Shown: positions 1 through 64,000 of the stretch, piece after piece
Layout: each line of letters starts with the position of its first letter
Position numbering within the stretch: the first letter of the stretch is position 1
DNA from: Clostridium cadaveris
GTDB taxonomy: Bacteria; Bacillota; Clostridia; Clostridiales; Clostridiaceae
Reading direction: 5' to 3' (one strand)
NCBI RefSeq assembly: GCF_039521325.1
Contig: NZ_BAAACD010000016.1
Length of the DNA: 64,000 bases
Program-made: the position numbers and the translations under genes
The notes under the pieces: model-generated
The model's database searches: none
Seen by the model: the letters and a program-made list of their open reading frames with translations, nothing else
What the model was told of the DNA's origin: nothing

Positions 1-1826
1 ATATTAACTACCTTATCGCCTTTTTTGCCGTAAGATTTTACAACAGCTTCTTTTAGATATTTTACTGCATCATCTATTGGAATTATATTTGTCAGTTTAA
101 AGAAAGCGGACTGCATTATCATATTTATTCTTCCACCAAGTCCGATTCTTTGTGCAATATCTACAGCATTGATGGTATAAAAATCTATATTATTTTCAGC
201 TATATATCTCTTTAAATTACCTGGCAGATGTTCTCCAAGTTCTTCTGCTGACCATATAGTGTTGAGCAGGAACTTTCCGTTTTTCTTTAATCCATCTAGT
301 AAATCATATGTATAAACATATGACTGCTTATGGCAAGCTACAAAATCCGCTTTATCTATTTCATAATGAGATTTTATAGGACTATCACCAAATCTCAAGT
401 GGGAAATAGTTATTCCTCCTGATTTTCTAGAATCATAAGAGAAATAGCCTTGAGCATACATGTCAGTATGGTCTCCTATTATCTTTATAGCGCTCTTGTT
501 AGCTCCAACAGTTCCATCTGATCCTAATCCCCAGAACTTACATGCTGTTGTGCCTGATGGTGCTGCATCTATTTCTTCCTTTGAATTTAATGATAAATTT
601 GTTACGTCATCTATTATTCCTATAGTGAATCTTTCTTTTGGTTTGTCAGCTTTTAAATTATCATAAACTGCTAATATATGAGATGGTGTTGGGTCTTTTG
701 ACCCTAATCCAAACCTTCCTCCTACAATTAATGGAGCATTTTCTTTGCCATAAAAAGTCTTTATAACATCAAGATATAAAGGTTCTCCTATAGCTCCAGG
801 TTCTTTTGTTCTATCAAGGACAGCAATCTTTTTAACTGTCTTTGGTATAACTTTTAGAAGTCTTTCCATAGAAAATGGTCTATATAATCTAACCTTGACT
901 AAACCAACCTTTTCTCCTCTAGCTCGCAAATAATCTATAGTCTCTTCCACAACTTCCATCACTGCACCCATAGCTATTATGATTCTATCTGCCTCTGGAT
1001 CTCCATAATAGTCAAAACAGTGATATTCTCTTCCTGTAATTTTAGTTATTTCATTCATATATTGCTCTACTATCTCTGGAATATCGTCGTAGTGTTTATT
1101 TATAGATTCACACATTTGGAAGTATACATCTGGATTTTGAGCTGTTCCCCTTGTAACTGGGTGGCTAGGATTTAAAGCACTATCTCTAAAGTTTTGAAGT
1201 GCATCATAATCTACTAGCTTTGCTAAATGTTCTTGATCTATTACCTCTATCTTTTGTATCTCATGAGAAATTCTAAATCCATCAAAGAAATTTAAAAAAG
1301 GCATTCTGCATTTTATAGCAGTAAGATGAGCTACTGCAGATAAGTCCATAACTTCTTGAACAGAACCATCTGATAACATAGCAAATCCAGTCTGTCTTGC
1401 TGCCATCACGTCTTGATGATCTCCAAATATACTTAAGGATGATGTTGCCAAAGCTCTTGCTGCTACATGAATTACAGCTGGAAGTCTTTCTCCCACCATC
1501 TTATACATATTAGGTATCATAAGAAGTAATCCTTGAGATGCTGTATAGGTAGTTGATAAAGCTCCTCCTTGCAAAGAACCGTGAAGAGCTCCTGCTGCTC
1601 CTGCTTCAGATTGCATTTCTACTACTTTTACAGGCTCTCCAAAAATATTCTTCTTTCCTTGAGCTGCCCATTCATCTACTACTTCTGCCATTGGGCTTGA
1701 TGGAGTTATAGGATATATGGATGCTACTTCTGTAAATGCATAAGAAACATATGCTGCAGCAGTATTTCCATCCATGCTTTTCATCTGTTTCATATCTTCC
1801 CTTCCTTCCTCATAGGTTTTATTCAT
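1..1826 (-). CDS. nifJ: Pyruvate:ferredoxin (flavodoxin) oxidoreductase; 5' part of the gene with N-terminal region and start at 1826; 3' end of the gene runs past the window start
   Basis: Minus-strand translation from ATG 1824-1826 gives MNKTYEEGREDMKQMKSMDGNTAAAYVSYAFTEVASIYPITPSSPMAEVVDEWAAQGKKNIFGEPVKVVEMQSEAGAAGALHGSLQGG…, the typical PFOR N-terminus. The open frame continues to the window edge. Absent from the ORF track because it is open-ended. Confidence 0.85.
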   Translation of the reverse strand, partial: MNKTYEEGREDMKQMKSMDGNTAAAYVSYAFTEVASIYPITPSSPMAEVVDEWAAQGKKNIFGEPVKVVEMQSEAGAAGALHGSLQGGALSTTYTASQGLLLMIPNMYKMVGERLPAVIHVAARALATSSLSIFGDHQDVMAARQTGFAMLSDGSVQEVMDLSAVAHLTAIKCRMPFLNFFDGFRISHEIQKIEVIDQEHLAKLVDYDALQNFRDSALNPSHPVTRGTAQNPDVYFQMCESINKHYDDIPEIVEQYMNEITKITGREYHCFDYYGDPEADRIIIAMGAVMEVVEETIDYLRARGEKVGLVKVRLYRPFSMERLLKVIPKTVKKIAVLDRTKEPGAIGEPLYLDVIKTFYGKENAPLIVGGRFGLGSKDPTPSHILAVYDNLKADKPKERFTIGIIDDVTNLSLNSKEEIDAAPSGTTACKFWGLGSDGTVGANKSAIKIIGDHTDMYAQGYFSYDSRKSGGITISHLRFGDSPIKSHYEIDKADFVACHKQSYVYTYDLLDGLKKNGKFLLNTIWSAEELGEHLPGNLKRYIAENNIDFYTINAVDIAQRIGLGGRINMIMQSAFFKLTNIIPIDDAVKYLKEAVVKSYGKKGDKVVN

Positions 1827-1894
1827 TATTTTTAAATTACTATAATTTATACTTTTTATATTATGTGTAAATATAAAAATAAATATTATTTTAT

Positions 1895-1930
1895 ATAAAA
1901 AATACCCAATCTTCTGAGAAGATTGGGTAA
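1895..1930 (-). terminator. Rho-independent terminator-like hairpin downstream of the small minus-strand ORF
   Basis: Perfect 11-bp inverted repeat acccaatcttc/tga/gaagattgggt (1904-1928), followed by a T-run on the minus strand. Confidence 0.5.
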
Positions 1931-1942
1931 GAAATTTTTAAA

Positions 1943-2080
1943 TTATTCTATTGGTTCTCCATTAAAATTCTTATATTCAGGTTTATTTTTAGGATCACCT
2001 ACATTATTTTGATCTGCATGGAGCTTTTGTCTTCTTTTACCTTTTTGTACTCGGTTGCATGCGCCAGGTTTGTTTACCAT
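1943..2080 (-). CDS. Small hypothetical protein (45 aa)
   Basis: ATG preceded by AGAAAGGA. Translation MVNKPGACNRVQKGKRRQKLHADQNNVGDPKNKPEYKNFNGEPIE. Terminator hairpin immediately downstream. Function unknown. Confidence 0.35.
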   Translation of the reverse strand: MVNKPGACNRVQKGKRRQKLHADQNNVGDPKNKPEYKNFNGEPIE

Positions 2081-2113
2081 ATACAACACATCCTTTCTCT
2101 AATATTTTGCTAC

Positions 2114-2722
2114 CTAATTAGAATTTTTATGTGTGGCAATATGAGTAATTAGAATGCTAATTGCTTCCTCGCTATGTCTACAAATATCTTTTGAACTTAT
2201 AGTTATTTTTGATCCACTTTCTATATCTATACCACAAATATCACTTTTTTCTTTTAAGAACCAATCTTTATATTCACTAAAAGGAACCTTCACTATTTTT
2301 TCTACTTCTTGATTTGTCTTAAAATCTAATTCTTTATTAGTTTTATAAATAAAGATTCTACAAAGTTCATTATCATAATATCCTTTGCATTTTAAATGTT
2401 CTATAGCATAACCAAGATATTTTAAATCTTTCAATTCAGCTTTTAATCCTATTTCTTCTTCTATTTCACGAAGAACGCTCAGTTCTGGCTCTTCACCTGA
2501 ACTCACATGTCCAGCCACAGATATATCGTATAAACCTGCAAACTCATTCTTTAAAAAAGATCTTTGCTGCAGATAAATCCATGGTTCATCATCGTGTACA
2601 TCAACAATCCAGCAATGAACTACTTCGTGTAATAGTTCTTTTTGGTGTGCTTCATTTCTTTCAATGTCATCTATATATTCTAAATTTAAATCATATATCT
2701 TTAGCATCTCTTTTTCTTCCAT
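2114..2722 (-). CDS. NUDIX hydrolase
   Basis: Nudix box GHVSSGEEPELSVLREIEEEIGL present in the 202-aa ORF. Confidence 0.8.
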   Translation of the reverse strand: MEEKEMLKIYDLNLEYIDDIERNEAHQKELLHEVVHCWIVDVHDDEPWIYLQQRSFLKNEFAGLYDISVAGHVSSGEEPELSVLREIEEEIGLKAELKDLKYLGYAIEHLKCKGYYDNELCRIFIYKTNKELDFKTNQEVEKIVKVPFSEYKDWFLKEKSDICGIDIESGSKITISSKDICRHSEEAISILITHIATHKNSN

Positions 2723-2938
2723 AAAAATTCTCCTTATCTATCTTTAAATGTCTGATTATAACAAATATTTTATCATACCATATGCTCCAATATTATCTAA
2801 ATAATTAAATTATATTTCTATATTTTAATTATAAACATTTTACCCTTAACATTCTTGCTTTCATAAATAATATTTTTTTATTCTGCGGAGAAACTACTAT
2901 AGAAGGAATCCAAATATTTAATGAGGGAGGAATTCTAA

Positions 2939-3109
2939 ATGGATAATAATAAAAATAGAATAAAAGATCGTCCAAAATCTAATGCTGAAATGAGAAAAAT
3001 GTATGCTGAAGCTGGCTCAGAAATAGCCATAGAGCATGGTGAAAAAAGAGGTTCCAATGTAAGCGGAAAGAAATTCACAAAGAGATCAAAATTATCTCAT
3101 AATAAATAG
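2939..3109 (+). CDS. Small basic hypothetical protein (56 aa), possibly spore-associated
   Basis: GGAGG RBS 8 nt upstream of ATG. Translation MDNNKNRIKDRPKSNAEMRKMYAEAGSEIAIEHGEKRGSNVSGKKFTKRSKLSHNK. Immediately followed by a second small ORF with its own RBS. Confidence 0.45.
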   Translation: MDNNKNRIKDRPKSNAEMRKMYAEAGSEIAIEHGEKRGSNVSGKKFTKRSKLSHNK

Positions 3110-3120
3110 GAGGGATAGTA

Positions 3121-3282
3121 ATGAGTGATCATAAATGCTGCGGATGTGATTGTGAAAATAAACATAAAAAAGCTCACGCTGATATTACATCACCAAATTA
3201 TCAACATGAAGTAAATAGTAAAGCTCATAATAAAAGTCCTTATGGAAAGGAAGAACCATCTACTCATACTACTTATAAATAA
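3121..3282 (+). CDS. Small Cys/His-rich hypothetical protein (53 aa)
   Basis: AGGAGGGA RBS precedes the ATG. Translation MSDHKCCGCDCENKHKKAHADITSPNYQHEVNSKAHNKSPYGKEEPSTHTTYK. Forms a two-gene micro-operon with 2939-3109. Confidence 0.45.
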   Translation: MSDHKCCGCDCENKHKKAHADITSPNYQHEVNSKAHNKSPYGKEEPSTHTTYK

Positions 3283-3392
3283 GTGAAGAGTTACGTAGTG
3301 AAAAATGAAGAGTTACGCAAAGAATAGTATAGCTAGATAATTTAAAGTTGGTTATATGATAAATAAATAGATTAATGTTTAAACAATAAAAA

Positions 3393-3440
3393 TCCTATAA
3401 ACTTAACATTTAAATGCTGAGTTTATAGGATTTTATAATA
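3393..3440 (+). terminator. Hairpin downstream of the small-protein pair
   Basis: 12-bp inverted repeat atcctataaact…agtttataggat with a large loop, followed by tttata. Confidence 0.3.
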
Positions 3441-3524
3441 CTATATTTAATTAACTTTTTATACAAAATATGTTATCATTATATTAAATCTCAAAAATTA
3501 ATTTTTCATAAAATTCTTAAGGGG

Positions 3525-3731
3525 TTGATTAATATCAATAATTCAATGAGAGATTTAATAGATGTAATTGTTGGATGTACTACATTGATCTGCGGTTCCA
3601 TACTTATTATTGTTTTTTGGCCTATAGCAATATTAGTTTTGTTACTAGGGCTTCTCCTTTTGATGGGGGATTTAAGCTTATATGACGTTAGAAAAAAATA
3701 TGAAGTTAAAAATAAAGATACTGAAACTTAG
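3525..3731 (+). CDS. Hypothetical small membrane protein
   Basis: 68-aa ORF with a hydrophobic core (ILIIVFWPIAILVLLLGLLLLMG). No clear RBS. Confidence 0.3.
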   Translation: MININNSMRDLIDVIVGCTTLICGSILIIVFWPIAILVLLLGLLLLMGDLSLYDVRKKYEVKNKDTET

Positions 3732-3814
3732 TTGTTTTCAAATATACAATTAATCTTTATAAATTAGAATAAAAAATATAACTGGAAATATTTATTTCCA
3801 GTTATATTTTTTAT

Positions 3815-4516
3815 TTAAGAATTTAATTTAGTTTCTTGGTTCTTTAATTTTCCATCCTCAAGAATTATTGTTCTATGACATGAAGCTGCTACATTAGGAT
3901 CATGTGTTACTATTATTATAGTCTTTCCTTGACTATTTAATTTTTTTAATATGTCCATTATTTCATGACCTGTCTTTTGATCTAATGCTCCTGTAGGTTC
4001 ATCTGCAAGTATAACTTTAGGATTGTTTACTATAGCTCTAGCTATAGCTACTCTTTGACATTGACCACCTGATAGTTCATTAGGATGTTTATGAATTTTA
4101 TGTTCTATTCCTAACTTACATAGCGTCTCCTTAATTCTTTCTTTTTTATTGGAAACCTTAGTCTTATTATAAACTAAAGGAATTTCAACATTTTCATAGA
4201 CCGAGTAGCTATCTATCAAAGCAAAATACTGTACTACAAAACCAAAAGCTGAGTTTCTCAATTCTGCAAGGTCATTTTTACTATATTCATCTATCCTTTT
4301 GTCATCAAAATAATATTCCCCATCTGTTTTTTTGTCTAAGCATCCTATTATATTTAAAAGAGTGGATTTTCCTGAACCTGAAGTTCCCATAATTGCAACC
4401 ATTTCTCCACTATCTATTGTCAAACTTACATTGTTAAGTGCTTTAGTTTGAGCATCATCTTTCCCATAAAATCTACATATATTTTTAAGTTCAATTAGAC
4501 TCATTTTACTCACCAC
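3815..4516 (-). CDS. ABC transporter ATP-binding protein (MacB/LolD-type)
   Basis: Walker A GTSGSGKST, ABC signature LSGGQCQRVAIARA and Walker B ILADEPTGALD. Confidence 0.9.
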   Translation of the reverse strand: MVSKMSLIELKNICRFYGKDDAQTKALNNVSLTIDSGEMVAIMGTSGSGKSTLLNIIGCLDKKTDGEYYFDDKRIDEYSKNDLAELRNSAFGFVVQYFALIDSYSVYENVEIPLVYNKTKVSNKKERIKETLCKLGIEHKIHKHPNELSGGQCQRVAIARAIVNNPKVILADEPTGALDQKTGHEIMDILKKLNSQGKTIIIVTHDPNVAASCHRTIILEDGKLKNQETKLNS

Positions 4517-5789
4517 TCCTAATCAATTCATTAACATTAAGCTTTTTTATAGTCTTTATTGGTATGATACTAATTATAATATCTATTACAAACATTATAA
4601 TTAATATATATATAATAAACTTATAATTTATAGTTGAATATTTAGCTTTAATAAATCCAAAGGAAGCTATTCCACCTATACACATAATCATAAAATTCTG
4701 TATAAACAAGGTCAGAGATACATCATTTAAAGTAGCTCCACTTAAAATATGCACACCTATTTGGCTTTTTTCTCGTTTTATGCTATACATCATAGAGCTT
4801 GTTATTCCAATTGATAAAAATAGCGTTACTATTATTGATAATGTTTCTGAATTTTTCTTCTGAGCCAAAAGCATTTCCTTATTAAGAGCAAGATATTTGT
4901 CAGCAGTGGTGATCTCTTGTTTTCCTATCTTAAGCTCACTAAATTTATTGTTTATATCATCTACAATAGATTTAATTTCTTCATCACTCTTAGAAGCATC
5001 AAATAAAAAATATGAAGTATTAAAAAAATTAAATACTTGTGTATTATAAGTTGTCATAAGTTCACTCTTTGGTAATTTATCTAAATCAATAAAGGGTTTT
5101 ACAATACTTGAATTAAGATTCAAAAAACTAGCATTAGTATTTATTTTATATAAAAGAGAAGTATCTTCTTCAAGTATTCCTCTAACTATATATTTCTTAA
5201 TTTTTGAGGTTACATAATCAAAGTATGTAATCGTATCCCCTGGTTTATATTTACCATTATAATCATATCCTAAAATTACTGGCATCATATCTTGTATATC
5301 TTCAAAATCCTTGTCTTCAAACCCGCTGCCAGACATAAGCTTCATTTTAAATTGCTTATTCATATCCTTATCTATATTAAAACCCTTAACTGCTAGATAT
5401 TCATTATTATCAATAACTTTACTTGAAGGATTAGCTATAAAATTATCCATATTTTTAAATTTTTTCATCATAGAAAAATCATCATCAAGATAAAAATGAA
5501 TAAAGTCCCCCTCCTTTACTGTTTTATATGCTTCTAATATTCTATCTGGAGTTATAGTTCCATCAAAAAATCTGTAATGAAATTCTCCTGAGTTTTTCAT
5601 GTACCATGCTTTTTTCCCATTAAAAACATTAAGAATTTTATCTGCTTCATCAGATATCTTTTTATTAACATCCATAACTGAATAGAAAAGGAAACATATT
5701 GCTGCTGCCTGAATCATTATTATAAAGTTTATTAACATTTTCTTGCTTATATTAAGATATGCATACTTAAATATTTTCACATCACACAT
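4506..5789 (-). CDS. ABC transporter permease, FtsX-like
   Basis: Overlaps the ATPase gene. N-terminal TM helix, large extracytoplasmic domain and a C-terminal cluster of TM helices typical of the FtsX/MacB family. Confidence 0.7.
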   Translation of the reverse strand: MCDVKIFKYAYLNISKKMLINFIIMIQAAAICFLFYSVMDVNKKISDEADKILNVFNGKKAWYMKNSGEFHYRFFDGTITPDRILEAYKTVKEGDFIHFYLDDDFSMMKKFKNMDNFIANPSSKVIDNNEYLAVKGFNIDKDMNKQFKMKLMSGSGFEDKDFEDIQDMMPVILGYDYNGKYKPGDTITYFDYVTSKIKKYIVRGILEEDTSLLYKINTNASFLNLNSSIVKPFIDLDKLPKSELMTTYNTQVFNFFNTSYFLFDASKSDEEIKSIVDDINNKFSELKIGKQEITTADKYLALNKEMLLAQKKNSETLSIIVTLFLSIGITSSMMYSIKREKSQIGVHILSGATLNDVSLTLFIQNFMIMCIGGIASFGFIKAKYSTINYKFIIYILIIMFVIDIIISIIPIKTIKKLNVNELIRSGE

Positions 5790-6870
5790 CTCCCCTCATA
5801 ATGTTGTTTACTTGAATCTTATTTATTTCTCTGATTGATATAAGAAGCAGTATTGATGAAAAAATAAAAGAAAATATGGTGATTGCTACAAAATTTAAAA
5901 ATGCGATATTTCCAGATATATCAAAGATATCAGATTTAATTAATATGCCCTGGATTAAAAGAGCCACAAGTGAGGAGAATAATGAAATCTCCATATATTC
6001 CTTAAACACCAATTTATATATCTGATTATCACTTGCTCCAAATGCTTTTCTAACTCCAATTTCTTTAATCCTCTCCCCTATCCATTGTTTAACTATTATA
6101 AATATATTTAAAGCTATTACGATTGCAAAGCATCCAAAATATGTAGTGATATTGCTCGTCCCTTTCAGTGCTGTCTTAATAGGATTAGGTTGTATATTGT
6201 GCTTTGACACCGTAAATCTTGTATTACTATTCTTACCCATAGATTCATTTGCTTTATCTATCACCTCATATAAATCTGATGATTTATCCTTGCTACTTAG
6301 ATACCATCCATTTGAAACCTTAGGATATTGATTGGTATTATAAAAATCTTTTAAATTAAAAATTAAAGTGTAATCAAGCATTTTTTGTTTTTTCTCATCA
6401 CCCATAACCCCTATTACCTTACACCTTTTCTCATTAAAAAAAATATATTCATCTTCTCCTTGCTTTTCAACCTTATCTAATAGTCCTTTACCTATGACAA
6501 CTAAACTTTCCTTATATTCAGTTGAAAAATCATCTTTAGTAAAAAATCTCCCTCTTATAAGTGATGGGACTACTTTTAAATTTTCATTTAAATATATTCC
6601 ATTAGCAGAATAAGATTGACCAGGCATTCTTGTATTAAATAAATTATATCTACCATTATCCATAATAGAAGTAATGACTTCTTTATAAGAAGTTTCAAAA
6701 TCATCTATACTAAGTTCAATACAGTTATTTCCAATATAATATTCATTTTCATATGCTAGCTCTGAAAAATTTTTAACCTTTGATAAGCCTAACGAGAAAA
6801 ATAGGCTAATAGCCATAAGTATAAGAATTAAAATAAAATTTTGAGAGATCCACCTTAAAAACTTTCTCAT
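5782..6870 (-). CDS. ABC transporter permease, FtsX-like
   Basis: Same architecture as the neighbouring permease. The C-terminal FtsX-like TM region contains KAFGASDNQIYKLVFKE. Overlaps the downstream gene. Confidence 0.7.
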   Translation of the reverse strand: MRKFLRWISQNFILILILMAISLFFSLGLSKVKNFSELAYENEYYIGNNCIELSIDDFETSYKEVITSIMDNGRYNLFNTRMPGQSYSANGIYLNENLKVVPSLIRGRFFTKDDFSTEYKESLVVIGKGLLDKVEKQGEDEYIFFNEKRCKVIGVMGDEKKQKMLDYTLIFNLKDFYNTNQYPKVSNGWYLSSKDKSSDLYEVIDKANESMGKNSNTRFTVSKHNIQPNPIKTALKGTSNITTYFGCFAIVIALNIFIIVKQWIGERIKEIGVRKAFGASDNQIYKLVFKEYMEISLFSSLVALLIQGILIKSDIFDISGNIAFLNFVAITIFSFIFSSILLLISIREINKIQVNNIMRGDV

Positions 6871-7097
6871 AATCTTCTCCTCTCATAAGAAATGTATACA
6901 GCTTAATTTTCACTTAATTTTAATATTTTTAAGTTACCTACAATTTACATTCTACATTTTAAATATTTCACCTTCTAAATCTTAAAATATTTATCTATAT
7001 TTTTACTTATTTAGATTGTGTTTCCTATTTTGTGTTTTAAAAAGGACAACTTTACTTAACATAAAGTTGTCCTTAATTTTTATAAACTATATGATAT

Positions 7098-7688
7098 TTA
7101 TTCTATTTCATTCTTAGAAAACTTAACAGTCAATGCAATTACTGCATCATGACCTTTTAGTCTTTCTGGCTCATAAAAACTTTCTCCCGAGAAGCTCATA
7201 ACCTTAGTTGACTTTGTTATAACTTGAATTGCTAAAGGAATTTCTTTTTCATGTTCAATGTCTGCTTTATCATTCCACCAAATACTTCTGATTTTCTTAT
7301 CGGCATCAAGGTATAAATCTGAATTTGATTTAAACATGCTTATTCCATTCTTTTCTTCAAGACTTACCTGTAATCTTTCACTTTCATCTTTCAATATACC
7401 AATAGTACCTTTAAAAGAATCTAAATTTGCCCCAATACCTCCATTGTTTTCCCATTTAAGATTTTCATCTAAAAAATAAAGATTAACATAAATAGCTTTT
7501 GCACCTTTGTCTACGTTGTAATCATATATTTTACTTTTATCATCAAGTCCCATGAGTTTTAAGACATTAGTTTCTTCTTTTGTTAAGGTTCTTTGTTTTA
7601 TTTGTCCTACACAATTAAGATTTATTTTACAAGATGAGAATATAAAGATACAAAGAAAAATAAAGACTATGTTGATAAATTTTTTCAT
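7098..7688 (-). CDS. Hypothetical lipoprotein
   Basis: Start placed at MKKFINIVFIFLCIFIFSSC (lipobox FSSC), preceded by a GAGGAGAT RBS. The ORF track extends 9 codons further upstream. Confidence 0.6.
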   Translation of the reverse strand: MKKFINIVFIFLCIFIFSSCKINLNCVGQIKQRTLTKEETNVLKLMGLDDKSKIYDYNVDKGAKAIYVNLYFLDENLKWENNGGIGANLDSFKGTIGILKDESERLQVSLEEKNGISMFKSNSDLYLDADKKIRSIWWNDKADIEHEKEIPLAIQVITKSTKVMSFSGESFYEPERLKGHDAVIALTVKFSKNEIE

Positions 7689-7770
7689 TATAAAATCTCC
7701 TCTAACAAAAATCATTTACTCCTTATATTCATTATATTAATTACATATATATCCATCAACATATTCCATT

Positions 7771-8664
7771 TTAATTTTCTAATCTTTCATCAAAAATTTC
7801 TAAGAACTTTGTGGATGCAGGGGATAACGGAACACTCTTTAAAAAACATATCCCTATGCTCCTTTTAGGAATAGAAGCCTTTAACGGAACCTCATAAATT
7901 ATATTTTTTTCCAGATATTCTTTTGAAAATTCTCTTATAACACAAGCTATTCCTAAGTTTATCTTCGTAAACTCCAATAGAAGATCATATGATCCTAGCT
8001 CTATTTCAGGATTTATAGAAATTCCATTAGATAAAAGATACTTTTCTATGTACTGTCGTGAGAGAGATTTGGATTCTAAAAGTATAAGTGGGAACTTTGA
8101 TAGTTCTTTAAAACTTATTGGCTTTTGAAATTTATTTTTATATTTTTCGCCACATACAAATATATCTTGTATTTCCATACACTGTTTTGTCTCTAGAGCT
8201 GAATCAGTTATAGGCAAATTACATATAGCAATATCTATTTCTCCACTTTTTACTATGGAACAAAGTTCCAATGTAGTTGCATTGATTATTTTAAATTTTA
8301 TGTTTGGATATCTCTTATGAAATTCTTCTAAATAAGGCATTAGAAAATATTTTGATATAGTATCACCTACACCTATCTTTAAATCTCCAATTAAAAGGTT
8401 TCTTGCTTCAAGAAGTTTTTCCTCTCCAGTATTTATTAAATTAATAGCTGAATTAGCATATTCATATATGAGTTTTCCTTCATTAGTCAAAATAACTCCC
8501 TTTGAAGTTCTAGTGAAAAGTCTTATTTCAAGTTCATCTTCAAGCTGCATTATAGATTGACTTACTGCAGGCTGTGTCATATATAATTCCTTTGCTGCTT
8601 TTGAAAAGCTTTTATGTTTTCCAACCATACAAAACACTTTGTACAAATCTAATTTACTAGCCAT
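7771..8664 (-). CDS. LysR family transcriptional regulator
   Basis: N-terminal HTH (FSKAAKELYMTQPAVSQSIMQLEDELEIRLF) and a LysR substrate-binding domain. Confidence 0.85.
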   Translation of the reverse strand: MASKLDLYKVFCMVGKHKSFSKAAKELYMTQPAVSQSIMQLEDELEIRLFTRTSKGVILTNEGKLIYEYANSAINLINTGEEKLLEARNLLIGDLKIGVGDTISKYFLMPYLEEFHKRYPNIKFKIINATTLELCSIVKSGEIDIAICNLPITDSALETKQCMEIQDIFVCGEKYKNKFQKPISFKELSKFPLILLESKSLSRQYIEKYLLSNGISINPEIELGSYDLLLEFTKINLGIACVIREFSKEYLEKNIIYEVPLKASIPKRSIGICFLKSVPLSPASTKFLEIFDERLEN

Positions 8665-8782
8665 ATAAGCACTCCTTATATCTATTATTATATCTATTTA
8701 TTTTACTTATAACACTAAAATGAGGTATATTACAAGAGTGAGATAAAAATATTTTAATTTTCATTCAAAAGGAGAGATAACA

Positions 8783-9973
8783 TTGGAAAGAGTAGTTGGA
8801 ACTGTTGTTAGAGGACTTCGTTGCCCAATCATAAATGAAGGAGATGACATAGCTCAAATCGTTTTTGACAGCGTAATGAAAGCTTCAGAAGTTGAAGGTT
8901 TTTCAATAAACGATAAGGATGTAGTTACTGTAACTGAATCTGTAGTTGCTCGTGCTCAAGGAAACTATGCAACTATCGATAATATAGCTAAAGATGTCAA
9001 TGCAAAATTCGGTGATGATACTGTAGGAGTTATATTCCCAATACTAAGCCGTAACAGATTTGCTATCTGTCTTCGTGGAATTGCAAAGGGCGTTAAGAAA
9101 GTAGTTTTAATGCTTAGCTATCCGTCTGACGAAGTTGGTAATCACTTAGTAGATATAGATTTACTTGATGAAAAAGGAGTAAATCCTTGGACAGATGTTC
9201 TAACAGAAAAACAATTCCGTGATTTATTCGGATACAATAAACATACTTTTACTGGTGTTGATTATATAGACTACTACAAATCTCTAATTGAAAGCTATGG
9301 AGTAGAGTGTGAGGTTATATTCTCAAACAATCCTAAGACTATATTAGAGTATACTAAGAGTGTTCTTACTTGTGATATCCATACAAGATTTAGAAGTAAG
9401 AGAATACTAAAGGCAAATGGCGGAGAAAAAGTGTATAGCCTTGATGAAATATTAACTGAATCTATTGATGGAAGTGGATTTAATGAATCTTATGGTTTAC
9501 TAGGTTCAAATAAGGCAACTGAAGAAAGCGTTAAGCTTTTCCCACGTCAGTGTCAGCCAGTTGTAGATAAGATACAAGCTATGTTAAAAGAAAAGACAGG
9601 TAAAACTGTTGAAGTTATGATATATGGAGATGGAGCCTTCAAAGATCCAGTGGGTAAGATTTGGGAACTTGCTGACCCAGTTGTTTCACCAGCTTACACT
9701 GAAGGACTTGATGGAACTCCAAATGAAGTTAAATTAAAGTATCTTGCTGATAATGAATTTGCAAATCTTAGAGGTGAAGAATTAAAGACTGCAATTTCTG
9801 AGTATATCAAGCATAAGGATGCTGACCTTGTAGGATCTATGGCAGCTCAAGGAACAACACCAAGAAGACTTACTGATCTTATAGGTTCTTTATCAGACCT
9901 TACATCTGGAAGTGGGGATAAGGGAACACCAATAATATTCATACAAGGATATTTTGATAATTATACAAAATAG
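8783..9973 (+). CDS. CofE-like (F420-0:gamma-glutamyl ligase family) protein
   Basis: 396 aa. N-terminal region resembles CofE/FbiB-like ligases (…TESVVARAQGN…). Exact substrate unknown. Confidence 0.5.
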   Translation: MERVVGTVVRGLRCPIINEGDDIAQIVFDSVMKASEVEGFSINDKDVVTVTESVVARAQGNYATIDNIAKDVNAKFGDDTVGVIFPILSRNRFAICLRGIAKGVKKVVLMLSYPSDEVGNHLVDIDLLDEKGVNPWTDVLTEKQFRDLFGYNKHTFTGVDYIDYYKSLIESYGVECEVIFSNNPKTILEYTKSVLTCDIHTRFRSKRILKANGGEKVYSLDEILTESIDGSGFNESYGLLGSNKATEESVKLFPRQCQPVVDKIQAMLKEKTGKTVEVMIYGDGAFKDPVGKIWELADPVVSPAYTEGLDGTPNEVKLKYLADNEFANLRGEELKTAISEYIKHKDADLVGSMAAQGTTPRRLTDLIGSLSDLTSGSGDKGTPIIFIQGYFDNYTK

Positions 9974-9996
9974 AAAAACCTCAAATCTCAACAAAA

Positions 9997-10032
9997 ATAA
10001 CCATCCTCAGTAATGAGGGTGGTTATTTTTTT
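9997..10032. terminator. Bidirectional rho-independent terminator between convergent genes
   Basis: 12-bp stem auaaccauccuc / loop aguaa / gagggugguuau with one G-U pair, followed by TTTTTTT. Confidence 0.7.
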
Positions 10033-10038
10033 ATATTT

Positions 10039-11169
10039 CTAGTTTGGAAAGTGAACTCTTACTAGCCAAAACTTTATGTCTTTGTCACTCCATCCTAAAT
10101 CCCATGGTACATCATTTCTATCAGTATTATGACAAGTAACTAAGGCATATCCTCTAGAGTCAGCATTAGTTACCATTGAAATATGCTTTACGTCACCTTT
10201 TTTCTCATAGGCTACAAAGTCACCAGGTAAAAGTTTATATGATGCTTTATATACCTTCTCATAATTTCCATAAGCTAGAACTGAAGCTCTGCCGCTATAG
10301 ACCCAATAGTTTTTAAACTTATCTGCATTTACCCAAGATGCTGTAGCATCTCCTTTATTATAATTCCATGCACCGCCTTTTCTAAACTTTCCTCCTTCGT
10401 GAAGGCATTGAGAGGCAAAGTTCGCACAATCCCCACCTTCTGGATTAAAGTTTCTATAAGCTTTGTTATATTTAAAACCATACTGTTCTTCTTCTGCTGC
10501 CCCACAATATTTGTCAGCGTATTCTTTAACTCGCTTTCTCTTGTCATTTAAATTAGAAAAATCCCGTGAATCTTGGGATAGTATGAATTGTTTAACATCA
10601 TCCACCTTTAATTTTTCTAAATTTAAAGAATCTGCAAATGGGTCTGTATACCATTCTTTTGAAATTAATAGCTTATCATTCTTATTTACTAAAGTCTGAA
10701 CATGATATGTACCTATTCTGGCTTTATTAACCTCTTCAGGTCTATCCTCATATATGTATCTATACTCAGTAGAACAAGTAAAGTTTACTTTAAAGCCTCC
10801 GCTATCAGTTTCACTTATCCTAGTTATAAATACCATAGGTATTATCTCCGTAAATTTCACACCTTGTTTTTGTTCCCAATTATGTAGATAAATCATCTTT
10901 TTTTCTTCGCTCTCGTAAGACCATTGCCCAAATTTAGTGCTTACATCATAAACAGCCTTTATATTTTCTGGCTCATTTGTCACTATAGCTTTATTTCTTT
11001 CTGATATTACCCTTTCTATAAAGCTTCGTATTTCAGCTTTGACTTCCTCATCTACCTTCTCAGCTCCATAGACCTTTACAGTAGAAAAATTCATGGACAT
11101 AAACATTAATAATATTATAATTACATATTTGCATAAGATTAATTTTTTAATGCCATCCTTAGATCTCAT
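10039..11169 (-). CDS. Secreted protein with a C-terminal putative amidase domain
   Basis: Signal-peptide-like N-terminus. AGGAGG RBS. The C-terminal region carries the …GGDCANFASQCLHEGG… Cys/His motif of the Firmicute putative-amidase domain family. Confidence 0.55.
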   Translation of the reverse strand: MRSKDGIKKLILCKYVIIILLMFMSMNFSTVKVYGAEKVDEEVKAEIRSFIERVISERNKAIVTNEPENIKAVYDVSTKFGQWSYESEEKKMIYLHNWEQKQGVKFTEIIPMVFITRISETDSGGFKVNFTCSTEYRYIYEDRPEEVNKARIGTYHVQTLVNKNDKLLISKEWYTDPFADSLNLEKLKVDDVKQFILSQDSRDFSNLNDKRKRVKEYADKYCGAAEEEQYGFKYNKAYRNFNPEGGDCANFASQCLHEGGKFRKGGAWNYNKGDATASWVNADKFKNYWVYSGRASVLAYGNYEKVYKASYKLLPGDFVAYEKKGDVKHISMVTNADSRGYALVTCHNTDRNDVPWDLGWSDKDIKFWLVRVHFPN

Positions 11170-11200
11170 AAATGTCCTCCTGATTTTACTATTGCTTATA

Positions 11201-12124
11201 TTAATCTAGTGCCTCGTTAATTTTCTTTATATACGACTCCACTTCCTCATTCATTGGCACGTCTCCAAACCACTTATCCTTGGTAAATGAACCATTTTGA
11301 AAATATTTAGCTTTAATAATTATCTCAGGCCTATATTCAAAATGAAGGATATCAAAATGTCCCCACTTTCCTCCCCAAACAAAATTGTATTTTTCAAATG
11401 TCTCAACAAGTTCCTTTGGATAGTATTTCATACGCTTTTCTCCTGCTTCTCTAGTTGCCCATTTCCAATAGTCACTAGGACTACTGTTTATATCGAGAGC
11501 TATTCCATAAGCGTGGGGACTAAGCTGTCCTGTACCTGATATTACTCTATAATTAAAGCTCCCATTTATTGGATTAATTAATCCGGCAACTTTTCCATTT
11601 CCAGAAGCTATACCTCTAAGCTCTTCCATAGCTTTTCCAAGCGCTTCAGCTGCACCATTATTCTTATTAAACAAATATTTATTGTAAGGAGCACTGACTC
11701 CCACAAGATGTTTTGAAACTTGACTTTGACTAGCACCATAAACTTCATTTAATAAGGCATAGCATCTAAATCTTCCTGGGTCTTTATTTACCTCCATCAG
11801 ATGATCTATCATATTAAGTGGATAAGGCTCTTCCAGTATATCTTGAATATCCGCATTATTCATCTTTCCATCAAAATTCTTCTTCTTTCCATCATCGTAA
11901 AGTATCTTCTTTCCTGATTTAGTTATTATAAATACTTTTCCATCACTGCTCTTTTCAATATCATTAATATATTCTGGATATGCCATCATCATAGTCAATA
12001 TATCTTGTTTTGTTGTAATAGAATACGCTTCATCATCCTTGGCTTCTTCAGCCATTGCAGGACATACTATAAATAATGTTATCATGTATATAAATAAAAT
12101 TATCCCTCTAAATAACTTTTTCAT
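11201..12124 (-). CDS. M15 family metallopeptidase (D-Ala-D-Ala carboxypeptidase / LdcB-like), secreted
   Basis: Signal peptide. M15 motifs SPHAYGIALDIN and WGHFDILHFEY. GAGGAGGG RBS. Confidence 0.65.
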   Translation of the reverse strand: MKKLFRGIILFIYMITLFIVCPAMAEEAKDDEAYSITTKQDILTMMMAYPEYINDIEKSSDGKVFIITKSGKKILYDDGKKKNFDGKMNNADIQDILEEPYPLNMIDHLMEVNKDPGRFRCYALLNEVYGASQSQVSKHLVGVSAPYNKYLFNKNNGAAEALGKAMEELRGIASGNGKVAGLINPINGSFNYRVISGTGQLSPHAYGIALDINSSPSDYWKWATREAGEKRMKYYPKELVETFEKYNFVWGGKWGHFDILHFEYRPEIIIKAKYFQNGSFTKDKWFGDVPMNEEVESYIKKINEALD

Positions 12125-12261
12125 AGGTTCTCCCTCCTCTTAAGTAATAGAAAAATAATAAAAAATAGCCTAAAGATACTCTTTAGACTATTTTGAGTTA
12201 ATATTAACTTATTTATTACTGGTAAATTTAGTTTTAAATACTTTTAGCTTTTCATATCTCT

Positions 12262-12810
12262 CTAATTGCACTTTAAAACATATGCTGGAGGGAAATTTAT
12301 CATTACTCTCTTAGTGCTGATACTTTGAAAATATGTTCTCATAAACTCTTTTTTTACAAGGGAATATTGGAAAGTGATGAATTTTCCATCTGGCTTTAAT
12401 ATGTTCTTAGTATTGTCTAATATCATGTGACTTATCATCTTTGGAAGAGATGCAAAAGGTAATCCTGATACAACATAATCTACCTTGTTTATCTCATATA
12501 TCTCTAAATACATTTTTATATTTTCTGCACCATCATTTATTATTTTAATATTTTTCTTGTGACCATATTTCACATCTAGATCGTCGCAAAAAGCTTTATT
12601 CTTTTCTAGAACTAAAAATAATGTATCTTCACATTTTCTTGCTATGATTTTTTCTGTAAATACTCCTGTTCCTGGTCCATATTCTACTATACATCTACAA
12701 TTTCTAAAGTCTACATCTTCTATCATTTTTTCAGCTAACCGCTTTCCACTTGGTGCTACAGCTCCAACTATTCTAGGATTTTTTATAAATTCTTTTATAA
12801 AGCCGAACAT
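12262..12810 (-). CDS. Class I SAM-dependent methyltransferase
   Basis: SAM-binding motif VEYGPGTGVFT. 182 aa. Confidence 0.7.
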   Translation of the reverse strand: MFGFIKEFIKNPRIVGAVAPSGKRLAEKMIEDVDFRNCRCIVEYGPGTGVFTEKIIARKCEDTLFLVLEKNKAFCDDLDVKYGHKKNIKIINDGAENIKMYLEIYEINKVDYVVSGLPFASLPKMISHMILDNTKNILKPDGKFITFQYSLVKKEFMRTYFQSISTKRVMINFPPAYVLKCN

Positions 12811-12942
12811 ATCTTACCTCCCTTAAGTTGTTTATTATATAAATATTATCATTAATCGCTTAAGAAATACATTATAAAAATCTTAAGATTTATCAACAAA
12901 AAAAGGTTATTTATTAAAAAAATAAATAACCTTTTTTTATAC

Positions 12943-14562
12943 TTATTTTCTATAAACGCACTTTCCATCCACATAAGTTTCTAGCACTTTTATATCTTTT
13001 ATTGTTTTCAAATCACTATTTAGTAAGTTTCTATCTAAGACCACAAAGTCAGCACATTTTCCACATTCTATTGACCCTTTAATGTTCTCTTCAAACGAAC
13101 TGTGAGCTGCCATTGTAGTGTATGACTGAATAGCTTCTTCTACGGAAAGAGCTTCTTCATTTAAGAACGGTCCTTTTGTTCCTTCTAGATTCATTCTTGT
13201 AACTGCACATTGTATTCCATTAAGAACATTTGGCAGTTCTACTGGACAATCCGAGCCATTTGAAACCTTGGTGCCGTTATTCATAAGGGTTTTGAAGTTA
13301 TAAGTTGTCTTTGCTCTTTCTTTCCCTATTCTATCTTCTACTATATTTATATCGTAATCTAAAAAAATAGATTGTACATATGCGTGAAGATCTAATTCTT
13401 TAAATTTATTTATAAGATCCTTTGTGGTTATCTGGCAGTGAACTATACCATGACGATGATCTTCCCTTGGGTTTTTCTTTAGTGCTTTTTCTATAGCCTC
13501 TACTATCATAACCATGATTTCGTCACCAATAGCATGAACTGCTACCTGCATTCCATTAGCATGAGCATATCCTATCATTTCATCGAATTGTTCTTGGGTA
13601 TAAACAGATATTCCTGAAGTGCTCGGATCGTCTTCATAAGGTGAACTAAGATAAGCTGTTCTAGCTCCTAATGAACCATCTCCTAAAAGTTTTAAAGGTC
13701 CTATCTTAAAATAACTGCTTCCAAACCCAGTATTATATCCTTTTTCAATAAATTCTTTAAGAAGTTCTAAATTCACAAGTTGCGCCTGTTCATAAACCTT
13801 AACGTTAAGTCTTCCTTCACTCTCTAGCTCTTTAAAAGATTCAATTATTACTTCATAATCCATAGTAGGGAATACTATAAAGTCATCTGTCTGAACAGAA
13901 GTTACTCCATAAGAATTCAAGCTGCTACTAGCTTCTACTATCATATCCTTTATTTCTTCTTTTGAAGGCACAGGTATATTGTCATAAATCATATTTAAAG
14001 CATTTTCTCTAAATATCCCTAAAGGCTCTCCATTTTCATCTATGTCAAACTGTCCACCTTCTACTTGAGGAGTATCCTTAGTGATTCCTATAATCTCTAA
14101 GGCTTTTGAGTTAACTACACATGCATGTCCACATGCACGTATTATACATATTGGATACTCTGTTGTTATCTCATCTAAATCATATCTATTTGGAAATCGG
14201 TTTTCATCTGTGAAATAATCATGATTCCATCCTCTTCCCCTTATCCATTCATTTTGTCTTAAATTTTTAGATTCTATAAATTCTCTTATGGCATCCTTCA
14301 TGTCTTTTAAAGATGATGTATGCTCCCCAAGCTTAATCATCTGAAGAGAATATCCATATCCAACTAAGTGCATATGAGAATCATTAAATCCTGCAGTAAC
14401 AAATTTGCCATTTAAATCCGTAATTGTGCTTTCCTCTTCTTTGAATTCAAGAGCACCTTCATTCTTTCCTACATAAATGAAACGTCCATCTTCCAAAACA
14501 AAAGCTTCTTTCATACCATTAGTAACAGTATAAACTTGTCCATTTACGAATATTTCCCTCAT
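12943..14562 (-). CDS. Amidohydrolase family protein (Amidohydro_3-like metal-dependent hydrolase)
   Basis: 539 aa with HxH motif (DSHMHLVGYG) and conserved C-terminal GSDCPVE. Abuts the symporter gene with a 1-nt gap, so probably in an operon. Confidence 0.75.
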   Translation of the reverse strand: MREIFVNGQVYTVTNGMKEAFVLEDGRFIYVGKNEGALEFKEEESTITDLNGKFVTAGFNDSHMHLVGYGYSLQMIKLGEHTSSLKDMKDAIREFIESKNLRQNEWIRGRGWNHDYFTDENRFPNRYDLDEITTEYPICIIRACGHACVVNSKALEIIGITKDTPQVEGGQFDIDENGEPLGIFRENALNMIYDNIPVPSKEEIKDMIVEASSSLNSYGVTSVQTDDFIVFPTMDYEVIIESFKELESEGRLNVKVYEQAQLVNLELLKEFIEKGYNTGFGSSYFKIGPLKLLGDGSLGARTAYLSSPYEDDPSTSGISVYTQEQFDEMIGYAHANGMQVAVHAIGDEIMVMIVEAIEKALKKNPREDHRHGIVHCQITTKDLINKFKELDLHAYVQSIFLDYDINIVEDRIGKERAKTTYNFKTLMNNGTKVSNGSDCPVELPNVLNGIQCAVTRMNLEGTKGPFLNEEALSVEEAIQSYTTMAAHSSFEENIKGSIECGKCADFVVLDRNLLNSDLKTIKDIKVLETYVDGKCVYRK

Positions 14563-16020
14563 CTAAGCAACCTCCCTTTTTTCTCTAACTAACTTATCTT
14601 CATAGAATATATCTACGGATTCATCTACAGTTCCAACTCCTAGATATCTAGCCTTATAATCTTTAAGAAGTACGAAATACTGTTTTGAAAGTGCAAGAAC
14701 CACAGCAACATTTATAAATGTTGGGATTCCGCTTGTTATATCAACAAAAGTCCATATGCTTATCTCTCCAACATAGAGTATGTAGGCTGTCATAATAAAG
14801 CCCGGCAATGGGTAACAATATTTAAATACTTTTAAAATAGCATTTTTTAGCTTTGTATTTTTGTCTGCTAAATGTCTTAAAACTACCTCATAGTAAACGT
14901 ACCATCCTGTTGATGTAGTAAGCCCAAATATAAGCATTGTAACAGTTAAAAAGTACTTACCGAAATTTCCAAGGCCCATTGTAAATGCATTAAGTGTAAG
15001 AGTTGCACTCTCTACTCCTGAAGACCATTCTCCTGTTATTATAACAACTAAAGATGTTATAGTACAAACAACAAAAGTGTCTATAAATACTTCAAATGAT
15101 CCCCATAATCCTTGCTCAATAGGATGTCTCGTTTTACTTGATGCATGAACCATCGGGCTTGTACCCCAACCAGCCTCATTAGAGTAAACACTTCTGGCCA
15201 TACCAGTAGATATAACCTTAGATACCGCTGCTCCAACAAATCCTCCAACAGCAGCACTGCCTGAAAAAGCACCATTAAATATAAGTGAAAAAGTATGAGG
15301 TATATTCTTATAGTTTAAAATTATTATTAAAAGTCCAAATACTAGATATGAAACGCTCATTAAAGGTACAAGCTTCGTAAATACCTTTCCTACAAACTTC
15401 ATTCCCTTCCAAATCATAAGGTATGTACAAACTACTATAAATAAACTTGCAACAAGCTGATTGATCTTAAAAGTTGATGCAACAACTTCTGATACAGTGT
15501 AATTACTAGCTGTTATAAAAAATGTTGAAAAGATTCCACATCCAAAGATAGCGGCAAGAACCTTCCAAAACTTAAAGTTTCTTTCTTCGCCAAGACCTCT
15601 TTCCATATAGTAAGTAGGCCCTCCATAAGGATCACCATTTTCATCTGTTCTTCTGTAATAAACTGCAAGTGTTACCTCTACCTGCTTTAAAAGCATTCCT
15701 AAAAAAGCAGTAATCCACATCCAAAGAGTGGCTCCAGGTCCTCCCATAGCTATGGCAGTAGCAACACCAGCGATATTACCAAATCCAACAGAGCCACCTA
15801 TTGCAGTAGAGATTGCCTCAATAGGATTTAGTACTCCTTTTTCATCACTGTCTTCCTGTTTCTTAAACACTTTTCCAAGCGTTTGTTGCATTATATATTT
15901 GAAATATCTTATTTGGAAAAATCCCGATCGCACAGTGAAATACACTCCCGTGGATAGCATTAGAATGATTAGGGGAGGCCCCCAGATAAAGTCGTTTAAA
16001 GCATTAATAAAATTTGTCAT
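14563..16020 (-). CDS. Alanine/glycine:cation symporter (AGCS family)
   Basis: 485 aa, multi-TM. N-terminus MTNFINALNDFIWGPPLIILMLSTGVYFTVRSGFFQIRYF is typical of sodium:alanine symporters. Confidence 0.85.
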   Translation of the reverse strand: MTNFINALNDFIWGPPLIILMLSTGVYFTVRSGFFQIRYFKYIMQQTLGKVFKKQEDSDEKGVLNPIEAISTAIGGSVGFGNIAGVATAIAMGGPGATLWMWITAFLGMLLKQVEVTLAVYYRRTDENGDPYGGPTYYMERGLGEERNFKFWKVLAAIFGCGIFSTFFITASNYTVSEVVASTFKINQLVASLFIVVCTYLMIWKGMKFVGKVFTKLVPLMSVSYLVFGLLIIILNYKNIPHTFSLIFNGAFSGSAAVGGFVGAAVSKVISTGMARSVYSNEAGWGTSPMVHASSKTRHPIEQGLWGSFEVFIDTFVVCTITSLVVIITGEWSSGVESATLTLNAFTMGLGNFGKYFLTVTMLIFGLTTSTGWYVYYEVVLRHLADKNTKLKNAILKVFKYCYPLPGFIMTAYILYVGEISIWTFVDITSGIPTFINVAVVLALSKQYFVLLKDYKARYLGVGTVDESVDIFYEDKLVREKREVA

Positions 16021-16423
16021 GTTCTTCTCCCTTTCTAATAAAAAAATTTATGCAGTAATCGGGGAAGCACTTGCTGATAAAAAAGAGCAATAGTATAAAT
16101 ATAATACTATTGCTCAAAAATTCTTTTTTAATCTGCAATAGCTCCATCACTTAATAGTGAGAGTACTTGATTTATTAAATCAAATCCCAGATAGATGTGC
16201 TGACATACACACCTTCTTCGGCAATCAACCCTTTCATGAGCTATCTTAGGTCTGTCTACCTCTTTCTCATTACTCTTTTTAACTGCGCCTCTATTTACAT
16301 ACATATTAATTTGTTAACTTGATATTAATCATATAGTAATATTTACTATATCGTCAAGGAATATTGAAAATTTTTTTAATTTTTCACATATTTTTATTTG
16401 TTTTTTAGATATTTTATACAACT
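16021..16423 (-). promoter_or_regulatory. About 400-nt 5' leader of the symporter/amidohydrolase operon containing an intrinsic terminator (16074-16115); candidate riboswitch or attenuator
   Basis: Perfect 11-bp hairpin gagcaatagta…tactattgctc followed by T6 on the minus strand, about 60 nt upstream of the start codon. The long structured leader contains …UUGCCGAAGAAGG…. It does not convincingly match the glycine-riboswitch or T-box consensus. Confidence 0.35.
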
Positions 16424-17131
16424 TTATATAATCAAGCTTACTCCTGATATTAATAATAAAATGTAAGACAATTTTAAAAATGCTTTTTGACTCATTTTTT
16501 CTGCGAGCCTATTCCCAATTATAACTCCAATAAGAAGTGCAGGAATAGCTACAACTACAGTTTCCATTATTGTTGCATTTATAACTCCATCTATTATTTG
16601 TTTTATTAAGATATAAACATTCAAAACTATCCACATTGGGGATAATGTTGCTCTAAACTGTTCTTTATTTTTAATTTTTTTCACAGCATATATTATAAGG
16701 AGAGGTCCTCCCGAAATAAACATACCATGTATTATTCCTGCTGCTAATACTATTGTTATAAGTGCTGCTTCACATAAATTAAATTCCTTAGTCACAAATA
16801 ATCCTTTAAAGGCTATTATTATTACGAAAACTGCATATATAGTCAATAATATATCTACAGAAAATATACTATAAAGATATTCTCCTATGAAAACCCCTAT
16901 GAGCATTATTATAGACATCTTAAAAAACTCATTCCAGACTATGTGCTTATAAGATTTTATAACTATTATTCCACATGCAACGATTGTAACTATATTAAGC
17001 ACTGGCTTTGCTACGTCTATACCCAAAAGTAATATTGAAAAAGGCATAGCCAATACCGTACCAGCAAAACCCGTTATTCCTTGAATTATATTAGTAATTA
17101 ATACCACAAGGAAAAACAATATGTAATTCAT
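16424..17131 (-). CDS. TauE/SafE (DUF81) family sulfite-exporter-like membrane protein
   Basis: 235 aa, about 7-8 TM helices, internally duplicated 4-TM pattern with glycine-rich helices. Confidence 0.65.
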   Translation of the reverse strand: MNYILFFLVVLITNIIQGITGFAGTVLAMPFSILLLGIDVAKPVLNIVTIVACGIIVIKSYKHIVWNEFFKMSIIMLIGVFIGEYLYSIFSVDILLTIYAVFVIIIAFKGLFVTKEFNLCEAALITIVLAAGIIHGMFISGGPLLIIYAVKKIKNKEQFRATLSPMWIVLNVYILIKQIIDGVINATIMETVVVAIPALLIGVIIGNRLAEKMSQKAFLKLSYILLLISGVSLII

Positions 17132-17225
17132 CTAAAATTCCTCCTATGTTTATACTCTAATATATATTAAATGTAAATTTGATATATATTATTCTTCATC
17201 ATCTTTGTTTAATTGGAAACCTTTC

Positions 17226-18020
17226 TCAGTTTATTATGTTTTTTATTGCATAATCTATAATATGATTGTCATTGGAAGGAGCTATATGTGCTGTTTCTCT
17301 TTTAAGTCTTTCGCTTCCATTTTCTACGCAAAATCCTAAAGCTCCAACCGTTAAAAGTTCTGAATCATTCATATTATCTCCAAACGTAATAAGCCTATCC
17401 CTATCTATACCTAGTTTGTCACATAATATACCTAGAGCATGTCCTTTTGATGTATTGAATGGCGCCAACTCTAGATACCTATCTCCAGTTCTCACTATTG
17501 GTCCGTTATCATATTGCTTCTGATATATTTCCTCTAACAGGTCTATCTCTTCTTTTTCTCCTATTATAAGAACTTTAGCCCAGTTTTTATCAAACAAGTC
17601 CTCGTTTATTTCGTATATTACATCATAGCCTGACTTTGAAAATCTCTCAGTGTATTTGCATGAGTTGTAAATATAAACTGTCTCTTCCGCATATACCTCT
17701 ATCCCTAAAGAAGGTCTTTCTTTTAAAATTTTCTTTATAACCTGCTTTCTGTTTTCCTCTAAAAAAACTTCAAATATTGTTTCACCTGTCTCAAAATCAT
17801 ATATCTTCGTTCCGTTATATAGTATAGCTGGAAGATTGATATTTAGCCTGTCCATAAATCTTTTTACTGATGGAAGCATTCTTCCTGTTGCTACCGTAAA
17901 TTTACCACCATGTTCTGTGAATTCTTTTATAGCCTCTATATTTTCCTCTGACAATTTCCCCTTACTATTTAAAAGAGTTCCGTCCATATCAGTGACTATT
18001 GTATATCCTTGAAATCTCAT
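17226..18020 (-). CDS. Cof-type HAD-IIB family hydrolase
   Basis: N-terminal DMDGTLL motif. 264 aa with a Cof-like cap domain. Confidence 0.8.
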   Translation of the reverse strand: MRFQGYTIVTDMDGTLLNSKGKLSEENIEAIKEFTEHGGKFTVATGRMLPSVKRFMDRLNINLPAILYNGTKIYDFETGETIFEVFLEENRKQVIKKILKERPSLGIEVYAEETVYIYNSCKYTERFSKSGYDVIYEINEDLFDKNWAKVLIIGEKEEIDLLEEIYQKQYDNGPIVRTGDRYLELAPFNTSKGHALGILCDKLGIDRDRLITFGDNMNDSELLTVGALGFCVENGSERLKRETAHIAPSNDNHIIDYAIKNIIN

Positions 18021-18197
18021 TTTTCTCTCCCTTTGAATAAAAAATTTATTTACATCTAAGTATAATAGTTAATAAACTATAAATTCAATAGGGATGTGAA
18101 ATCATGAAAAAAACATTTAAAATAGACAAATCTTTAGACTCAAAAATAAAATCTTTAAGAAGTTTTACACTAGAGATGGTTATTTATTTTCATAAAA

Positions 18198-18232
18198 AGA
18201 TGCCTCCCATAATAAGGAGGCATCTTCTTTAG
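18198..18232 (-). terminator. Rho-independent terminator
   Basis: Hairpin aagatgcctcc/cataataa/ggaggcatctt followed by T5 in the minus orientation, downstream of 18248-18988. Confidence 0.5.
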
Positions 18233-18247
18233 TATATTTTATTATCT

Positions 18248-18988
18248 TTATGCAAAGAATTCATAATTAATTCTATCTTTATCTACTCCAAGTTCTAACA
18301 GAGAACTTTCTAATCCTTTCATAAATGGAGGTGGTCCACAGAAATAAAAATCTGATTCTAAAGAAAGATTCTCATTTATCCATTCCTTTGTAACTCTTCC
18401 CTCAAAGTCATAATTTACTCCCTCTTTATCTTCTTCTAGAGGTTTTGAGTAAAATACAGTATTTTTTGTTCCCATTCTCTTAGAGGTTAATTCAATTTCA
18501 TCTTTAAATGGATGCATTTTAGAATTCTGTACAGCTTGAATGAAATGAATATTGCTATTTCTCTTTGACTCATCATAAAGCATTGATAATAGAGGCGTAA
18601 CACCTATTCCTCCGGATATCAAAACTATAGGTCTTGATTTTGGACGGTTCTTTATCGTAAAAGCTCCTGTTGGTACCATGGCTTCAATTGAATCTCCTAT
18701 ATTAAAATTTTCATGAAGAAAAGTACTTATAAGCCCACCTTCAACCTTTTTTACGCTTATTCTATATACAAAATCATTAGGGTGATTCGATAAACTATAA
18801 GTTCTCATCACATCTTTATACTTTGGATCTTCTGTCTTTATCTTGAAAGGTAGAAACTGTCCTGCTTTATGAACAGCAAGTTCCCCTCCATCCTTTGCTT
18901 TAAAATAAAATGATATTATATCTGAACATTCTTCTACTTTATCTACTAAAACAAGTTCTCTAAATCCGTTCCAATTTCCATTTATCAT
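18248..18988 (-). CDS. FAD/NAD(P)-binding oxidoreductase (ferredoxin-NADP reductase-like FNR family)
   Basis: FAD-binding RTYSLS motif and NAD-binding GGIGVTP motif. 246 aa. Confidence 0.65.
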   Translation of the reverse strand: MINGNWNGFRELVLVDKVEECSDIISFYFKAKDGGELAVHKAGQFLPFKIKTEDPKYKDVMRTYSLSNHPNDFVYRISVKKVEGGLISTFLHENFNIGDSIEAMVPTGAFTIKNRPKSRPIVLISGGIGVTPLLSMLYDESKRNSNIHFIQAVQNSKMHPFKDEIELTSKRMGTKNTVFYSKPLEEDKEGVNYDFEGRVTKEWINENLSLESDFYFCGPPPFMKGLESSLLELGVDKDRINYEFFA

Positions 18989-19205
18989 TATAAAAACCTC
19001 CTACAGTTTTTATTAAACAATAATTGTTATTATTTAATAAATTAACATAAGTATATATCTTTATCCAATTTAAGTCAATAGCTTTATAAAATAAATTAAA
19101 CTCTTACTCTATTACTTTTAGAAATATCATTTTAATTTATACATAAAAAAAATGACTTATCCTTCTACAAATAAGTCATTTGATTTCAATATAGTATTTA
19201 TGAAA

Positions 19206-20558
19206 TTAATAATTGGATATTTTATCTACTAAGCCAATATTTTTACTTTGGTATTTCCAAAATAGGGCTGAACCTATTAAAAGTAATCCGCATATGAGTG
19301 TGTATAGGGAAAATAATGGGTTACTAATGCTTCCAAATAATATTATAAGGGATCCTATGGTTGCAAAGATAGGATTTATAATTCCTTTCCATACTCCCTT
19401 TATCTCCCTGCTACATCCCATTCTAAATACTTTAACATACAAAAGAATATACAAAACATAATTTATTGTTATTGATATCTCAGATATATCTGAGTTTTGA
19501 AGCATTGAAAACTTTTGAGTTAAATAATGAATTACTAAACACACGCAACTTATAATAAAAGCGATAATAGATGAATTAACTGGCATAGCAAGCTTTTCAT
19601 TCATAACAGAAAATCTCTTATAATTTGGGAACATTCCTCTGATTGATAAAGAGTAAGGCATTCTAGTATGTCCCATTGTAAGTCCATTAACGGTTCCTAA
19701 AATTGAAATTACAACGAAAGTTACTATTATCTTAGCTCCCATAGGTCCAAATATCTTATTTGCAGCTAAATCAACATGAGAATCTCCCATTTGCATTACT
19801 ACATCTGGTCCCAAGAAACTGCTTATACCTACAAAATATAATAGATATATTGCCAATATAAATAATGGTGCTATAACCAAAGCCTTAGGAAGATCTCTTT
19901 CGGGCTTTTTCATTTCATGTCCTATACTTGTGGCAACTATCCATCCATCAAATGAAAATGCTATTGGAGCTATTGCTGCTATCCATCCAAAAGATTGCAT
20001 ATTTGTTACATCTGACACTACAACTGTAGAGACATCTCCAAATATAAGTCCTGTAGCTGCTATTAATATTAACGGAATTATTTTTATTACTGTAGAGGCA
20101 TTTTGAAAGTATCCTCCCAATTTTGCTGACAATACGTTTGATAAATACATATAAATTATTACTATTGCACCTATTAATGTTTGTGTTTCTAATGTGCTAT
20201 TGATACCAAATAACATACATATATAAATTCCTGCTACCCATGCTACAACTGCAACTAATGTTGGATAATATAAAAATGTGTGAAACCATCCTATGGCGCA
20301 TGCTATATATTTGTTGTATGCATTTTCTGCATAAGTTATAATTCCTCCAGCCTCTGTATTTCGTGAAGCTAATTCTGCTATTGTAAGACTACCAAATATA
20401 ATAGATATTGCGGCTATACAAAAAACTAGCACACCTAAACTGATGCTTCCCCCTGTAGCTACTAGAATATTATCACTCTTAAAAAATATTCCTGATCCAA
20501 TTACTATACCTACTATCATAGCTATAGCCGTAAACAAACCATATCTCTTTTCTTTCAT
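19206..20558 (-). CDS. Amino acid permease (APC superfamily)
   Basis: 450 aa with 12 predicted TM helices. N-terminal GSGIFF signature. Confidence 0.85.
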   Translation of the reverse strand: MKEKRYGLFTAIAMIVGIVIGSGIFFKSDNILVATGGSISLGVLVFCIAAISIIFGSLTIAELASRNTEAGGIITYAENAYNKYIACAIGWFHTFLYYPTLVAVVAWVAGIYICMLFGINSTLETQTLIGAIVIIYMYLSNVLSAKLGGYFQNASTVIKIIPLILIAATGLIFGDVSTVVVSDVTNMQSFGWIAAIAPIAFSFDGWIVATSIGHEMKKPERDLPKALVIAPLFILAIYLLYFVGISSFLGPDVVMQMGDSHVDLAANKIFGPMGAKIIVTFVVISILGTVNGLTMGHTRMPYSLSIRGMFPNYKRFSVMNEKLAMPVNSSIIAFIISCVCLVIHYLTQKFSMLQNSDISEISITINYVLYILLYVKVFRMGCSREIKGVWKGIINPIFATIGSLIILFGSISNPLFSLYTLICGLLLIGSALFWKYQSKNIGLVDKISNY

Positions 20559-20819
20559 GCACTATCCTCCTACCATACTTCCATAGTTTTTATTTATATA
20601 TTATTTTATTTTCAATATTATACCGTATAATATAATAATTTAATATAAAAAGTTCAATTTTTTTATATAAATATATTTTCAGACAGATGTGTAAATATAT
20701 TTTTTAGTATAAATTATCATATATAGAAAATCATTGTCATTTTAATAATATATAGTTTTTATTAGTAGAAGGTTTAAACTTACCACTATGATAGTAATTT
20801 TTGATTCTATAATTTATGC

Positions 20820-21701
20820 TTAAATATTAGAAAACATTTTACTGTCTTCTATGAAGTTTTTAAGATAATCTGATACAAATTTATTTTTATGATAAATTAC
20901 ACATATATCCCTATATATGTCTACATCTTCAATCTCTACAACATGCAATTTACCATTCTTTATTTCTTCATCTATTATTAAAGTGGATAAAACTCCTAGT
21001 CCTTGTCCTTCAATTACAGCATGCTTTATAGAATCAGTATTAGTGCTGATCCATTTCTCATTTAATTCTACATTTTCTCCATGGATTACATTATCAAAAA
21101 TTTCTCTGCTTCCACTTCCAACTTCTCTCATAATCATGTCTTCGCCATTTAAATCTTTTAACTTTATTCTGCTTTTCTTGTAGAATTTATGATCTCGTCC
21201 TGTTATAAGAGACATCTTATCCCTATATATAGGAATTTTTATTATGTCTTTATTAGTTATGACACCTTCCACAATTCCCACATCCAATTGGCTAGTCAAT
21301 ATCATATGTTCTATTTCATTTGTATTGTTTATTGTAATCTTGGTTAATATATTATTCTTATTCTTCTCAAATTTTTTTATTATAGGATTAAGGAGACAAG
21401 TTCCTACGGTTATAGTAGCCCCTACTCTAAGACATATGTTTTGTCCTGTATTTTTTAATTCCCTTTCCATCTCATCAAATGATTCTACTATGTGTCTTGC
21501 ATATTTAAGTAGCATCTCTCCACTCTTTGTTATGTATAATTTCTTGGAAAGCCTTTCAAAAAGTCTAATTCCATAATACTCTTCTATCTCCCTAATAGCC
21601 TGACTTACTGATGGTTGAGATATAAATAATTCTTCTGCCGCAGTGCTCATTTTACCGCAGTCAGCAACTGTTATGAAAATTTTTAAGTGCCTTATGTTCA
21701 T
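20820..21701 (-). CDS. LysR family transcriptional regulator
   Basis: HTH MSTAAEELFISQPSVSQAIREIEEYYGIRLFER. Its start overlaps the mscL stop (ATGA). Confidence 0.85.
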   Translation of the reverse strand: MNIRHLKIFITVADCGKMSTAAEELFISQPSVSQAIREIEEYYGIRLFERLSKKLYITKSGEMLLKYARHIVESFDEMERELKNTGQNICLRVGATITVGTCLLNPIIKKFEKNKNNILTKITINNTNEIEHMILTSQLDVGIVEGVITNKDIIKIPIYRDKMSLITGRDHKFYKKSRIKLKDLNGEDMIMREVGSGSREIFDNVIHGENVELNEKWISTNTDSIKHAVIEGQGLGVLSTLIIDEEIKNGKLHVVEIEDVDIYRDICVIYHKNKFVSDYLKNFIEDSKMFSNI

Positions 21702-22114
21702 ATTGATTCCTTCTTTAATAAATCTCTTATTTCTGTAAGTAATTCTATATCTGCAGGTGTTTTCTCTTCTACTACTTCTCTTACTTCCTCTTTTCTCTTT
21801 TTCTCAAATCGTGTTATAACTTTAATGAACACAAATATTGAAAGAGATATTATAAGGAAATCAACTATATTTTGAATAAACATTCCTAAGTTTAAGGTTA
21901 CAGCAGCGCTACTTTCTGTAGCTTCCACAAGGACAACTGTAAATTCTTTAAAATTTACACCTCCAGTTAGTAAACCTACAACTGGCATTATAATATCATT
22001 CACCAGTGATGATACTATTTTATTAAAGGCACCTCCAATAACTACACCAACTGCTAAATCTAAGACATTACCTTTTAAAGCAAAAGCTTTAAAATCTTCT
22101 ATAAATTTTTTCAT
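21698..22114 (-). CDS. mscL: Large-conductance mechanosensitive channel
   Basis: MKKFIEDFKAFALKGNVLDLAVGVVIGGAFNKIVSSLVNDIIMPVVGLL is the canonical MscL N-terminus. 138 aa. Confidence 0.9.
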   Translation of the reverse strand: MKKFIEDFKAFALKGNVLDLAVGVVIGGAFNKIVSSLVNDIIMPVVGLLTGGVNFKEFTVVLVEATESSAAVTLNLGMFIQNIVDFLIISLSIFVFIKVITRFEKKRKEEVREVVEEKTPADIELLTEIRDLLKKESI

Positions 22115-22312
22115 TATTCTTTCCCTCCAAATTAAACTTCTTCTTATTATGATAACTAATTACCATAAATCAATCAACTTAAGAATAATAAATTCATTTA
22201 GTTCTTTATAGATTATTATTAACCACTTATATACATTTAAAATCAGTCAAAAATATATGTTTTAATTAATACTTTTTAGAGATGAGAAAAATATATACTC
22301 CTATATTCTTCT

Positions 22313-23110
22313 CTACTCAATAAACATTTGGATTTGACAGCTATATGAATCAACATTAAATAAATCATTAAATAGTTCCATTTCAATAAACCATTTAACC
22401 TTCAAATTATTATCTTTTGCATATTTAATTAATTTCTCTATACGCTTGCTTTCATTTTCTTTTGTATAGCTTAAAGTTATATATCTTCCCTTAGGCAAAA
22501 TTTTAATATGTTCATCTATCTTAACATTATTAGAAAATTTTATTCCATCAAATACGTATACAGGTTTTGCAGTTCCAGAAGAATTAAATTTGTAAATTAT
22601 ACCTCTATCCATAGAGCTTTCCACTTTCTTATGACGAATCATTTTTTCTAAATTTGAATAATAAATAAGTTCTTTAAGGTCTCCTACCTCTTTGCAAGGT
22701 GTTACAATGATGTATCTATCTTCAAAAAACCTTTCAACTATATCATCATTTTCAGCTATATATTTAGAGTCTTGTATGCTAAAACTTAACTCATCTATGT
22801 TGTTTATTATATCCTTCATTCTATTTATATTTTCCTCAGCTTCTTTCTTTTTATCTTGAAGAAAATCTAAAAGTTTATCAGTATTTTTCTCCTTGAATAT
22901 TTCTTGAAGTTCAGAAATACTTGTGCCCAAAGTCCTGCATCCTTTTATTATATCTATATGAACAAATTGATCTATTGAATAGTATCTATATCCTGTATTC
23001 TCATCAATATATGCAGGTATAAGAATGCCTACTTTCTGATAATATCTTAATGCTTTTATAGTTACCTCTTTAATCTTCGACACTTCTCCAATAGAATATA
23101 ATTTTTTCAT
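22313..23110 (-). CDS. MerR family transcriptional regulator with a GyrI-like effector domain (BmrR-like)
   Basis: MerR HTH MKKLYSIGEVSKIKEVTIKALRYYQKVGIL. Start moved to the internal ATG that has an AAGGAAGTGAG RBS. Confidence 0.8.
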   Translation of the reverse strand: MKKLYSIGEVSKIKEVTIKALRYYQKVGILIPAYIDENTGYRYYSIDQFVHIDIIKGCRTLGTSISELQEIFKEKNTDKLLDFLQDKKKEAEENINRMKDIINNIDELSFSIQDSKYIAENDDIVERFFEDRYIIVTPCKEVGDLKELIYYSNLEKMIRHKKVESSMDRGIIYKFNSSGTAKPVYVFDGIKFSNNVKIDEHIKILPKGRYITLSYTKENESKRIEKLIKYAKDNNLKVKWFIEMELFNDLFNVDSYSCQIQMFIE

Positions 23111-23229
23111 TTTACTCACTTCCTTTAAATTTTTAAATTCAGTTGACTCTCCTCTTAGGGTATATTTTACTATCATTATAAAATAATTATTAAAAGTAGA
23201 AAAGTTATTTATGGGAAGGTGTTTTAAAG

Positions 23230-23859
23230 ATGAGTAATGTTATATATAGAGATTTAAGAAAAGAAGATTATAATGCCATAAAATTTCTCATAGGAGATGC
23301 TTTTGGCTTCAATGAATTTATATCAGATAAAAAATTTTTAAATGATATACTCAATATTTACCTTCAGGACTGCATACTAGCCAGTTCTTTTGGAAAAGTT
23401 GCTGAAAAAGATAATAAGGTTATAGGAATAATCCTTGGTAAAGCTAAAGATGATAATACTAATTTGAGAAAATTTCATAACTTAACAAACATTGCTTCTA
23501 CAATATTTAAACTTCTTATATCTAAAAAGGAAAATAAAAAGGTTCTTAAAGAATTTTCAAAAATCCATAATACCTATGATGAACTCATTAAAGGAAAAAA
23601 GTGTGACTTTCAAGGATGCATACAATTATTTATTGTATCTAAAGAATCAAGAGGGCTTGGAATGGGAAAATCTTTAGTATCACAGCTTTTTAATTATATG
23701 AATAAGATGGATGTAAAATCTTTATATCTTTATACAGATACAAAATGTAACTATGGATTTTATGACAGCCAAAATTTTAAGCGCTTAAATGAAAAGAAAG
23801 TGTCTTTTGATGCATTTAATTATGACTTAGATATTTTCTTATACGGTTATAAACTCTAA
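23230..23859 (+). CDS. GNAT family N-acetyltransferase
   Basis: Acetyl-CoA binding motif QLFIVSKESRGLGMGKSLV. Confidence 0.75.
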   Translation: MSNVIYRDLRKEDYNAIKFLIGDAFGFNEFISDKKFLNDILNIYLQDCILASSFGKVAEKDNKVIGIILGKAKDDNTNLRKFHNLTNIASTIFKLLISKKENKKVLKEFSKIHNTYDELIKGKKCDFQGCIQLFIVSKESRGLGMGKSLVSQLFNYMNKMDVKSLYLYTDTKCNYGFYDSQNFKRLNEKKVSFDAFNYDLDIFLYGYKL

Positions 23860-23911
23860 TAAAAAAGACAGAAGAAAGTCAATCTCTTCTGTCTTTTATT
23901 CTTATTATATT

Positions 23912-25099
23912 TTAAGCATTCTTTCCGCAGCATTTTTTATATTTCTTTCCACTTCCACAAGGACAAGGTTCATTTCTTCCTACTTTAACTTCTTTATCAC
24001 TTCTTACATAAGTATTATTCTCAGCTAAAGTATATCCTCCTAAACTCCATACAGGTATTCTCTTACATACCTCATTCATAACTATTGTAAATTCACCTTG
24101 TATGTATTGTGGCACAGGAAATTTCTCTATCATATCTTTGATAAGATCATTCTGACCTAAACGTTGATAAGATTGGTAAGTAGATATGAGCATCTCATCA
24201 AAATTATCCTCAGTTATAGTGTAGAATTCTTTTATAAACTTTTCAAGTTCCTTATAGTTTTTTCTATCTCCTATATACTCTTTTCCACAAGCCTTAAGTA
24301 TTTCATGCTTAGTCAGTTTCTTATAGTCTGTAAGCTTTTCTGAATTATTGACATTAGCTTCAAGCTGCTCTTCATTGTCCATTAATGAGTTTATTCCAAG
24401 TCCATCAATATAAATATATTCTTCTGTAGATATCTCTTCCATAACAAGAAGCATATCTAATTCATCTAAACTTAATTCGATCTCTACATCCTGTGGAAGC
24501 CTATCCATAAAATCTTCTATTGTTAATACTCCGTAATAATAAAGCATTCCTTTAAAAAGCTTTATTATCTCTGAGTTATAGACTAATTTGCTCTTATCTA
24601 TTTCAGAAAGAATCTCTTTTATTTGAGATGGTATGCAAGCATAAAGTTCATTATCCTTTAAAGCTGTATAAATAATACCTAGCTGTTCCATAAATACAAC
24701 TGTATCCATCTTTTCATCTAGTTCTTCCATAAGAAGTATGCCATTATTTTTGCACAAAATCTCCATTACATCATAACATTCTAAATTCATGCATTTTGAT
24801 AAATTTATGATAGAGTTCTTGTAGTTTTCATTAATATTATTTATTAAAACTTCCTTCTTATCACTAGATTTGTAGGAAATATTTAAATTATCCATTATAA
24901 TTTTTAGAGTATCTTTAGTTTCAGTAGTTAAAAGCTCTAGCAAATTGTTTGAACATGCTCTTTTTGATACTCTCTTCAATTTCTTTCCCATATTCTTATT
25001 AACAAGCTCCTCTAATTCCTCTTCAAAGCTCTCTTTAATTTCCTCTACTCCATTTAAAATTTCTACATTTTCATTAGAAATATTATTCTTTTCTTTCAT
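23912..25099 (-). CDS. SEC-C motif-containing protein
   Basis: C-terminus [23 protein letters not shown] is a SecA-type metal-binding SEC-C motif. The rest is acidic with no recognised domain. Confidence 0.6.
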
Positions 25100-25254
25100 C
25101 TCACACCTCTAAACTTTTATTGACCTATCTTTAATTATATTATATATGTCAAGGTTAAGTTTTGCTTTTATATGATATACGCTTAAAAGAAATAGCCTCC
25201 AGTTTAAAACTAGAAGCTATTTTAAAAATTTATATATCCTTAATTTTTATCTTA

Positions 25255-26586
25255 TTAAAGTGCCTTTAAAGCTACAGTATTTAATAAACTCCATGGCTTA
25301 TTGAAATGTGGTTGGAAGAAGAAATCTGTCATTGCAAGTTCTTCAACAGTCATATTATTTTGTATAACTACCGATAGTGTATTCATATATTGAGTTAAAT
25401 CTATCTTGGAGATTATCTGTCCTCCTATAACTCTTCTTGTATCAGCGTCAAATACAAGCTTCACTGTTGCTGGCTCAAATGTTGGCATGAATTCAGGTCT
25501 GTAGTTGTCTATAACAGCTACACTCTTAACATTCATTGATGTTGTAGCTTTTGCTACTTCTTCTGTCAAACCAGTTGATGCTATATTTTGATCATAAATC
25601 TTAATGCCTGAAGTTCCCTGTGTACCCATATACTTAAGTGTTGGTTTTTCAATGTTTTTAGCAACTAACGTTCCCATTCTTACTGCGTTTGTTGCTAAAG
25701 GAATGTATCTCTTGTCTCCTGCTGGATTATATCTTACAACACAACAGTCACCAGCTGCAAATACGTCTTCTCTGCTTGTTCTCATATATTCATCTATGAT
25801 TATTGCTCCATTTGGAAGAGTATCTAACTTTTCCTTTACTATCTTAGTATTTGGTGCAAAGCCTATACATAATACAACTAAGTCTCCCTTATAAGTTCCA
25901 TGCTCAGTTACAACTTCTGTTACATTTCCATTTTCGCCATTAAACTTTTGGACTTTTTCACCTAGAACAAGCTTTACTCCTCTATCTGAAAATTCCTTTT
26001 CAGCTATATCTGTAAATTCTTTATCTAAGTACTTAGCCATTATTCTATTTTCAGCATCAATTAGTGTTACGTTCTTTCCTTGCATTTCGAAAGCTTCTAC
26101 TAATTCAACGCCTATATATCCAGCACCTATAACTATTACATTTTTTGCATTTTTTGATTTTTCTATTATTGTAATAGCATGGTCATAATTTTTGCATAAT
26201 TCTATATTGTTAAGCTCTCCACCTTCAAATCTTGGAACTATTGGCCATGATCCTAAAGTAAGAACTAACTTATCATAATTGTCTTCAAATATTTGCTCGG
26301 TTAAAAGATTTTTAACTTTAACTACTTTCTTATCAAAATCTATGTCTAGTACTTCATGCTTCATATTTGTAACTACACCAAGATTTGCTAAATTTTCTGG
26401 TGAGTTATAAAATAAGCTCTTTGTATCTTCTATAACTTTTCCAACATTTAATGCTATTCCACATGATAAAAATGAAATATTATCATTTTTTTCGTATATT
26501 GTTATCTGGCTATCTGGATGAAGCTCCTTTAAGTTTACTACTGCTGCAGTACCTGCATGTGTGCATCCAACAACTATTATCTTCAT
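25255..26586 (-). CDS. FAD-dependent pyridine nucleotide-disulfide oxidoreductase (NADH oxidase / CoA-disulfide reductase family)
   Basis: N-terminal FAD fold MKIIVVGCTHAGTAAV. Redox-active Cys in SFLSCGIA. Second Rossmann motif VIVIGAGYIGVELVEA. Confidence 0.8.
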   Translation of the reverse strand: MKIIVVGCTHAGTAAVVNLKELHPDSQITIYEKNDNISFLSCGIALNVGKVIEDTKSLFYNSPENLANLGVVTNMKHEVLDIDFDKKVVKVKNLLTEQIFEDNYDKLVLTLGSWPIVPRFEGGELNNIELCKNYDHAITIIEKSKNAKNVIVIGAGYIGVELVEAFEMQGKNVTLIDAENRIMAKYLDKEFTDIAEKEFSDRGVKLVLGEKVQKFNGENGNVTEVVTEHGTYKGDLVVLCIGFAPNTKIVKEKLDTLPNGAIIIDEYMRTSREDVFAAGDCCVVRYNPAGDKRYIPLATNAVRMGTLVAKNIEKPTLKYMGTQGTSGIKIYDQNIASTGLTEEVAKATTSMNVKSVAVIDNYRPEFMPTFEPATVKLVFDADTRRVIGGQIISKIDLTQYMNTLSVVIQNNMTVEELAMTDFFFQPHFNKPWSLLNTVALKAL

Positions 26587-27036
26587 AAATATACGCCCCT
26601 TTTCATAAATATTTTTACATAATAAGAATAACTATCTGATATCAATTATCCATATGTTAATTATATCACAAACTCAAAAAAAGTATATAGGAAAGTTGAA
26701 ATATATTTAAAAATTATTAGTTAACAATTTTTATTATTTGTCTTATACCATGATTTATCTACACTTTCTTAATTATAAAAAAGTACATAATGTTATAGCT
26801 TTCTATAGAATAGTATTGTTTATTATCCTTTAAAATATTACATATATAAACTTAATTTAAAAAATTCATGCATATAAATATAATTAATATAAATCTACAT
26901 AAAATTTCAAAATAACAGCATAGCATTTAAATGAGGATTTTTTATTATAACTAAACCATATACTTTTCTCTATTACCTATAATTTTCAAAAAAATAATTG
27001 ATGTACTAAAAATATTCAGCACATCAATTTCTTCAG

Positions 27037-27375
27037 TTAACAATCTAGTCTGCATAAGGGTCTTATATAAATCAAAATATTCTCAATATTTTTTCTACAA
27101 CATTCATCTTGTATCATAATTTGAAAAAAATCATATCCCCAAGTACATTTATTCGGTATATAGACTAATACCCCATCTGGTACCCACTTAGCCGTACCCT
27201 TTTTAGGATAAATATTTATCTTTATTCTGTTCTCTATGCAACATTTATCATTAATCCTTAAACATAAAAATAATGGTCTATTTTGGCATATATAATATGG
27301 TTCAATTCTTTTTATACTTATATCTATACTATTACAAGGAATAGTTATACATCTATGGCTCAAATTTTTCTCCAT
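27037..27375 (-). CDS. Cys-rich hypothetical protein (112 aa); possibly spurious
   Basis: ORF inside a roughly 1-kb AT-rich intergenic region. 12 Cys residues, weak RBS. Confidence 0.2.
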   Translation of the reverse strand: MEKNLSHRCITIPCNSIDISIKRIEPYYICQNRPLFLCLRINDKCCIENRIKINIYPKKGTAKWVPDGVLVYIPNKCTWGYDFFQIMIQDECCRKNIENILIYIRPLCRLDC

Positions 27376-27623
27376 ATTAACAACTCTTCTTTCATTTTAA
27401 ATTATATAACTCTTTTGTAAATATTATATTCAAAATGAATATCCGTGTGTCCTTAATTACGACTAATTTTTGTTCCTAATCGACTTTATGTATTTCTACA
27501 TAATTATATATCTAAAATTTATTAATTCTAATCAATCTATAATATTCTATCTTATAAATCATTTTGTAACTCTTTATACCTTTATAAAATATAATATAAT
27601 ATGAAAACTAAGGAGGAAAAATA

Positions 27624-28631
27624 ATGACAACTTTACAATATTCAAGTTCAAATAGTTCAGGTGCATTTGCTAATACAATTGGTTGGATAGATTTCACTGG
27701 TATTACTATACCAGCTAACGGCTCTGTTGCAGTAACAAATTCAACTCCTGATAATAATTATAATATAAATTTTACTTTAACTAATAATAATTCATCTACT
27801 ATAACTCCAAGTCCTACCCCAGTAGAAGCAACTGCTCCATTTGGTAATACTGCCTATCTAAATGTTGGTGGACAAGTTGCTTTAACTGTAACTAACTCAA
27901 ATTCTATGAATATTACATTAACTGGAATTACCGTTACAGATAAAAATGGAATTAAAATAGATAACTATTGTTTAATTGCTGCCGATGCTGAAAAAACCTT
28001 AGCTTCAAATAAAGGTGTAGAAAAATTATCCTTCATTACTACTAAGGGGAATTGGTCTTTAATTGATATGCTTTCGCCAATTTCACCTACGCTTGAACTT
28101 GGTCCTAATATATCTTATACAGGCAATGATACGGTTAATATTACTGGAGTAATCCCTACCAGCAGCACTTCACCATCAGATCCTATCTTCTCCACTATAT
28201 CTCCTACTAGTATTACTGCTACATCAACATCTACAATTGAAGGAAAACAAGCAGTTGCTTTTGGCATCATGTTTAATCAAAATGTTTCTTGTTACTTGGA
28301 TGTAGAAGTTTCCCCAAATAATAAAATTATTTATGTATGTCCCGGTAAAAAACAGTTTTTTCCAATAAAATCCAACAAATGTTGTGGTACAGTTACTCTT
28401 TCTTATGTAGGCGAAAATTTTAATTCCGATGGAAATTATATAAGTGGAAATTTAGGAAAATATACCTTATTAAATTCAGGTATTCTTTTAAGTGCTTCAT
28501 GTCACTTAAATCCAGGGGACTACGACATATTGTCATTTAAGGTGAACGATAGCAGTTGTAACACTCCGTTTACTTTAAATGCTGTCTTCACTTATGCATT
28601 ATGTGAGTGTTGCAAAAATAAAATTAACTAA
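27624..28631 (+). CDS. Hypothetical Ser/Thr/Asn-rich, C-terminally Cys-rich protein (paralog 1)
   Basis: Strong RBS AAGGAGGAAAAATA-ATG and a terminator hairpin downstream. 335 aa, no signal peptide. Shares conserved blocks with the downstream paralog. Confidence 0.7.
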   Translation: MTTLQYSSSNSSGAFANTIGWIDFTGITIPANGSVAVTNSTPDNNYNINFTLTNNNSSTITPSPTPVEATAPFGNTAYLNVGGQVALTVTNSNSMNITLTGITVTDKNGIKIDNYCLIAADAEKTLASNKGVEKLSFITTKGNWSLIDMLSPISPTLELGPNISYTGNDTVNITGVIPTSSTSPSDPIFSTISPTSITATSTSTIEGKQAVAFGIMFNQNVSCYLDVEVSPNNKIIYVCPGKKQFFPIKSNKCCGTVTLSYVGENFNSDGNYISGNLGKYTLLNSGILLSASCHLNPGDYDILSFKVNDSSCNTPFTLNAVFTYALCECCKNKIN

Positions 28632-28656
28632 TTTTATTTTTTGTTTTTAAAATTTA

Positions 28657-28690
28657 ACAAGCTAAGTAAGAACTTAGCTTGTTTTTTATA
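28657..28690 (+). terminator. Rho-independent terminator
   Basis: aacaagctaagt/aaga/acttagcttgtt 12-bp perfect stem followed by TTTTTTA. Confidence 0.65.
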
Positions 28691-28730
28691 TTTATTAAAA
28701 TAATAAAATAAACTTTAGGAGGTAAATATA

Positions 28731-29747
28731 ATGATATCTGTTCAATATGCAAAAGAAAATAGTCCTGGAACTTTATCAAACACAATTGGATGGTTAAACT
28801 ATGATGAAATTACAGGAAATTTATTGCCTAACCAAACTGTATCTCTAACTAATTACCTTGATAATGGTTATAAACTTAATTTCGATTTGACTAATACTTC
28901 AAATGTTACTAATGTAACTCCTGTATCTATACCAGTAGATGACTTCGCTCCATTAGGTATTACTGGATATTTGGGTCTCTCTCCAAATAACAAAAGTGCC
29001 CTAGCAGTAATTCCAAAGGGTATAGCCCCAATAAGCTTAAGCAATATTTCTATAACAGACAAATCAGGTCTTCCTGTATCTAAATATACAATTATTGCCG
29101 CTGATGCAGAAAACACTTATGCTGGAATAAACAATACAACTCCAGAATACCTATACTTTAAAACTAATGGATCATGCTGGAAGTTACTAGATTCTCTAAA
29201 AGCAGTTTCTCCTATTTCAATTTATCCCATTATCAAGGGATTAGATACAAATTTCGTAAAAATAATAGGAATTCGTGTTCCTTCCTCAGCCATATTACCA
29301 GGAGCTTATATATTATCAACTCATTCTCCAACTGAAATTAATGCAACATTAGGTTCTACATTTAATGGCGGACGACAAGCAGTTGCATTTGGAATACTAA
29401 TCCCTCAAGCTATTCCATGTTGTACTGATGTCAAGGTATCTGACTCTAATAAAATCATCTATGTATCTAATGGTAAGGATCAATTCTTTCCCATAAAATC
29501 AAAGAAATCTCACGGATTAGTTACACTTTCCTATTTAGGTGAAAACTTTAATCCTGACAAAAATTATATAAGTGGAAACCTAGGTATATACACATTATTA
29601 AATTCAGGTATTCTTTTAAGTGCTTCATGCTCTATGAAACCTGGAACCTATGATATTTTATCATTTAAAGTATACGATAGTAGTTGTGATTATCCTTTTA
29701 CTTTAAATGTAGTATTTGCTTACGAACTATGTGCATATAATAAATAG
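28731..29747 (+). CDS. Hypothetical Ser/Thr/Asn-rich, C-terminally Cys-rich protein (paralog 2)
   Basis: RBS TAGGAGGTAAATATA-ATG. 338 aa. Blocks NTIGW, IIAADAE, QAVAFGI, KIIYV, QFFPIKS and LSY(V/L)GENFN.D.NYISGNLG.YTLLNSGILLSASC are shared with paralog 1. Confidence 0.7.
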   Translation: MISVQYAKENSPGTLSNTIGWLNYDEITGNLLPNQTVSLTNYLDNGYKLNFDLTNTSNVTNVTPVSIPVDDFAPLGITGYLGLSPNNKSALAVIPKGIAPISLSNISITDKSGLPVSKYTIIAADAENTYAGINNTTPEYLYFKTNGSCWKLLDSLKAVSPISIYPIIKGLDTNFVKIIGIRVPSSAILPGAYILSTHSPTEINATLGSTFNGGRQAVAFGILIPQAIPCCTDVKVSDSNKIIYVSNGKDQFFPIKSKKSHGLVTLSYLGENFNPDKNYISGNLGIYTLLNSGILLSASCSMKPGTYDILSFKVYDSSCDYPFTLNVVFAYELCAYNK

Positions 29748-29783
29748 TTAAATCAATGTCTTAGATAATTTTATTTTAGATTA

Positions 29784-29812
29784 ATGTATCATCAATAAAC
29801 TTGATGATACAT
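29784..29812. terminator. Hairpin between convergent genes
   Basis: Perfect 12-bp inverted repeat atgtatcatcaa/taaac/ttgatgatacat. Flanking U-tracts are weak. Confidence 0.4.
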
Positions 29813-29846
29813 TATAATTAATATAAAGCTTTAAATTCATTACACC

Positions 29847-30824
29847 TTATAGCAACTCTTTTCTTAATTCTTCACCCGTTTTTGGCGAAAGATATGCCAT
29901 TGGAATATCAAAAACTGTGCATGCTCCGGTTCTTCCTTCTTTATGCATTTTAGCTATAGCTCTAGCATAAGCAACTAATACACTTGATGTGAATTCTGGA
30001 TTGCTGTCTAAGGATAAAGAAAACTCCATTTTTTCTTTATTTCCGTCACCTGTAATTGCCGTTCTTATAACAAATCCTCCATGAGGCATTCCTGAGTGGT
30101 TCTTTTTTAGTTCTCCCTCACTTATAAAATTAACCTCTGTATCATAATCTGAAAAATAATTAGGCATTGTTTTAATTTCGTTCTCTATTCTTAATTTATC
30201 TGCACCTTCTTCTATCACTACATAGCATACTCTAAGATGTTTTTTCCTATCCTTAAGCTCTGGATTTTCTCCATTTCTAACTTTTTCTAATGCATTTTCT
30301 ATTGGTACGGTATATTGCTTTGCATCTTTAACTCCATCAATTCTTCTTATTGCATCTGAATGGCCTTGGCTTACTCCTGTTCCCCAAAAAGTATAATCCT
30401 TTCCTTGTGGAAGTATAGCTTGACCCATTAGTCTATTTAATGAAAACAAACCTGGATCCCAGCCTACTGAAATTATGCTTAATGTTCCCGCTTCTTTTGA
30501 AACCTTATCCATACTATCAAAATACTCAGGTATCTTTGCATGAGTATCAAAGCTGTCTACAGTATTAAACATCTTTGCAACGTTTGGTCCTTGCTGTGGA
30601 AGATCAGTGGCAGAGCCACCACAAAGTATCATAACATCAATTTTATTTTTATATTGATTAATTTTAGAGATATGTATAGCTTTGCTTCCATCTTCAAGAA
30701 AAACCTCTTCTCTTCTTGTAAATACAGCTTCTAACTGCATATCATTATGTTCTTTTATTGCTTTTAAGACCCCTCTACCTAAATTCCCGTATCCTACTAC
30801 TCCAATTTTAATTTTATTTTCCAT
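29847..30824 (-). CDS. ddh: meso-Diaminopimelate D-dehydrogenase
   Basis: Strong full-length similarity to Ddh: IKIGVVGYGNLGRGV, GGSATDLP, VGWDPGLFS, FWGTGVSQGHSDAIRRI, MPHGGFVIRT. Start set at the second ATG, which has a GGAGG RBS. Confidence 0.85.
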   Translation of the reverse strand: MENKIKIGVVGYGNLGRGVLKAIKEHNDMQLEAVFTRREEVFLEDGSKAIHISKINQYKNKIDVMILCGGSATDLPQQGPNVAKMFNTVDSFDTHAKIPEYFDSMDKVSKEAGTLSIISVGWDPGLFSLNRLMGQAILPQGKDYTFWGTGVSQGHSDAIRRIDGVKDAKQYTVPIENALEKVRNGENPELKDRKKHLRVCYVVIEEGADKLRIENEIKTMPNYFSDYDTEVNFISEGELKKNHSGMPHGGFVIRTAITGDGNKEKMEFSLSLDSNPEFTSSVLVAYARAIAKMHKEGRTGACTVFDIPMAYLSPKTGEELRKELL

Positions 30825-30955
30825 CTTCCGTGCCTCCATTTTCTTCTTGTTAATACTATATTATCATATTTATTTTAATATTTTTATTATTTAAAAATAA
30901 AAAAGTACTTCTCTAAAGTGAGTAGTACTTTTTTACATATTTGAATACAATAAGG

Positions 30956-33046
30956 CTAATTTTCACTGTTTAAAGGAACTTCAATGGTTGTATTATTTTT
31001 AGCATTCTCCTCATTCATCTTTTTGTATATGTCTTCTTTCATTTTTTTAGTAAAATCACTTTCTTCATTATCATTTTTAAAATCTACTCCAAGCTTTTCT
31101 GATAATAGCACAGCAAGAAGACTTTCTACAGCATTAACATTGTTACCAGAGCCATCACTGCTTCCCATAGTAACTACGTTATTAGGAACTATATTAATCT
31201 TGCCATCCTTTATAGCCTCTGTAAATTTGCTCATTACATCTTGGATAACTTGGTATTGAGGACCTCCATAAGCATTAACCTGTTCCTTAATTGCTATAGC
31301 CTCTGCTATTCCAAGTCTAGCCTTCATTTCCGCTTCTGCCTCAGCAAGTCTCTTAACCTTGTATGCTTCTGCATCGGCAAGTGTCTTTTGCTTTTCAGCA
31401 TCCTGCCTTGCTTTTTGAAGTTCTGCTCTACCTATATTATCCTGAATATTTATATTTATAGAAGACTTGGTCAATTCAGATTGCTGCTCTGCTTTTGCTT
31501 GGAATTCCTTTAGTTCCTTTTCCTTTTCACTAGCCCTCATCTGACTACTATAAGTTTCTATTTTTTCTTTAGCAAGCTGTCTATCACTTAGCTGCTTAAG
31601 AATTTCTTCAATCTTTTTATCTCCATTAGGTGAAGGAGTTCCAATAAGCACTTCTTCAAGTTCTAGATTGTAGTTTTGGAATTTTGATTTCATCTCTTCG
31701 GTAGATTGTTTTTGTATTTCTGAACGATTTTGAATAAGTTCTATAAGCGTCATTTTCTGGGCAATATTTTTGAAATATGAAGAAACCATAGGATCAAGAG
31801 TCTGATCTACAAGTCTTTTTATATCTCCGAATCTTTGAATTACAAGAGGTGCTTTCTTGTAGTCTATATGAACGACAACAGATAGCGGAAGTGTTGGTTC
31901 AAATGCATCCATGGTTATTAATGTTACTTCTTTAAGGTTCTCATCATATTTATGTCCACCCACTTCTGCTTGAACCCATTTTAGTATAAAGTTTGTAGTT
32001 GGAACTTGTGTCAATATTCCTGCTGAAAGGTTGTACGCATATTTACCTGGTTTCAAAGGATTTACCCATATTCCTTTACACCCTTCTTCAACTAACTCTC
32101 CATGAGTATAACTGCTTCCTGATACGTCTTCACCTTTCTTTCCTACGAATGAGTTCACGACCCCTGCAAATCCTACAGGAATTATAGTCTTAGGAATTAT
32201 ATCTACGCTTGCAAACAATCTATTAATGAAATAAGTACCATCACTTATTACTTGATACTGCTTTCCTCTATATCCTCCAGCCTTCAAAAATGCTTCAGGA
32301 TTTTGGAAATTATTATGATAGGTTTCTTGGTCATTAGGGTCATCCCCCACTACTGGTGCTATTATTTCACCATTGGATAGTGATGGGCCATCTTGAACTG
32401 TAATTATACCCATTGGATCTTTTATGCTTTCTCCTGCTGAATTCTTGCTTCCTTCTTTAATGACTACTGGTCTAAATCCCTTTTGAGTTCTCAAATCATC
32501 TGCCATTCTTGAAATTTGATCTATCTCAAGTTTGTCTCCAATATTGATATAGTAATTTGTGGCCTCTGTAAGTATTATAAAGATGCTTAAATTAAATGCA
32601 TAAGTTCCCTCTCTAAGGATAGTCCTTTGAGGACCCTTTTGTCCCCCATTAGCTAAAAATGCTCTAGTATCTTGATAGTTTGAACATTCAACAACTCGTC
32701 CTAATGTTTGAGTCTCACCTAATGCTTCTCCATCTCTTGAAAATACATATCCAATCTGACCTTGAGAAATAGTTACTAAAGGACTTTTTATAATTTTATA
32801 TAACAAACGTGATTTGAAGTGTATACCAGTCCTCAATACATCTGGCTGAAATCCTGCTTCTCCATTCAAGGCTATAAATTTACCATCTTTTAAGTTTCCT
32901 TTTGGCGACCACCATTTTTCTACAACTCCTACTTCATTTGTACCAATTATGGTTAATCCAAACACTTTAAATATCAAAAGATATAAAGCTATTATGCCTA
33001 GAATAACCATAATCACAGGAAAAACATATTGTCCAATACCGCTCAT
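30956..33046 (-). CDS. Flotillin-like SPFH/band-7 domain protein
   Basis: N-terminal TM helix and SPFH domain. Long Ala/Glu/Lys coiled coil (…AEAEAEMKARLGIAEAIAIKEQ…). 696 aa. Confidence 0.75.
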   Translation of the reverse strand: MSGIGQYVFPVIMVILGIIALYLLIFKVFGLTIIGTNEVGVVEKWWSPKGNLKDGKFIALNGEAGFQPDVLRTGIHFKSRLLYKIIKSPLVTISQGQIGYVFSRDGEALGETQTLGRVVECSNYQDTRAFLANGGQKGPQRTILREGTYAFNLSIFIILTEATNYYINIGDKLEIDQISRMADDLRTQKGFRPVVIKEGSKNSAGESIKDPMGIITVQDGPSLSNGEIIAPVVGDDPNDQETYHNNFQNPEAFLKAGGYRGKQYQVISDGTYFINRLFASVDIIPKTIIPVGFAGVVNSFVGKKGEDVSGSSYTHGELVEEGCKGIWVNPLKPGKYAYNLSAGILTQVPTTNFILKWVQAEVGGHKYDENLKEVTLITMDAFEPTLPLSVVVHIDYKKAPLVIQRFGDIKRLVDQTLDPMVSSYFKNIAQKMTLIELIQNRSEIQKQSTEEMKSKFQNYNLELEEVLIGTPSPNGDKKIEEILKQLSDRQLAKEKIETYSSQMRASEKEKELKEFQAKAEQQSELTKSSININIQDNIGRAELQKARQDAEKQKTLADAEAYKVKRLAEAEAEMKARLGIAEAIAIKEQVNAYGGPQYQVIQDVMSKFTEAIKDGKINIVPNNVVTMGSSDGSGNNVNAVESLLAVLLSEKLGVDFKNDNEESDFTKKMKEDIYKKMNEENAKNNTTIEVPLNSEN

Positions 33047-33126
33047 AGATCCATCTCCTTATGATATAGATTAAACAGAAAAACTGTTAATTTATATATA
33101 TTCCCGATGAATTTTCAGTATACTGA

Positions 33127-34167
33127 TTATTTTAAATTTCTGAGCCTTTCTATTTCTCTTTTCGGAAAATCTACTGTTTCTCCTAAATATATATTCCATT
33201 CCTCTTTCAATAACTTTATTTGACTTTCTCTAGCTTTGATAGCTTCATCATAGTTGCCTCTTATTTCCTCAATGTGTGCTATGGCTTCAAAAGCATCTGT
33301 ATATCTAGGCTTTGGCTGAAGTTCAAATGCTCTTTTATAATATTCTATAGCATCATCATATCTACAAAGCTTTACCATGCAATCAGCATAAGAAGCACTT
33401 GATAACCAGTTCTCAGAATATCTTTCCAACATTTCATTCCAAACTTTTTCAGCTTCTTCTAATTTACATTCTTCTTTCAAGATAAGTCCCATATACAATG
33501 GTACACGCAAATCATCTTCAACTTTTCTCATTTTTCCTAGATAAACTCTTGCCTCTTCAGTTCTTCCATCCTCAATAAGTGAATCTAAAAGCCACAGATA
33601 TCCTCTAGCATAGTTAGGATTCTTTTCTAGGAATTCTTTATAATAGTCTATTAGCTCATGATGATTTGATACATTCCAGTCAGGAATGATACCATTCAAA
33701 ACACAGTTTAAAATAGCATGGCTATCTTTGTTCTCTGGATCAAGCTCAATGGCTTTCTTAACGTAGTTTGATGCTAAATACTTATATTCCTCTGCTCTAT
33801 GAGCATATAAATCAGCTAAAGTTCTAAAATATACAGCTTCATTCCCTCCTTCATTTATCTTATCTAACAAAAATTGGTTAGCGTAGTTAAAATCATATTC
33901 ACTAAGCATCCTCTCATCTATTATCATGTTTTGAATCCTCTCTAGATGGGATTCATCCGTCATTTCAAAAAGTTCATCTATCGTTACTCCAAAATATACA
34001 GCAAGCTCTGGAAGCAATGCTAAATCTGGAGCAGTAATTCCGTTTTCCCATTTAGAAACTGCCTGACAAGATACTCCCATTTTTAAAGCTAATTCTTCTT
34101 GAGTCACGCTTCTCTTTAGTCTTAATTTCTTTATCATCTTTCCTATCTCTATCTTCATTACCGTCAC
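33127..34167 (-). CDS. XRE-family HTH transcriptional regulator with TPR repeats
   Basis: HTH LRLKRSVTQEELALKMGVSCQAVSKWENG. TPR-like repeats in the C-terminal 250 aa. Confidence 0.7.
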   Translation of the reverse strand: MTVMKIEIGKMIKKLRLKRSVTQEELALKMGVSCQAVSKWENGITAPDLALLPELAVYFGVTIDELFEMTDESHLERIQNMIIDERMLSEYDFNYANQFLLDKINEGGNEAVYFRTLADLYAHRAEEYKYLASNYVKKAIELDPENKDSHAILNCVLNGIIPDWNVSNHHELIDYYKEFLEKNPNYARGYLWLLDSLIEDGRTEEARVYLGKMRKVEDDLRVPLYMGLILKEECKLEEAEKVWNEMLERYSENWLSSASYADCMVKLCRYDDAIEYYKRAFELQPKPRYTDAFEAIAHIEEIRGNYDEAIKARESQIKLLKEEWNIYLGETVDFPKREIERLRNLK

Positions 34168-34345
34168 CTTTTCAAAATTATTTGGTCGACCATAATCTTA
34201 TTATCATATAGACATTTCTATTATTCAATAACCGAAGCGTTGATAGGATTCAACCCATAGTTGAATAGATTGACCTCTAACCTTCAGACAAAATGTTATA
34301 GCTAGAACCTCTTAAAATATATAATTAAAAGATGTTCTAGTTATT

Positions 34346-35029
34346 TTAAATTTCTGTGCATAAATCCATAATCTTTTCACTGTCTATATTAAGATTTCCA
34401 TGATTATCTTTACATATATAAATCGGAATACTTAGGGTATCTTTAAAATACTTTTTATTATCTCTATGGATGATATCATCATCGTTATATCTATTTAAAA
34501 CTAAAGCATTAACTTTTATATTTTGACTCTTAATATATTCCATAGTCAATAAAGTTGCATTTATACTTCCTAAACCTGAATCTGCTACTACTATGGTTGA
34601 TAAATTAAATTCCTTTATTACATCAGTAAGCATGATAGTCTTTTTTCCTTTATATAATGGACATATGATTCCACCTGACCCCTCCACTACTACATAATCG
34701 CATTCACTTTTTATTCTATTAAAATTAGCTTTAATCTTATTTAATCTTACCTCTTCTCCATTAAGTCTAGCTGCTAAATGAGGTGATACAGCCTCTTCAA
34801 ATATATAACTTACCGATTTATTTGGATCTCCAGGAATATTCGCTTTTTCATATACATATGAAGCATCACCTGGAATCAGCTTTCCATTAATCTCTTCTGC
34901 CCCACTAAGCGCTGCTTTATAATAGCCACAATTAATACCTGCTTTTCTTAATTTTCTTATTATCAGAGACGAAATATAGGTTTTTCCTACATCTGTTCCA
35001 GTAGCTGTAATAAAAATCCCTTTGCTCAT
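34346..35029 (-). CDS. bioD: Dethiobiotin synthase
   Basis: P-loop ATGTDVGKT. 227 aa. Immediately downstream of bioB. Confidence 0.85.
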   Translation of the reverse strand: MSKGIFITATGTDVGKTYISSLIIRKLRKAGINCGYYKAALSGAEEINGKLIPGDASYVYEKANIPGDPNKSVSYIFEEAVSPHLAARLNGEEVRLNKIKANFNRIKSECDYVVVEGSGGIICPLYKGKKTIMLTDVIKEFNLSTIVVADSGLGSINATLLTMEYIKSQNIKVNALVLNRYNDDDIIHRDNKKYFKDTLSIPIYICKDNHGNLNIDSEKIMDLCTEI

Positions 35030-35030
35030 A

Positions 35031-35987
35031 TTACACCTCGAACCCTAATTTTCTTATCATTTCAATATCTTCTTCTGTTTTTATCCCTGAAGTTGTCAGC
35101 ATGTCCCCTGAAATACATGCGTTTATTCCACTTTTTAAAGCATCAAAACCTTTATCTAATAATAATGCTCGTCCACCCGCAAGCCTGATTTCAGCTTTTG
35201 GAAGAATGAATCTAATTAAAGATATAGTTTTTATTATTTCCTCATAAGATAGTATTTTTTGATTTTCTAATGGAGTTCCCTTAATTGGATTTAGTATGTT
35301 TATAGGAACGCTATTTACCTCTAGTTCTCTAAGGGTAAATGCCATATCCATTCTATCCTCCATAGTCTCACCTAATCCAATAATTCCTCCACTACATACC
35401 TCAAGGCCTGCCAGTTTTGCATTCTTTATTGTCTCTATCTTTTCATCAAAGGTATGGGTTGTACATATATTTTTAAAATAATTCTTTGATGTTTCTAAAT
35501 TATTATGGTATCGAATAACGCCTGCCTCTTTTAATTTTTTCAATTCTTCATACCCTAAAAGTCCATGAGATGCACAAAGCTCTATAGGAATATCGCTATG
35601 TATACTTTTATATATATCACATAAATTATCTATATTTTCTGCACTCATTCTCTTTCCAGATGTGACTATAGAAAATTTATGTACTCCTTGTTTATAGTTG
35701 GATTTTGCACTGTTTTTAATAGTATCTTCACTCAATAAATCATATTCTTCTATATTTGTTTTAAAATAAATAGACTGAGCACAGTACTTGCAATTTTCAC
35801 TACATCTTCCGCTCTTTCCATTGATAATTGTGCAAATGCTAAATTTATTGCCACAAAAGGTTTTTCTTATTTCATCAGCAGCTTTAGCTAATTCAAAAGT
35901 ATCCTCTTTAAATAAGAGTATTATATCCTTTTTTTCTAAAACTTTTCCTTCTAAAACCTGTTTTTTTATCCTATCTACATTTGTCAT
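35031..35987 (-). CDS. bioB: Biotin synthase (radical SAM)
   Basis: CxxxCxxC motif CSENCKYC. 318 aa, BioB-like C-terminal region. Confidence 0.9.
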
Positions 35988-36537
35988 ATTTAACTCCTAA
36001 AATTGAATTTACTTTACTTGCTAAAAGTGATCCAATGACACATAAAAGTATATCCCCTGGTATATCTAGTGGAAAACAAGATAAAAATATAATCCATAAT
36101 GTTGTAGGAGTTCCTAAATATAAATTTAATATGATAAATTTATAAAAGATTCCTATAGCATAAGTTACTATAAATCCTGAAAATGCTGCTATTAGATACT
36201 TTGAAAATTTATTAGCCTTAATATTCTTTGCTACTATTCCAACTGTGAAAGCTGCTGCTATAAAACCTAATAAATAACCAAAGCTTGGTCTAAAGATATA
36301 TTGAATACCTCCTCCTGCAGCAAATATAGGTATTCCCATGAGTCCCATTAAAACATAAATTACAACAGAAATAGCTCCATATTTAGGTCCTAATATCATT
36401 CCAGATAAAATCACAAACAAAAATTGTAGCGTAAAATAATCTAAATAAGGAACCGGTACTTGAATAAACGCCCCTATCGCTATAAGAGCCGTAAATAACG
36501 CACATCTGATCATTATTGTAGTTTTTGTATTCTCCAT
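35971..36537 (-). CDS. bioY: Biotin transporter, ECF S-component
   Basis: 188 aa, 6 TM helices, BioY-like sequence. Overlaps the bioB start. Confidence 0.85.
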
Positions 36538-36583
36538 TTTATCCTCCCCTCAATTTATTTTATAATATTATATCGGCTTATTA

Positions 36584-36615
36584 TTGTCAACCAATTTTTA
36601 AAATTAAGTTTACAA
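36584..36615. promoter_or_regulatory. BirA operator (bio box) upstream of bioY-bioB-bioD
   Basis: Inverted half-sites TTGTCAACC-N14-AGTTTACAA match the Firmicute BirA consensus TTGTAAACC-N14/15-GGTTTACAA, 50-80 bp upstream of bioY. Confidence 0.55.
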
Positions 36616-36656
36616 TAAGCTGTGATTTTAGAATTGTCTATAAAAATAAAGAAGTC

Positions 36657-36700
36657 TGTACCAAAGATGATTCTTAGAATCATTTTGATACAGACCTTTA
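36657..36700 (-). terminator. Terminator hairpin downstream of the glycosidase gene
   Basis: About 19-bp imperfect inverted repeat gtctgtaccaaagatgattc…gaatcattttgatacagac followed by a T-rich tract on the minus strand. Confidence 0.5.
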
Positions 36701-36715
36701 AATTTATATCTTAGA

Positions 36716-39719
<3,004 letters not shown>

Positions 39720-39742
39720 TCTGTGCCTATTAATATCAATAT

Positions 39743-40375
39743 CTATTTTAATCTTTCTAGTACTTCTTCTGTTGTTAATGATCCGCTTGATAGCATTCCA
39801 AAATTAACTTCAGCTGCCTTATATGCTTCTTCTCCCGGTGCTGCTGTTGCATCTTTTGCTATATAAACCTCAAAACCTTGTTCAACCAAATCTCTCATAT
39901 GTGATTCAATACATATATTTGAGTTCATTCCTACAAGTATTACTGTATCTATCTTCTGCTTTCTTAGTTGTAATACTAAATCATTTGTCTGTGGTCCAAA
40001 AATTTTATGTGGACTTGCAATTATAGTCTCTCCATCTTCAAGATATGGCTTAAACTCATCAAGTATATCTGCTCTTGAATTTTTTTCTACAGCCTCTGAA
40101 GGACCTTTTCTCTCAAACATTTTCATTTGATGCATCATATGCTCTCCATTGCTACCAAACTTCCATGTGTAATCGTGAGGGTAGTAATAATGTGGTGATA
40201 CGAACACTTTATATCTATTTTCCTTTGCTGTTTTAAGTAAAGATATCATATTTTCTATAGTGTTGTTAGCTTTAACAACATCCTTAGCCAATTTATAACC
40301 TTCACCCATCTCATGTAAAAATTCATTTTGTGGATCTACCACTACTACTGCTGTTTCTTTATTGTTAAACTTCAT
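39743..40375 (-). CDS. Isochorismatase-family cysteine hydrolase
   Basis: VVVDPQNEF, and VILVGMNSNICIESHMRDL containing the catalytic Cys. Confidence 0.8.
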   Translation of the reverse strand: MKFNNKETAVVVVDPQNEFLHEMGEGYKLAKDVVKANNTIENMISLLKTAKENRYKVFVSPHYYYPHDYTWKFGSNGEHMMHQMKMFERKGPSEAVEKNSRADILDEFKPYLEDGETIIASPHKIFGPQTNDLVLQLRKQKIDTVILVGMNSNICIESHMRDLVEQGFEVYIAKDATAAPGEEAYKAAEVNFGMLSSGSLTTEEVLERLK

Positions 40376-40537
40376 TTAAATCACTCTCCTAATTTTTTAT
40401 AAGGCTTAAATCACTTGCTATGACTATATAATAATAGCTAAACAATAAACTCACAATTAGGCACTTTTAAGTTTCTAGAAACCTTTAAGTTACCTAATTT
40501 CTTTTTCTAATGAATTTTTGCTTAAAAATCATACTAT

Positions 40538-40858
40538 CTATTTAAAGGAAGCATACTCTTCTATAAGTTTAATCATATTTTCCTTATTCTGTTCAAATTG
40601 AATAAGCCTATTAACATTAGCACCATATGGATGTGGAAATTCTGTGAGAATTTGATTTTCTCCTATGATTCCCTGCTCCTTTAATTTACATAAAACCTCT
40701 TCAACAGCTTTTCCTAATGGTATTAATAAAACTTCCTTTGGATTATCTAAACTTTCTAATTCCTCTATAAAGTTTTCATAAACATACTTCATTAAAAAAT
40801 CATTTATTAATAGCTCATCCTTTGTATATTTATCTTTTAAAGGCAATTTCTTTATCAC
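40538..40858 (-). CDS. Hypothetical protein; start uncertain (GTG, or a frameshifted upstream ATG)
   Basis: 106-aa ORF begins with GTG. An ATG-initiated 10-codon ORF (MKKYYMITKM) ends 2 nt into it in the -1 frame. Confidence 0.3.
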   Translation of the reverse strand: MIKKLPLKDKYTKDELLINDFLMKYVYENFIEELESLDNPKEVLLIPLGKAVEEVLCKLKEQGIIGENQILTEFPHPYGANVNRLIQFEQNKENMIKLIEEYASFK

Positions 40859-40993
40859 ATCTTTGTAATCATATAATACTTTTTCATGTCTAAGTCACAT
40901 CCTATACTATTTATAATTTAGTTAATATGCTTAAAACAAAAAAGCACTACCCCCTCAAGAATAGTGCTTTTACGTTTAACTTCATGTCATGAA

Positions 40994-41878
40994 TTATTTT
41001 TTCTTAACAGGAATCCAAATTTCGCTGTAGTAGTTCTCATCTTGATTACCTTTTGGATAATCAGCTATATTTGTATACATTTCAATATTGTACCCTGCTG
41101 CAATTTCATAATCCTTGCAATTAGGTAGCCATTCTGAAAAGATTTTTTTATTCACATCTTGCAAAGATTTTGGCATTGCACCCTTACAAGCAAAAACAGC
41201 CCACATGTGTTTAGGAATGATTTTTGTAACAAAGCCATTAGGTATCTCTATAGACGGATTATAATTATCTGCAATCAAATATTCAAACTCATCTGAATCC
41301 ATGCTCTCATCTATACAAACCCCATACATTCCACATACAAATTTCCCATTTCCTTTTTTATAATGCTCTGTCCAAAACTGTGGGATTTCTGCAGTTGCAC
41401 TATCATATTTAAATACCTTTGATATGCCCATTACCGTAAACGAATCTTTTTCAATAATTTTGTAATCCATAATATAACCACCTTCCAATGAAAATTTGAT
41501 TTTCAGTGGAGCAAATGATTTAACCATTGCTCCATCTTTTCGAACAGCAGTAGGTGTTATCCCATGAAATCGAGTAAAGGCTTTTGTGAAACTATCCGGT
41601 GAAGTGTAGCCATATTTCAGAGCAATATCAATAATTTTTTCATCAGTTGAAACAAGCTCACTGCCGGCAAGTGTGAGCCTGCGTTGTCTGATATATTCAC
41701 CCACCGTAAAACCACAAAGCATTGCAAATCCTTTTTGGAAATAAAACGGAGACATAAATGCTTTTTTTGCAATATCTTCTATTACAATTTCTTCAGTGAT
41801 GTTCTCCTCAATGTAACTTATAGCTTCACCTATTCCTTCAATCCATCCCATAACCATTCCCCCTGTCTGTACATACAT
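40994..41878 (-). CDS. AraC-family transcriptional regulator with a GyrI-like effector-binding domain
   Basis: AraC HTH (…FMSPFYFQKGFAMLCGFTVGEYIRQRRL…IALKYGYTSPDSFTKAFTRFHGITP) and a C-terminal GyrI-like domain. Confidence 0.8.
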   Translation of the reverse strand: MYVQTGGMVMGWIEGIGEAISYIEENITEEIVIEDIAKKAFMSPFYFQKGFAMLCGFTVGEYIRQRRLTLAGSELVSTDEKIIDIALKYGYTSPDSFTKAFTRFHGITPTAVRKDGAMVKSFAPLKIKFSLEGGYIMDYKIIEKDSFTVMGISKVFKYDSATAEIPQFWTEHYKKGNGKFVCGMYGVCIDESMDSDEFEYLIADNYNPSIEIPNGFVTKIIPKHMWAVFACKGAMPKSLQDVNKKIFSEWLPNCKDYEIAAGYNIEMYTNIADYPKGNQDENYYSEIWIPVKKK

Positions 41879-41961
41879 CTTATCTCTTTTTAGGCGGCTA
41901 TTCCCGACTTTTTGTGTTATCTTTTGTCTTGTCTAAAATATTATTAAATAGCCTGTACTAT

Positions 41962-42359
41962 CTATTTAGATATATTGTTAAATGTAAATATTAGTTTATA
42001 TCCGTCAAATGTTACATCATGTTTTTCTTCAAAGTTCCCATTTGTATAGTCGCTAATGGTTTTTCTCCAAAACTTTTCTGCCCTTGGATTTGTTCCTGAT
42101 GGTGCAACATATAATTTCCACTCTCCTAAAAATTTATCAAATATCTGTTTTGCTGCAATGGATGCAATATTCCTTCCTCTGTATGGCCTTAATAAAAAGA
42201 ACTCATAAACATAATGATTATTTTTCCTTATATTGCACCTATATCATGTAATATTGCAGCTATTTTTGCTTCTTCTATAAAATTTTCATCACAACCCAAT
42301 TTATCCAATAAAACTTCAATTATCTTTTGATCACTATTTATTCTTTCAAATCTATTCAT
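41962..42359 (-). pseudogene. Gene remnants: a 43-codon HD-domain N-terminal fragment fused to a start-less GNAT acetyltransferase C-terminal fragment
   Basis: Minus strand encodes MNRFERINSDQKIIEVLLDKLGCDENFIEEAKIAAILHDIGAI*. A +2 frame then has no start codon: …IRKNNHYVYEFFLLRPYRGRNIASIAAKQIFDKFLGEWKLYVAPSGTNPRAEKFWRKTISDYTNGNFEE…. Confidence 0.5.
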
Positions 42360-42431
42360 TACATAATTCCTTTTATTATGATAAATTTAAAAAAGGTTGT
42401 AGTATAAACTACAACCTTTAATAATCAAAAA

Positions 42432-42584
42432 TTATCTTCTATTTTGTTCCTTCTTAGCTCTTCTACAAGCTGGACATCTTGTTGGCTCATTTTCAAATCC
42501 TTTTTCCTTGTAGAATTCTTGCTCTCCTACTGAAAATACGAATTCTGCTCCGCAATCTCTGCATGTTATTGTCTTATCTGTCAT
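42432..42584 (-). CDS. Zinc-ribbon domain protein (50 aa)
   Basis: TAGGAGGAATATTT-ATG RBS. MTDKTITCRDCGAEFVFSVGEQEFYKEKGFENEPTRCPACRRAKKEQNRR carries two CxxC pairs. Confidence 0.6.
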   Translation of the reverse strand: MTDKTITCRDCGAEFVFSVGEQEFYKEKGFENEPTRCPACRRAKKEQNRR

Positions 42585-42827
42585 AAATATTCCTCCTAAA
42601 ATTAAAGATTCTAAATTGATATAATAATCTCTAATTTTCAAGAAACTATTTACCTAAATGAAACTTTTTTTTGTTAGCATTTCGCTACTTATTTAGTATA
42701 TCACAGTATTTATCTAATTGCAATCTTTTTTTGATTGATTTTTATAAACAGTCAAAATTAATTTAATATTTAGCATACTTTACACCTTATCACATTTGTT
42801 ATTGCATTTATTTTATTCATATTATCA

Positions 42828-43514
42828 TTACTCGACAGCAATATATACATCCATATAAGAAACTCCATCTTTATTGTATTCTTTTTCAAAGCATGATAAA
42901 ACCTCTTTATTTTGTTTATGATTTAAACTATTTACTTCCATATATCGTATAAGTGTTTTGTATGCATTAGGAATTAACGTAAATGGCGCCTTAAACGGTT
43001 CCTTGATTGTAATAGCTACGTACTGATGATGTTCTTGTATGATTTCCTCTGGGCAATCATCTGAAAAATTCTCTGGTATTATACATGCTGCTACATAGCC
43101 ATGCATATGATATACATTTACCTGTTCTTGTGATACAAAAGGAAAATTCCAACCTATTATTTCGGGGTTCTCAATACCATTTAAAATAGCCCAATCATAC
43201 ACATGTTTTTTTGCATCATCTTCTGGTTTACTACTAATTACTGTATATTTAACATATCTGAATAAAGGAACCTTTTCTACACGAATATTTGTATAAGCTT
43301 CATTATCTGAATTCATATTTCCTAATATTATTTCATCTAAAGAACAAGAAAAAAGTTTGCAAAGTTGAATAGCCTTTTCCATTTCTGGAAAGGCAGAATT
43401 CATTTCCCATTTGGATACCGTTTGTCTGGATACATTCATTTTTTCAGCCAATTCTTCTTGTGTCATTCTTTCATGCATTTTTCTAAGAAACTGTAGATTT
43501 TGTCCAAATATCAT
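42828..43514 (-). CDS. XRE-family HTH regulator with a GyrI-like ligand-binding domain
   Basis: HTH MTQEELAEKMNVSRQTVSKWEMN. The C-terminal 150 aa are GyrI-like. Confidence 0.7.
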   Translation of the reverse strand: MIFGQNLQFLRKMHERMTQEELAEKMNVSRQTVSKWEMNSAFPEMEKAIQLCKLFSCSLDEIILGNMNSDNEAYTNIRVEKVPLFRYVKYTVISSKPEDDAKKHVYDWAILNGIENPEIIGWNFPFVSQEQVNVYHMHGYVAACIIPENFSDDCPEEIIQEHHQYVAITIKEPFKAPFTLIPNAYKTLIRYMEVNSLNHKQNKEVLSCFEKEYNKDGVSYMDVYIAVE

Positions 43515-44071
43515 TTTGTTATCCCCCTATTTAATTGATACTTAAATTGTAACTAATAAATAATGAGTAGTACACCAACTTACATTTTCTATTTTTTTAA
43601 TATATGCAACTTAAGGTTGCATGCTGTAAATGCTACATAATATAAAGGATATTCTGTGATATGTATAATCGCCTTTTTTATATTAACAATTCCGTAATGG
43701 ATGGCTACGGAGGTTTTAAACGTTTTATCCTCCTTGGACTATTGGTGATTATTTCATAATAGTTAGGAGGTGATATTGGATATGCTGGAATTAACTATAA
43801 AAAGCTTTTTTGCTATTTATATTATTAGATTAGTTTTAAAACATAATCTTTTTATTTCTAAACTAATTATCAAGATTAAATTTCTTGCATCTCATTTAGC
43901 CCAAAATCATTCATATTAATCTTCCTCATAAATTTCTATTTATCTTCCACTTTTAATTTAATACCTAACTAATTATAACATATTTTGTAAAATTAACATC
44001 GCTTGTGATACGGTATCTTCATCTGTAAAAATAGCCTTAGGCAAGTTATATCAATTCCTAATGCTATGAAT

Positions 44072-44097
44072 CTCATTTATTTATGATACGGTTCTCC
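44072..44097. repeat. Left direct repeat (att core) of the island
   Basis: Identical 26-mer to 59869-59894. Confidence 0.75.
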
Positions 44098-44125
44098 GTA
44101 TCAGTAGTAAGTGAGGTTTTTTTTA

Positions 44126-44815
44126 TTAATAAGTATCCTCTAATCCCATTACTAACTTTATTCTATTCATTAGTTTTTCTCTTAATTTTTTTAGTTGTTC
44201 TTCATTTCCAAACCATAAATCATTATATTCTTCACAAAAAGCCTTATATATTTTATTCTCATCATCTGTATTTTCTATATCTAAAATTCTACAAAGTATC
44301 TCATTATTATTTATACATTTACTTAAGTCACAATATAGTTTACTCATTCTTTCGTTATATAGCCTATTTACTGTATTAGTTGTATATTCTTTATTAGGAA
44401 TTATACATACTACACTTATTCTGCCCTTATTTTTTCCTCTTCCATTATATGCTGGTTCTGATTTATCTTCTTCTATAGATATCTTTACATCATTACTATT
44501 TAAGCAATCACCTTCAATAGTAGAATTATAACATTTTATCCCTTCCTTTTTTAAAATATTTCTGCAATTCTCTAGTTGTGTACTTAGGGCTTTATCTTTT
44601 TTATTTTCATGCTTAAATTTTATTTCTATTGTATTATAAATACTATTTTTAAAATTAAATTCTTCTCTATTTAATACTTCTTTATAATTATAAGTAATGA
44701 CTAATACATAACATTTCTTAACATCTAAATTACATTTGTTGCTCTTAATAAACTTACTAAACTCCCCTTGTATCTTATTATCAAAAATATGAGTATTTTT
44801 TATAATCAATTCCAT
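44126..44815 (-). CDS. Hypothetical protein (island cargo)
   Basis: 229-aa ORF. No recognised motif. Confidence 0.5.
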   Translation of the reverse strand: MELIIKNTHIFDNKIQGEFSKFIKSNKCNLDVKKCYVLVITYNYKEVLNREEFNFKNSIYNTIEIKFKHENKKDKALSTQLENCRNILKKEGIKCYNSTIEGDCLNSNDVKISIEEDKSEPAYNGRGKNKGRISVVCIIPNKEYTTNTVNRLYNERMSKLYCDLSKCINNNEILCRILDIENTDDENKIYKAFCEEYNDLWFGNEEQLKKLREKLMNRIKLVMGLEDTY

Positions 44816-44958
44816 AGATTCATCACTCCGATATAATTTAATATACTAACTATTATTGACATACTTTTAGTATTAATATCTATTATATTAAGTAATATAA
44901 ATTCTAATAAAAGCAAAAGGAGTATCTAATATAATACTCCTTTACTACTCTTTGCTTT

Positions 44959-45501
44959 CTATTTATATTCATTAATATGTTGAGTTACTCTATTATGATA
45001 ATCTATATCTTCTTCCATTGCATCAAATACAACTGCTCTATCTATACCAAATTCATATAACCAACTATAATCATATGTATCAGTCCATGAAACTATAAAA
45101 ACTTTATTAACTGTATTTCTTATCAAGTCATTTAGTATTTCTTTTCTTTGTTCATCTTTCTTTCTACATATTGAATCTACTGGATATAATATAGATACAT
45201 TATATCTTTCATTTCTCCATGACTTTTTATTTATTGTATCTATATACATTCTCAAGTTTCCTACTTTAATTCTTGTATTCAATTTTGCTGATTTGAGACT
45301 ATTTTGAAAAATACTATCAATATTATTTTTTCCATTAATCCTAAATAAAACTTTAACACCGTCTTGTACTGTTTTATTTAATGTTCGTAATACCTCCATA
45401 TGTTTTTCATATTGATGTGTTCCTGTTATAAGCATTACCTTTTCATCATCACTATTTAAAAATTCTATAATTTCTTTTTTTAAATTCTCTCTATTATTCA
45501 T
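44959..45501 (-). CDS. Hypothetical protein (island cargo)
   Basis: 180-aa ORF. No recognised motif. Confidence 0.5.
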   Translation of the reverse strand: MNNRENLKKEIIEFLNSDDEKVMLITGTHQYEKHMEVLRTLNKTVQDGVKVLFRINGKNNIDSIFQNSLKSAKLNTRIKVGNLRMYIDTINKKSWRNERYNVSILYPVDSICRKKDEQRKEILNDLIRNTVNKVFIVSWTDTYDYSWLYEFGIDRAVVFDAMEEDIDYHNRVTQHINEYK

Positions 45502-45567
45502 TTATACCCCACCCTTTATATTAAGATTTTAAAAATAGACTAGGAATTCTCCTAATCTATTTTTGTC

Positions 45568-45792
45568 TTATCCTCTAGGTGGGAAATTATCATTACCATA
45601 AGAATCTTTTTCTCTTATTCTTCCGTTTTTTCCATGAATAATAAGTTCTGATTGTTGATTCTTAGCAATTTCTCTAGCAATATTAATAGCTTCTTTTTGT
45701 GTTTTAGTAGTAGCAGTTGCTCTACTATTTCCAGCTCCTTTAACTTGCCAATTTCCTTTTCCATTAGGTGTCACATGTTGATTTTTTTTCAT
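45568..45792 (-). CDS. DUF2188 family protein
   Basis: …GKGNWQVKGAGNSRATATTKTQKEAINIAREIAKNQQSELIIHGKNGRIREKDSYGNDNFPPRG matches the DUF2188 pattern. Confidence 0.6.
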   Translation of the reverse strand: MKKNQHVTPNGKGNWQVKGAGNSRATATTKTQKEAINIAREIAKNQQSELIIHGKNGRIREKDSYGNDNFPPRG

Positions 45793-45862
45793 CTATATTT
45801 TCACTCCTTTTATATGTTATAAAAGGATGACTTGCTCAAACATCCATCTATGAGCTTTTGCT

Positions 45863-45991
45863 CTATTCTACTGGTATTTTAAAAGCCTTTAACCCGTAAG
45901 TTTTAGCATATATTCTTTGTCCATTTTTAGTTATCCAAGGGCGATATATATACTTCTTATCTTCCTTTTCTTTACTCTTATTATTATTCAT
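45863..45991 (-). CDS. Small basic hypothetical protein (42 aa)
   Basis: AGGAGGTG RBS 7 nt before the ATG. Translation MNNNKSKEKEDKKYIYRPWITKNGQRIYAKTYGLKAFKIPVE. The ORF track starts 47 codons upstream without an RBS. Confidence 0.4.
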   Translation of the reverse strand: MNNNKSKEKEDKKYIYRPWITKNGQRIYAKTYGLKAFKIPVE

Positions 45992-46198
45992 GCTAAAACA
46001 CCTCCTTCTTACAAGAATTTTACCTATTATATGTATAATAAGTAAGTTATCCTTGAAAAAAAGCGACATAACTGTTAAAATATTATTTGCAGTAAATTTA
46101 ACAGTGAGCAAGTTAAGTTCGCTATTTTTCAAGAAATGAAGCTATCTAAGCGCCAACTTAGATATCGCTTCATTTTTTATATTAAACGGATTTTCCGT

Positions 46199-46600
46199 CT
46201 AATCATCACTTTCATTTTCCTTTTCTCCTAGTAGAGTTGCTTTTGTTAGGTCAAAAATCATTACTTGTTCATTTTCATACCAATCACCTAATATACGGTA
46301 ACCTTCTTCTTTTATGTTCCAATTCATAAGTCTTGATAGTGTATAAATAAAATCTTTATTATTAATTCTTACATTTATACTTTTTATATTCTTAAAAAAT
46401 TGTATTGAACCTTCTTCATTTACATCACATATTTGTACTGCAATCATCTTTTTTTCTTCATTCATTAACAAAACTACATTTTTAGGTTTACCCATTTTTA
46501 TAACAGCGTTTTTTGAAAATGTCATTCCATTGTCTGTTATTGATACATATGGTAATCCAGAAGTAAGATTAACTTTTTTAAATCCTTCCAACATATTCAT
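46199..46600 (-). CDS. Hypothetical protein (island cargo)
   Basis: 133-aa ORF with an acidic C-terminus. No recognised motif. Confidence 0.45.
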   Translation of the reverse strand: MNMLEGFKKVNLTSGLPYVSITDNGMTFSKNAVIKMGKPKNVVLLMNEEKKMIAVQICDVNEEGSIQFFKNIKSINVRINNKDFIYTLSRLMNWNIKEEGYRILGDWYENEQVMIFDLTKATLLGEKENESDD

Positions 46601-46949
46601 CTCTCCTCATAATTATTATATTTTTTCAAATAACTTTTGTCAATATCCTATCATTTATTTTTTATTATTTTATCATTTTATATTCATAATCGCGCTTCAA
46701 TTGCATTTATGTTCTAACGATTATTTTTATTATGCATTATTTCAGTTTCATTTCAATCATTATTCAAACCACAAATTTAATCTCTACTCTAAATTATTTT
46801 CCAAGAAATTATCAATATTTTTATTTATTATATCATATTTAATACTTATTTTGTACCTTTTAAGTTGCATAATGTAATAAATGAATCAATATTAAATTTC
46901 ATTAATATCATATTCCGTTCATAATTTCAACTACTATTTTATCTTCTAA

Positions 46950-48647
46950 CTAAATAGTAATATCTAAGTTCAATACACTCATTCCAACATTTCTTAACAT
47001 AAAAGAAGAAGGAGCATCCTTTATAGATACTCCTTCTTCTTTACTTATATAGTCAACCAAGCTATCATTTATCTTCAGTTTTATTGAATCAATTTCTCTT
47101 GTTTCATTTATAGTTATTTCTGATATTATCATATGCAATAACTTCTTCTGTTTCTCTCTACTTGTGCTTTCTGTTAAGACTTTACTAAAATTCTCTAAGA
47201 TACTCTTTATGAATTCATAAGGTACTTCCTCACTTAAATCATCTGAAAGCGTTACAAGTAATGGTTCTTTTTGCTCTTGTAGCATTTTAGCCATCTTGTT
47301 TAGTTCTTCTTTTCTTTCCTTGAACTCCTCCTTGGATATTAAGTCCTCCTCATATCCCTCGAAAAGTTTACGTTTCTTTTTATCTATCTTCTCAAGCTCC
47401 TTATCTATTCTTTGTAGCTCCTTCTTAGCTGGATTTATCTTGTTATGTCTTTCTTCATTAACATTCTTCACTATTGACTTAACCATCTTTTCATTAGAAA
47501 GTAATTCTGATAACTTACTGAATACATACTCATTAGCTTTATCAACTCTTATTGTATTAGAATTACATACGTTTGTACCTTTATTCTTCCATGCTCCACA
47601 ACAGTAGTAAGCTATTCTCTTCTTAGTTCCATCAGCTAACTTATTAGTAGTTCTTGAAATTATCATTCCAGCTCCACACTTTGGACATCTTAGTATCCCA
47701 GTTAATGGATATTCACCATCGTATATCCTTGAAGGCTTACCTTTCTTACTTTCCATAATTGCTTGTACTTTATCCCATAGACTCTCCTCTATTATAGATT
47801 CATGTATTCCATCAGTTATTATTGGATTTGGATTAATATTTCTTCTTCTTTTTTCAGACCAATCTTGTCTCAAATTATATCTTATCTTTCCTATGTACAC
47901 CGGATTAGTTAATATATCTTTTATAGAGACTATTGAAAAATCATTCCCTTTCTTAGTCTTATGCCCTAATTTATTTATCTTATTAGCTATTGCTTTATAT
48001 CCTTTTCCACTAGCATATTCATTAAAAATTATTCTTACAGTTTCTGCTTCTTGTTTATTTATTACAAGTTTAGTGTCTTTTCTTTTCTTATGTTCAGTAC
48101 CTTCAATTGGTACAATATCATATCCTAATACTCGGTTTCCCCCCCAACGCCCTTCTCTTGCTCGTGCTAAGCACACCATTTTTACGTTCTGAGCTATTGT
48201 CCCTCTTTCTAATTCAGCAACTGCTCCCATCATGTGTAATCCAAACTTCCCCATAGGAGTCTCTGTTTCAAAGTTCTCTGAATATGACCTAAAAGCAATT
48301 CCTTTTCTATCTAATACATCTATTATTTCTAGTAAATTTAGCATATTCCTAGCTATTCTACTTATCTTCCAAGTTACTACTATGTCAAATTTTCCCTCCT
48401 CCGCATCTTGTAGCAACTCTTTTAATGCAGGTCTATTTTTAATATTCTTCCCACTAATTCCCCTATCTGAATAGCATTTATAAACTATCCAATCCATAGT
48501 CTTACACCATTCACTTAAAAGCCTTTCTTGGTCATCAATACTATAGCCATCTTACGCTTGTTCTTTTGAACTTACCCTACAGTATATCCCAATACGCTTT
48601 TTTCTTTTCTCCATCATTACATTATGTGCTAAAGTTTTAAAATCCAT
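46950..48647 (-). pseudogene. Ccr-like large serine recombinase (CcrB/CcrC-like) interrupted by an in-frame TAA at codon 32
   Basis: ATG at 48647 with an AAGGAG RBS. Reads MDFKTLAHNVMMEKRKKRIGIYCRVSSKEQA-TAA-DGYSIDDQERLLSEWCKTMDWIVYKCYSDRGISGK…, with the catalytic-Ser motif RVSS upstream of the stop. The downstream body has a resolvase domain, a recombinase domain and a zinc ribbon (CPKCGAGM…YYCCGAWKNKGTNVC) closely resembling staphylococcal CcrB. Confidence 0.75.
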
Positions 48648-48714
48648 AATCAAATCATCTCCTTATATTTAAGGACTTTAAGTTTAAAACAAAAAGTCCT
48701 TTTCTAGTAATATT

Positions 48715-49179
48715 CTATTCAAAGTGAATCTGTGACTCTCCATTTAATCCAAAATTTTTTCTATTGAAACTTGGATTTATCACAACCTCTAAGTTTTCCT
48801 CACTGTGATAATTTAATTCTATTGTATCATCTCCAAACATACCTACTTCTATAAACCAATCTCTAATATTTAATTCATCTACAAAGTCTATAAATTCATC
48901 TAATAATCTTAAATATTGTTCCTTGTTCATAATCACATTATTCTGCTGTGAGAACCACCACACATTAATTCTTGATTTCCTCTCTTCCAATATTATAAAC
49001 TCTGGTTTTATGTGTATATTTTTAAGTAAATTTACTATATTCTCTTTTTCAGTATCTGTTTTATATAATATACCTATTGCTAATCTTGTAAGTACACTTT
49101 CACCATTATACTGGTCTTCTCTAACCACATTCTTGTTAAATTTATCTAATATAATTTGTCTTTGCTCATTTTTATTCAT
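48715..49179 (-). CDS. Hypothetical protein (island cargo)
   Basis: Start at MNKNEQRQIILDKF with a TAGGAGGAAAATCAGT-ATG RBS. 154 aa. Confidence 0.5.
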   Translation of the reverse strand: MNKNEQRQIILDKFNKNVVREDQYNGESVLTRLAIGILYKTDTEKENIVNLLKNIHIKPEFIILEERKSRINVWWFSQQNNVIMNKEQYLRLLDEFIDFVDELNIRDWFIEVGMFGDDTIELNYHSEENLEVVINPSFNRKNFGLNGESQIHFE

Positions 49180-49277
49180 ACTGATTTTCCTCCTATTATT
49201 TATATAATATATATCTGAAAATTTTATCATTACACTTGATATCTAAAGTAATACCAAGTGCAATTTTATTATTTTAA

Positions 49278-49865
49278 TTAGAATTTAATTTCCTCATCTT
49301 CAATCTCTCCTAAATCTATACCTGTACCATACATATTTCTGACAACATTATTATTCTCATACTCTAATGAAGAATAGTCTTCCATTACATTCTCATACAC
49401 AATTTCATTTGCCTTATCATTTATGTAATCAATACTCATTAAGTTATTTCTCTCCATTTTTAAATACTTTTCTTCTTTTTTCTTATTATCATATGCAATA
49501 ATAAGCTCTCCATCTTCAAGATTATAGACATTAGTAACATTGATAAATGTACTCTCTCTTTGTAACTCTATAACTACTTCCTTACCTATTATCTCCTCAT
49601 AATTAAATTCTTCACACTCATCAATTATGTTGAAATTTTCTTTAATAGCTTTTATTAACTTATAAAATAAAAATGTTTTCCATGGTACTATAAGTAAGTA
49701 TTGTTTAACTAATGTTCCATCTTCAAGCTGAAATGTTATATATCCTTGATTAAACACTTTTTGCTTAATAGGCTTTCTACCATTGGGCTGATAACTTTTC
49801 ACTTTACATTTCTTGCATCCTAAAACTATATCTATGTATTTACCACCTTTTGTTATAGTTGCCAT
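49278..49865 (-). CDS. Hypothetical protein (island cargo)
   Basis: 195-aa ORF with an acidic C-terminus. Confidence 0.5.
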   Translation of the reverse strand: MATITKGGKYIDIVLGCKKCKVKSYQPNGRKPIKQKVFNQGYITFQLEDGTLVKQYLLIVPWKTFLFYKLIKAIKENFNIIDECEEFNYEEIIGKEVVIELQRESTFINVTNVYNLEDGELIIAYDNKKKEEKYLKMERNNLMSIDYINDKANEIVYENVMEDYSSLEYENNNVVRNMYGTGIDLGEIEDEEIKF

Positions 49866-49943
49866 TTTAATCGATCCCCTTTAACTTTTTATTTTATTAA
49901 CTTGATACCAAGCATATTCTTAATTGGTATCAAGTATATGTAC

Positions 49944-50042
49944 CTACTGTTTCTTTTCAGGAACTTTACCTTGTTTAATATAATCTAGTATCACTTGAGA
50001 TAAAATCTCCATTATCTCCTCTACCCTTTTAGACTTGTCCAT
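49944..50042 (-). CDS. Small hypothetical protein (32 aa)
   Basis: TAAGGAGGTAGAAAAT-ATG strong RBS. Translation MDKSKRVEEIMEILSQVILDYIKQGKVPEKKQ. Confidence 0.4.
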   Translation of the reverse strand: MDKSKRVEEIMEILSQVILDYIKQGKVPEKKQ

Positions 50043-50065
50043 ATTTTCTACCTCCTTAAAGATAT

Positions 50066-50698
50066 TTATCTTACTTTTATTATTGCAACAGTATAACCAT
50101 TACATTTAACATAGTTAACTTCTGAAAAAGTAATTGATACTGTATTACTGAAATCTAAGCTATACTTATCAGTTATCTCTAATACCAGTCCAGAAGAATA
50201 AATTACTCCTTTCCTACCACTACTCTTAAGTTTTAGTAAATTATCATTATTGGGTAATCTTTCTGCTATTGCTAAACTATCATCAGAAAATGATATTGAT
50301 ATAGTATTAGGATTATTTAGCTTATAAATTACCTCACTAGATAAAACTATTCTTTTGCAACTTTTTGAATTGATAACAGACATAACTCCTGCTTTAGTAC
50401 TTGTTTTAGATATTGTCTTACTTGTTGATGCTTTAAAGTTTCCTAAATCATATTCTTGCATTATGTCTTGATTATCATTTATATTTATTTCTTCACTTAA
50501 ATCTTCTCTTTCTTGTTCACTATATCTTTCTAGCTCCATTCTTTCTATTGCCTCTCTATTCTCTTGCATCATTTGCTCTATAGTTTTTCTAGGCTTTCTT
50601 TGTATATTTTTCTTTTCCTCTTCTGCTAAATTACTCCTTGCTTGAATATCCCTTGTTGATGGTACAGGTCTCCTTCTTATTACTGCCATTTTTATCAT
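50066..50698 (-). CDS. Hypothetical protein (island cargo)
   Basis: 210-aa ORF. Basic N-terminus MAVIRRRPVPSTRDIQARSN. Confidence 0.5.
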   Translation of the reverse strand: MIKMAVIRRRPVPSTRDIQARSNLAEEEKKNIQRKPRKTIEQMMQENREAIERMELERYSEQEREDLSEEININDNQDIMQEYDLGNFKASTSKTISKTSTKAGVMSVINSKSCKRIVLSSEVIYKLNNPNTISISFSDDSLAIAERLPNNDNLLKLKSSGRKGVIYSSGLVLEITDKYSLDFSNTVSITFSEVNYVKCNGYTVAIIKVR

Positions 50699-51242
50699 TC
50701 TCCTTTTTTATTTTTATAAATTTAAAATAACCCTTTGTAAACGTTTTCTTATTTTTGTGTGACTCTCCCCCTTTATAAATGAATAATTATAAATTTTTGC
50801 TCAATCTTTAATTACTATTAATTTAAGTTTTGACTATTATTAATTTAAACTTACTTTGTATTGATAATTATAGCAGCATTTTTTATATTTGCAACTCACC
50901 AAATGCATTGATACTGCTAACTTTAAGGCATATTTATTCTTTGATTTTCTTCTAAGAAACACCTTGTAATTAAGGATTTCCTAACACTTATCTATTAAAA
51001 TCCTTACACTCCAAAATTTCCTTGTTTAAAAGACTTTGCACCTTACAAGGCAGGTTTTCCTTATGCTCAACAAGATTTTTTTCAAAAACTCCCTTACATT
51101 TTGTGTATAAAAATTCATTTTTAATTCCATAAATGTATAAAAATTTATTTTTTTATTTTTCTATTATATTCTAAAAGCATACTACCTCCAAAAAAAATAG
51201 AGTCTTAACTTATTTTATAAGTAAATTAAGACTCTAATACTT

Positions 51243-51980
51243 CTAATATGCTGGTTCAGTTGGTTTAGCACTTCCTGGGTTAAATATATAGGTATTCCCA
51301 TTATCTACATAATCAAATGGAATAGCTGTTTTATTATATTCATTAAACATCTCATCCATTGTTAATGACTTATTTAAATGTGGGACATAGTATCTCTTTT
51401 CTAATGATTGCTGATTCTTCTTTTCTTCTGCAATTCTTTGAGCTTCTATTTCATTTATTGCTTCATAAGACTTCTTTACTAATTCATCAGCTTTTACCTT
51501 TTGCTCATCTGTTACATATTGTGAAGCTAGTATCTTATCATTTATATGACTTTTACATTCAGCATATTGTTTATTATTCAACATATTCTCAGCTTCATTT
51601 AATAATGCTGTTATATTTTCAACCTCTTTCAAGTAATTATTTATCTGACTTTTTAAGTTATCTATATCATCTTTTATTACATAGTTTATATAATCACTAT
51701 TTATTCCATCAATTATCTCTTTAGCTTCTGCTATTTTATTCTCATCAACTAGCTTTTTAGCTTTCTGATAACCATCAACTATTGAATATAATTTATTAGC
51801 TTCTTCATTCTCTTTATCTTCATCAAGAGCTAGTTGTAATGATGCTAATGCTTTATCATACTCTTTACTTTCTATTGAAGTCTTAGCTTGTTCAATTGAT
51901 TTCTTTACAACGCTATTTCCACATCCAACAAGTATTAATGTCAGCATTAGTAATAGCATTATTGATACTTTTCTTTTCAT
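51243..51980 (-). CDS. Hypothetical lipoprotein with a coiled-coil region
   Basis: MKRKVSIMLLLMLTLILVGCGNS, lipobox LVGC. Confidence 0.6.
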   Translation of the reverse strand: MKRKVSIMLLLMLTLILVGCGNSVVKKSIEQAKTSIESKEYDKALASLQLALDEDKENEEANKLYSIVDGYQKAKKLVDENKIAEAKEIIDGINSDYINYVIKDDIDNLKSQINNYLKEVENITALLNEAENMLNNKQYAECKSHINDKILASQYVTDEQKVKADELVKKSYEAINEIEAQRIAEEKKNQQSLEKRYYVPHLNKSLTMDEMFNEYNKTAIPFDYVDNGNTYIFNPGSAKPTEPAY

Positions 51981-51990
51981 ACCTTCTCTT

Positions 51991-52296
51991 CTACTCCTTA
52001 CTTCCCTTAAATTTATTATATAAATAGTACCCTATATAACCTATTACTCCTATCATTAAGGCTAGTCTTATTAAAAACCATAGTACAGAAATTACTCCTC
52101 CAACTAGTCCTCCTAGGAAATTAACTATGAAAGCTCCTACTATACAACATCCAACCCACATAGTTATCATAGCTCCAAATCCAAAATGTATAATATCGAA
52201 AATCTTATGTAGTAATATAAATATTCCTGTTCCTATTATTAAAGTAACTATTACTGCTATAATGCTTGTTAATCCACCTGCATCAAAAATATTCAT
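51991..52296 (-). CDS. Hypothetical small membrane protein
   Basis: 101 aa, 3 TM helices. GAGGAG RBS. Its ATG overlaps the stop of the upstream ORF (TAATG). Confidence 0.5.
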   Translation of the reverse strand: MNIFDAGGLTSIIAVIVTLIIGTGIFILLHKIFDIIHFGFGAMITMWVGCCIVGAFIVNFLGGLVGGVISVLWFLIRLALMIGVIGYIGYYLYNKFKGSKE

Positions 52297-52460
52297 TATT
52301 TCTTTTCTCCTCTCTCCCTCTTATTTATCCCATTTTTATTTATTACTTTTTGTAGCCAATTACATGTATATCCTAATTTCCTTGATATCTGTTTTAGGTT
52401 CTTTCCATCATAATACTTATTTAAATAATCAATTACATACTTATCTGAATATAATCTCAT
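52296..52460 (-). CDS. Small HTH-like protein (54 aa); possibly the C-terminal part of a longer ORF that runs to about 52658, separated by an in-frame TAG
   Basis: MRLYSDKYVIDYLNKYYDGKNLKQISRKLGYTCNWLQKVINKNGINKRERGEKK. No RBS of its own. The upstream ORF 52476-52658 is in the same frame with a TAG between them. Confidence 0.35.
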   Translation of the reverse strand: MRLYSDKYVIDYLNKYYDGKNLKQISRKLGYTCNWLQKVINKNGINKRERGEKK

Positions 52461-52887
52461 TGGAAATGTTATCTGCTAACCTTTATAATTCTCATATACT
52501 TTTAATGTTATCTCATGCCCTAAAACTTCAACCATATCCTTATAGATACCTCTGTAATTTTCACTTTTTCTACTCATATCCTCCTTATCCATCATCTCCT
52601 TTTCTATCCCATTCAATATTACCTCCTTTAAAAATTTTTCATAAGATTGAAAAAACAAGTAATTTTACAAGAGAAAATCACTTGTCTTTAATTAAACTTT
52701 GTAATTCATAACTACTTAACTATAATTACTCCTTTCTTAATATTTCTCTATATAAAAAGAGTTAATGCTCCTTTTATTAGAAACATTAACTCTCTTATCA
52801 TATTTATAATATATATTTAATCACATCATTAAAAACATTTGATTTAGCCTTTATTCGTAGCTTTTATTTTGATTGCTATTATTCATT

Positions 52888-52945
52888 CACACTTTCTGAA
52901 ATCTCTGCTTTCTGATGTGTTATCGTTGCTTTTTGATACATTCAT
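52888..52945. repeat. Imperfect direct repeat, copy A (extends to about 90 bp at roughly 85% identity)
   Basis: ttcacactttctgaaatctctgctttctgatgtgttatcgttgctttttga pairs with 53899-53956, ttcacattttctgaaatctctgttttctgatgtgctatcgttgctttttga. Confidence 0.6.
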
Positions 52946-52959
52946 ATTAATTGGTAGAT

Positions 52960-53520
52960 TAAATTTAACTTATATTTTTAATGATTTAATTTTATGTTAT
53001 GATTAGTTGCTATCTATGACTTATTAGTATCTATTCTTATTACACTATCATTTTATCTTTTCTTATCTCTATCTACCATTGATTATTATTTCATCCATTA
53101 ATTAGAGTTTCTTTATTCTATTATTATTACTTAGGATAGTTATTATTTCTTTATTAGTTCTTATCATTACTACATCTGATTAGTTATCTTAGTATTATTA
53201 CTCTAATTATCTTACTCAATTAACTTAATGAATTATCAATCTTTGATTATTATACTTCTTGATATTCTTATTATAGTTTTTACTTGATTACTTATCTTAG
53301 TAAATATTATTATTCTAATTACATCTATTAATTATTACTACAATTCTTAATTGATTATAATTTCTTTATCCTACTATCATATCTGATTAATTATATTATT
53401 TTTCTTATTCTGATTATAGTTAATTCTTATCAATCTATACTTCTTTATTACTTTATTCTTATTATCTTTTCTTCTATTCTATCTTTATTTTAATTGAAAT
53501 AGATTTTTAGTAATCTATTT
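52960..53520. repeat. G-depleted (about 6% G on the plus strand), about 80% AT, non-coding low-complexity tract with dispersed (c/t)tgatta and tcttat motifs
   Basis: Direct count of G per 60-nt line is 1-8. No ORF of 60 aa or more in any frame. A second similar tract lies at 53957-54215. Confidence 0.55.
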
Positions 53521-53530
53521 CAATTCTTAT
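53494..53530 (+). terminator. Perfect 11-bp hairpin followed by a T-rich run (plus-strand terminator-like)
   Basis: ttgaaatagat/ttttagta/atctatttcaa then ttcttattttt. Confidence 0.35.
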
Positions 53531-53546
53531 TTTTCTTTAGTCTCTT

Positions 53547-53560
53547 CCCCCCCTCCCCCC
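53547..53560. repeat. Homopolymeric tracts C7-T-C6
   Basis: cttccccccctccccccgtcgc. The only GC-rich spot in a roughly 1.4-kb AT-rich non-coding segment. Confidence 0.7.
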
Positions 53561-53898
53561 GTCGCTTTTTACAAGCTCCGTGTTCTCAGTGCCTCTATCC
53601 TAGTTCCAAGCTTCATTATTTATATGTTTTAGCTCTCTCATTTTTTTTATTTTTGAGTGGAATTGATTTATCCGCTACATATTTTATGTTCCCGATTCTC
53701 TTTGATTTCAAGTGGAATTAGGAACGGTAGGATTTCCTATGCTTTCAGCTTTCGGTATTCCTTTATGCCTTGTTATACTAGATTGTAAAGTTATCAATCT
53801 ACTCTCTACTATGAATTTCAGTACCTTTTCATCAGTTCATCTGAAAACCGTCGATTTAACCTCTATTTACAGCTTTTCAATTTTGGTGCTATTCTTAT

Positions 53899-53956
53899 TC
53901 ACATTTTCTGAAATCTCTGTTTTCTGATGTGCTATCGTTGCTTTTTGAGGTATTCC
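53899..53956. repeat. Imperfect direct repeat, copy B
   Basis: See copy A. The copies are about 1010 bp apart. Confidence 0.6.
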
Positions 53957-54216
53957 TCCAACTGAATGACTAGGATTCTCTATTACATTTCTAATCTTTC
54001 AAGTAAAAGTATCTATTATTATTTTCTTGTGCTTATAACTTCTTATTTCTCTTTTCTTTATTACTCACTTCTTAATTTCTTAACTTATAAGCATTAGTAT
54101 TTATTAACTACTAAAAAAATATATTCTTAACTTATTATAATAATATCGTTATAATCAAGTTATTATTTCTTAATTATAACGATACTATCTTTCTTAACTT
54201 ATTACTTCTTTATTTA

Positions 54217-54300
54217 CTACTTCTTATTTATTGCTTCTACAGAAGTTGCTACAACTGTTAATATTGTTCCAACTACTTTGATTACTGCTATAACATCCAT
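54217..54300 (-). CDS. Candidate small hydrophobic peptide (27 aa), translationally coupled to the upstream gene
   Basis: GGAGGAG RBS overlaps the stop of 54313-54660. MDVIAVIKVVGTILTVVATSVEAINKK is a hydrophobic helix with a charged tail. Confidence 0.4.
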   Translation of the reverse strand: MDVIAVIKVVGTILTVVATSVEAINKK

Positions 54301-54312
54301 TAATTTCTCCTC

Positions 54313-54660
54313 CTATCTTTTATAAGTGTATATATATGAATAGCTATCTAGCACGGGTATTAACTTCACTACATATTTACCTTCTTCAAGCTCTATATAT
54401 ACTAAAGTTTCTTTATCATAGCTTGTACCATTGCAAAGCTCTACAACTTTATTAAATTCTTTTATCAATGTAAATTGAATATAGTTGAGCTCTTCTTGTA
54501 ACCTCTTTAGGTCTATTTCCTTTTTATTATTTAATTCTATTATTAGCTCTCTTGGATTCCATTGATTAGCAAGTCTTCCATCATAAAAATCGAAACGCAT
54601 TACTCCTAGAAGTTCTTTACTGTCATAATTAAATATCTTTTCCTTACTTAATGTATTCAT
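54313..54660 (-). CDS. Hypothetical protein (island cargo)
   Basis: 115-aa ORF. Confidence 0.5.
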   Translation of the reverse strand: MNTLSKEKIFNYDSKELLGVMRFDFYDGRLANQWNPRELIIELNNKKEIDLKRLQEELNYIQFTLIKEFNKVVELCNGTSYDKETLVYIELEEGKYVVKLIPVLDSYSYIYTYKR

Positions 54661-54677
54661 TATTTACCACTCCTTAA

Positions 54678-54986
54678 TTAGTATTCTGATGGTAGAAGCA
54701 TAGTTGAATATTCTACACTATCAATTACATAGATTTTAATACCATAATCTATCTGAATATCTTCTAGCTCTATTTCATATGTGCATGAGTATTCAGGAAC
54801 TTCTTGACTTTGATTTATTACAACCTTATTTCCTTCTTTTCTTATCTTGAAAACTTGTAAGTAATCTAGTTCAATATTTTCTTCATCATTCAATTTATCA
54901 ATCATACTCCACATTATAATTTGTAGTATTATGTCTACTTCCTCATTTATACCTCTAGTTACATACCTATTATTTTTCTTGAACAT
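54678..54986 (-). CDS. DUF960 family protein
   Basis: MFKKNNRYVTRGINEEVDIILQIIMWSMIDKL… This family is typically found in Firmicute ICEs and in SCC ccr-region backbones. Confidence 0.55.
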   Translation of the reverse strand: MFKKNNRYVTRGINEEVDIILQIIMWSMIDKLNDEENIELDYLQVFKIRKEGNKVVINQSQEVPEYSCTYEIELEDIQIDYGIKIYVIDSVEYSTMLLPSEY

Positions 54987-55129
54987 ATTTCTCTATCTCC
55001 TTTGCATTACAAGTTTTTATAGTCATCTTCCCATTTCTAATTACACCTACATATAAAATTCTTTTCATTACCCTTTTCCTCCTAAAAATAATAAAAGTCT
55101 TAATCACTACATCAATAGTAATTAAGACT

Positions 55130-55441
55130 TTATACCTTACTTATTTCTTGTTTTATCATTGTTATAAATTCCTCTGAAAATACTTGATTCTTTATTGATT
55201 CTTTTATTAGCTCTAATAGCTCTAGTTCAGTTACATCAAGACTTCTTGGAATATAAGTTTCATCACCTCTTCTAGTTGCTTTATATACACAGAACCTTAC
55301 TTCATTTCTTTTTAATTCCTTAATATATATCTTTTCTATTGTATATGTGTATTCATCATCTCCAACTTTTCCTTGATTCATTATCTTACAATACTTAGTT
55401 TCTTTGATTATACTCTCTTCTTTTACATTCTTCTTACTCAC
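55130..55441 (-). CDS. Hypothetical protein (island cargo)
   Basis: 103-aa ORF. Confidence 0.5.
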   Translation of the reverse strand: MSKKNVKEESIIKETKYCKIMNQGKVGDDEYTYTIEKIYIKELKRNEVRFCVYKATRRGDETYIPRSLDVTELELLELIKESIKNQVFSEEFITMIKQEISKV

Positions 55442-55458
55442 ATTAAATTAACCTCCTT

Positions 55459-55797
55459 TTATTCTAGTAGGAACTTAGAAAGTTCTTCTGTTGTTATTAC
55501 TACAATTGAAAAATCGCTTGAAATCAAAAATAGTGAAGAAACCCAATTAATTCCCTCACTACATTCAATGATATCAGTATATTCTGGCACTAAATCTTGT
55601 AATTTATCTTGCTTCAATATTTCGATATCTACGATATTTTCTGCTATAAGTACATATCCACCTAAGTCATTATCTACATGTCTATTTGCTCCATAATTAT
55701 CATCTAGTATTTCTATAGTTTCACATATACTATTAATAACTTCTGTTGGATATTTTTTTAATTGTTTTAACTGTTCCTTTGAATAAACCTTCTTCAT
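55459..55797 (-). CDS. Hypothetical protein (island cargo)
   Basis: 112-aa acidic ORF. Confidence 0.5.
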   Translation of the reverse strand: MKKVYSKEQLKQLKKYPTEVINSICETIEILDDNYGANRHVDNDLGGYVLIAENIVDIEILKQDKLQDLVPEYTDIIECSEGINWVSSLFLISSDFSIVVITTEELSKFLLE

Positions 55798-55893
55798 TAT
55801 ATATTTCTCCCTTCTTAATACAAAAAGGTTCTTACATGCTTTTAATACACATAAGAACCTTTATTATTTTTATAATATATATTTATATTATGC

Positions 55894-57657
55894 TTAATAC
55901 CTTATTGTAAACTCTGAATTATTAAACATATCTCTTTCTAATTCCTCAACAGTCATTTCTCCTGACTTTATTTTTTCAGCTCCAAGCAATAAATTTACCA
56001 CATTAACAGCCGCACCATTAACTCCAGTACTCATACTTAATCTTCTTAATTGTTCTTCAAACTTACCCTTAAACGAACCAGATATAAATACAAAATAATA
56101 TTTTTGAACCTCTTCTGAAAAGTTTTCCCACCATTTATTAGGATTTATTTGCTCGTCTCTGTTAGAATTTTCTCTTACATACCTTTCCATCTCATCTGCT
56201 TGACTTATAGGCAAACTATATCCTTCCGAATATGCCTTAGTATCTACAATAATCCCAAAATTATCCTCTAAAGTCGTAGAATATACTATACCATCAGGTT
56301 TTCTACTTCCCCCGAGATGTCTACCCTTAAATCCATATTCATTAACTAATAATTCCAACACTTTCATTTCAAATAGTCTATTTTGCTTACTATCAAATGC
56401 TAAGTCTATTAATGATAGGTAATCATGAGAAATATTAGTTATTTGCTCTCTTAGCTCATCTTTCAACAAACTAATTTTGCTCTTTATCTCTTCTGCATCT
56501 CCTAACTTAGGTATAATAAAATCATTAATGGTATCATACATCTTATAACCTTTAGTCTCACTCTTAATATTTATCCCTGTATTAATTAATCCATTAATAT
56601 CGTCTTTAATAGTACTAATAGATTCATTAATATTAGCTAATTTTAACTTATCTTTTATATTCTCTAAAGTTAATACTTTACTAGTTTCAATTAATATTTT
56701 TAAAATATACGACCTTCTAGTTCTTATATAATTTTTGTCTATCCCTTTTGTAGCAAACATTTCCCAAAAAACATTTTTCGAAACTCTAGCTACTTTATTT
56801 ATTCCTAATAATCTTCTAACTGCTTTTAGACCCTTATCTGTAATCATATAAGCATGTCCTATCGTTTCACTATACATTTCTCCACCAAAATTTACAGTAA
56901 CTAACTTAGGTCTTTGTACCAATAACCCTAGTTTCACTAGCCACCCTGAAATCATCCTAGCATATTTGTCTGATGACCCATCCCAATCAGTTTTAATTTT
57001 ATTTTTTTCCTTTGGGTCATCAGTAGTAGCTAATGTCATAATTAGTACATTTAATGGTAAGCTTGTAAATCCTGCTTCTCCAGTAAAACCCAATTTCTTA
57101 CCTATCTCATATTTTGTTAAGTGCTCTCCATTAGAAAGTAATGTTAAAACTCTTGCTACTGGTGGATATGATAACATCGCTTCTTCTAAAATTATGTTTT
57201 CTTCTTGACTACCATCTTCACTTTGTACATATCTTTTCCCTAGCTCTGATATCTCAAATGTATCTGTATCATAGTTATATTTAATAAACCCTAATGCATG
57301 TGCCCATCTAACAAAATTATCTGATGACCAATCATCTATAAACTCCTTTCTTTGACCCTTTACAGTTGCTTGTACTATTGCATTACATCGTGCAGAACTT
57401 CTTGGCGTAAAGGATGTGCCAACTAACTTGTAATACTCTATCTTTAAAGGATTTACGCTTAATGCATTTATTAACTCCTTTTGACCATCTCTTTCTTCTA
57501 CTAATTTCTTTATTCTCTTATCTCTTAACTCGATATGTATCTTTGATGTGTTATCAAAAATGGAGACAACTTTTTTTAAACTTTCAAAATTACTTGGATT
57601 TTGAACCCAGCCAAAAGTTCTAATAGTTTTATTATTTACATCTATTATCTTAATCAT
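55894..57657 (-). CDS. Type IIS restriction endonuclease, FokI family
   Basis: 587 aa, colinear with FokI. Shared blocks: IRTFGWVQNP, WSSD.F.RWAHALGFI, SYPP…ILTLL, KYARMI.GWL.KLGL, RTRR..IL.ILI, KGLINTGI. Cleavage domain EMKV.E…YG..G.HLGGSRKPDG.IY…G.IVDTKAYS.GY.LPI.QADEM.RYV.EN…INPN.WW. Confidence 0.9.
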   Translation of the reverse strand: MIKIIDVNNKTIRTFGWVQNPSNFESLKKVVSIFDNTSKIHIELRDKRIKKLVEERDGQKELINALSVNPLKIEYYKLVGTSFTPRSSARCNAIVQATVKGQRKEFIDDWSSDNFVRWAHALGFIKYNYDTDTFEISELGKRYVQSEDGSQEENIILEEAMLSYPPVARVLTLLSNGEHLTKYEIGKKLGFTGEAGFTSLPLNVLIMTLATTDDPKEKNKIKTDWDGSSDKYARMISGWLVKLGLLVQRPKLVTVNFGGEMYSETIGHAYMITDKGLKAVRRLLGINKVARVSKNVFWEMFATKGIDKNYIRTRRSYILKILIETSKVLTLENIKDKLKLANINESISTIKDDINGLINTGINIKSETKGYKMYDTINDFIIPKLGDAEEIKSKISLLKDELREQITNISHDYLSLIDLAFDSKQNRLFEMKVLELLVNEYGFKGRHLGGSRKPDGIVYSTTLEDNFGIIVDTKAYSEGYSLPISQADEMERYVRENSNRDEQINPNKWWENFSEEVQKYYFVFISGSFKGKFEEQLRRLSMSTGVNGAAVNVVNLLLGAEKIKSGEMTVEELERDMFNNSEFTIRY

Positions 57658-57737
57658 ATATATTCCTCCATAAATTCATATATATATATTTTATCATATA
57701 TATAAAAAAAAAGAAGAATATACTATTTTGTATATTC

Positions 57738-59735
57738 TTAGTAATTAGTTATCAATACCTCTTCACTTTTTCCTTTTTTTGTATTATAACTTGAATTAGA
57801 GTAATCATGATTAAGATTATTAATATTATATTTTTTACTCCACTCTTTTAATATATTATTGCTCTTCCCTTTATGCTCTAATACATTTGATAAAGCAAAC
57901 TTAATCCCTTTCTCATTAGCTTTATCCAGATATTCTAACAACATAACTTCTTCATTTTCAGTCCAATTTTTAAAACCTCTATTTCCGTCATTATATGAGC
58001 CTGTAGTAATCAAATATGGAGGGTCACAATAAATAAAGCTATTTTTATCTAAGTTATCAAATGATACATCAATAAAATCATTGCATGTAAAACTTATATT
58101 CTTACTATGCATACTCTTTAAAAATTCAATTAAGTTCCCTTTAAGAACCGATGAAAATTGACTTCTATTTCTTCCAAATGGATTATTGTATTCAAAATTT
58201 TTATTAAATCTAAATTGGTAATTAAAGGAGTAACATACTAAAGTATATAAATCTAATGGCATTTTTGTTTTATTATAATACTCTCTAAATGCCTTAAATC
58301 CATCTTCATTTTCCTTTGTTAATTTAAACTCTTTTATTCTATTCTCAATATAATTTAATATATATTCATCAGTATTATTTTTAAATTCATTAAATAATTC
58401 TATCACAAAATTATTATAATCGTTGCATATTATATTTTTTGCCTCAACATTAATTCCTACATTGCATCCTCCTGCAAATAAGTCTACAAATGTTTCTATT
58501 TTTTTAGGAAACATAGGTATTATCTGATTTAGTAACTTATACTTACCACCAATGTAGTTTAAAGGACTTTTTATATATTTTTTCTTTTGTTTTCCTTTAT
58601 ATTTGTTTACGTTACATTTGCATATTTCATTTTTTTTACTTTTATCTTCTTGTACACTATCACTTTGCTTTCTGATATAAAAAATCAACTCATATAATTC
58701 TATAATTTTTTGCTCATGTTTACTCTTATATTTTCTATATGGTATCTTATACAATTTAAATGTCTCTTCAACCCCGTACTTTTTCAATATTTGTTCTATT
58801 TCATCAGAAGACATTAAGCCATCTGTACTATAACTAACGATTATATGTTTAAAATTAGAATCTTTGATTAGTGACTCAAAAGAATCTTTTACTTGCTTTT
58901 TGTTACAATATTTAGACTTTTGATTTTCATAATTTCTTAAACCAGTTACTCCATATAGCTCTGGATAATCATATTTAGCTATAGTCTCCAAAACATGATA
59001 GTTAGGTACATATTGTCTTGAGTTGTACGGTGGGTCTAAATATAAAATATCCCCTTTAATTTTTTTTATTAATTCATTAGCATCTTCATTAAAGCATCTA
59101 TTCTCTCTCTCATTGTCTATTACCTCTAATTTTTTTAACTCAATCTTATTTAAAGCTCTTTTATCCCATTTCTTTAAATATGCTCCATAAGTCCCTGATA
59201 TATTTGATACATATGGTATTCCTTCAAGTAAACAAGCTAATAAATATGCATATTCATTAAAATCTATAATATTATCTCTTTTCCACTCATCTAGCTTAAC
59301 TCTTATAAAATCTATCCTATTAGCATTTTCTTTGGTTATATACATTCTATTAGATTTATTGCTAGGTGCGTAATGATTACTTGCAAAATATACTCTATCA
59401 TTAAAATTAATATCGCTAATATCAAATGTTTCTAAATAATTTATAGGGTCATCTATGCCAATACTTTTTAATTTAATAAATTCAGGAATTTTATTATTCT
59501 CTACTGTTGCTTTCTGTAATATATAAGAAAAATACATCAAATCGTTAGAGTATACTTGATAATATTCCTTGAAATATCTAGCTACAGTTCCTGTTCCTGA
59601 AAAAATATCGCAAAAAGTGTTAGCTTTATCACTAACATTCTCGTCTATTACTTCTTTTATCTTATCTAACAATAAGACTTTACTTCCTATATATCTCATA
59701 TCTTCTATCTCCTCATTTCTTACATCCCTAAACAT
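57738..59735 (-). CDS. Type IIS modification methyltransferase, M.FokI-like (two fused N6-adenine MTase domains)
   Basis: 665 aa with two DPPY motifs (LYLDPPYNSRQY and IYCDPPYLITTGSYNDGNRGFK). The C-terminus …KKGKSEEVLITNY is near-identical in pattern to M.FokI. Confidence 0.9.
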   Translation of the reverse strand: MFRDVRNEEIEDMRYIGSKVLLLDKIKEVIDENVSDKANTFCDIFSGTGTVARYFKEYYQVYSNDLMYFSYILQKATVENNKIPEFIKLKSIGIDDPINYLETFDISDINFNDRVYFASNHYAPSNKSNRMYITKENANRIDFIRVKLDEWKRDNIIDFNEYAYLLACLLEGIPYVSNISGTYGAYLKKWDKRALNKIELKKLEVIDNERENRCFNEDANELIKKIKGDILYLDPPYNSRQYVPNYHVLETIAKYDYPELYGVTGLRNYENQKSKYCNKKQVKDSFESLIKDSNFKHIIVSYSTDGLMSSDEIEQILKKYGVEETFKLYKIPYRKYKSKHEQKIIELYELIFYIRKQSDSVQEDKSKKNEICKCNVNKYKGKQKKKYIKSPLNYIGGKYKLLNQIIPMFPKKIETFVDLFAGGCNVGINVEAKNIICNDYNNFVIELFNEFKNNTDEYILNYIENRIKEFKLTKENEDGFKAFREYYNKTKMPLDLYTLVCYSFNYQFRFNKNFEYNNPFGRNRSQFSSVLKGNLIEFLKSMHSKNISFTCNDFIDVSFDNLDKNSFIYCDPPYLITTGSYNDGNRGFKNWTENEEVMLLEYLDKANEKGIKFALSNVLEHKGKSNNILKEWSKKYNINNLNHDYSNSSYNTKKGKSEEVLITNY

Positions 59736-59868
59736 CCATTTAATATTACTATATTTATATTAAAAATTCAATAGATTTAATAAACTATTACTTTTTAATA
59801 TAAAAAAGGCTACTATCAAAATGCTTTCATAGTAACCACTAAATTCATTATCCAATTTTAGTAAAAAC

Positions 59869-59894
59869 CTCATTTATTTATGATACGGTTCTCC
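59869..59894. repeat. Right direct repeat (att core) overlapping the rlmH 3' end
   Basis: Identical 26-mer to 44072-44097. On the minus strand it encodes …GEPYHK*. Confidence 0.75.
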
Positions 59895-60353
59895 CTTAAT
59901 TATCCTAAATCCTCTATATATCTGTTCTAGAAGCATAACTCTGAATAGTTGGTGTGGAAATGTCATTTTTGAGAAACATAATTTATAGCTTGCTCTATTT
60001 AAAACATCTTGTGAAAGTCCAAGGCTTCCTCCTATAATAAATACTAGATTTGAGTTACCTTGTATGCCACAGTTATCTATGAAATATGAAAATTCCTCTG
60101 AGGAAAGTGTCTTTCCTTTTAGATCCATAGCTATTACATAGGCATTATCTTTGATTTTTGATAGGATTTGGGCCCCTTCCTTTTCTTTAATTTGAAGTTC
60201 TTCCTTTTCTGAAGCATTATCTGGTGTTTTTTCATCTGCCACTTCTATAACTTCAAGTTTGCAGTATTTGCTTAATCTTTTTGAGTACTCATCTATAGCA
60301 TCTCTTAAGAATTTTTCTTTTATTTTTCCTACTGTTATAAGGGTTATATTCAT
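59874..60353 (-). CDS. rlmH: 23S rRNA (pseudouridine1915-N3)-methyltransferase RlmH (the orfX equivalent)
   Basis: 159-aa SPOUT MTase. …IIGGSLGLSQDVLNRASYKLCFSKMTFPHQLFRVMLLEQIYRGFRIIKGEPYHK. Confidence 0.9.
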   Translation of the reverse strand: MNITLITVGKIKEKFLRDAIDEYSKRLSKYCKLEVIEVADEKTPDNASEKEELQIKEKEGAQILSKIKDNAYVIAMDLKGKTLSSEEFSYFIDNCGIQGNSNLVFIIGGSLGLSQDVLNRASYKLCFSKMTFPHQLFRVMLLEQIYRGFRIIKGEPYHK

Positions 60354-60424
60354 TCTTCATTCTCCTTGATGATTTTTATATAAAACTAAAGGTCTTACTT
60401 TTCAGTAAGACCTATCATATCATA

Positions 60425-60937
60425 TTAAGCGTTTTTGCCACAGCACTTTTTGTACTTTTTGCCACTGCCGCAAGGACATGGGTCATTTCTTCCAACTTTG
60501 TTTTCGTTAACTATAGTCTTAGAAGATCTCCATGATTTCTGAATTTCTTTTCTTTTCTCGTCTGAGAATATTCCATCCCATTGTGGAAGTTCATATAAGT
60601 AATCAGCTTTTGCGTCTAACATATTGAAATATAGCTTTTCTAAATCTATATTTAGTTCTAAAGTTGTATCTGCTTCAACTTCTTCTAAATCTAAAGGAGT
60701 AACTAAGCTATCATTGATTCCATCAACAAATCCCATAACAAACTCATTAGTAGCTCCGAATTCTTTTGCTAAATCAGCTATAGTTGTTTTTACAACTTCT
60801 CCATGATTAGCTAAAATTTTTGTATATATTCTTTCTTCTATATTGCTATACTCATTCCAAAAAGCTTGTTCTCCCTTTGTTTTAACATAGTCAACAACCA
60901 TGTCGGTCCATTGTGCATACAAACTCATCTTATTCAT
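60425..60937 (-). CDS. SEC-C motif-containing protein (170 aa)
   Basis: C-terminus [23 protein letters not shown]. Nearly identical to the tail of 23912-25099. Confidence 0.6.
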
Positions 60938-61042
60938 TCTCCCTTTTTATTAAATTATTGTATATTTATTATTCTTATATTATAAATAAATATGGAATAA
61001 TTTCAATACATTAGTATCTCATTTTTTTATCTATTGATTATT

Positions 61043-61612
61043 TTATTTTGAATCTATTATTTTTAATATATCATCTTTTCCTATAGGCTCCATAGTATTA
61101 TAGTTCCCACCTATAGTTTCGATGTCTTTATTCTCAATCAAAAATTTAACTTTATTAACTTTAGGAAGCTGGCATAAAGTATTTACTATACCCTTAATAC
61201 ATGCCTCCTCTTTAGTAACACTCATTTTTATAAGCGCCTGACTATTTAAATTTACTACAGCAATATCATCCTTTATTGAAAAACTTAAAAGTTTTGTATC
61301 TTTAGGCAGAATAGGTTTAAGCTTGCTATTTAGAGATGGACCTGCAATCAATGAGTTTACAAGAGTTTCTCCTACAACTTCTTCCTTATCCATAACAAGT
61401 TCTTCCATACCTATTTTTGCCTTGGATTCATCTGTAGAGTCATCAAAATAAAGTTCTAAGTCTAATAGATTATTTTCTTCATTCAAAAGTTTCATATTTT
61501 TTATTTTGTCTTTGTTGTTTATGCTGACTTTATCAGCTTTATTACATCCCATTAAAGTTAAGGAAATTATAGTCATGGTTAAAAATAAGGTTTTTTTAAA
61601 AATATTTTTCAT
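61043..61612 (-). CDS. GerMN-domain lipoprotein
   Basis: Lipobox LMGC. GerM-like region LSFSIKDDIAVVNLN. Confidence 0.6.
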   Translation of the reverse strand: MKNIFKKTLFLTMTIISLTLMGCNKADKVSINNKDKIKNMKLLNEENNLLDLELYFDDSTDESKAKIGMEELVMDKEEVVGETLVNSLIAGPSLNSKLKPILPKDTKLLSFSIKDDIAVVNLNSQALIKMSVTKEEACIKGIVNTLCQLPKVNKVKFLIENKDIETIGGNYNTMEPIGKDDILKIIDSK

Positions 61613-61655
61613 ACCTGTCTCCTTTTCTCATATGCCTATAAATATCTATATTAAA

Positions 61656-62441
61656 CTAAAACTCTATGTAACTGCTAGGTTCCTTTCTATCCGCTAGGGT
61701 TATTGTCACATCGTGATTTAATTTAACGCCATTTTCTTTAAGTACTGATGTAACTGTTTCATATGCTAAATCCGGATAGTTATTAGTTTTACTTAAATGC
61801 CCAAGTATAATATTCTTATGGTTTCCATTTAATAAATTCATTATAGCATTTCCACAAGCTTCGTTAGACAGGTGTCCTACGTTACTCAATATTCTTCTCT
61901 TTAAATTATAAGGATATGGTCCAAATTTCAGCATTTCTACATCGTGATTGCTTTCCAGAAGTATAACATTAGAATCCTTTATATTCCTCTCAACTTCTTC
62001 AGTAAAACATCCAAGATCCGTAGCTATGCTTATCCTTTTATTCCCACAGATAGCTGTATAACCAATTGGATTCGCAGCATCGTGTGGTATTGAAAAATTT
62101 ATCATGTCTATGTCTTTTATGAGGACATGATTTTCTTTTAAAACCTTTATATTGTGTTCTTTAACCTTACCTAATGATTTTTCCATGGCACACCAAGTTT
62201 CTTCATTAGCATATATTGGTATATCATGCTTTCTAGAAATTATTCCTGCACCCTTAACATGATCTATGTGTTCATGAGTTATAAAAATTCCATCTATATC
62301 TTTTGGGTTTATATCTATACTATCTAAAGCGCTGTCTATGGCCTTTCCCGGCATGCCTGCATCTACTAAAATATTTGTATTTCCCGAAGATATAAAGATG
62401 CTATTCCCACTACTACCGCTATATAAAGAATAAAATCTCAT
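61656..62441 (-). CDS. MBL-fold metallo-hydrolase (YycJ/WalJ-like)
   Basis: HxHxDH motif (THEHIDHVKG). MRFYSLYSGSSGNSIFISSGNTNILVDAGM resembles YycJ. Confidence 0.75.
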   Translation of the reverse strand: MRFYSLYSGSSGNSIFISSGNTNILVDAGMPGKAIDSALDSIDINPKDIDGIFITHEHIDHVKGAGIISRKHDIPIYANEETWCAMEKSLGKVKEHNIKVLKENHVLIKDIDMINFSIPHDAANPIGYTAICGNKRISIATDLGCFTEEVERNIKDSNVILLESNHDVEMLKFGPYPYNLKRRILSNVGHLSNEACGNAIMNLLNGNHKNIILGHLSKTNNYPDLAYETVTSVLKENGVKLNHDVTITLADRKEPSSYIEF

Positions 62442-62442
62442 A

Positions 62443-63708
62443 TTACTCCTCCGTAACGGTTTCCCTTCTTATATCTGCTCCTAAAGCTTTAAATTTATTT
62501 TCAATATGAGGGTAACCTCTATCTATATGATCAATATTAAATATTTCTGTCGTTCCCTCTGCTACAAGTCCTGCTATAACCATAGCTGCACCTGCTCTAA
62601 GGTCTGTAGCTTTAGTTACTGCTCCTGTAAGCTTATCAACTCCATCTATTATAGCAGTTCTTCCTTCAACTTTGATATTTGCACCCATTTTCTTAAGCTC
62701 ATCAACATGCTTTAATCTGCACTCATAAATACTTTCATTTACCATACTTCTTCCCTTAGATATGGATAATAATGTGCTCATTGGCTGCTGTATATCTGTA
62801 GGGAATCCTGGATATGGGGCTGTCTTTAGGTTTACTCCCTTTAATTCTCTACTGCTGTCTACAACAACATAATCGTCACCATATTCTAAATCAACACCCA
62901 TCTCTATAAGCTTAGCCCCCATAGATTCTAAGTGTTTTGGAATTATATTATTTATCTTAACATGCCCACCACAAGCAGCGGATGCTATCATAAATGTACC
63001 AGCTTCTATCTGGTCAGGAATTACACTGTAATCACAGCCTTTAAGTTCTTTAACTCCTGTTATTCTTATAACATCAGTTCCTGCACCTTTTATATTTGCT
63101 CCCATAGAGTTTAAAAAGTTTGCAACGTCTACTACATGAGGTTCTCTAGCTGCATTTTCAAGCACCGTAGTTCCCTCTGCAAGAGCTGCTGCAAGCATAA
63201 CATTTATAGTTCCACCTACAGTTACAACGTCGAAAAATATATTTGTTCCGATAAGTTTTTCTGCCTTTACTATAACTGCACCATGCTCTATCTTAACCTC
63301 TGCTCCTAATGCTTCAAAACCTTTTATATGCTGGTCTATAGGTCTAACCCCTATTGGGCATCCCCCTGGAAGTTCAACTCTAGCTTCTTTAAATCTTCCT
63401 AACAAAGCACCGATTAAATAGTAAGAAGCTCTCATACGTCTTACATCCTCTGTACATGCTTCTAAAACATTTAAAGATGTACTGTCTATAGTTAGAGAAT
63501 TTCCTGTTCTCCTAACTGTGCATCCTAAGGATTCTATTATTCTCTCTAAACAATTGATATCTTCAATATCTGGTATATTATCTATAACACATGCTTTGCT
63601 GCTAGCCATTATAGCCGTTGGCAATATAGCTACTGCTGCATTCTTTGATCCACTAATACTTACCTCTCCATTAAGAGGCCTTCCTCCATTTATAACAAGC
63701 TTTTCCAT
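62443..63708 (-). CDS. murA: UDP-N-acetylglucosamine 1-carboxyvinyltransferase
   Basis: 421 aa with the MurA N-terminus [35 protein letters not shown] and the catalytic-loop region. Confidence 0.9.
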
Positions 63709-64000
63709 CTATTCCACCCTTATCTCATTATTTCATAATCCACAAAATCTTTTTCACCAAAACCATATAATCAAAAAATCTAATATCAAAACTCTGTCTG
63801 ATACTTAATTAATAGTATTCCCACTTCTTGATATACTAATAAAATTTTCAATTCATTTTTTGTATCATTTGTACTCTTATAAGTATAATTTTATCCATGC
63901 ATACAAATTTCTAAGCTATATAATAGCATAATATTTTTATAATAATGCATGACAATTTATATGATATTTCATTTCTTCAATAAATAAAAATCATATTCTT

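What the first reader, a model, noticed from the sequence alone, without database searches (positions are those of the whole stretch)
46950..48647. Ccr-like recombinase carries a premature in-frame TAA just after its catalytic serine motif
Reading from the RBS-preceded ATG at 48647 gives 31 codons, including the resolvase active site RIGIYCRVSSKEQA. A TAA follows, and then the frame continues uninterrupted for 515 more codons (DGYSIDDQ…). Translation restarting at the downstream Met would lack the catalytic Ser, so the cassette is probably immobilised. Alternatively this is a sequencing or assembly error, or a regulated readthrough.
Basis: seen in the sequence. Interest (0 to 1): 0.55.

Follow-up and report, generated by a model that had tools for sequence, protein, structure and literature searches.

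The report
Dead recombinase in clostridial rlmH cassette
The only integration/excision enzyme of a 15.8-kb mobile DNA cassette sitting behind the rlmH gene of Clostridium cadaveris has been knocked out by a single-base stop mutation, an ordinary case of a mobile element decaying in place while its restriction-modification cargo stays intact.

Summary
On the minus strand, 48647-46950 is a 565-codon large serine recombinase gene with an in-frame TAA at codon 32 (48552-48554), six codons after the catalytic Ser26. All 120 closest homologs are intact and have Glu there, and a 99%-identical intact allele has GAA, so this is a GAA->TAA point mutation. A separate read-level assembly (Logan SRR30814726) carries the same stop. 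The allele has also changed four further residues that are invariant or nearly invariant in the family (pN about equal to pS). Stops in relatives fall at other positions, and TAA is the window's main terminator. It is therefore a true pseudogene, not an error or a recoding site. The gene is the sole recombinase of a 15.8-kb SCC-like cassette at the 3' end of rlmH in Clostridium cadaveris. The cassette has 29-nt direct repeats, terminal inverted repeats and FokI-type R-M cargo, and other strains show the empty site. A second cassette gene, a Mor-family regulator, also carries a nonsense codon. The cassette most likely cannot move by itself, but its att sites are intact, so a related recombinase could still move it. 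This is ordinary decay with known precedents, and the cassette family itself is the more interesting part.

The parts
46950..48647 (-). Large serine recombinase pseudogene (CcrB/CcrC-like). It spans 565 codon positions and is interrupted at codon 32.
   Evidence: Resolvase, Recombinase and Zn_ribbon_recom domains; 98% identity to the intact 565-aa P0001; best NCBIfam hits are CcrB and CcrC.
48552..48554 (-). In-frame TAA (codon 32), derived from GAA (Glu).
   Evidence: the 99%-identical allele in L002 has GAA. Glu32 is invariant in 120 homologs.
48555..48647 (-). A 31-codon N-terminal fragment carrying Arg24 and the catalytic Ser26 (RIGIYCRVSSKEQA).
   Evidence: TP901-1 integrase 3bvp residues 3-134 align with query residues 17-148. 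L001 has a 31-aa ORF called here.
46950..48497 (-). The 515-aa ORF from Met51, which lacks the catalytic Ser. It is deposited as GAA0682061.1, 'recombinase family protein'.
59874..60353 (-). rlmH (23S rRNA pseudouridine methyltransferase), the integration target.
   Evidence: SPOUT_MTase, 210 bits; named RlmH, Clostridium cadaveris.
59866..59894 (-). rlmH-proximal att direct repeat, GGAGAACCGTATCATAAATAAATGAGGTT, which includes the rlmH stop codon.
   Evidence: family D16: 29 nt, 28 of 29 identical, spacing 15,797.
44069..44097 (-). Distal att direct repeat.
44096..44121 (.). Terminal inverted repeat, paired with 59863-59888 (26 nt, 85% complementary).
   Evidence: I4.
57738..59735 (-). FokI-type double-domain N6-adenine methyltransferase (cargo, full length).
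   Evidence: MethyltransfD12, 283 bits; MTase_II, 955 bits over positions 1-641 of a 646-position profile.
55894..57657 (-). FokI-type type IIS restriction endonuclease (cargo, full length).
   Evidence: four FokI domains; REase_II, 641 bits.
54678..54986 (-). DUF960 protein, a family defined on staphylococcal proteins and conserved in these cassettes.
   Evidence: Also found in L001, L002 and L008.
52296..52577 (-). Mor-family regulator gene with an in-frame TAG at 52476-52478 (from CAG, Gln). This is the second nonsense mutation in the cassette.
   Evidence: about 40 homologs have GQQ at this point. L001 carries the same stop.
43899..44068 (-). A remnant of about 170 bp from another insertion, lying between the distal att and the chromosome. 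It holds a degenerate att-like site at 43997-44017 and a partial att at 43884-43898.
   Evidence: comparison with the empty site in L006, and homology to L009 509-613.

Best explanation
This is a genuine nonsense-mutated pseudogene. A single G-to-T change turned Glu32 (GAA) of a CcrB/CcrC-like large serine recombinase into TAA. Translation from the normal start ends after 31 residues. Any product restarted downstream (first in-frame ATG is Met51) lacks Arg24 and the catalytic Ser26, so it cannot cut DNA. The gene is the only recombinase of a 15.8-kb SCC-like cassette inserted at the 3' end of rlmH in Clostridium cadaveris, with a FokI-type restriction-modification system as its main cargo. The cassette can therefore no longer excise or integrate by itself and is being fixed in place. 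Its att repeats are still intact, so a related recombinase supplied in trans could still move it. What is shown: the stop, its derivation from GAA, its reproducibility in a second assembly, the cassette boundaries, and the empty site in other strains. What is inferred: loss of activity and immobilisation.
For: (1) The stop is at codon 32 of a full-length large serine recombinase frame. (2) 120 homologs of 552-565 aa are intact with Glu32 invariant, and the 99.1%-identical DNA allele in L002-L004 has GAA. (3) The Logan assembly of SRR30814726 (L001) is 99.976% identical over 12.6 kb, differs at 2 SNPs and 1 indel elsewhere, and has the identical gene with the TAA. (4) Constraint looks relaxed in this lineage. 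Against L002, codons 1-471 show 5 non-synonymous and 1 synonymous difference (pN 0.0044, pS 0.0036). All five non-synonymous changes (E32*, E39D, G158V, V329I, V471L) fall on columns that are invariant or at least 90% conserved in the 120 homologs, and L002 keeps the consensus residue at each. (5) A second cassette gene, the Mor-family regulator, carries CAG->TAG. (6) Decay is common in this family. Six of 80 species-level relatives have in-frame stops at other positions (query positions 30/41, 138, 175, 213, 230, 241), and one has a frameshift. The other occupied C. cadaveris rlmH sites hold no intact recombinase. (7) Cassette anatomy: 29-nt direct repeats and 26-nt inverted repeats; the empty site is seen in seven loci; this is the only recombinase in the window. 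(8) Across the family the att core lies only on the recombinase strand, and 18 of 80 loci have rlmH upstream in the same orientation.
Against: No read pile-ups could be inspected. I cannot show that SRR30814726 is an independent isolate rather than a re-sequencing of the same strain. The dN/dS argument rests on six substitutions. Loss of excision was not tested. Only 64 kb of the genome is visible, so another Ccr-like recombinase elsewhere could still move the cassette. Low-level readthrough or reinitiation cannot be excluded from sequence alone.
Confidence: 0.88

Rival explanations
1. Sequencing or assembly error: the true codon is GAA and the recombinase is intact.
For: One base separates TAA from the GAA found in every relative. 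The source is a draft contig of 194,528 bp, and no reads could be examined.
Against: A separate assembler working from raw reads (Logan, SRR30814726) gives the same TAA, while differing from the window at three other positions. Substitution errors at consensus level are rare. The allele has four more changes at conserved sites, and a second cassette gene carries a nonsense codon that is also present in L001. That pattern fits real decay, not a single miscall.
Confidence: 0.04
2. Programmed readthrough or stop-codon recoding yields a full-length active recombinase at a regulated low level.
For: Low expression of recombinases is often advantageous. The cassette has two in-frame stops (TAA and TAG), which could superficially suggest suppression.
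Against: The stop is absent from all 120 close homologs and from 80 genomic relatives, so no recoding site is conserved. The sequence after the stop matches that of the intact allele, so no dedicated signal exists. TAA ends 35 and TAG ends 19 of 57 long ORFs in the window. No tRNA is found in the window. The two stops replace different amino acids (Glu and Gln). Invariant residues downstream, such as Gly158, have been lost, which would not be expected if the full-length protein were still under selection.
Confidence: 0.02
3. The 515-aa product restarted at Met51 is made and retains a non-catalytic role. With its DNA-binding, zinc-ribbon and coiled-coil domains intact, it could bind att sites and block or modulate recombination by related enzymes.
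For: The frame after the stop remains open for 533 codons. The C-terminal DNA-binding domains are intact by Pfam. The deposited annotation treats the ORF as a protein.
Against: No recognisable ribosome-binding site precedes Met51 (sequence). The product would carry two-thirds of a catalytic domain that is unlikely to fold. The open frame is equally well explained by the mutation being recent (0.4% divergence from the intact allele). Changes at invariant sites inside the retained part (G158V, V329I, V471L) argue against purifying selection on it.
Confidence: 0.05

Closest known systems
Staphylococcal cassette chromosome (SCC/SCCmec) with its Ccr recombinases, including naturally truncated ccrB1 (NCTC10442) and ccrB4 (HDE288) and ccr-less pseudo-SCC elements
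   Same: Insertion at the last codons of rlmH. Direct repeats contain the rlmH 3' end (here GAACCGTATCATAAATAA), with imperfect terminal inverted repeats. The recombinase is a large serine recombinase closest to CcrB and CcrC. A DUF960 gene is present. The island is composite and carries an extra att remnant. The cargo is anti-phage defence. Inactivated ccr genes occur in nature (PMC3225876; PMC11470126; PMC10061031).
   Different: The host is Clostridium sensu stricto, not Staphylococcus. There is a single recombinase rather than a ccrAB pair. The CcrB and CcrC model scores (410 and 348 bits) are far below the 900-bit equivalog cut-offs. No cch/helicase or polA-SSB replication module was seen. 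The family carries a Mor-type regulator and a conserved noncoding module instead. The inactivation here is a nonsense codon rather than a frameshift.
Insertions at the rlmH 3' end flanked by GAACCGTATCA in Clostridioides difficile, C. perfringens, Romboutsia and others (Tet P determinant; PMC12232799)
   Same: The same 11-nt repeat, identical to the rlmH 3' end, flanks the inserted DNA. The same taxa (Clostridium, Romboutsia) appear among the recombinase relatives found here.
   Different: That paper names no recombinase and proposes homologous recombination. Here a CcrB/C-like serine recombinase family is consistently linked to the site in the same orientation. The cargo differs: R-M here, tetA(P)/tetB(P) there.
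Enterococcus cassette chromosome (ECC) with ccrABEnt (PMC6222049, PMC3068701), and rlmH islands in other Bacillota (PMC10061031)
   Same: SCC-like cassettes outside staphylococci, at rlmH, with large serine recombinases and variable cargo.
   Different: Those use ccrAB pairs or different replication modules. No clostridial (sensu stricto) cassette of the present type was found in the searched literature.
SPbeta prophage integrase SprA/YokA (PDB 9dxh), the closest solved large serine recombinase
   Same: The same domain order aligns over residues 35-516.
   Different: Only distant sequence similarity (E 8.5e-28). SprA is a phage integrase targeting spsM, not rlmH.

Membership tests
Large serine recombinase (resolvase/invertase superfamily, integrase type) | N-terminal resolvase catalytic domain, followed by a recombinase domain and a zinc-ribbon domain with a coiled-coil. 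| tested here: met
   PF00239 (142 bits, residues 21-168), PF07508 (91 bits), PF13408 (45 bits); alignment to SPbeta SprA over residues 35-516.
Large serine recombinase (resolvase/invertase superfamily, integrase type) | Catalytic serine in the R-x-S motif near the N terminus, on the same polypeptide as the rest of the enzyme. | tested here: not met
   The motif YCRVSS is present, and Ser26 aligns with Ser12 of TP901-1 integrase by the offset. However, a TAA at codon 32 separates it from the remaining 533 codons. The gene belongs to the family by descent but does not encode a complete enzyme.
Staphylococcal CcrB / CcrC equivalogs (NCBIfam NF047343 / NF047347) | Whole-protein score at or above the curated cut-off of 900 bits. 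| tested here: not met
   CcrB 410 bits and CcrC 348 bits, measured on the intact relative P0001. These are the closest curated families, but the protein is not an equivalog.
SCC-type cassette | Site-specific insertion at the 3' end of rlmH, with the empty site seen in related strains. | tested here: met
   seven C. cadaveris loci have rlmH followed directly by the HTH gene. The window matches them up to 59869 and again from 43898.
SCC-type cassette | Flanking direct repeats that contain the rlmH terminal sequence, and imperfect terminal inverted repeats. | tested here: met
   29-nt direct repeat (28 of 29 identical) and 26-nt inverted repeat (85% complementary).
SCC-type cassette | Carries functional ccr gene(s) that excise and integrate the element. 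| tested here: not met
   The single Ccr-like gene is a nonsense pseudogene. In staphylococcal terms the element therefore corresponds to a pseudo-SCC.
SCC-type cassette | Excision to a circular form and re-integration. | not testable with these tools
   This needs PCR across attB/attSCC or inspection of read pairs.
Pseudogene by nonsense mutation | An in-frame stop at a position that is a sense codon in intact orthologs, seen again in independent data. | tested here: met
   Glu32 invariant; GAA in L002; L001 carries the same TAA.
Pseudogene by nonsense mutation | Relaxed purifying selection on the interrupted gene. | tested here: inconclusive
   5 non-synonymous and 1 synonymous difference, pN/pS about 1.2, with all non-synonymous changes at conserved columns and on this lineage. 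The direction is clear, but the numbers are small.

The most novel reading that the evidence does not exclude
The recombinase belongs to a widespread and so far undescribed 'clostridial cassette chromosome' family. Its features would be a single CcrB/C-like serine recombinase near the distal end, a Mor-type regulator, DUF960, a conserved 27-aa hydrophobic mini-ORF and a conserved noncoding module of about 470 nt, all targeting the GAACCGTATCATAA core at the rlmH 3' end in Clostridium, Romboutsia and Lachnospiraceae. This family would be the missing agent behind the rlmH-flanked insertions, including Tet P, that have been attributed to homologous recombination. The copy in this window would be a fossilised member that keeps its R-M cargo.
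Probability: 0.45. Interest if true: 0.5.

Novelty: new member of a known kind. Interest (0 to 1): 0.27.

Why it matters
The stop codon itself matters little. It shows one more mobile cassette losing its mobility gene, and it shows that the deposited annotation (a 515-aa 'recombinase family protein') hides a pseudogene. The context is more useful. It shows that rlmH in Clostridium cadaveris is a variable insertion hotspot of the staphylococcal SCC type. It links a specific CcrB/C-like recombinase family to the GAACCGTATCA-flanked insertions already reported in pathogenic clostridia. It also suggests that such islands are often left stranded, without a working recombinase, while keeping defence cargo such as a FokI-type restriction-modification system, which may itself favour retention of the island. 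That bears on how resistance and defence genes spread, or stop spreading, among clostridia.

Tried and rejected
- **Phage match:** Megablast of the region against the phage collection found nothing, and the context is not a prophage.
- **Flanking-gene look-up:** Looking up the SEC-C flanking protein returned only a 1.1-kb contig. The HTH flanking gene gave the useful empty sites.
- **Recoding:** Rejected from stop-codon usage, the absence of tRNAs in the window, and the lack of any conserved stop in relatives.
- **Second recombinase:** A second recombinase in the window that could complement the defect was sought by tblastn and not found.
- **Structured RNA in the ORF-free stretch:** Rfam found nothing at the gathering threshold or at E<=1. 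RNAalifold on 12 homologs gave a covariation term of +0.27 and only 1 of 56 pairs with a compensatory change, so no RNA is claimed.
- **Promoters and terminators there:** The scan was at background level.

Full report
**Observation.** On the minus strand, the frame that starts at the ATG at 48647 reads MDFKTLAHNVMMEKRKKRIGIYCRVSSKEQA, then TAA at 48552-48554, then an uninterrupted frame to TAG at 46950-46952. An AAGGAG lies 11 nt upstream of the ATG. The figure 515 is the length of the ORF from the next in-frame ATG, Met51 at 48497. With the stop masked, the protein has the full architecture of a large serine recombinase: Resolvase (142 bits), Recombinase (91 bits) and Zn_ribbon_recom (45 bits). 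The catalytic-domain alignment to TP901-1 integrase (3bvp residues 3-134 against query 17-148) places Ser26 opposite that enzyme's Ser12. That Ser12 is the nucleophile rests on my own knowledge of the enzyme.

**Where the stop came from.** A protein search returned 2,800 relatives. The best 120 are 552-565 aa and intact, and the closest (P0001) is 98% identical over the full length. In an alignment of those 120, Glu32 is invariant. Three metagenome contigs encoding P0001 (L002-L004) share 99.1% nucleotide identity with window 46960-49972, and their codon 32 is GAA. The TAA is therefore a single G-to-T substitution of GAA.

**Is the stop real?** The exact 515-aa product is encoded on a Logan contig assembled independently from run SRR30814726 (L001). 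That contig matches window 42642-55255 at 99.976%. It differs at two SNPs (51128, 45507) and one homopolymer indel (42672), and its recombinase gene is identical to the window's, TAA included. I cannot tell whether that run is the same strain, but it is a separate read-to-consensus path.

The allele also looks as if it has been drifting. Against L002, codons 1-471 carry five non-synonymous changes and one synonymous change (pN 0.0044, pS 0.0036). All five (E32*, E39D, G158V, V329I, V471L) fall on columns that are invariant or at least 90% conserved in 120 homologs, and L002 keeps the consensus residue at each. Codons 516-565 show a dense cluster of differences (pS 0.23), which looks like a recombination boundary rather than decay.

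**Recoding is not supported.**
- TAA ends 35 and TAG ends 19 of 57 long ORFs in the window.
- No tRNA gene is found in the window.
- None of 80 genomic relatives has a stop at codon 32. Six have in-frame stops elsewhere (query positions 30/41, 138, 175, 213, 230, 241) and one has a frameshift. That gives a base rate of roughly one disrupted copy in ten.

**Context.** The host is Clostridium cadaveris, named from exact matches of RlmH, an SPFH protein and other window proteins. The 515-aa product is deposited as GAA0682061.1, 'recombinase family protein', and has no WP_ accession although its neighbours do.

The gene lies in a cassette directly downstream of rlmH (59874-60353, minus strand). 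The last bases of rlmH, GGAGAACCGTATCATAAATAAATGAG, recur 15,797 bp away as a 29-nt direct repeat (59866-59894 and 44069-44097, 28 of 29 identical). The ends also carry a 26-nt imperfect inverted repeat.

Seven C. cadaveris loci from other assemblies have rlmH followed directly by the HTH gene that lies at 42828-43514 in the window. The window matches such an empty site up to 59869 and again from 43898. The roughly 170 bp between the distal repeat and the chromosome (43899-44068) is a remnant of another insertion, with a degenerate att-like site at 43997-44017 and homology to L009. The island is therefore composite, as in staphylococci.

The main cargo is a full-length FokI-type type IIS methyltransferase and endonuclease pair. 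The cassette also holds a DUF960 gene and several genes without family matches. tblastn finds no other recombinase in the 64 kb.

**Is it Ccr-like?** Among curated families, the intact relative scores best against staphylococcal CcrB (410 bits) and CcrC (348 bits). XisF scores 152 and CcrA 95. The CcrB, CcrC and CcrA scores are all well below their equivalog cut-offs of 900, 900 and 700 bits.

Across the 80 genomic relatives (Clostridium, Romboutsia, Lachnospiraceae and others), the att-core motif occurs only on the recombinase strand. It typically lies 0.5-4 kb downstream of the gene. 18 loci show rlmH within 10 kb upstream in the same orientation. The family therefore behaves like Ccr, targeting the rlmH 3' end, without being a member of the staphylococcal equivalogs.

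The literature already records SCC-like rlmH islands in enterococci and other Bacillota (PMC6222049, PMC10061031). It also records GAACCGTATCA-flanked insertions at rlmH in C. difficile, C. perfringens, Romboutsia and others, without naming a recombinase (PMC12232799). Naturally truncated ccr genes are known, namely ccrB1 of NCTC10442 and ccrB4 of HDE288 (PMC3225876).

**More decay in the same cassette.** A small Mor-family gene (about 52577-52296) is a conserved companion of this recombinase in roughly 40 loci. In the window it carries TAG at 52476-52478 where the homologs have the first Gln of a GQQ motif, that is CAG->TAG, and L001 has the same stop.

In the other occupied C. cadaveris rlmH sites that I could see, L009 retains only 59-aa and 25-aa C-terminal remnants of a recombinase, and L008 and L012 have none. 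Short C-terminal recombinase fragments also lie downstream of full-length genes in several other species. Loss of the recombinase is a common fate of these islands.

**Mechanism and verdict.** Shown: a GAA->TAA nonsense mutation at codon 32 of the only recombinase of a precisely delimited rlmH cassette, seen in two assemblies and accompanied by other signs of decay. Inferred: no catalytically competent protein is made, because the normal product ends at residue 31 and any restart product lacks Arg24 and Ser26. The cassette therefore cannot excise or integrate by itself. Because the att repeats are intact, a related recombinase could still move it in trans, and the R-M cargo may favour its retention.

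This is an ordinary pseudogene of a known kind. The cassette family around it is the more interesting part and is not clearly described for Clostridium sensu stricto in the literature I could search.

Noticed in passing
window 52296-52577 (-), stop at 52476-52478: A Mor-family regulator gene in the same cassette has an in-frame TAG where about 40 homologs have Gln (GQQ motif). The homolog in L016 (Clostridium sp. K13) has a stop at the same codon plus two more.
   Followed up: yes
window 53480-53975 (-), with a partial duplicate at 52760-52960: A noncoding segment of about 470 nt lies between the 115-aa gene and the Mor gene. It is conserved at 74-93% identity in at least 12 loci from different species and includes GGGGGGAnnGGGGGG and a perfect 14-nt hairpin. 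The intergenic gap varies from 193 to 1739 nt across the family. There is no Rfam match and covariation is weak, so its role (ori, regulatory DNA or unstructured RNA) is unknown.
   Followed up: partly
window 54217-54300 (-): An unannotated 27-codon ORF (MDVIAVIKVVGTILTVVATSVEAINKK) with a strong RBS sits directly after the 115-aa gene and is conserved in more than 20 related loci. Its hydrophobic helix and basic tail resemble a type I toxin or small membrane peptide. That resemblance is speculation and was not tested.
   Followed up: partly
window 43899-44068: A remnant of about 170 bp from an earlier or neighbouring insertion, with a degenerate att-like site (GATACCGTATCACAAGCGATG, 43997-44017), homologous to L009 509-613. 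It makes the island composite.
   Followed up: yes
window 46950-47102 (codons 516-565 of the recombinase): The 3' end of the gene is mosaic relative to the otherwise 99%-identical allele (pS 0.23 against 0.004 upstream). This looks like a recombination breakpoint at the border between the conserved module and the variable cargo.
   Followed up: partly
L009 665-875 and 6467-6541; L041, L044, L046, L053, L054, L095; L042 10001-10429: Orphan C-terminal fragments of this recombinase family (and in L042 an N-terminal fragment) lie next to full-length genes or in recombinase-less islands. This suggests repeated deletion or recombination between tandem cassettes.
   Followed up: partly
L008/L012 and L009 (C. 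cadaveris rlmH loci): Other C. cadaveris strains carry different cargo at the same rlmH site: a D12 methyltransferase with DUF6996/6997, radical SAM with WYL, and a DUF87 ATPase with a DpnII/MboI-like protein. Several internal att copies are present. The site is a defence-gene hotspot.
   Followed up: partly
window 46950-48497 (-): The public record annotates the 515-aa downstream ORF as an ordinary 'recombinase family protein' (GAA0682061.1). It has no WP_ accession although its neighbours do, so the pseudogene status is hidden in that annotation.
   Followed up: no
window 16131-16301 (-): A lysine riboswitch (RF00168, 94 bits) lies upstream of the operon at about 12943-16020.
   Followed up: no
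window 48552-48554, 48174-48176, 47235-47237: Three of the five lineage-specific non-synonymous changes in the recombinase are G-to-T on the coding strand (GAA->TAA, GGG->GTG, GTA->TTA). There are too few events to call this a mutational signature.
   Followed up: no

What the first reader, a model, noticed from the sequence alone, without database searches (positions are those of the whole stretch)
52880..54300. About 1.4 kb of non-coding, strongly strand-asymmetric (G-depleted) AT-rich DNA with diverged direct repeats, poly-C tracts and a hairpin, inside the island
There is no ORF of 60 aa or more in any frame for about 1 kb. The plus strand is about 6% G and about 80% A+T, so the minus-strand transcript would be essentially C-free. 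The tract is sprinkled with (c/t)TGATTA, TCTTAT and ATTATT motifs at irregular spacing. Two diverged direct repeats of 60-90 bp lie 1010 bp apart, and each is followed by a G-poor tract, suggesting an ancient tandem duplication of about 1 kb. The only GC-rich spot is C7-T-C6 next to a perfect 11-bp hairpin plus T-run. This composition cannot fold into a GC-paired structured RNA. The candidate explanations are listed here.
- An iteron-like or protein-binding array such as an origin, a partition site or a nucleoid-associated site.
- A phase-variable homopolymer switch.
- A decayed, G-less remnant.
- A long unstructured RNA.
None of these is a standard feature class.
Basis: seen in the sequence. 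Interest (0 to 1): 0.7.

Follow-up and report, generated by a model that had tools for sequence, protein, structure and literature searches.

The report
Conserved non-coding spacer in clostridial island
The flagged 1.4 kb is a real gene-poor stretch that recurs in a family of mobile islands of Clostridium; it is a patchwork of a missed 27-codon gene, RNA hairpins, a terminator, a shared promoter-like block and junk-like A/T-rich filler, not one exotic element.

Summary
There are 1654 nt (52659-54312) with no long gene, two ~125-nt direct repeats 1012 nt apart, a C7-T-C6 run and a perfect hairpin, and independent assemblies reproduce the stretch exactly. The composition is not special: intergenic DNA throughout this window is G-poor on the plus strand. 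Only the size, the AT content and the T-over-A excess stand out.

The stretch lies inside an SCC-like island inserted at rlmH. More than 60 related Clostridium islands carry it in the same place, between a DUF960/115-aa operon and a Mor-family regulator gene, with lengths from 220 to 1650 nt.

It is modular:
- a missed 27-codon ORF;
- three hairpins that fold as RNA on the minus strand, one of them a strong intrinsic terminator;
- two copies of a conserved repeat;
- a palindrome-rich, promoter-like block with a conserved G-run.

That block also sits between toxin/immunity cassettes elsewhere in Clostridium.

The G-poor AT-rich tracts themselves are not conserved in sequence, are full of indels and are riddled with short duplications, so they look like filler.

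My best reading is an intergenic control and untranslated-RNA region. I found no good support for an origin, a phase switch or a decayed gene. No mechanism has been shown.

The parts
54217..54300 (-). Unannotated 27-codon ORF (MDVIAVIKVVGTILTVVATSVEAINKK), with a GAGGAG Shine-Dalgarno sequence, directly after the 115-aa gene
   Evidence: Read. Its length is invariant at 27 aa, and only conservative substitutions occur across more than 40 loci. Identity to the distant clade is 0.87 against about 0.65 at fourfold-degenerate sites. No Pfam or NCBIfam family matches.
54139..54189 (-). M2: 21-bp hairpin downstream of the sORF. The U-run lies about 25 nt further on, not adjacent.
   Evidence: Free energy -22.7 kcal/mol, z -5.8. 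Three pairs change on both sides (GC/AU, UA/CG twice). G.U cells 15 against A.C 1 in 19 distinct sequences.
53956..54138 (.). Tract B: A-rich on the minus strand, G-poor on the plus strand; low-complexity spacer
Evidence: It contains short degenerate tandem arrays. Identity to the distant clade is 0.39-0.51, so it is effectively unalignable.
53827..53955 (-). DR2: upstream copy (in gene orientation) of the conserved ~125-nt repeat
   Evidence: There are always 1 or 2 copies per island, always on the gene strand. A possible long-range stem is 92% paired against 35-55% for slid controls, but covariation is not significant and the fold is no more stable than shuffles.
53653..53826 (-). M5 block. 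It holds two AATTCCACT repeats (53656-53664, 53710-53719), the palindrome TAGGAAATCCTA (53728-53739), the near-palindrome ACATA(T/A)AATATGT (53677-53689) and TTGAAA-N19-TA(T/A)AAT.
   Evidence: Alignments. Few indels across clades. The same core occurs upstream of toxin cassettes and, tandemly repeated, upstream of a D5-type helicase gene in sister islands.
53541..53652 (-). M6 block: the conserved box ATAAAACATATAAATAATG, GGA-rich roughly 7-nt repeats, and the G6-A-G7 run (53547-53560, seen as C7-T-C6 on the plus strand)
   Evidence: A pair of G-runs (G5-7, 1-3 nt, G5-7) is present in all island clades and in most of the toxin-locus copies that extend that far. One relative (L029) carries an extra 7-nt unit.
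53492..53525 (-). M7: perfect 14-bp hairpin with a 6-nt loop
   Evidence: Free energy -13.8 kcal/mol, z -7.4. Identity across clades 0.80-0.86. G.U cells 5 against A.C 1. On the minus strand it is followed by A-rich sequence, not by U.
52950..53490 (.). Tract A: 541 nt, 81.7% AT, 5.5% G on the plus strand.
   Evidence: Identity to the distant clade is 0.58-0.63 with 24-58% gaps. Length varies from about 260 to 540 nt among close relatives. It holds internal degenerate repeats. No periodicity.
52816..52943 (-). DR1: downstream copy of the repeat
   Evidence: Identity across clades 0.78-0.81 with no gaps. The distance to M10 is fixed at 138-140 nt in 11 loci.
52802..52818 (-). Invariant AT box AAATATATATTATAAAT between DR1 and the terminator
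   Evidence: Invariant in 13 aligned loci except for A-to-G at its second base in two of them (L020, L049). Its function is unknown; it could be a -10-like element or a protein site.
52751..52796 (-). M10: intrinsic terminator on the minus strand, a 17-bp stem followed by UUUUU
   Evidence: Free energy -22.6 kcal/mol, z -7.3. In 26 distinct sequences there are 396 Watson-Crick, 40 G.U and 0 A.C cells, and one pair is U.G in 22 of 26. The same hairpin precedes M5 in toxin loci.
52649..52685 (-). Possible second, weaker terminator-like hairpin plus a T-run, just before the Mor-family gene
   Evidence: Free energy -11 kcal/mol for the 58-nt stretch, z -2.2. A similar sequence is seen in L025. Not tested further.
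52296..52658 (-). Context: the Mor-family regulator gene immediately downstream, interrupted by an in-frame TAG at 52476-52478
   Evidence: ORFs. The joined translation matches PF08765 Mor at 31 bits (cut-off 24.9), with the match spanning the stop. Intact 87-94-aa Mor genes occupy this position in sister islands.

Best explanation
The stretch is the intergenic control and untranslated-RNA region of a family of clostridial SCC-like islands. These islands carry a large serine recombinase and insert at the 3' end of rlmH or near smpB. The stretch is a mosaic rather than a single element.

Reading along the minus strand, which is the gene strand:
1. The DUF960/115-aa operon ends with a missed 27-codon ORF and a long hairpin (M2).
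2. An A-rich spacer leads to the first copy of a conserved ~125-nt repeat (DR2).
3. Next comes M5-M6, a palindrome-rich, promoter-like DNA block that ends in GGA repeats and two G-runs. This is a portable module: elsewhere in Clostridium it sits directly upstream of toxin cassettes or of a primase-helicase gene.
4. Hairpin M7 follows, then a long A-rich filler tract.
5. Then come the second repeat copy (DR1), an invariant AT box and a strong intrinsic terminator (M10), just before the Mor-family regulator gene.

Inferred mechanism: minus-strand transcription, either read-through from the upstream operon or initiation in M5, crosses the untranslated C-poor tracts and stops at M10. This would insulate or gate expression of the Mor/recombinase module.

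Shown: the modular anatomy, its conservation, and the strand on which the hairpins fold. Inferred: promoter activity, transcript extent and any regulatory role.

For: Context. The exact 21-bp repeat of the rlmH 3' end lies at 44077-44097 and 59874-59894. The island carries a serine recombinase, DUF960 and a FokI-type restriction-modification pair.

Conserved position. The same gene order with a gene-free gap of 220-1650 nt is seen in C. tertium, C. paraputrificum, C. perfringens, C. botulinum, Hathewaya and many metagenome contigs.

Module maps. Long, single-repeat and perfringens-type forms are mapped.

Constraint. Against fourfold-site identity of about 0.65, DR1 is at 0.8, M7 at 0.80-0.86, M10 at 0.85-0.90 and the sORF at 0.87. 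DR2, M5 and M6 are at 0.68-0.75 with under 3% gaps (apart from one sub-clade with a ~66-nt deletion and one 7-nt insertion). The tracts are at 0.4-0.6 with 12-58% gaps. Lengths are fixed: DR1 to M10 is 138-140 nt, and DR2 to M7 is about 496 nt in most loci.

RNA strand. For M2, M7 and M10 the G.U cells number 15, 5 and 40 against A.C cells of 1, 1 and 0. M2 has compensatory pairs. All three hairpins are very stable, and M10 carries a U-run.

Portability of M10-M5-M6. The unit is found in C. butyricum megaplasmids and in metagenome toxin/immunity arrays, always in the orientation of the downstream gene.

Tracts as filler. Short degenerate arrays, a clade-specific TGATTA enrichment and no periodicity.
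Against: - There are no expression data, so promoter, transcript ends and termination are all inferred.
- The only sigma-70-like match in M5 has a 19-nt spacer, and the promoter scan did not pick it up.
- The repeat's RNA stem has no significant covariation and no excess stability, so it may act at the DNA level instead.
- M7 has no U-run on the minus strand.
- Many sister islands manage with a 220-385-nt gap that lacks most modules, so the long form is dispensable.
- The window's own Mor gene carries a stop codon, so this copy of the island may be decaying.
- M5-M6 conservation is only slightly above synonymous-site level.
Confidence: 0.45

Rival explanations
1. Replication origin of the excised circular island. 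The M5 repeats and palindromes would be initiator-binding iterons, and the neighbouring 82% AT tract would be the unwinding element. A D5/P4-type primase-helicase encoded by sister islands, or supplied in trans, would use it.
For: - In L026, L027 and L061 the M5 core is tandemly repeated (155-nt unit, 2-3 copies) right upstream of a gene with D5_N, DUF5906 and Pox_D5 domains.
- L087 has both the full non-coding region and the helicase.
- M5 contains direct repeats and DNA palindromes whose loops are too short for RNA hairpins.
- From my own knowledge: some SCC-type elements carry replication genes. One paper (PMC10061031) describes such islands downstream of rlmH or in ssrA.
Against: - The helicase and the M5 core do not co-occur. 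Seven helicase-bearing loci lack the M5 core (L020, L025, L033, L034, L037, L040, L049). Most M5-bearing islands, including the window's, have no helicase.
- M5 also lies upstream of toxin cassettes on megaplasmids, always oriented with the downstream gene, as a promoter would be.
- The AT tract is far longer than a typical unwinding element and is not conserved.
- The TGATTA array is irregular and clade-specific.
Confidence: 0.15
2. Mostly functionless debris. A recombination accident left a toxin-cassette leader (M5-M6) and a duplicated repeat inside the island. The AT-rich tracts are slippage-generated junk, and nothing between the sORF hairpin and M10 does anything.
For: - The tracts are unconstrained and rich in indels and full of short duplications.
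- The long form is dispensable. L019 and L025 look like repeat-by-repeat deletions of the 1-kb unit within the same clade, and other islands have gaps of 220-385 nt.
- An IS sits inside the region in L038.
- The window's Mor gene is broken.
- In C. butyricum p-TJ, M6's ATG and G-run are read as the N-terminus of an orphan toxin cassette, MEFGKRNRGGGGGESTITAG.
Against: - DR1, M7, M10 and the AT box are clearly more conserved than synonymous sites.
- The DR2-to-M7 unit keeps its length (496 nt) across clades that are only about 70% identical.
- The hairpins show strand-specific wobble and compensatory change.
- The two-repeat form persists in two diverged clades and in many metagenome contigs.
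Confidence: 0.25
3. Type I toxin-antitoxin-like stabilisation module. The 27-aa hydrophobic peptide would be a membrane toxin, and an antisense or overlapping small RNA from the adjacent non-coding DNA would control it, with the repeats providing RNA-RNA contacts. The model is par of pAD1.
For: - A conserved 27-aa peptide with a hydrophobic core and a charged KK tail.
- A long conserved hairpin immediately downstream.
- The sORF stays linked to the non-coding region even in islands that lack the 115-aa gene.
- Direct repeats lie nearby.
Against: - The sORF is the last cistron of an operon and has its own Shine-Dalgarno sequence; it is not a stand-alone gene.
- No convergent promoter or antisense RNA is evident.
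- The repeats lie 250-1400 nt away and are in direct, not complementary, orientation.
- No family match.
- L026-type islands keep the sORF with only a 274-nt gap and no repeats.
Confidence: 0.08
4. Phase-variable switch. Slippage in the C7/C6 (G6/G7) runs would turn something on and off.
For: - Two long homopolymer runs are conserved in position across all clades and in toxin-locus copies.
- Run lengths differ between clades, from G5 to G7.
Against: - The runs are not inside a conserved ORF. The short ATG-initiated frames differ between relatives and L029 has a 7-nt insertion.
- They are not between recognisable -35 and -10 elements.
- They are identical in the two independent assemblies that cover them.
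- Conservation of both runs and their spacer points to a sequence or structure role rather than to instability.
Confidence: 0.04

Closest known systems
SCC-type cassette chromosome elements (SCCmec and relatives; rlmH or ssrA islands with large serine recombinases)
   Same: The element inserts at the 3' end of rlmH and duplicates it. It carries a large serine recombinase, a DUF960 gene among a cluster of small genes, restriction-modification cargo, and, in some sister islands, a D5/P4-type helicase. PMC10061031 describes such islands outside staphylococci.
   Different: To my knowledge, no counterpart of this 0.7-1.65-kb non-coding module has been described in staphylococcal SCC. The gene order differs and there is a single recombinase gene. 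Excision and integration were not tested.
Inter-cassette regions of polymorphic toxin / orphan toxin-immunity arrays (PMC3482391 for the system class)
   Same: The M10 hairpin, M5, M6 with its G-run and, in L090 and L069, an A-rich tract lie between toxin/immunity cassettes (HNH, PT-HINT-like, LXG-like). These are in C. butyricum megaplasmids and in gut metagenome contigs.
   Different: In the island no toxin gene follows. The block leads only into filler, a second repeat and a terminator. I found no description of such a shared non-coding unit in the papers searched.
Immunity leader of satellite phage P4 (CI RNA with seqA/seqB/seqC); from my own knowledge
   Same: A long untranslated leader with repeated sequence elements and premature termination lies upstream of the regulatory or replication genes of an integrated satellite-like element.
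   Different: The P4 repeats are complementary to the CI RNA. Here the two repeats are direct, and no complementary third element was found. There is no sequence similarity and no Rfam match.
par locus of pAD1 (Fst/RNA I-RNA II type I toxin-antitoxin); from my own knowledge
   Same: A small hydrophobic peptide ORF, a nearby strong hairpin, and direct repeats in non-coding DNA of a Gram-positive mobile element.
   Different: The sORF is co-operonic. No convergent RNA gene is evident. The repeats are distant from the sORF. There is no family match.
Iteron origins of phage-inducible islands and of P4 (SaPI ori, P4 ori/crr); from my own knowledge
   Same: Repeated motifs next to AT-rich DNA. In L026-type islands the repeats abut a D5-type helicase gene.
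   Different: The motif and the helicase do not co-occur across the family. The motif is always oriented with the downstream gene. The AT tract is not conserved.

Membership tests
Intrinsic (Rho-independent) terminator: M10, 52751-52796, minus strand | A stable stem-loop immediately followed by a U-run on the transcribed strand | tested here: met
   17-bp stem, -22.6 kcal/mol, z -7.3, followed by UUUUU. The simple scan missed it, probably because its pair and loop criteria are stricter than the fold's.
Intrinsic (Rho-independent) terminator: M10 | The hairpin is kept as RNA on that strand (wobble pairs tolerated, compensatory change) | tested here: met
   396 Watson-Crick, 40 G.U and 0 A.C cells in 26 distinct sequences, with one GC-to-AU and one UA-to-CG double change.
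Intrinsic (Rho-independent) terminator: M10 | Transcript 3' ends map there | not testable with these tools
   No expression data are available.
Iteron-type replication origin | Several initiator-binding repeats, conserved among relatives | tested here: not met
   TGATTA sites in tract A are irregularly spaced (27-97 nt) and absent from the sister clade. M5 has only two AATTCCACT copies in the window.
Iteron-type replication origin | Linked to, or co-occurring with, an initiator gene | tested here: not met
   There is no helicase or rep gene in the window's island. Across about 90 loci the M5 core and the D5-type helicase mostly occur apart.
Iteron-type replication origin | Supports replication | not testable with these tools
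   This needs a plasmid replication assay.
Phase-variable homopolymer switch | The tract lies in an ORF or between -35 and -10 of a promoter | tested here: not met
   There is no conserved reading frame across the runs and no promoter hexamers flank them.
Phase-variable homopolymer switch | Length varies among close relatives or within a population | tested here: inconclusive
   Identical in L003 and L004. G5-G7 differences occur only between diverged clades. No read-level data.
Pseudogene / decayed coding remnant | Relatives carry an intact ORF at the homologous position | tested here: not met
   None in more than 60 related loci. The only ORFs found there are an IS transposase in L038 and insertions in L007 and L024.
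Pseudogene / decayed coding remnant | Residual 3-nt periodicity or protein similarity | tested here: not met
   No 3-nt periodicity above shuffles. Stops are dense in all three minus-strand frames. A partial exception: the M6 ATG and G-run align with the annotated start of a C. butyricum orphan toxin ORF.
Known structured RNA family (Rfam 15) | Match to a covariance model | tested here: not met
   There is no match at gathering score in the window apart from a lysine riboswitch elsewhere. The only hit at E up to 10 is a chance miRNA match. Related loci give nothing relevant.
Type I toxin-antitoxin | A small hydrophobic peptide gene | tested here: met
   A 27-aa conserved peptide with a hydrophobic core and a KK tail.
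Type I toxin-antitoxin | A cognate antisense or overlapping RNA with its own promoter | tested here: inconclusive
   No convincing plus-strand promoter near 54100-54300. No expression data.
SCC-like element (context) | Insertion at the 3' end of rlmH with a flanking direct repeat, plus a large serine recombinase | tested here: met
   The exact 21-bp repeat, 2 copies against 0.01 expected. The recombinase has Resolvase, Recombinase and Zn_ribbon_recom domains. rlmH has the SPOUT_MTase domain.
   Self-comparison finds only the ~122-nt repeat plus weak low-complexity matches.

The most novel reading that the evidence does not exclude
The terminator hairpin, M5, M6 with its G-run, hairpin M7, the A-rich tract and the flanking ~125-nt repeats could together form an undescribed, portable non-coding cassette-boundary element of Clostridium mobile DNA. 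It would be shared by SCC-like islands and polymorphic-toxin arrays. It could serve as a docking or homology site for exchanging cassettes. Alternatively, it could produce a long C-poor regulatory RNA whose GGA-rich heptamer repeats and G-runs titrate an RNA-binding protein or the ribosome.
Probability: 0.15. Interest if true: 0.65.

Novelty: new member of a known kind. Interest (0 to 1): 0.35.

Why it matters
If the reading is right, the practical gains are modest.

- It defines a previously unannotated 27-codon gene.
- It defines a set of conserved non-coding modules that mark a widespread family of SCC-like islands in gut and pathogenic Clostridium (C. perfringens, C. botulinum, C. tertium, C. 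paraputrificum).
- It shows that part of this non-coding DNA is shared with toxin/immunity cassette arrays.

That sharing hints at how regulatory or recombination modules travel between mobile elements. It also gives a handle for studying how such islands control their recombinase module.

It does not reveal a new class of element. The feature that drew attention, G depletion, is the normal intergenic composition of this genome.

Tried and rejected
- **Rfam.** Gathering and permissive thresholds on the window and on related loci gave nothing relevant.
- **tRNA/tmRNA.** None.
- **BLASTN against phages.** No match.
- **BLASTN against plasmids.** Only the two C. butyricum hits that opened the toxin-locus lead.
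- **Viral-contig scans** with repeat and M6 patterns returned chance matches only, so the element is not phage-borne in IMG/VR.
- **Whole-block folds** of 53530-53960 on both strands were not convincing: z -1.4 and -2.4.
- **Consensus folding of the DR2-to-M7 unit** gave little structure beyond M7.
- **Two alternative helices in the repeat** were counted. Both are compatible, and neither is supported by covariation.
- **Periodicity analysis** for DNA bending or coding was negative.
- **The idea that the repeats are extra copies of the rlmH attachment site** was rejected. The rlmH 3' end occurs only at the island ends, and the repeat core occurs only twice.
- **Diversity-generating retroelement.** The mismatches between the repeats are not A-specific and there is no reverse transcriptase.
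- **M5 as the helicase's origin** was downgraded after the co-occurrence test.
- **Family searches** (PHROGs, NCBIfam, Pfam) on the island's small proteins gave no functional clue beyond DUF960 and Mor.
- **Literature searches** found no description of this non-coding region.
Full report
**1. What is in the sequence**

Between the 115-aa gene (54313-54660, minus strand) and the next minus-strand ORF (52476-52658) lie 1654 nt. They hold no ORF of 60 aa or more on the gene strand. This is the largest gap in the window.

- The direct repeats are real. 52885-52943 and 53897-53955 are 90% identical and 1012 nt apart. The similarity extends to about 122 nt at 82%. The 26-nt core occurs twice against 0.00 expected.
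- C7-T-C6 lies at 53547-53560.
- The hairpin is 14 bp and perfect: 53492-53505 pairs with 53512-53525.
- Two independent SRA assemblies reproduce 2401 nt of the region at 100%, so it is not an assembly artefact.

**2. Composition**

Nearly all genes of the window are on the minus strand, and the plus strand is G-poor throughout (G 11.1%, C 18.5%). The other intergenic regions have G of 4-12% and, with one exception, GC skew of -0.07 to -0.68. Tract A's skew of -0.39 is only the 12th percentile of same-size windows.

So the strand asymmetry is background. What stands out is the length, the AT content and the T-over-A excess (AT skew -0.28).

TGATTA is enriched in tract A, 8 copies against 0.76 expected. 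No 3-nt or 10-11-nt periodicity is present.

**3. Context**

- The 3' end of rlmH (59874-60353) is repeated exactly (21 bp) at 44077-44097.
- Between the two copies lie a large serine recombinase (46950-48497), a DUF960 protein (54678-54986) and a FokI-type endonuclease with its D12 methylase.
- This is therefore an SCC-like island of about 15.8 kb. Islands of this type outside staphylococci, at rlmH or ssrA, are described in PMC10061031.

**4. Relatives**

The 115-aa protein has more than 300 homologues in Clostridium. I examined the following loci:
- loci fetched through homologues of the 115-aa protein;
- 31 genome loci;
- 38 metagenome loci.

The related islands among them share one order: [112 aa][~101 aa][DUF960][115 aa], then a gene-free gap, then a Mor-family gene and further genes up to the serine recombinase. 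The gap measures 220-385, about 690-760, or 1270-1650 nt.

None of the related loci has an intact long ORF in the gap. The exceptions are obvious insertions, for example an ISL3-like IS in L038.

The gene-strand composition is the same everywhere: about A 0.48, T 0.27, G 0.16, C 0.08.

**5. Modules, in gene orientation**

Sources.

- **M1** is a 27-codon ORF with a GAGGAG ribosome-binding site (54217-54300). Its length is invariant, and only conservative substitutions occur in more than 40 loci.
- **M2** is a 21-bp hairpin (54139-54189).
- **Tract B** follows.
- **DR2** (53827-53955) is the first copy of the repeat.
- **M5** (53653-53826) holds two AATTCCACT repeats, the palindrome TAGGAAATCCTA, the near-palindrome ACATATAATATGT and a TTGAAA-N19-TATAAT arrangement.
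- **M6** (53541-53652) holds the invariant box ATAAAACATATAAATAATG, GGA-rich repeats of about 7 nt, and two G-runs. The runs are conserved in all island clades.
- **M7** is the perfect hairpin.
- **Tract A** follows.
- **DR1** (52816-52943) is the second copy of the repeat.
- **An AT box**, AAATATATATTATAAAT, is almost invariant.
- **M10** (52751-52796) is a 17-bp hairpin followed by UUUUU.

There are also shorter forms:
- Single-repeat forms (L019, L025) lack M5 to tract A. They look like deletions between the two repeats, because their tract B is about 90% identical to the window's.
- The perfringens-type form has one repeat, M6, a short A-rich tract and M10.

A profile of the repeat finds one or two copies per island, always on the gene strand and nowhere else in the window.

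**6. Constraint**

I compared the window with the distant clade (L021 and relatives). Fourfold-degenerate sites of the 115-aa gene are about 0.65 identical. Against that yardstick:

| Module | Identity | Gaps |
|---|---|---|
| sORF | 0.87 | none |
| M10 | 0.85-0.90 | few |
| M7 | 0.80-0.86 | few |
| DR1 | ~0.80 | none |
| DR2, M5, M6 | 0.68-0.75 | under 3% in most loci |
| Tracts A and B | 0.4-0.6 | 12-58% |

Identity of 0.4-0.6 is about what unrelated A-rich sequence would give.

- Lengths are fixed where sequence is constrained. DR1 to M10 is 138-140 nt in 11 loci, and DR2 to M7 is 496 nt in most loci.
- Tract A varies from about 260 to 540 nt even among close relatives.
- It contains many short degenerate tandem arrays and dispersed internal repeats.
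- The TGATTA enrichment occurs only in the window's own clade. I therefore attribute it to local duplication rather than to selection for binding sites.

**7. RNA or DNA, and which strand**

M2, M7 and M10 are far more stable than shuffled sequence, with z of -5.8, -7.4 and -7.3. In non-redundant sets of 19, 15 and 26 sequences, the pairs that depart from Watson-Crick are G.U in 15, 5 and 40 cells. They are A.C in only 1, 1 and 0 cells. M2 has three pairs with compensatory double changes.

G.U on the minus strand would be A.C on the plus strand. These hairpins are therefore kept as RNA on the window's minus strand, and M10 with its U-run is a classical intrinsic terminator.

The repeat could form a long-range stem. 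That stem is 92% paired against 35-55% for slid controls. It lacks significant covariation and excess stability, so I do not claim an RNA structure for it.

M5 contains palindromes whose loops would be 1-2 nt. That fits protein binding to DNA, not RNA folding. Consensus folding of DR2 to M7 gave little beyond M7. Rfam has no matching family.

**8. The same non-coding unit elsewhere**

- BLASTN found 53598-53758 in two C. butyricum megaplasmids, in arrays of polymorphic-toxin and immunity genes.
- There, an M10-like hairpin is followed directly by M5 and M6, and then by a toxin gene or orphan cassette.
- In p-TJ the annotated ORF starts at M6's ATG and reads the G-run as glycines: MEFGKRNRGGGGGESTITAG. 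The pCBU1 HNH toxin has GGESTITAGE internally.
- A metagenome scan with the M5 core gave 38 loci. Most are islands of the family described here. Eight are toxin/immunity arrays or other contexts with the same unit, and two of these (L090, L069) also have an A-rich tract after it.
- In L026, L027 and L061 the M5 core is tandemly repeated (155-nt unit) just upstream of a primase-helicase gene with D5_N, DUF5906 and Pox_D5 domains.
- In every case M5 points the same way as the downstream gene.
- Across all loci the helicase and M5 mostly occur apart. That argues against M5 being that helicase's origin. It favours a portable terminator-plus-promoter/operator module.
- The patterns are absent from viral contigs except for chance matches.

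**9. Interpretation**

The flagged stretch is the intergenic control and untranslated region of this island family, assembled from modules of different kinds.

Shown:
- the modular anatomy;
- its conservation in position and, for some modules, in sequence and length;
- the strand of the RNA hairpins;
- the presence of a missed small gene;
- the sharing of M10-M5-M6 with toxin arrays.

Inferred:
- Minus-strand transcripts, from the upstream operon or from M5, run through the untranslated A-rich tracts and end at M10.
- This would insulate or gate the Mor/recombinase module.
- The tracts are filler. Their C-poverty on the transcript is the genome's normal intergenic bias. It might incidentally make poor Rho-loading sites, which is speculation.

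In the window itself the Mor-family gene carries an in-frame TAG at 52476-52478. Joined across that stop, the two ORFs match PF08765. This copy of the island may therefore be partly defunct.

**10. Rivals**

- A replication origin remains possible but is weakened by the co-occurrence test.
- Pure debris fits the tracts but not DR1, M7, M10 or the length-constrained DR2-to-M7 unit.
- A type I toxin-antitoxin reading of the sORF lacks an antisense partner.
- A phase switch lacks a target.

Confidence in the mosaic control-region reading is moderate (0.45), because no expression data exist.

**11. Verdict**

The finding is real but less strange than described. The composition is ordinary for this genome. 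The eye-catching tracts are the least conserved part. The interesting content is the sORF, the repeats, M5-M6, M7 and M10, which is a new but conventional kind of intergenic regulatory mosaic. Its sharing with toxin-cassette arrays is the most original point and deserves a transcriptomic follow-up.

Noticed in passing
window 44077-44097 and 59874-59894; 46950-48497; 55894-59735: The 'island' is an SCC-like element of about 15.8 kb. It is bounded by an exact 21-bp repeat of the rlmH 3' end. It carries a large serine recombinase, a DUF960 gene and a FokI-type restriction-modification pair.
   Followed up: partly
window 52296-52658 (minus); stop at 52476-52478: The Mor-family regulator gene just downstream of the non-coding region is split by an in-frame TAG. 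The joined product matches PF08765 across the stop, and sister islands have intact genes. It is either a pseudogene or needs read-through.
   Followed up: partly
window 54217-54300 (minus): A conserved 27-codon ORF encoding a hydrophobic peptide with a KK tail falls below usual gene-calling thresholds. It stays linked to the non-coding region even in islands that lack the 115-aa gene.
   Followed up: partly
window 16131-16301 (minus): Lysine riboswitch, 94 bits, the only Rfam match at gathering score in the window.
   Followed up: no
L026 8040-8470; also L027 and L061: A ~155-nt unit containing the M5 core is tandemly repeated (2.6 copies in L026) just upstream of a primase-helicase gene with D5_N, DUF5906 and Pox_D5 domains in sister islands.
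   Followed up: partly
L001 3561-4000 (C. butyricum pCBU1) versus L002 4019: The reading frame of the pCBU1 HNH toxin continues about 440 nt upstream of its annotated start, up to the M6 region. Compared with p-TJ, a 4-nt difference removes the ATG, so the annotated start may be wrong or the gene may be N-terminally damaged.
   Followed up: partly
L038 6848-8095: An ISL3-like transposase gene (415 aa, opposite strand) is inserted between M6 and M10 of the non-coding region.
   Followed up: no
L005 and L006; many hits: Many metagenome contigs carrying the 115-aa gene are only about 0.6-2 kb long. Two of the window-identical contigs end inside the non-coding region (at window ~53580 and ~54074). 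This suggests that assemblers often break at these repeats or homopolymers.
   Followed up: no
window 2723-3814, 41879-42827, 45502-46198: Other stretches of about 0.7-1.1 kb without an ORF of 90 aa or more. The first has the opposite skew (G above C) to the rest of the window. Not examined.
   Followed up: no
L090 3817-3927 (minus): A sub-threshold Rfam match to STnc490 (43.9 bits against a gathering score of 56, E 1.3e-5) lies in a toxin/immunity array contig, away from the element studied.
   Followed up: no
L025 6470-6600: In Hathewaya proteolytica the M2 hairpin is replaced by a different hairpin. There, G-runs (GGGGGCAAAGGGGG) pair with a downstream CCACCTATCCCCC followed by a T-run. The C-rich arm is also nearly complementary to the G-run motif of M6.
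   Followed up: no

What the first reader, a model, noticed from the sequence alone, without database searches (positions are those of the whole stretch)
55894..59735. Complete FokI-type IIS restriction-modification pair as island cargo
Both proteins are colinear with FokI and M.FokI along their whole length. This includes the FokI recognition-domain blocks, the C-terminal non-specific cleavage domain (…HLGGSRKPDG…DTKAYS…QADEM…), and the two-domain DPPY/DPPY methyltransferase ending …EVLITNY. Each is predicted to be functional, with an intact ORF and its own RBS. The recognition site is probably GGATG-like. An RM module would stabilise the cassette through post-segregational killing and would restrict incoming DNA. 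FokI-family systems are scarce, and finding one on an rlmH cassette in a clostridial genome is notable.
Basis: partly seen in the sequence, partly recalled or inferred. Interest (0 to 1): 0.6.

Follow-up and report, generated by a model that had tools for sequence, protein, structure and literature searches.

The report
FokI-like restriction-modification pair on rlmH cassette

Summary
ORF 55894-57657(-) encodes a 587-aa protein that aligns end to end with FokI (E=1.4e-184, 50.6% identity, all four FokI Pfam domains). The catalytic residues and the dimer-interface motif are conserved. ORF 57738-59735(-) most likely starts at 59699 (653 aa). It is 60% identical to M.FokI and colinear with it, and has two DPPY domains. 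Both genes are under strong purifying selection (dN/dS 0.06-0.10).

The island reading also holds. Strains of the same species have an empty site, which defines a 15,971-bp insertion (43898-59868) directly after rlmH. The insertion is bounded by a 29-nt repeat of the rlmH 3' end that contains the SCC/ECC core TATCATAA. It carries a DUF960 gene and a CcrB/CcrC-like serine recombinase. In this strain a single TAA codon inactivates that recombinase.

M+R fills exactly the variable slot next to the rlmH-proximal att site. Another strain carries AbiU plus a different Type II R-M pair in that slot.

The scarcity claim fails. The same cassette with 86-90% identical R sits at rlmH in C. perfringens and other clostridia, and more than 1,500 homologue clusters exist. 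GGATG specificity is probable but inferred. Site-avoidance counts told us nothing. Verdict: a new member of known kinds, of modest interest.

The parts
59874..60353 (-). rlmH (23S rRNA methyltransferase, SPOUT family). Its last codons form the chromosomal attachment site.
   Evidence: Pfam SPOUT_MTase, E=1.8e-62, full length. The same flanking genes are present in the empty-site strains.
59866..59894 (-). rlmH-proximal att repeat (attL-like): GGAGAACCGTATCATAAATAAATGAGGTT, covering the rlmH stop codon.
   Evidence: Direct repeat family D16, 28/29 identical to 44069-44097. The 20-nt core occurs exactly twice in the window, against 0.01 expected. It contains the TATCATAA motif described for SCCmec and ECC att sites (PMC6222049) and the GAACCGTATCA repeat reported at rlmH insertions in clostridia (PMC12232799).
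57738..59699 (-). M.FokI-like fused double N6-adenine methyltransferase, 653 aa. The maximal ORF extends to 59735.
   Evidence: 60% identity (390/655), colinear with M.FokI P0180. Two D12-class domains. DPPY at residues 234 and 571 of the 665-aa ORF. PADLOC MTase_II PDLC03287, E=5.9e-288, full length. GAGGAG RBS before 59699. dN/dS 0.08-0.10.
55894..57657 (-). FokI-like Type IIS restriction endonuclease, 587 aa: D1-D2-D3 recognition domain plus a C-terminal PD-(D/E)XK cleavage domain.
   Evidence: PDB 2fok E=1.4e-184. 50.6% identity over 575 aa. PD at 454-455 and DTK at 472-474 correspond to FokI D450/D467/K469. QADEM is conserved. Four FokI Pfam domains. PADLOC REase_II, E=6.9e-193. GGAGG RBS. 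dN/dS 0.055-0.080.
55824..55862 (-). Intrinsic-terminator-like hairpin (16-bp stem followed by a T run), 32 nt after the R stop codon. It marks the end of the cargo module.
   Evidence: Terminator scan. The backbone shared with differently loaded cassettes starts at 55885.
54313..55797 (-). Conserved cassette backbone ORFs: 112 aa, 103 aa, DUF960 (54678-54986) and 115 aa.
   Evidence: DUF960 Pfam E=2.3e-23. DUF960 is one of the short conserved ccr-complex proteins of SCC (PMC10581047). These ORFs are syntenic in L005, L010, L012 and L018.
46950..48647 (-). CcrB/CcrC-like large serine recombinase gene, 565 codons, interrupted by one TAA at codon 32 (48552-48554), just after the catalytic-serine motif YCRVSS.
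   Evidence: Translation of the upstream frame. 68% identical to the intact 565-aa recombinase of the C. perfringens cassette, which has GAG at that codon. Resolvase, Recombinase and Zn_ribbon_recom Pfam domains. Best NCBIfam matches are CcrB at 406 bits and CcrC at 346 bits, both below the equivalog cut-off of 900.
44069..44097 (-). Distal att repeat (attR-like), a copy of the rlmH 3' end.
43898..44068 (-). 171-nt tail between the distal repeat and the point where the empty-site sequence resumes. It contains a degenerate att-like core (ACCGTATCA, 44006-44014) and is followed by a short third repeat, AAATGAGAT (43889-43897). Probably the remnant of an earlier cassette.
   Evidence: Megablast break points against empty sites L016 and L017 are 59869 and 43898, with an 8-nt overlap. 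Sequence inspection.
43898..59868 (-). The whole insertion relative to empty-site strains: 15,971 bp, 26.8% G+C against 30.3% and 31.9% in the flanks.

Best explanation
The two genes form a functional Type IIS restriction-modification system of the FokI family.

The methyltransferase is a fusion of two D12-class N6-adenine methylases. As in M.FokI, the N-terminal half is expected to modify one strand of an asymmetric site and the C-terminal half the other. The site is most probably GGATG/CATCC.

The endonuclease is expected to bind unmethylated sites as a monomer through its D1-D3 recognition domain. It would then release its sequestered C-terminal PD-(D/E)XK domain, dimerise through the conserved interface helices with a second molecule, and cut both strands a fixed distance downstream. 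For FokI that distance is 9/13.

The pair is the att-proximal cargo module of a ~16-kb SCC/ECC-like cassette. A CcrB/CcrC-like large serine recombinase integrated this cassette into the last codons of rlmH. Cassettes of this family in Clostridium keep a common backbone and exchange defence modules in the slot next to rlmH.

In this strain a nonsense codon has inactivated the recombinase. The cassette is therefore probably fixed unless a recombinase is supplied in trans.

Shown here: homology, intactness, selection, the insertion boundaries, cargo-slot variability and the recombinase lesion.
Inferred: enzymatic activity, GGATG specificity, cut distance, the defence and addiction roles, and the integration mechanism.
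For: R-M identity:
- Full-length match to the FokI structures, E=1.4e-184. Identity is 50-55% and evenly spread over D1, D2, D3 and the cleavage domain.
- All four FokI Pfam domains are present.
- Catalytic D/D/K and the QADEM-R dimer motif are conserved.
- Asn13 of FokI contacts the adenine of GGATG, and N13Y abolishes binding (PMC2673415). It is conserved in the WVQNP block.
- M is 60% identical to M.FokI over its full length. M.BtsCI, which modifies the same GGATG site, is 62% identical to M.FokI and 48% identical to M.StsI (PMC2831314).
- dN/dS is 0.055-0.098 for R and M, the same range as rlmH.
- Each gene has an RBS, and a terminator follows R.
- The identical R protein occurs in four further sequencing runs, and the source table also lists it from NCBI.

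Island:
- Empty sites in four loci of the same species give exact break points.
- The 29-nt repeat of the rlmH end is present.
- A Ccr-like recombinase and DUF960 are on the element.
- G+C is lower than in the flanks.
- The same rlmH-M-R-backbone-recombinase arrangement occurs in other Clostridium genomes, including C. perfringens CP198679.1.
- In L012 and L018 the slot holds an AbiU-like gene plus another Type II R-M pair on the same backbone.
Against: - There is no biochemical or methylome evidence.
- 50% identity in the recognition domain does not guarantee an unchanged specificity.
- GGATG/CATCC is only mildly under-represented (O/E 0.81, rank 47 of 512 pentamer pairs), and equally so inside and outside the island. 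That gives no independent sign of selection by this enzyme.
- The recombinase falls below NCBIfam's Ccr equivalog cut-offs (406 bits against 900). It is Ccr-like rather than a typed Ccr.
- The 171-nt tail shows that the right end is not a simple single-event junction.
Confidence: 0.76

Rival explanations
1. It is a FokI-family Type IIS R-M system, but with a recognition sequence different from GGATG. The recognition domain and the methylase target-recognition regions would have co-diverged.
For: Identity to FokI in the recognition domain is only 52%, and M is 60% identical to M.FokI. No GGATG-specific avoidance signal is seen.
Against: The M.FokI, M.BtsCI and M.StsI relatives share GGATG at 48-62% identity (PMC2831314). 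Asn13, which contacts the adenine, and the surrounding block are conserved (PMC2673415). No domain is rearranged or lost.
Confidence: 0.15
2. The genes are intact but the system is not an active restriction barrier. Examples would be a silenced R gene, or a methylase kept for epigenetic or other roles with R on its way to decay.
For: The cassette is already decaying, because the recombinase has a nonsense codon. An AT-rich hairpin with a T run lies between M and R (visible) and could limit read-through into R.
Against: R has the lowest dN/dS of the three genes compared (0.055-0.080). It has no stop codon or frameshift, keeps its catalytic residues and has its own strong RBS. The identical protein is found in several independent samples.
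Confidence: 0.08
3. The R-M pair is ordinary chromosomal DNA of the species next to rlmH, not mobile cargo. The repeat would be coincidental.
For: None beyond the fact that the recombinase is non-functional here.
Against: Four loci of the same species join rlmH directly to the HTH gene found at window 42828-43514. Other strains carry different cassettes at the same place. The repeat is expected 0.01 times by chance. The same cassette occurs at rlmH in other species.
Confidence: 0.01

Closest known systems
FokI / M.FokI Type IIS R-M system of Planomicrobium (Flavobacterium) okeanokoites, GGATG(9/13)
   Same: Same gene order, M then R on the same strand, by my recollection of the fokIM-fokIR operon. 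Lengths are similar: 587 aa against the FokI crystal chains of 576-579 aa, and 653 against 647 aa. The domain architecture is the same: D1-D2-D3 plus the cleavage domain, and two fused D12 methylase domains with DPPY motifs. Catalytic D450/D467/K469, the dimer-interface motif and Asn13 are conserved. Both methylases end in EVLITNY.
   Different: Only 50.6% (R) and 60% (M) identical. The host is a Clostridium rather than a member of the Bacillales. It sits on an rlmH-integrated cassette. Specificity and cut distance have not been measured.
Staphylococcal cassette chromosome (SCC/SCCmec) and the Enterococcus cassette chromosome (ECC)
   Same: Insertion into the 3' end of rlmH. Flanking direct repeats copy the rlmH end and contain the TATCATAA core (PMC6222049). 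It has a CcrB/CcrC-like large serine recombinase and a DUF960 backbone gene (PMC10581047). Related cassettes carry a D5_N primase-helicase. There are tandem or remnant arrays with extra att copies. R-M and other defence genes appear as cargo (PMC6222049, PMC11470126).
   Different: There is a single recombinase, scoring below the NCBIfam Ccr cut-offs, and in this strain it is inactivated. The host is Clostridium. No resistance gene is present. The cargo is a FokI-type Type IIS system. The precedents reported in SCC/ECC are type I hsd systems and SfaNI.
rlmH-3' insertions flanked by GAACCGTATCA in Clostridioides difficile, Paeniclostridium sordellii, C. perfringens, Turicibacter and Romboutsia (Tet P determinant; PMC12232799)
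   Same: The identical 11-nt repeat core lies inside the repeat found here, the insertion point at the rlmH 3' end is the same, and the hosts are clostridial.
   Different: Those insertions are ~4.8 kb and carry tetA(P)/tetB(P). Their authors interpreted them as arising by homologous recombination. Here a 16-kb cassette carries its own Ccr-like recombinase gene and defence cargo.
SfaNI R-M system of Enterococcus faecalis NEB215, associated with ccrAB_Ent (cited in PMC6222049)
   Same: [quoted passage not shown] By my recollection SfaNI is a Type IIS enzyme, which I did not check here.
   Different: A different enzyme family and, by my recollection, a different specificity (GCATC). I did not compare the sequences.

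Membership tests
FokI-family Type IIS restriction endonuclease | N-terminal recognition domain made of three winged-helix subdomains D1, D2 and D3 | tested here: met
   Pfam FokI_D1 1.4e-45, FokI_dom_2 9.8e-49 and FokI_D3 2.7e-18, all above their cut-offs. The alignment to 2fok is colinear over residues 11-385, with 52% identity.
FokI-family Type IIS restriction endonuclease | C-terminal non-specific cleavage domain with the PD...D-X-K active site (FokI D450, D467, K469) | tested here: met
   Pfam FokI_cleav_dom 1.6e-75. PD at 454-455 and DTK at 472-474 align with FokI 449-450 and 467-469.
FokI-family Type IIS restriction endonuclease | Dimerisation interface of the cleavage domain. By my recollection of Bitinaite et al. 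1998 these are FokI D483 and R487. That paper was not held. | tested here: met
   QADEMERY here aligns with QADEMQRY in FokI. Both the Asp and the Arg are conserved.
FokI-family Type IIS restriction endonuclease | Recognition of GGATG and cleavage 9/13 nt downstream | not testable with these tools
   Only indirect evidence is available. Asn13, which contacts the adenine (PMC2673415), is conserved. The methylase is as close to M.FokI as M.BtsCI is (PMC2831314). Site counts were uninformative.
M.FokI-type fused double N6-adenine methyltransferase | Two complete D12-class (alpha-group) MTase domains in one chain, each with a DPPY catalytic motif | tested here: met
   Pfam MethyltransfD12 with 2 stretches, E=2.5e-84. 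DPPY at 234 and 571. The C-terminal half matches T4 Dam and E. coli Dam structures. Full-length 60% identity to M.FokI.
M.FokI-type fused double N6-adenine methyltransferase | Each half methylates one strand of the asymmetric site | not testable with these tools
   Requires a methylome or an in vitro assay.
SCC/ECC-like rlmH cassette | Integration at the 3' end of rlmH, with an empty site in related strains | tested here: met
   Empty sites L016, L017, L020 and L021. Break points at 59869 and 43898.
SCC/ECC-like rlmH cassette | Flanking direct repeats that copy the rlmH end and contain the TATCATAA core | tested here: met
   The 29-nt repeat is 28/29 identical. The 20-nt core is found twice against 0.01 expected. 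Motif as described in PMC6222049.
SCC/ECC-like rlmH cassette | Encodes Ccr-family large serine recombinase(s) | tested here: inconclusive
   The best NCBIfam hits are CcrB (406 bits, 1-520 of 542) and CcrC (346 bits), far ahead of XisF (146). Both are below the equivalog cut-off of 900. The gene carries a nonsense codon here.
SCC/ECC-like rlmH cassette | Conserved ccr-complex accessory genes (DUF960, helicase/primase) | tested here: met
   DUF960 is present. A D5_N primase-helicase is present in the related C. perfringens cassette L010, but I found none in the window's cassette.
SCC/ECC-like rlmH cassette | Recombinase-dependent excision and circularisation | not testable with these tools
   Needs PCR for the attB and circle junctions. 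It is expected to be negative in this strain because of the TAA codon.

The most novel reading that the evidence does not exclude
Clostridium species share a family of SCC-equivalent cassettes that has not been formally described. These cassettes are integrated at rlmH by a single CcrB/CcrC-like recombinase. Their att-proximal slot works as an exchangeable defence-gene bay: FokI-type R-M in this strain, and AbiU plus another Type II R-M in a sister strain. The M+R module, together with an rlmH 3' fragment, also turns up at a non-rlmH locus in C. perfringens. That would suggest module-level mobility independent of the whole cassette.
Probability: 0.35. Interest if true: 0.45.

Novelty: new member of a known kind. 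Interest (0 to 1): 0.25.

Why it matters
In practical terms, a FokI-type barrier would probably lower the transformability of this C. cadaveris lineage with unmethylated DNA containing GGATG. The same would apply to the C. perfringens and other Clostridium strains that carry the same cassette. Pre-methylating DNA with M.FokI, or removing the sites, would be the obvious counter-measure.

The enzyme is also a natural FokI cleavage-domain variant at 50% identity, which could interest nuclease engineers.

More broadly, the locus adds a clear clostridial example, with empty sites and alternative loads, to the picture of rlmH cassettes as carriers of exchangeable defence modules. That picture is already established for staphylococci and enterococci. 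None of this overturns current understanding.

Tried and rejected
1. O/E was 0.81 in the window, 0.80 in the island and 0.80 outside, ranking 47 of 512 pentamer pairs. There is no contrast between island and chromosome, so the test neither supports nor refutes the specificity.
2. Rfam scan of the island at E<=0.1. The only hit was a sub-threshold sau-19 match that overlaps the terminator hairpin after R. I treated it as chance.
3. PHROGs scan of ten backbone ORFs gave nothing useful. Pfam found no families for most backbone ORFs.
4. tblastn of R against phage records found no match. Against plasmids it found only 13 records below 40% identity, in lactic acid bacteria and staphylococci. This lineage is therefore not plasmid- or phage-borne in those collections.
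5. I looked for the published list of FokI base-contact residues so I could score them one by one. Only Asn13 could be sourced (PMC2673415). The dimerisation paper PMC27935 is not held.
6. I considered whether a weak 40-nt similarity at 40663-40702 (70%, family D1) marks a further cassette boundary. I rejected this because the empty-site strains are colinear with the window from 43898 down to about 34830.
7. I did not run structure prediction. A 50%-identical solved structure makes it unnecessary.
Full report
**Observation**

They are 55894-57657 (587 aa) and 57738-59735 (665 aa as the maximal ORF). All quoted motifs are present:
- In R: HLGGSRKPDG at 447, DTKAYS at 472 and QADEM at 486.
- In M: DPPY at 234 and 571, and EVLITNY at the C-terminus.

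**The endonuclease**

- phmmer against PDB sequences returns only the two FokI entries. 2fok matches with E=1.4e-184, aligning residues 11-583 to 4-577 in one stretch.
- BLASTP against the FokI sequence read from that alignment gives 50.6% identity over 575 residues with 7 gaps.
- Identity is even across the protein: D1 51%, D2 55%, D3 52%, cleavage domain 50%.
- Pfam finds FokI_D1, FokI_dom_2, FokI_D3 and FokI_cleav_dom, all far above their gathering scores.
- PADLOC assigns a Type II REase model with E=6.9e-193.
- The PD...DTK active site aligns with FokI D450/D467/K469. The QADEM-x-R helix aligns with the FokI dimer interface.
- Asn13 contacts the adenine of GGATG, and its N13Y mutant cannot bind (PMC2673415). 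It lies in the conserved WVQNP block.

**The methyltransferase**

- The database search returned M.FokI itself (UniRef MTF1_PLAOK, P0180). BLASTP gives 390/655 identical (60%), colinear from residue 1 to the shared C-terminal EVLITNY.
- There are two D12-class domains. The C-terminal half matches the T4 Dam and E. coli Dam structures.
- The likely start is the ATG at 59699, not 59735. A GAGGAG precedes it, the M.FokI alignment starts there, and gene callers elsewhere give 653 aa.
- For scale, M.BtsCI is 62% identical to M.FokI and 48% identical to M.StsI, and all three modify GGATG (PMC2831314).

**Integrity and expression**

- Neither gene has stop codons or frameshifts.
- Against the orthologous pairs in L005 and L010, dN/dS is 0.055-0.080 for R and 0.082-0.098 for M. 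For rlmH it is 0.081-0.087.
- R has a GGAGG 8 nt before its ATG. It is preceded by an AT-rich hairpin plus a T run after the M stop codon.
- A 16-bp-stem terminator follows R.

**Island**

rlmH lies at 59874-60353.

*Repeats.*
- A 29-nt direct repeat, 28/29 identical, links the rlmH 3' end (59866-59894) to 44069-44097.
- Its 20-nt core occurs exactly twice in the window, against 0.01 expected.
- It contains TATCATAA, the central motif of SCCmec and ECC att sites (PMC6222049).
- It also contains GAACCGTATCA, the repeat reported at rlmH-3' insertions in several clostridia (PMC12232799).

*Empty sites and break points.*
- I looked up the HTH protein encoded at 42828-43514. This recovered four loci with the same flanking genes in which rlmH abuts that gene directly (L016, L017, L020, L021).
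- Megablast puts the break points at 59869 and 43898, with an 8-nt overlap.
- The insertion is therefore 15,971 bp, with 26.8% G+C against 30.3% and 31.9% in the flanks.
- It consists of the 15.8-kb cassette plus a 171-nt tail (43898-44068). The tail holds a degenerate att-like core and is followed by a short third repeat, so it is probably a remnant of an earlier cassette.

*Recombinase and backbone.*
- The cassette carries DUF960, one of the short ccr-complex proteins of SCC (PMC10581047).
- It also carries a 565-codon large serine recombinase gene (46950-48647). Its best NCBIfam matches are CcrB (406 bits) and CcrC (346 bits), well ahead of XisF (146) but below the equivalog cut-offs.
- Codon 32 of this gene is TAA (48552-48554), directly after the catalytic YCRVSS motif. 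The 68%-identical intact recombinase of the C. perfringens cassette has GAG at that position.

**Comparative context**

- NCBI and UniRef hold the exact R protein, annotated as a FokI C-terminal domain-containing protein of Clostridium cadaveris.
- Relatives at 83-92% identity occur in C. thermobutyricum, C. perfringens and a MULTISPECIES Clostridium entry.
- In L005, L007, L008 and L010 the arrangement is rlmH, M, R, 112-aa ORF, DUF960, Mor, an intact recombinase, and in L010 also a D5_N primase-helicase. These loci are syntenic with the window at 70-94% DNA identity.
- L012 and L018 come from strains of the same species, and L012 has an identical RlmH. They share the backbone from window 55885 downward, which is 9 nt past the R stop codon. 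Between att and that point they carry an AbiU-like AIPR protein, a D12 MTase and a different Type II REase.
- L019 has yet another cassette.
- Several loci have extra att copies, indicating tandem arrays.
- So M+R fills a defined, exchangeable, att-proximal defence slot.

**Abundance**

- 1,564 clusters at 90% identity scored E<=1e-5 among the candidates examined.
- In the exhaustive search of 50%-identity representatives, 350 clusters reach E<=1e-3 and 150 reach E<=1e-30, out of 1.84 billion.
- The family is narrow in sequence diversity but is not rare in clostridia.
- It is nearly absent from the plasmid collection (13 records below 40% identity) and absent from the phage collection.

**Specificity**

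GGATG is the best inference, for the reasons above, but it has not been tested. The site-frequency test had no discriminating power: O/E was 0.81, 0.80 and 0.80 for the window, the island and the rest.

**Verdict**

The finding is a new member of two well-known kinds: a FokI-family R-M system and an SCC/ECC-like rlmH cassette. It is already annotated as such at the protein level.

The points that add something are:
- the precise empty-site proof;
- the exchangeable defence slot;
- the recombinase nonsense mutation;
- the spread of the same cassette across Clostridium species.

Interest is modest.

Noticed in passing
window 46950-48647 (stop codon at 48552-48554): The cassette's CcrB/CcrC-like serine recombinase gene is full length, but a single in-frame TAA at codon 32 interrupts it right after the catalytic serine motif. 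The C. perfringens orthologue has GAG there. This is either a recent inactivation or a sequencing error.
   Followed up: yes
window 52700-54300: About 1.6 kb of the cassette backbone has no ORF longer than 71 aa. It includes a 59-nt direct repeat (52885-52943 and 53897-53955, 90% identical) and many short AT-rich repeats. Part of the region and the adjacent ORF (53704-54650) is 93.8% identical to L005, which is more conserved than the R-M genes at 82%. No Rfam family matches. It could be a replication origin, a regulatory region or an unknown RNA.
   Followed up: partly
L009 7519-12552 and L011 (C. perfringens); L006 7749 onward: The same M+R module appears in non-rlmH contexts. In L009 and L011 it is preceded only by a ~260-nt 3' fragment of rlmH (an 84-aa SPOUT fragment). 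It lies downstream of a PTS operon, and no recombinase is called in the 10 kb after it. In L006 the cassette is identical to L005 from the att core onward, but the upstream flank is different (cdaA...ackA...VanZ). This could reflect secondary sites, att-mediated rearrangements or module-level transfer.
   Followed up: partly
window 43770-43919 (+): A small 49-aa hydrophobic ORF with a strong AGGAGGTG RBS converges on rlmH. In the empty-site strains it would run into the att core. A 165-nt homologue (82% identical) lies just upstream of the att core in L006 (7499-7661). It could be a small toxin-like peptide or a conserved att-flanking element.
   Followed up: no
window 43898-44068: A 171-nt tail lies between the distal att repeat and the resumption of the empty-site sequence. 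It has an internal att-like ACCGTATCA (44006-44014). It looks like the scar of an earlier cassette, as in composite SCC arrays.
   Followed up: partly
L012 10617-14880, L018 and L019 (same species, other strains): The rlmH-downstream locus of C. cadaveris is a hot spot with at least three alternative loads: FokI-type R-M; AbiU-like AIPR plus a D12 MTase and a DUF6996/6997 REase; and FtsK/DUF87 plus a DpnII/MboI-like protein. Further att copies and cassettes lie behind them, carrying a radical SAM protein and a WYL regulator.
   Followed up: partly
window 44126-46600: The ORFs at the recombinase-distal end of the cassette have no informative family match in Pfam (229, 180 and 133 aa searched), PADLOC (229, 180 and 133 aa) or PHROGs (133 aa only). 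The 74-aa ORF was not searched. The 180-aa protein has only a weak PADLOC PDC-S01 hit (E=6e-4). This may be further uncharacterised cargo.
   Followed up: no
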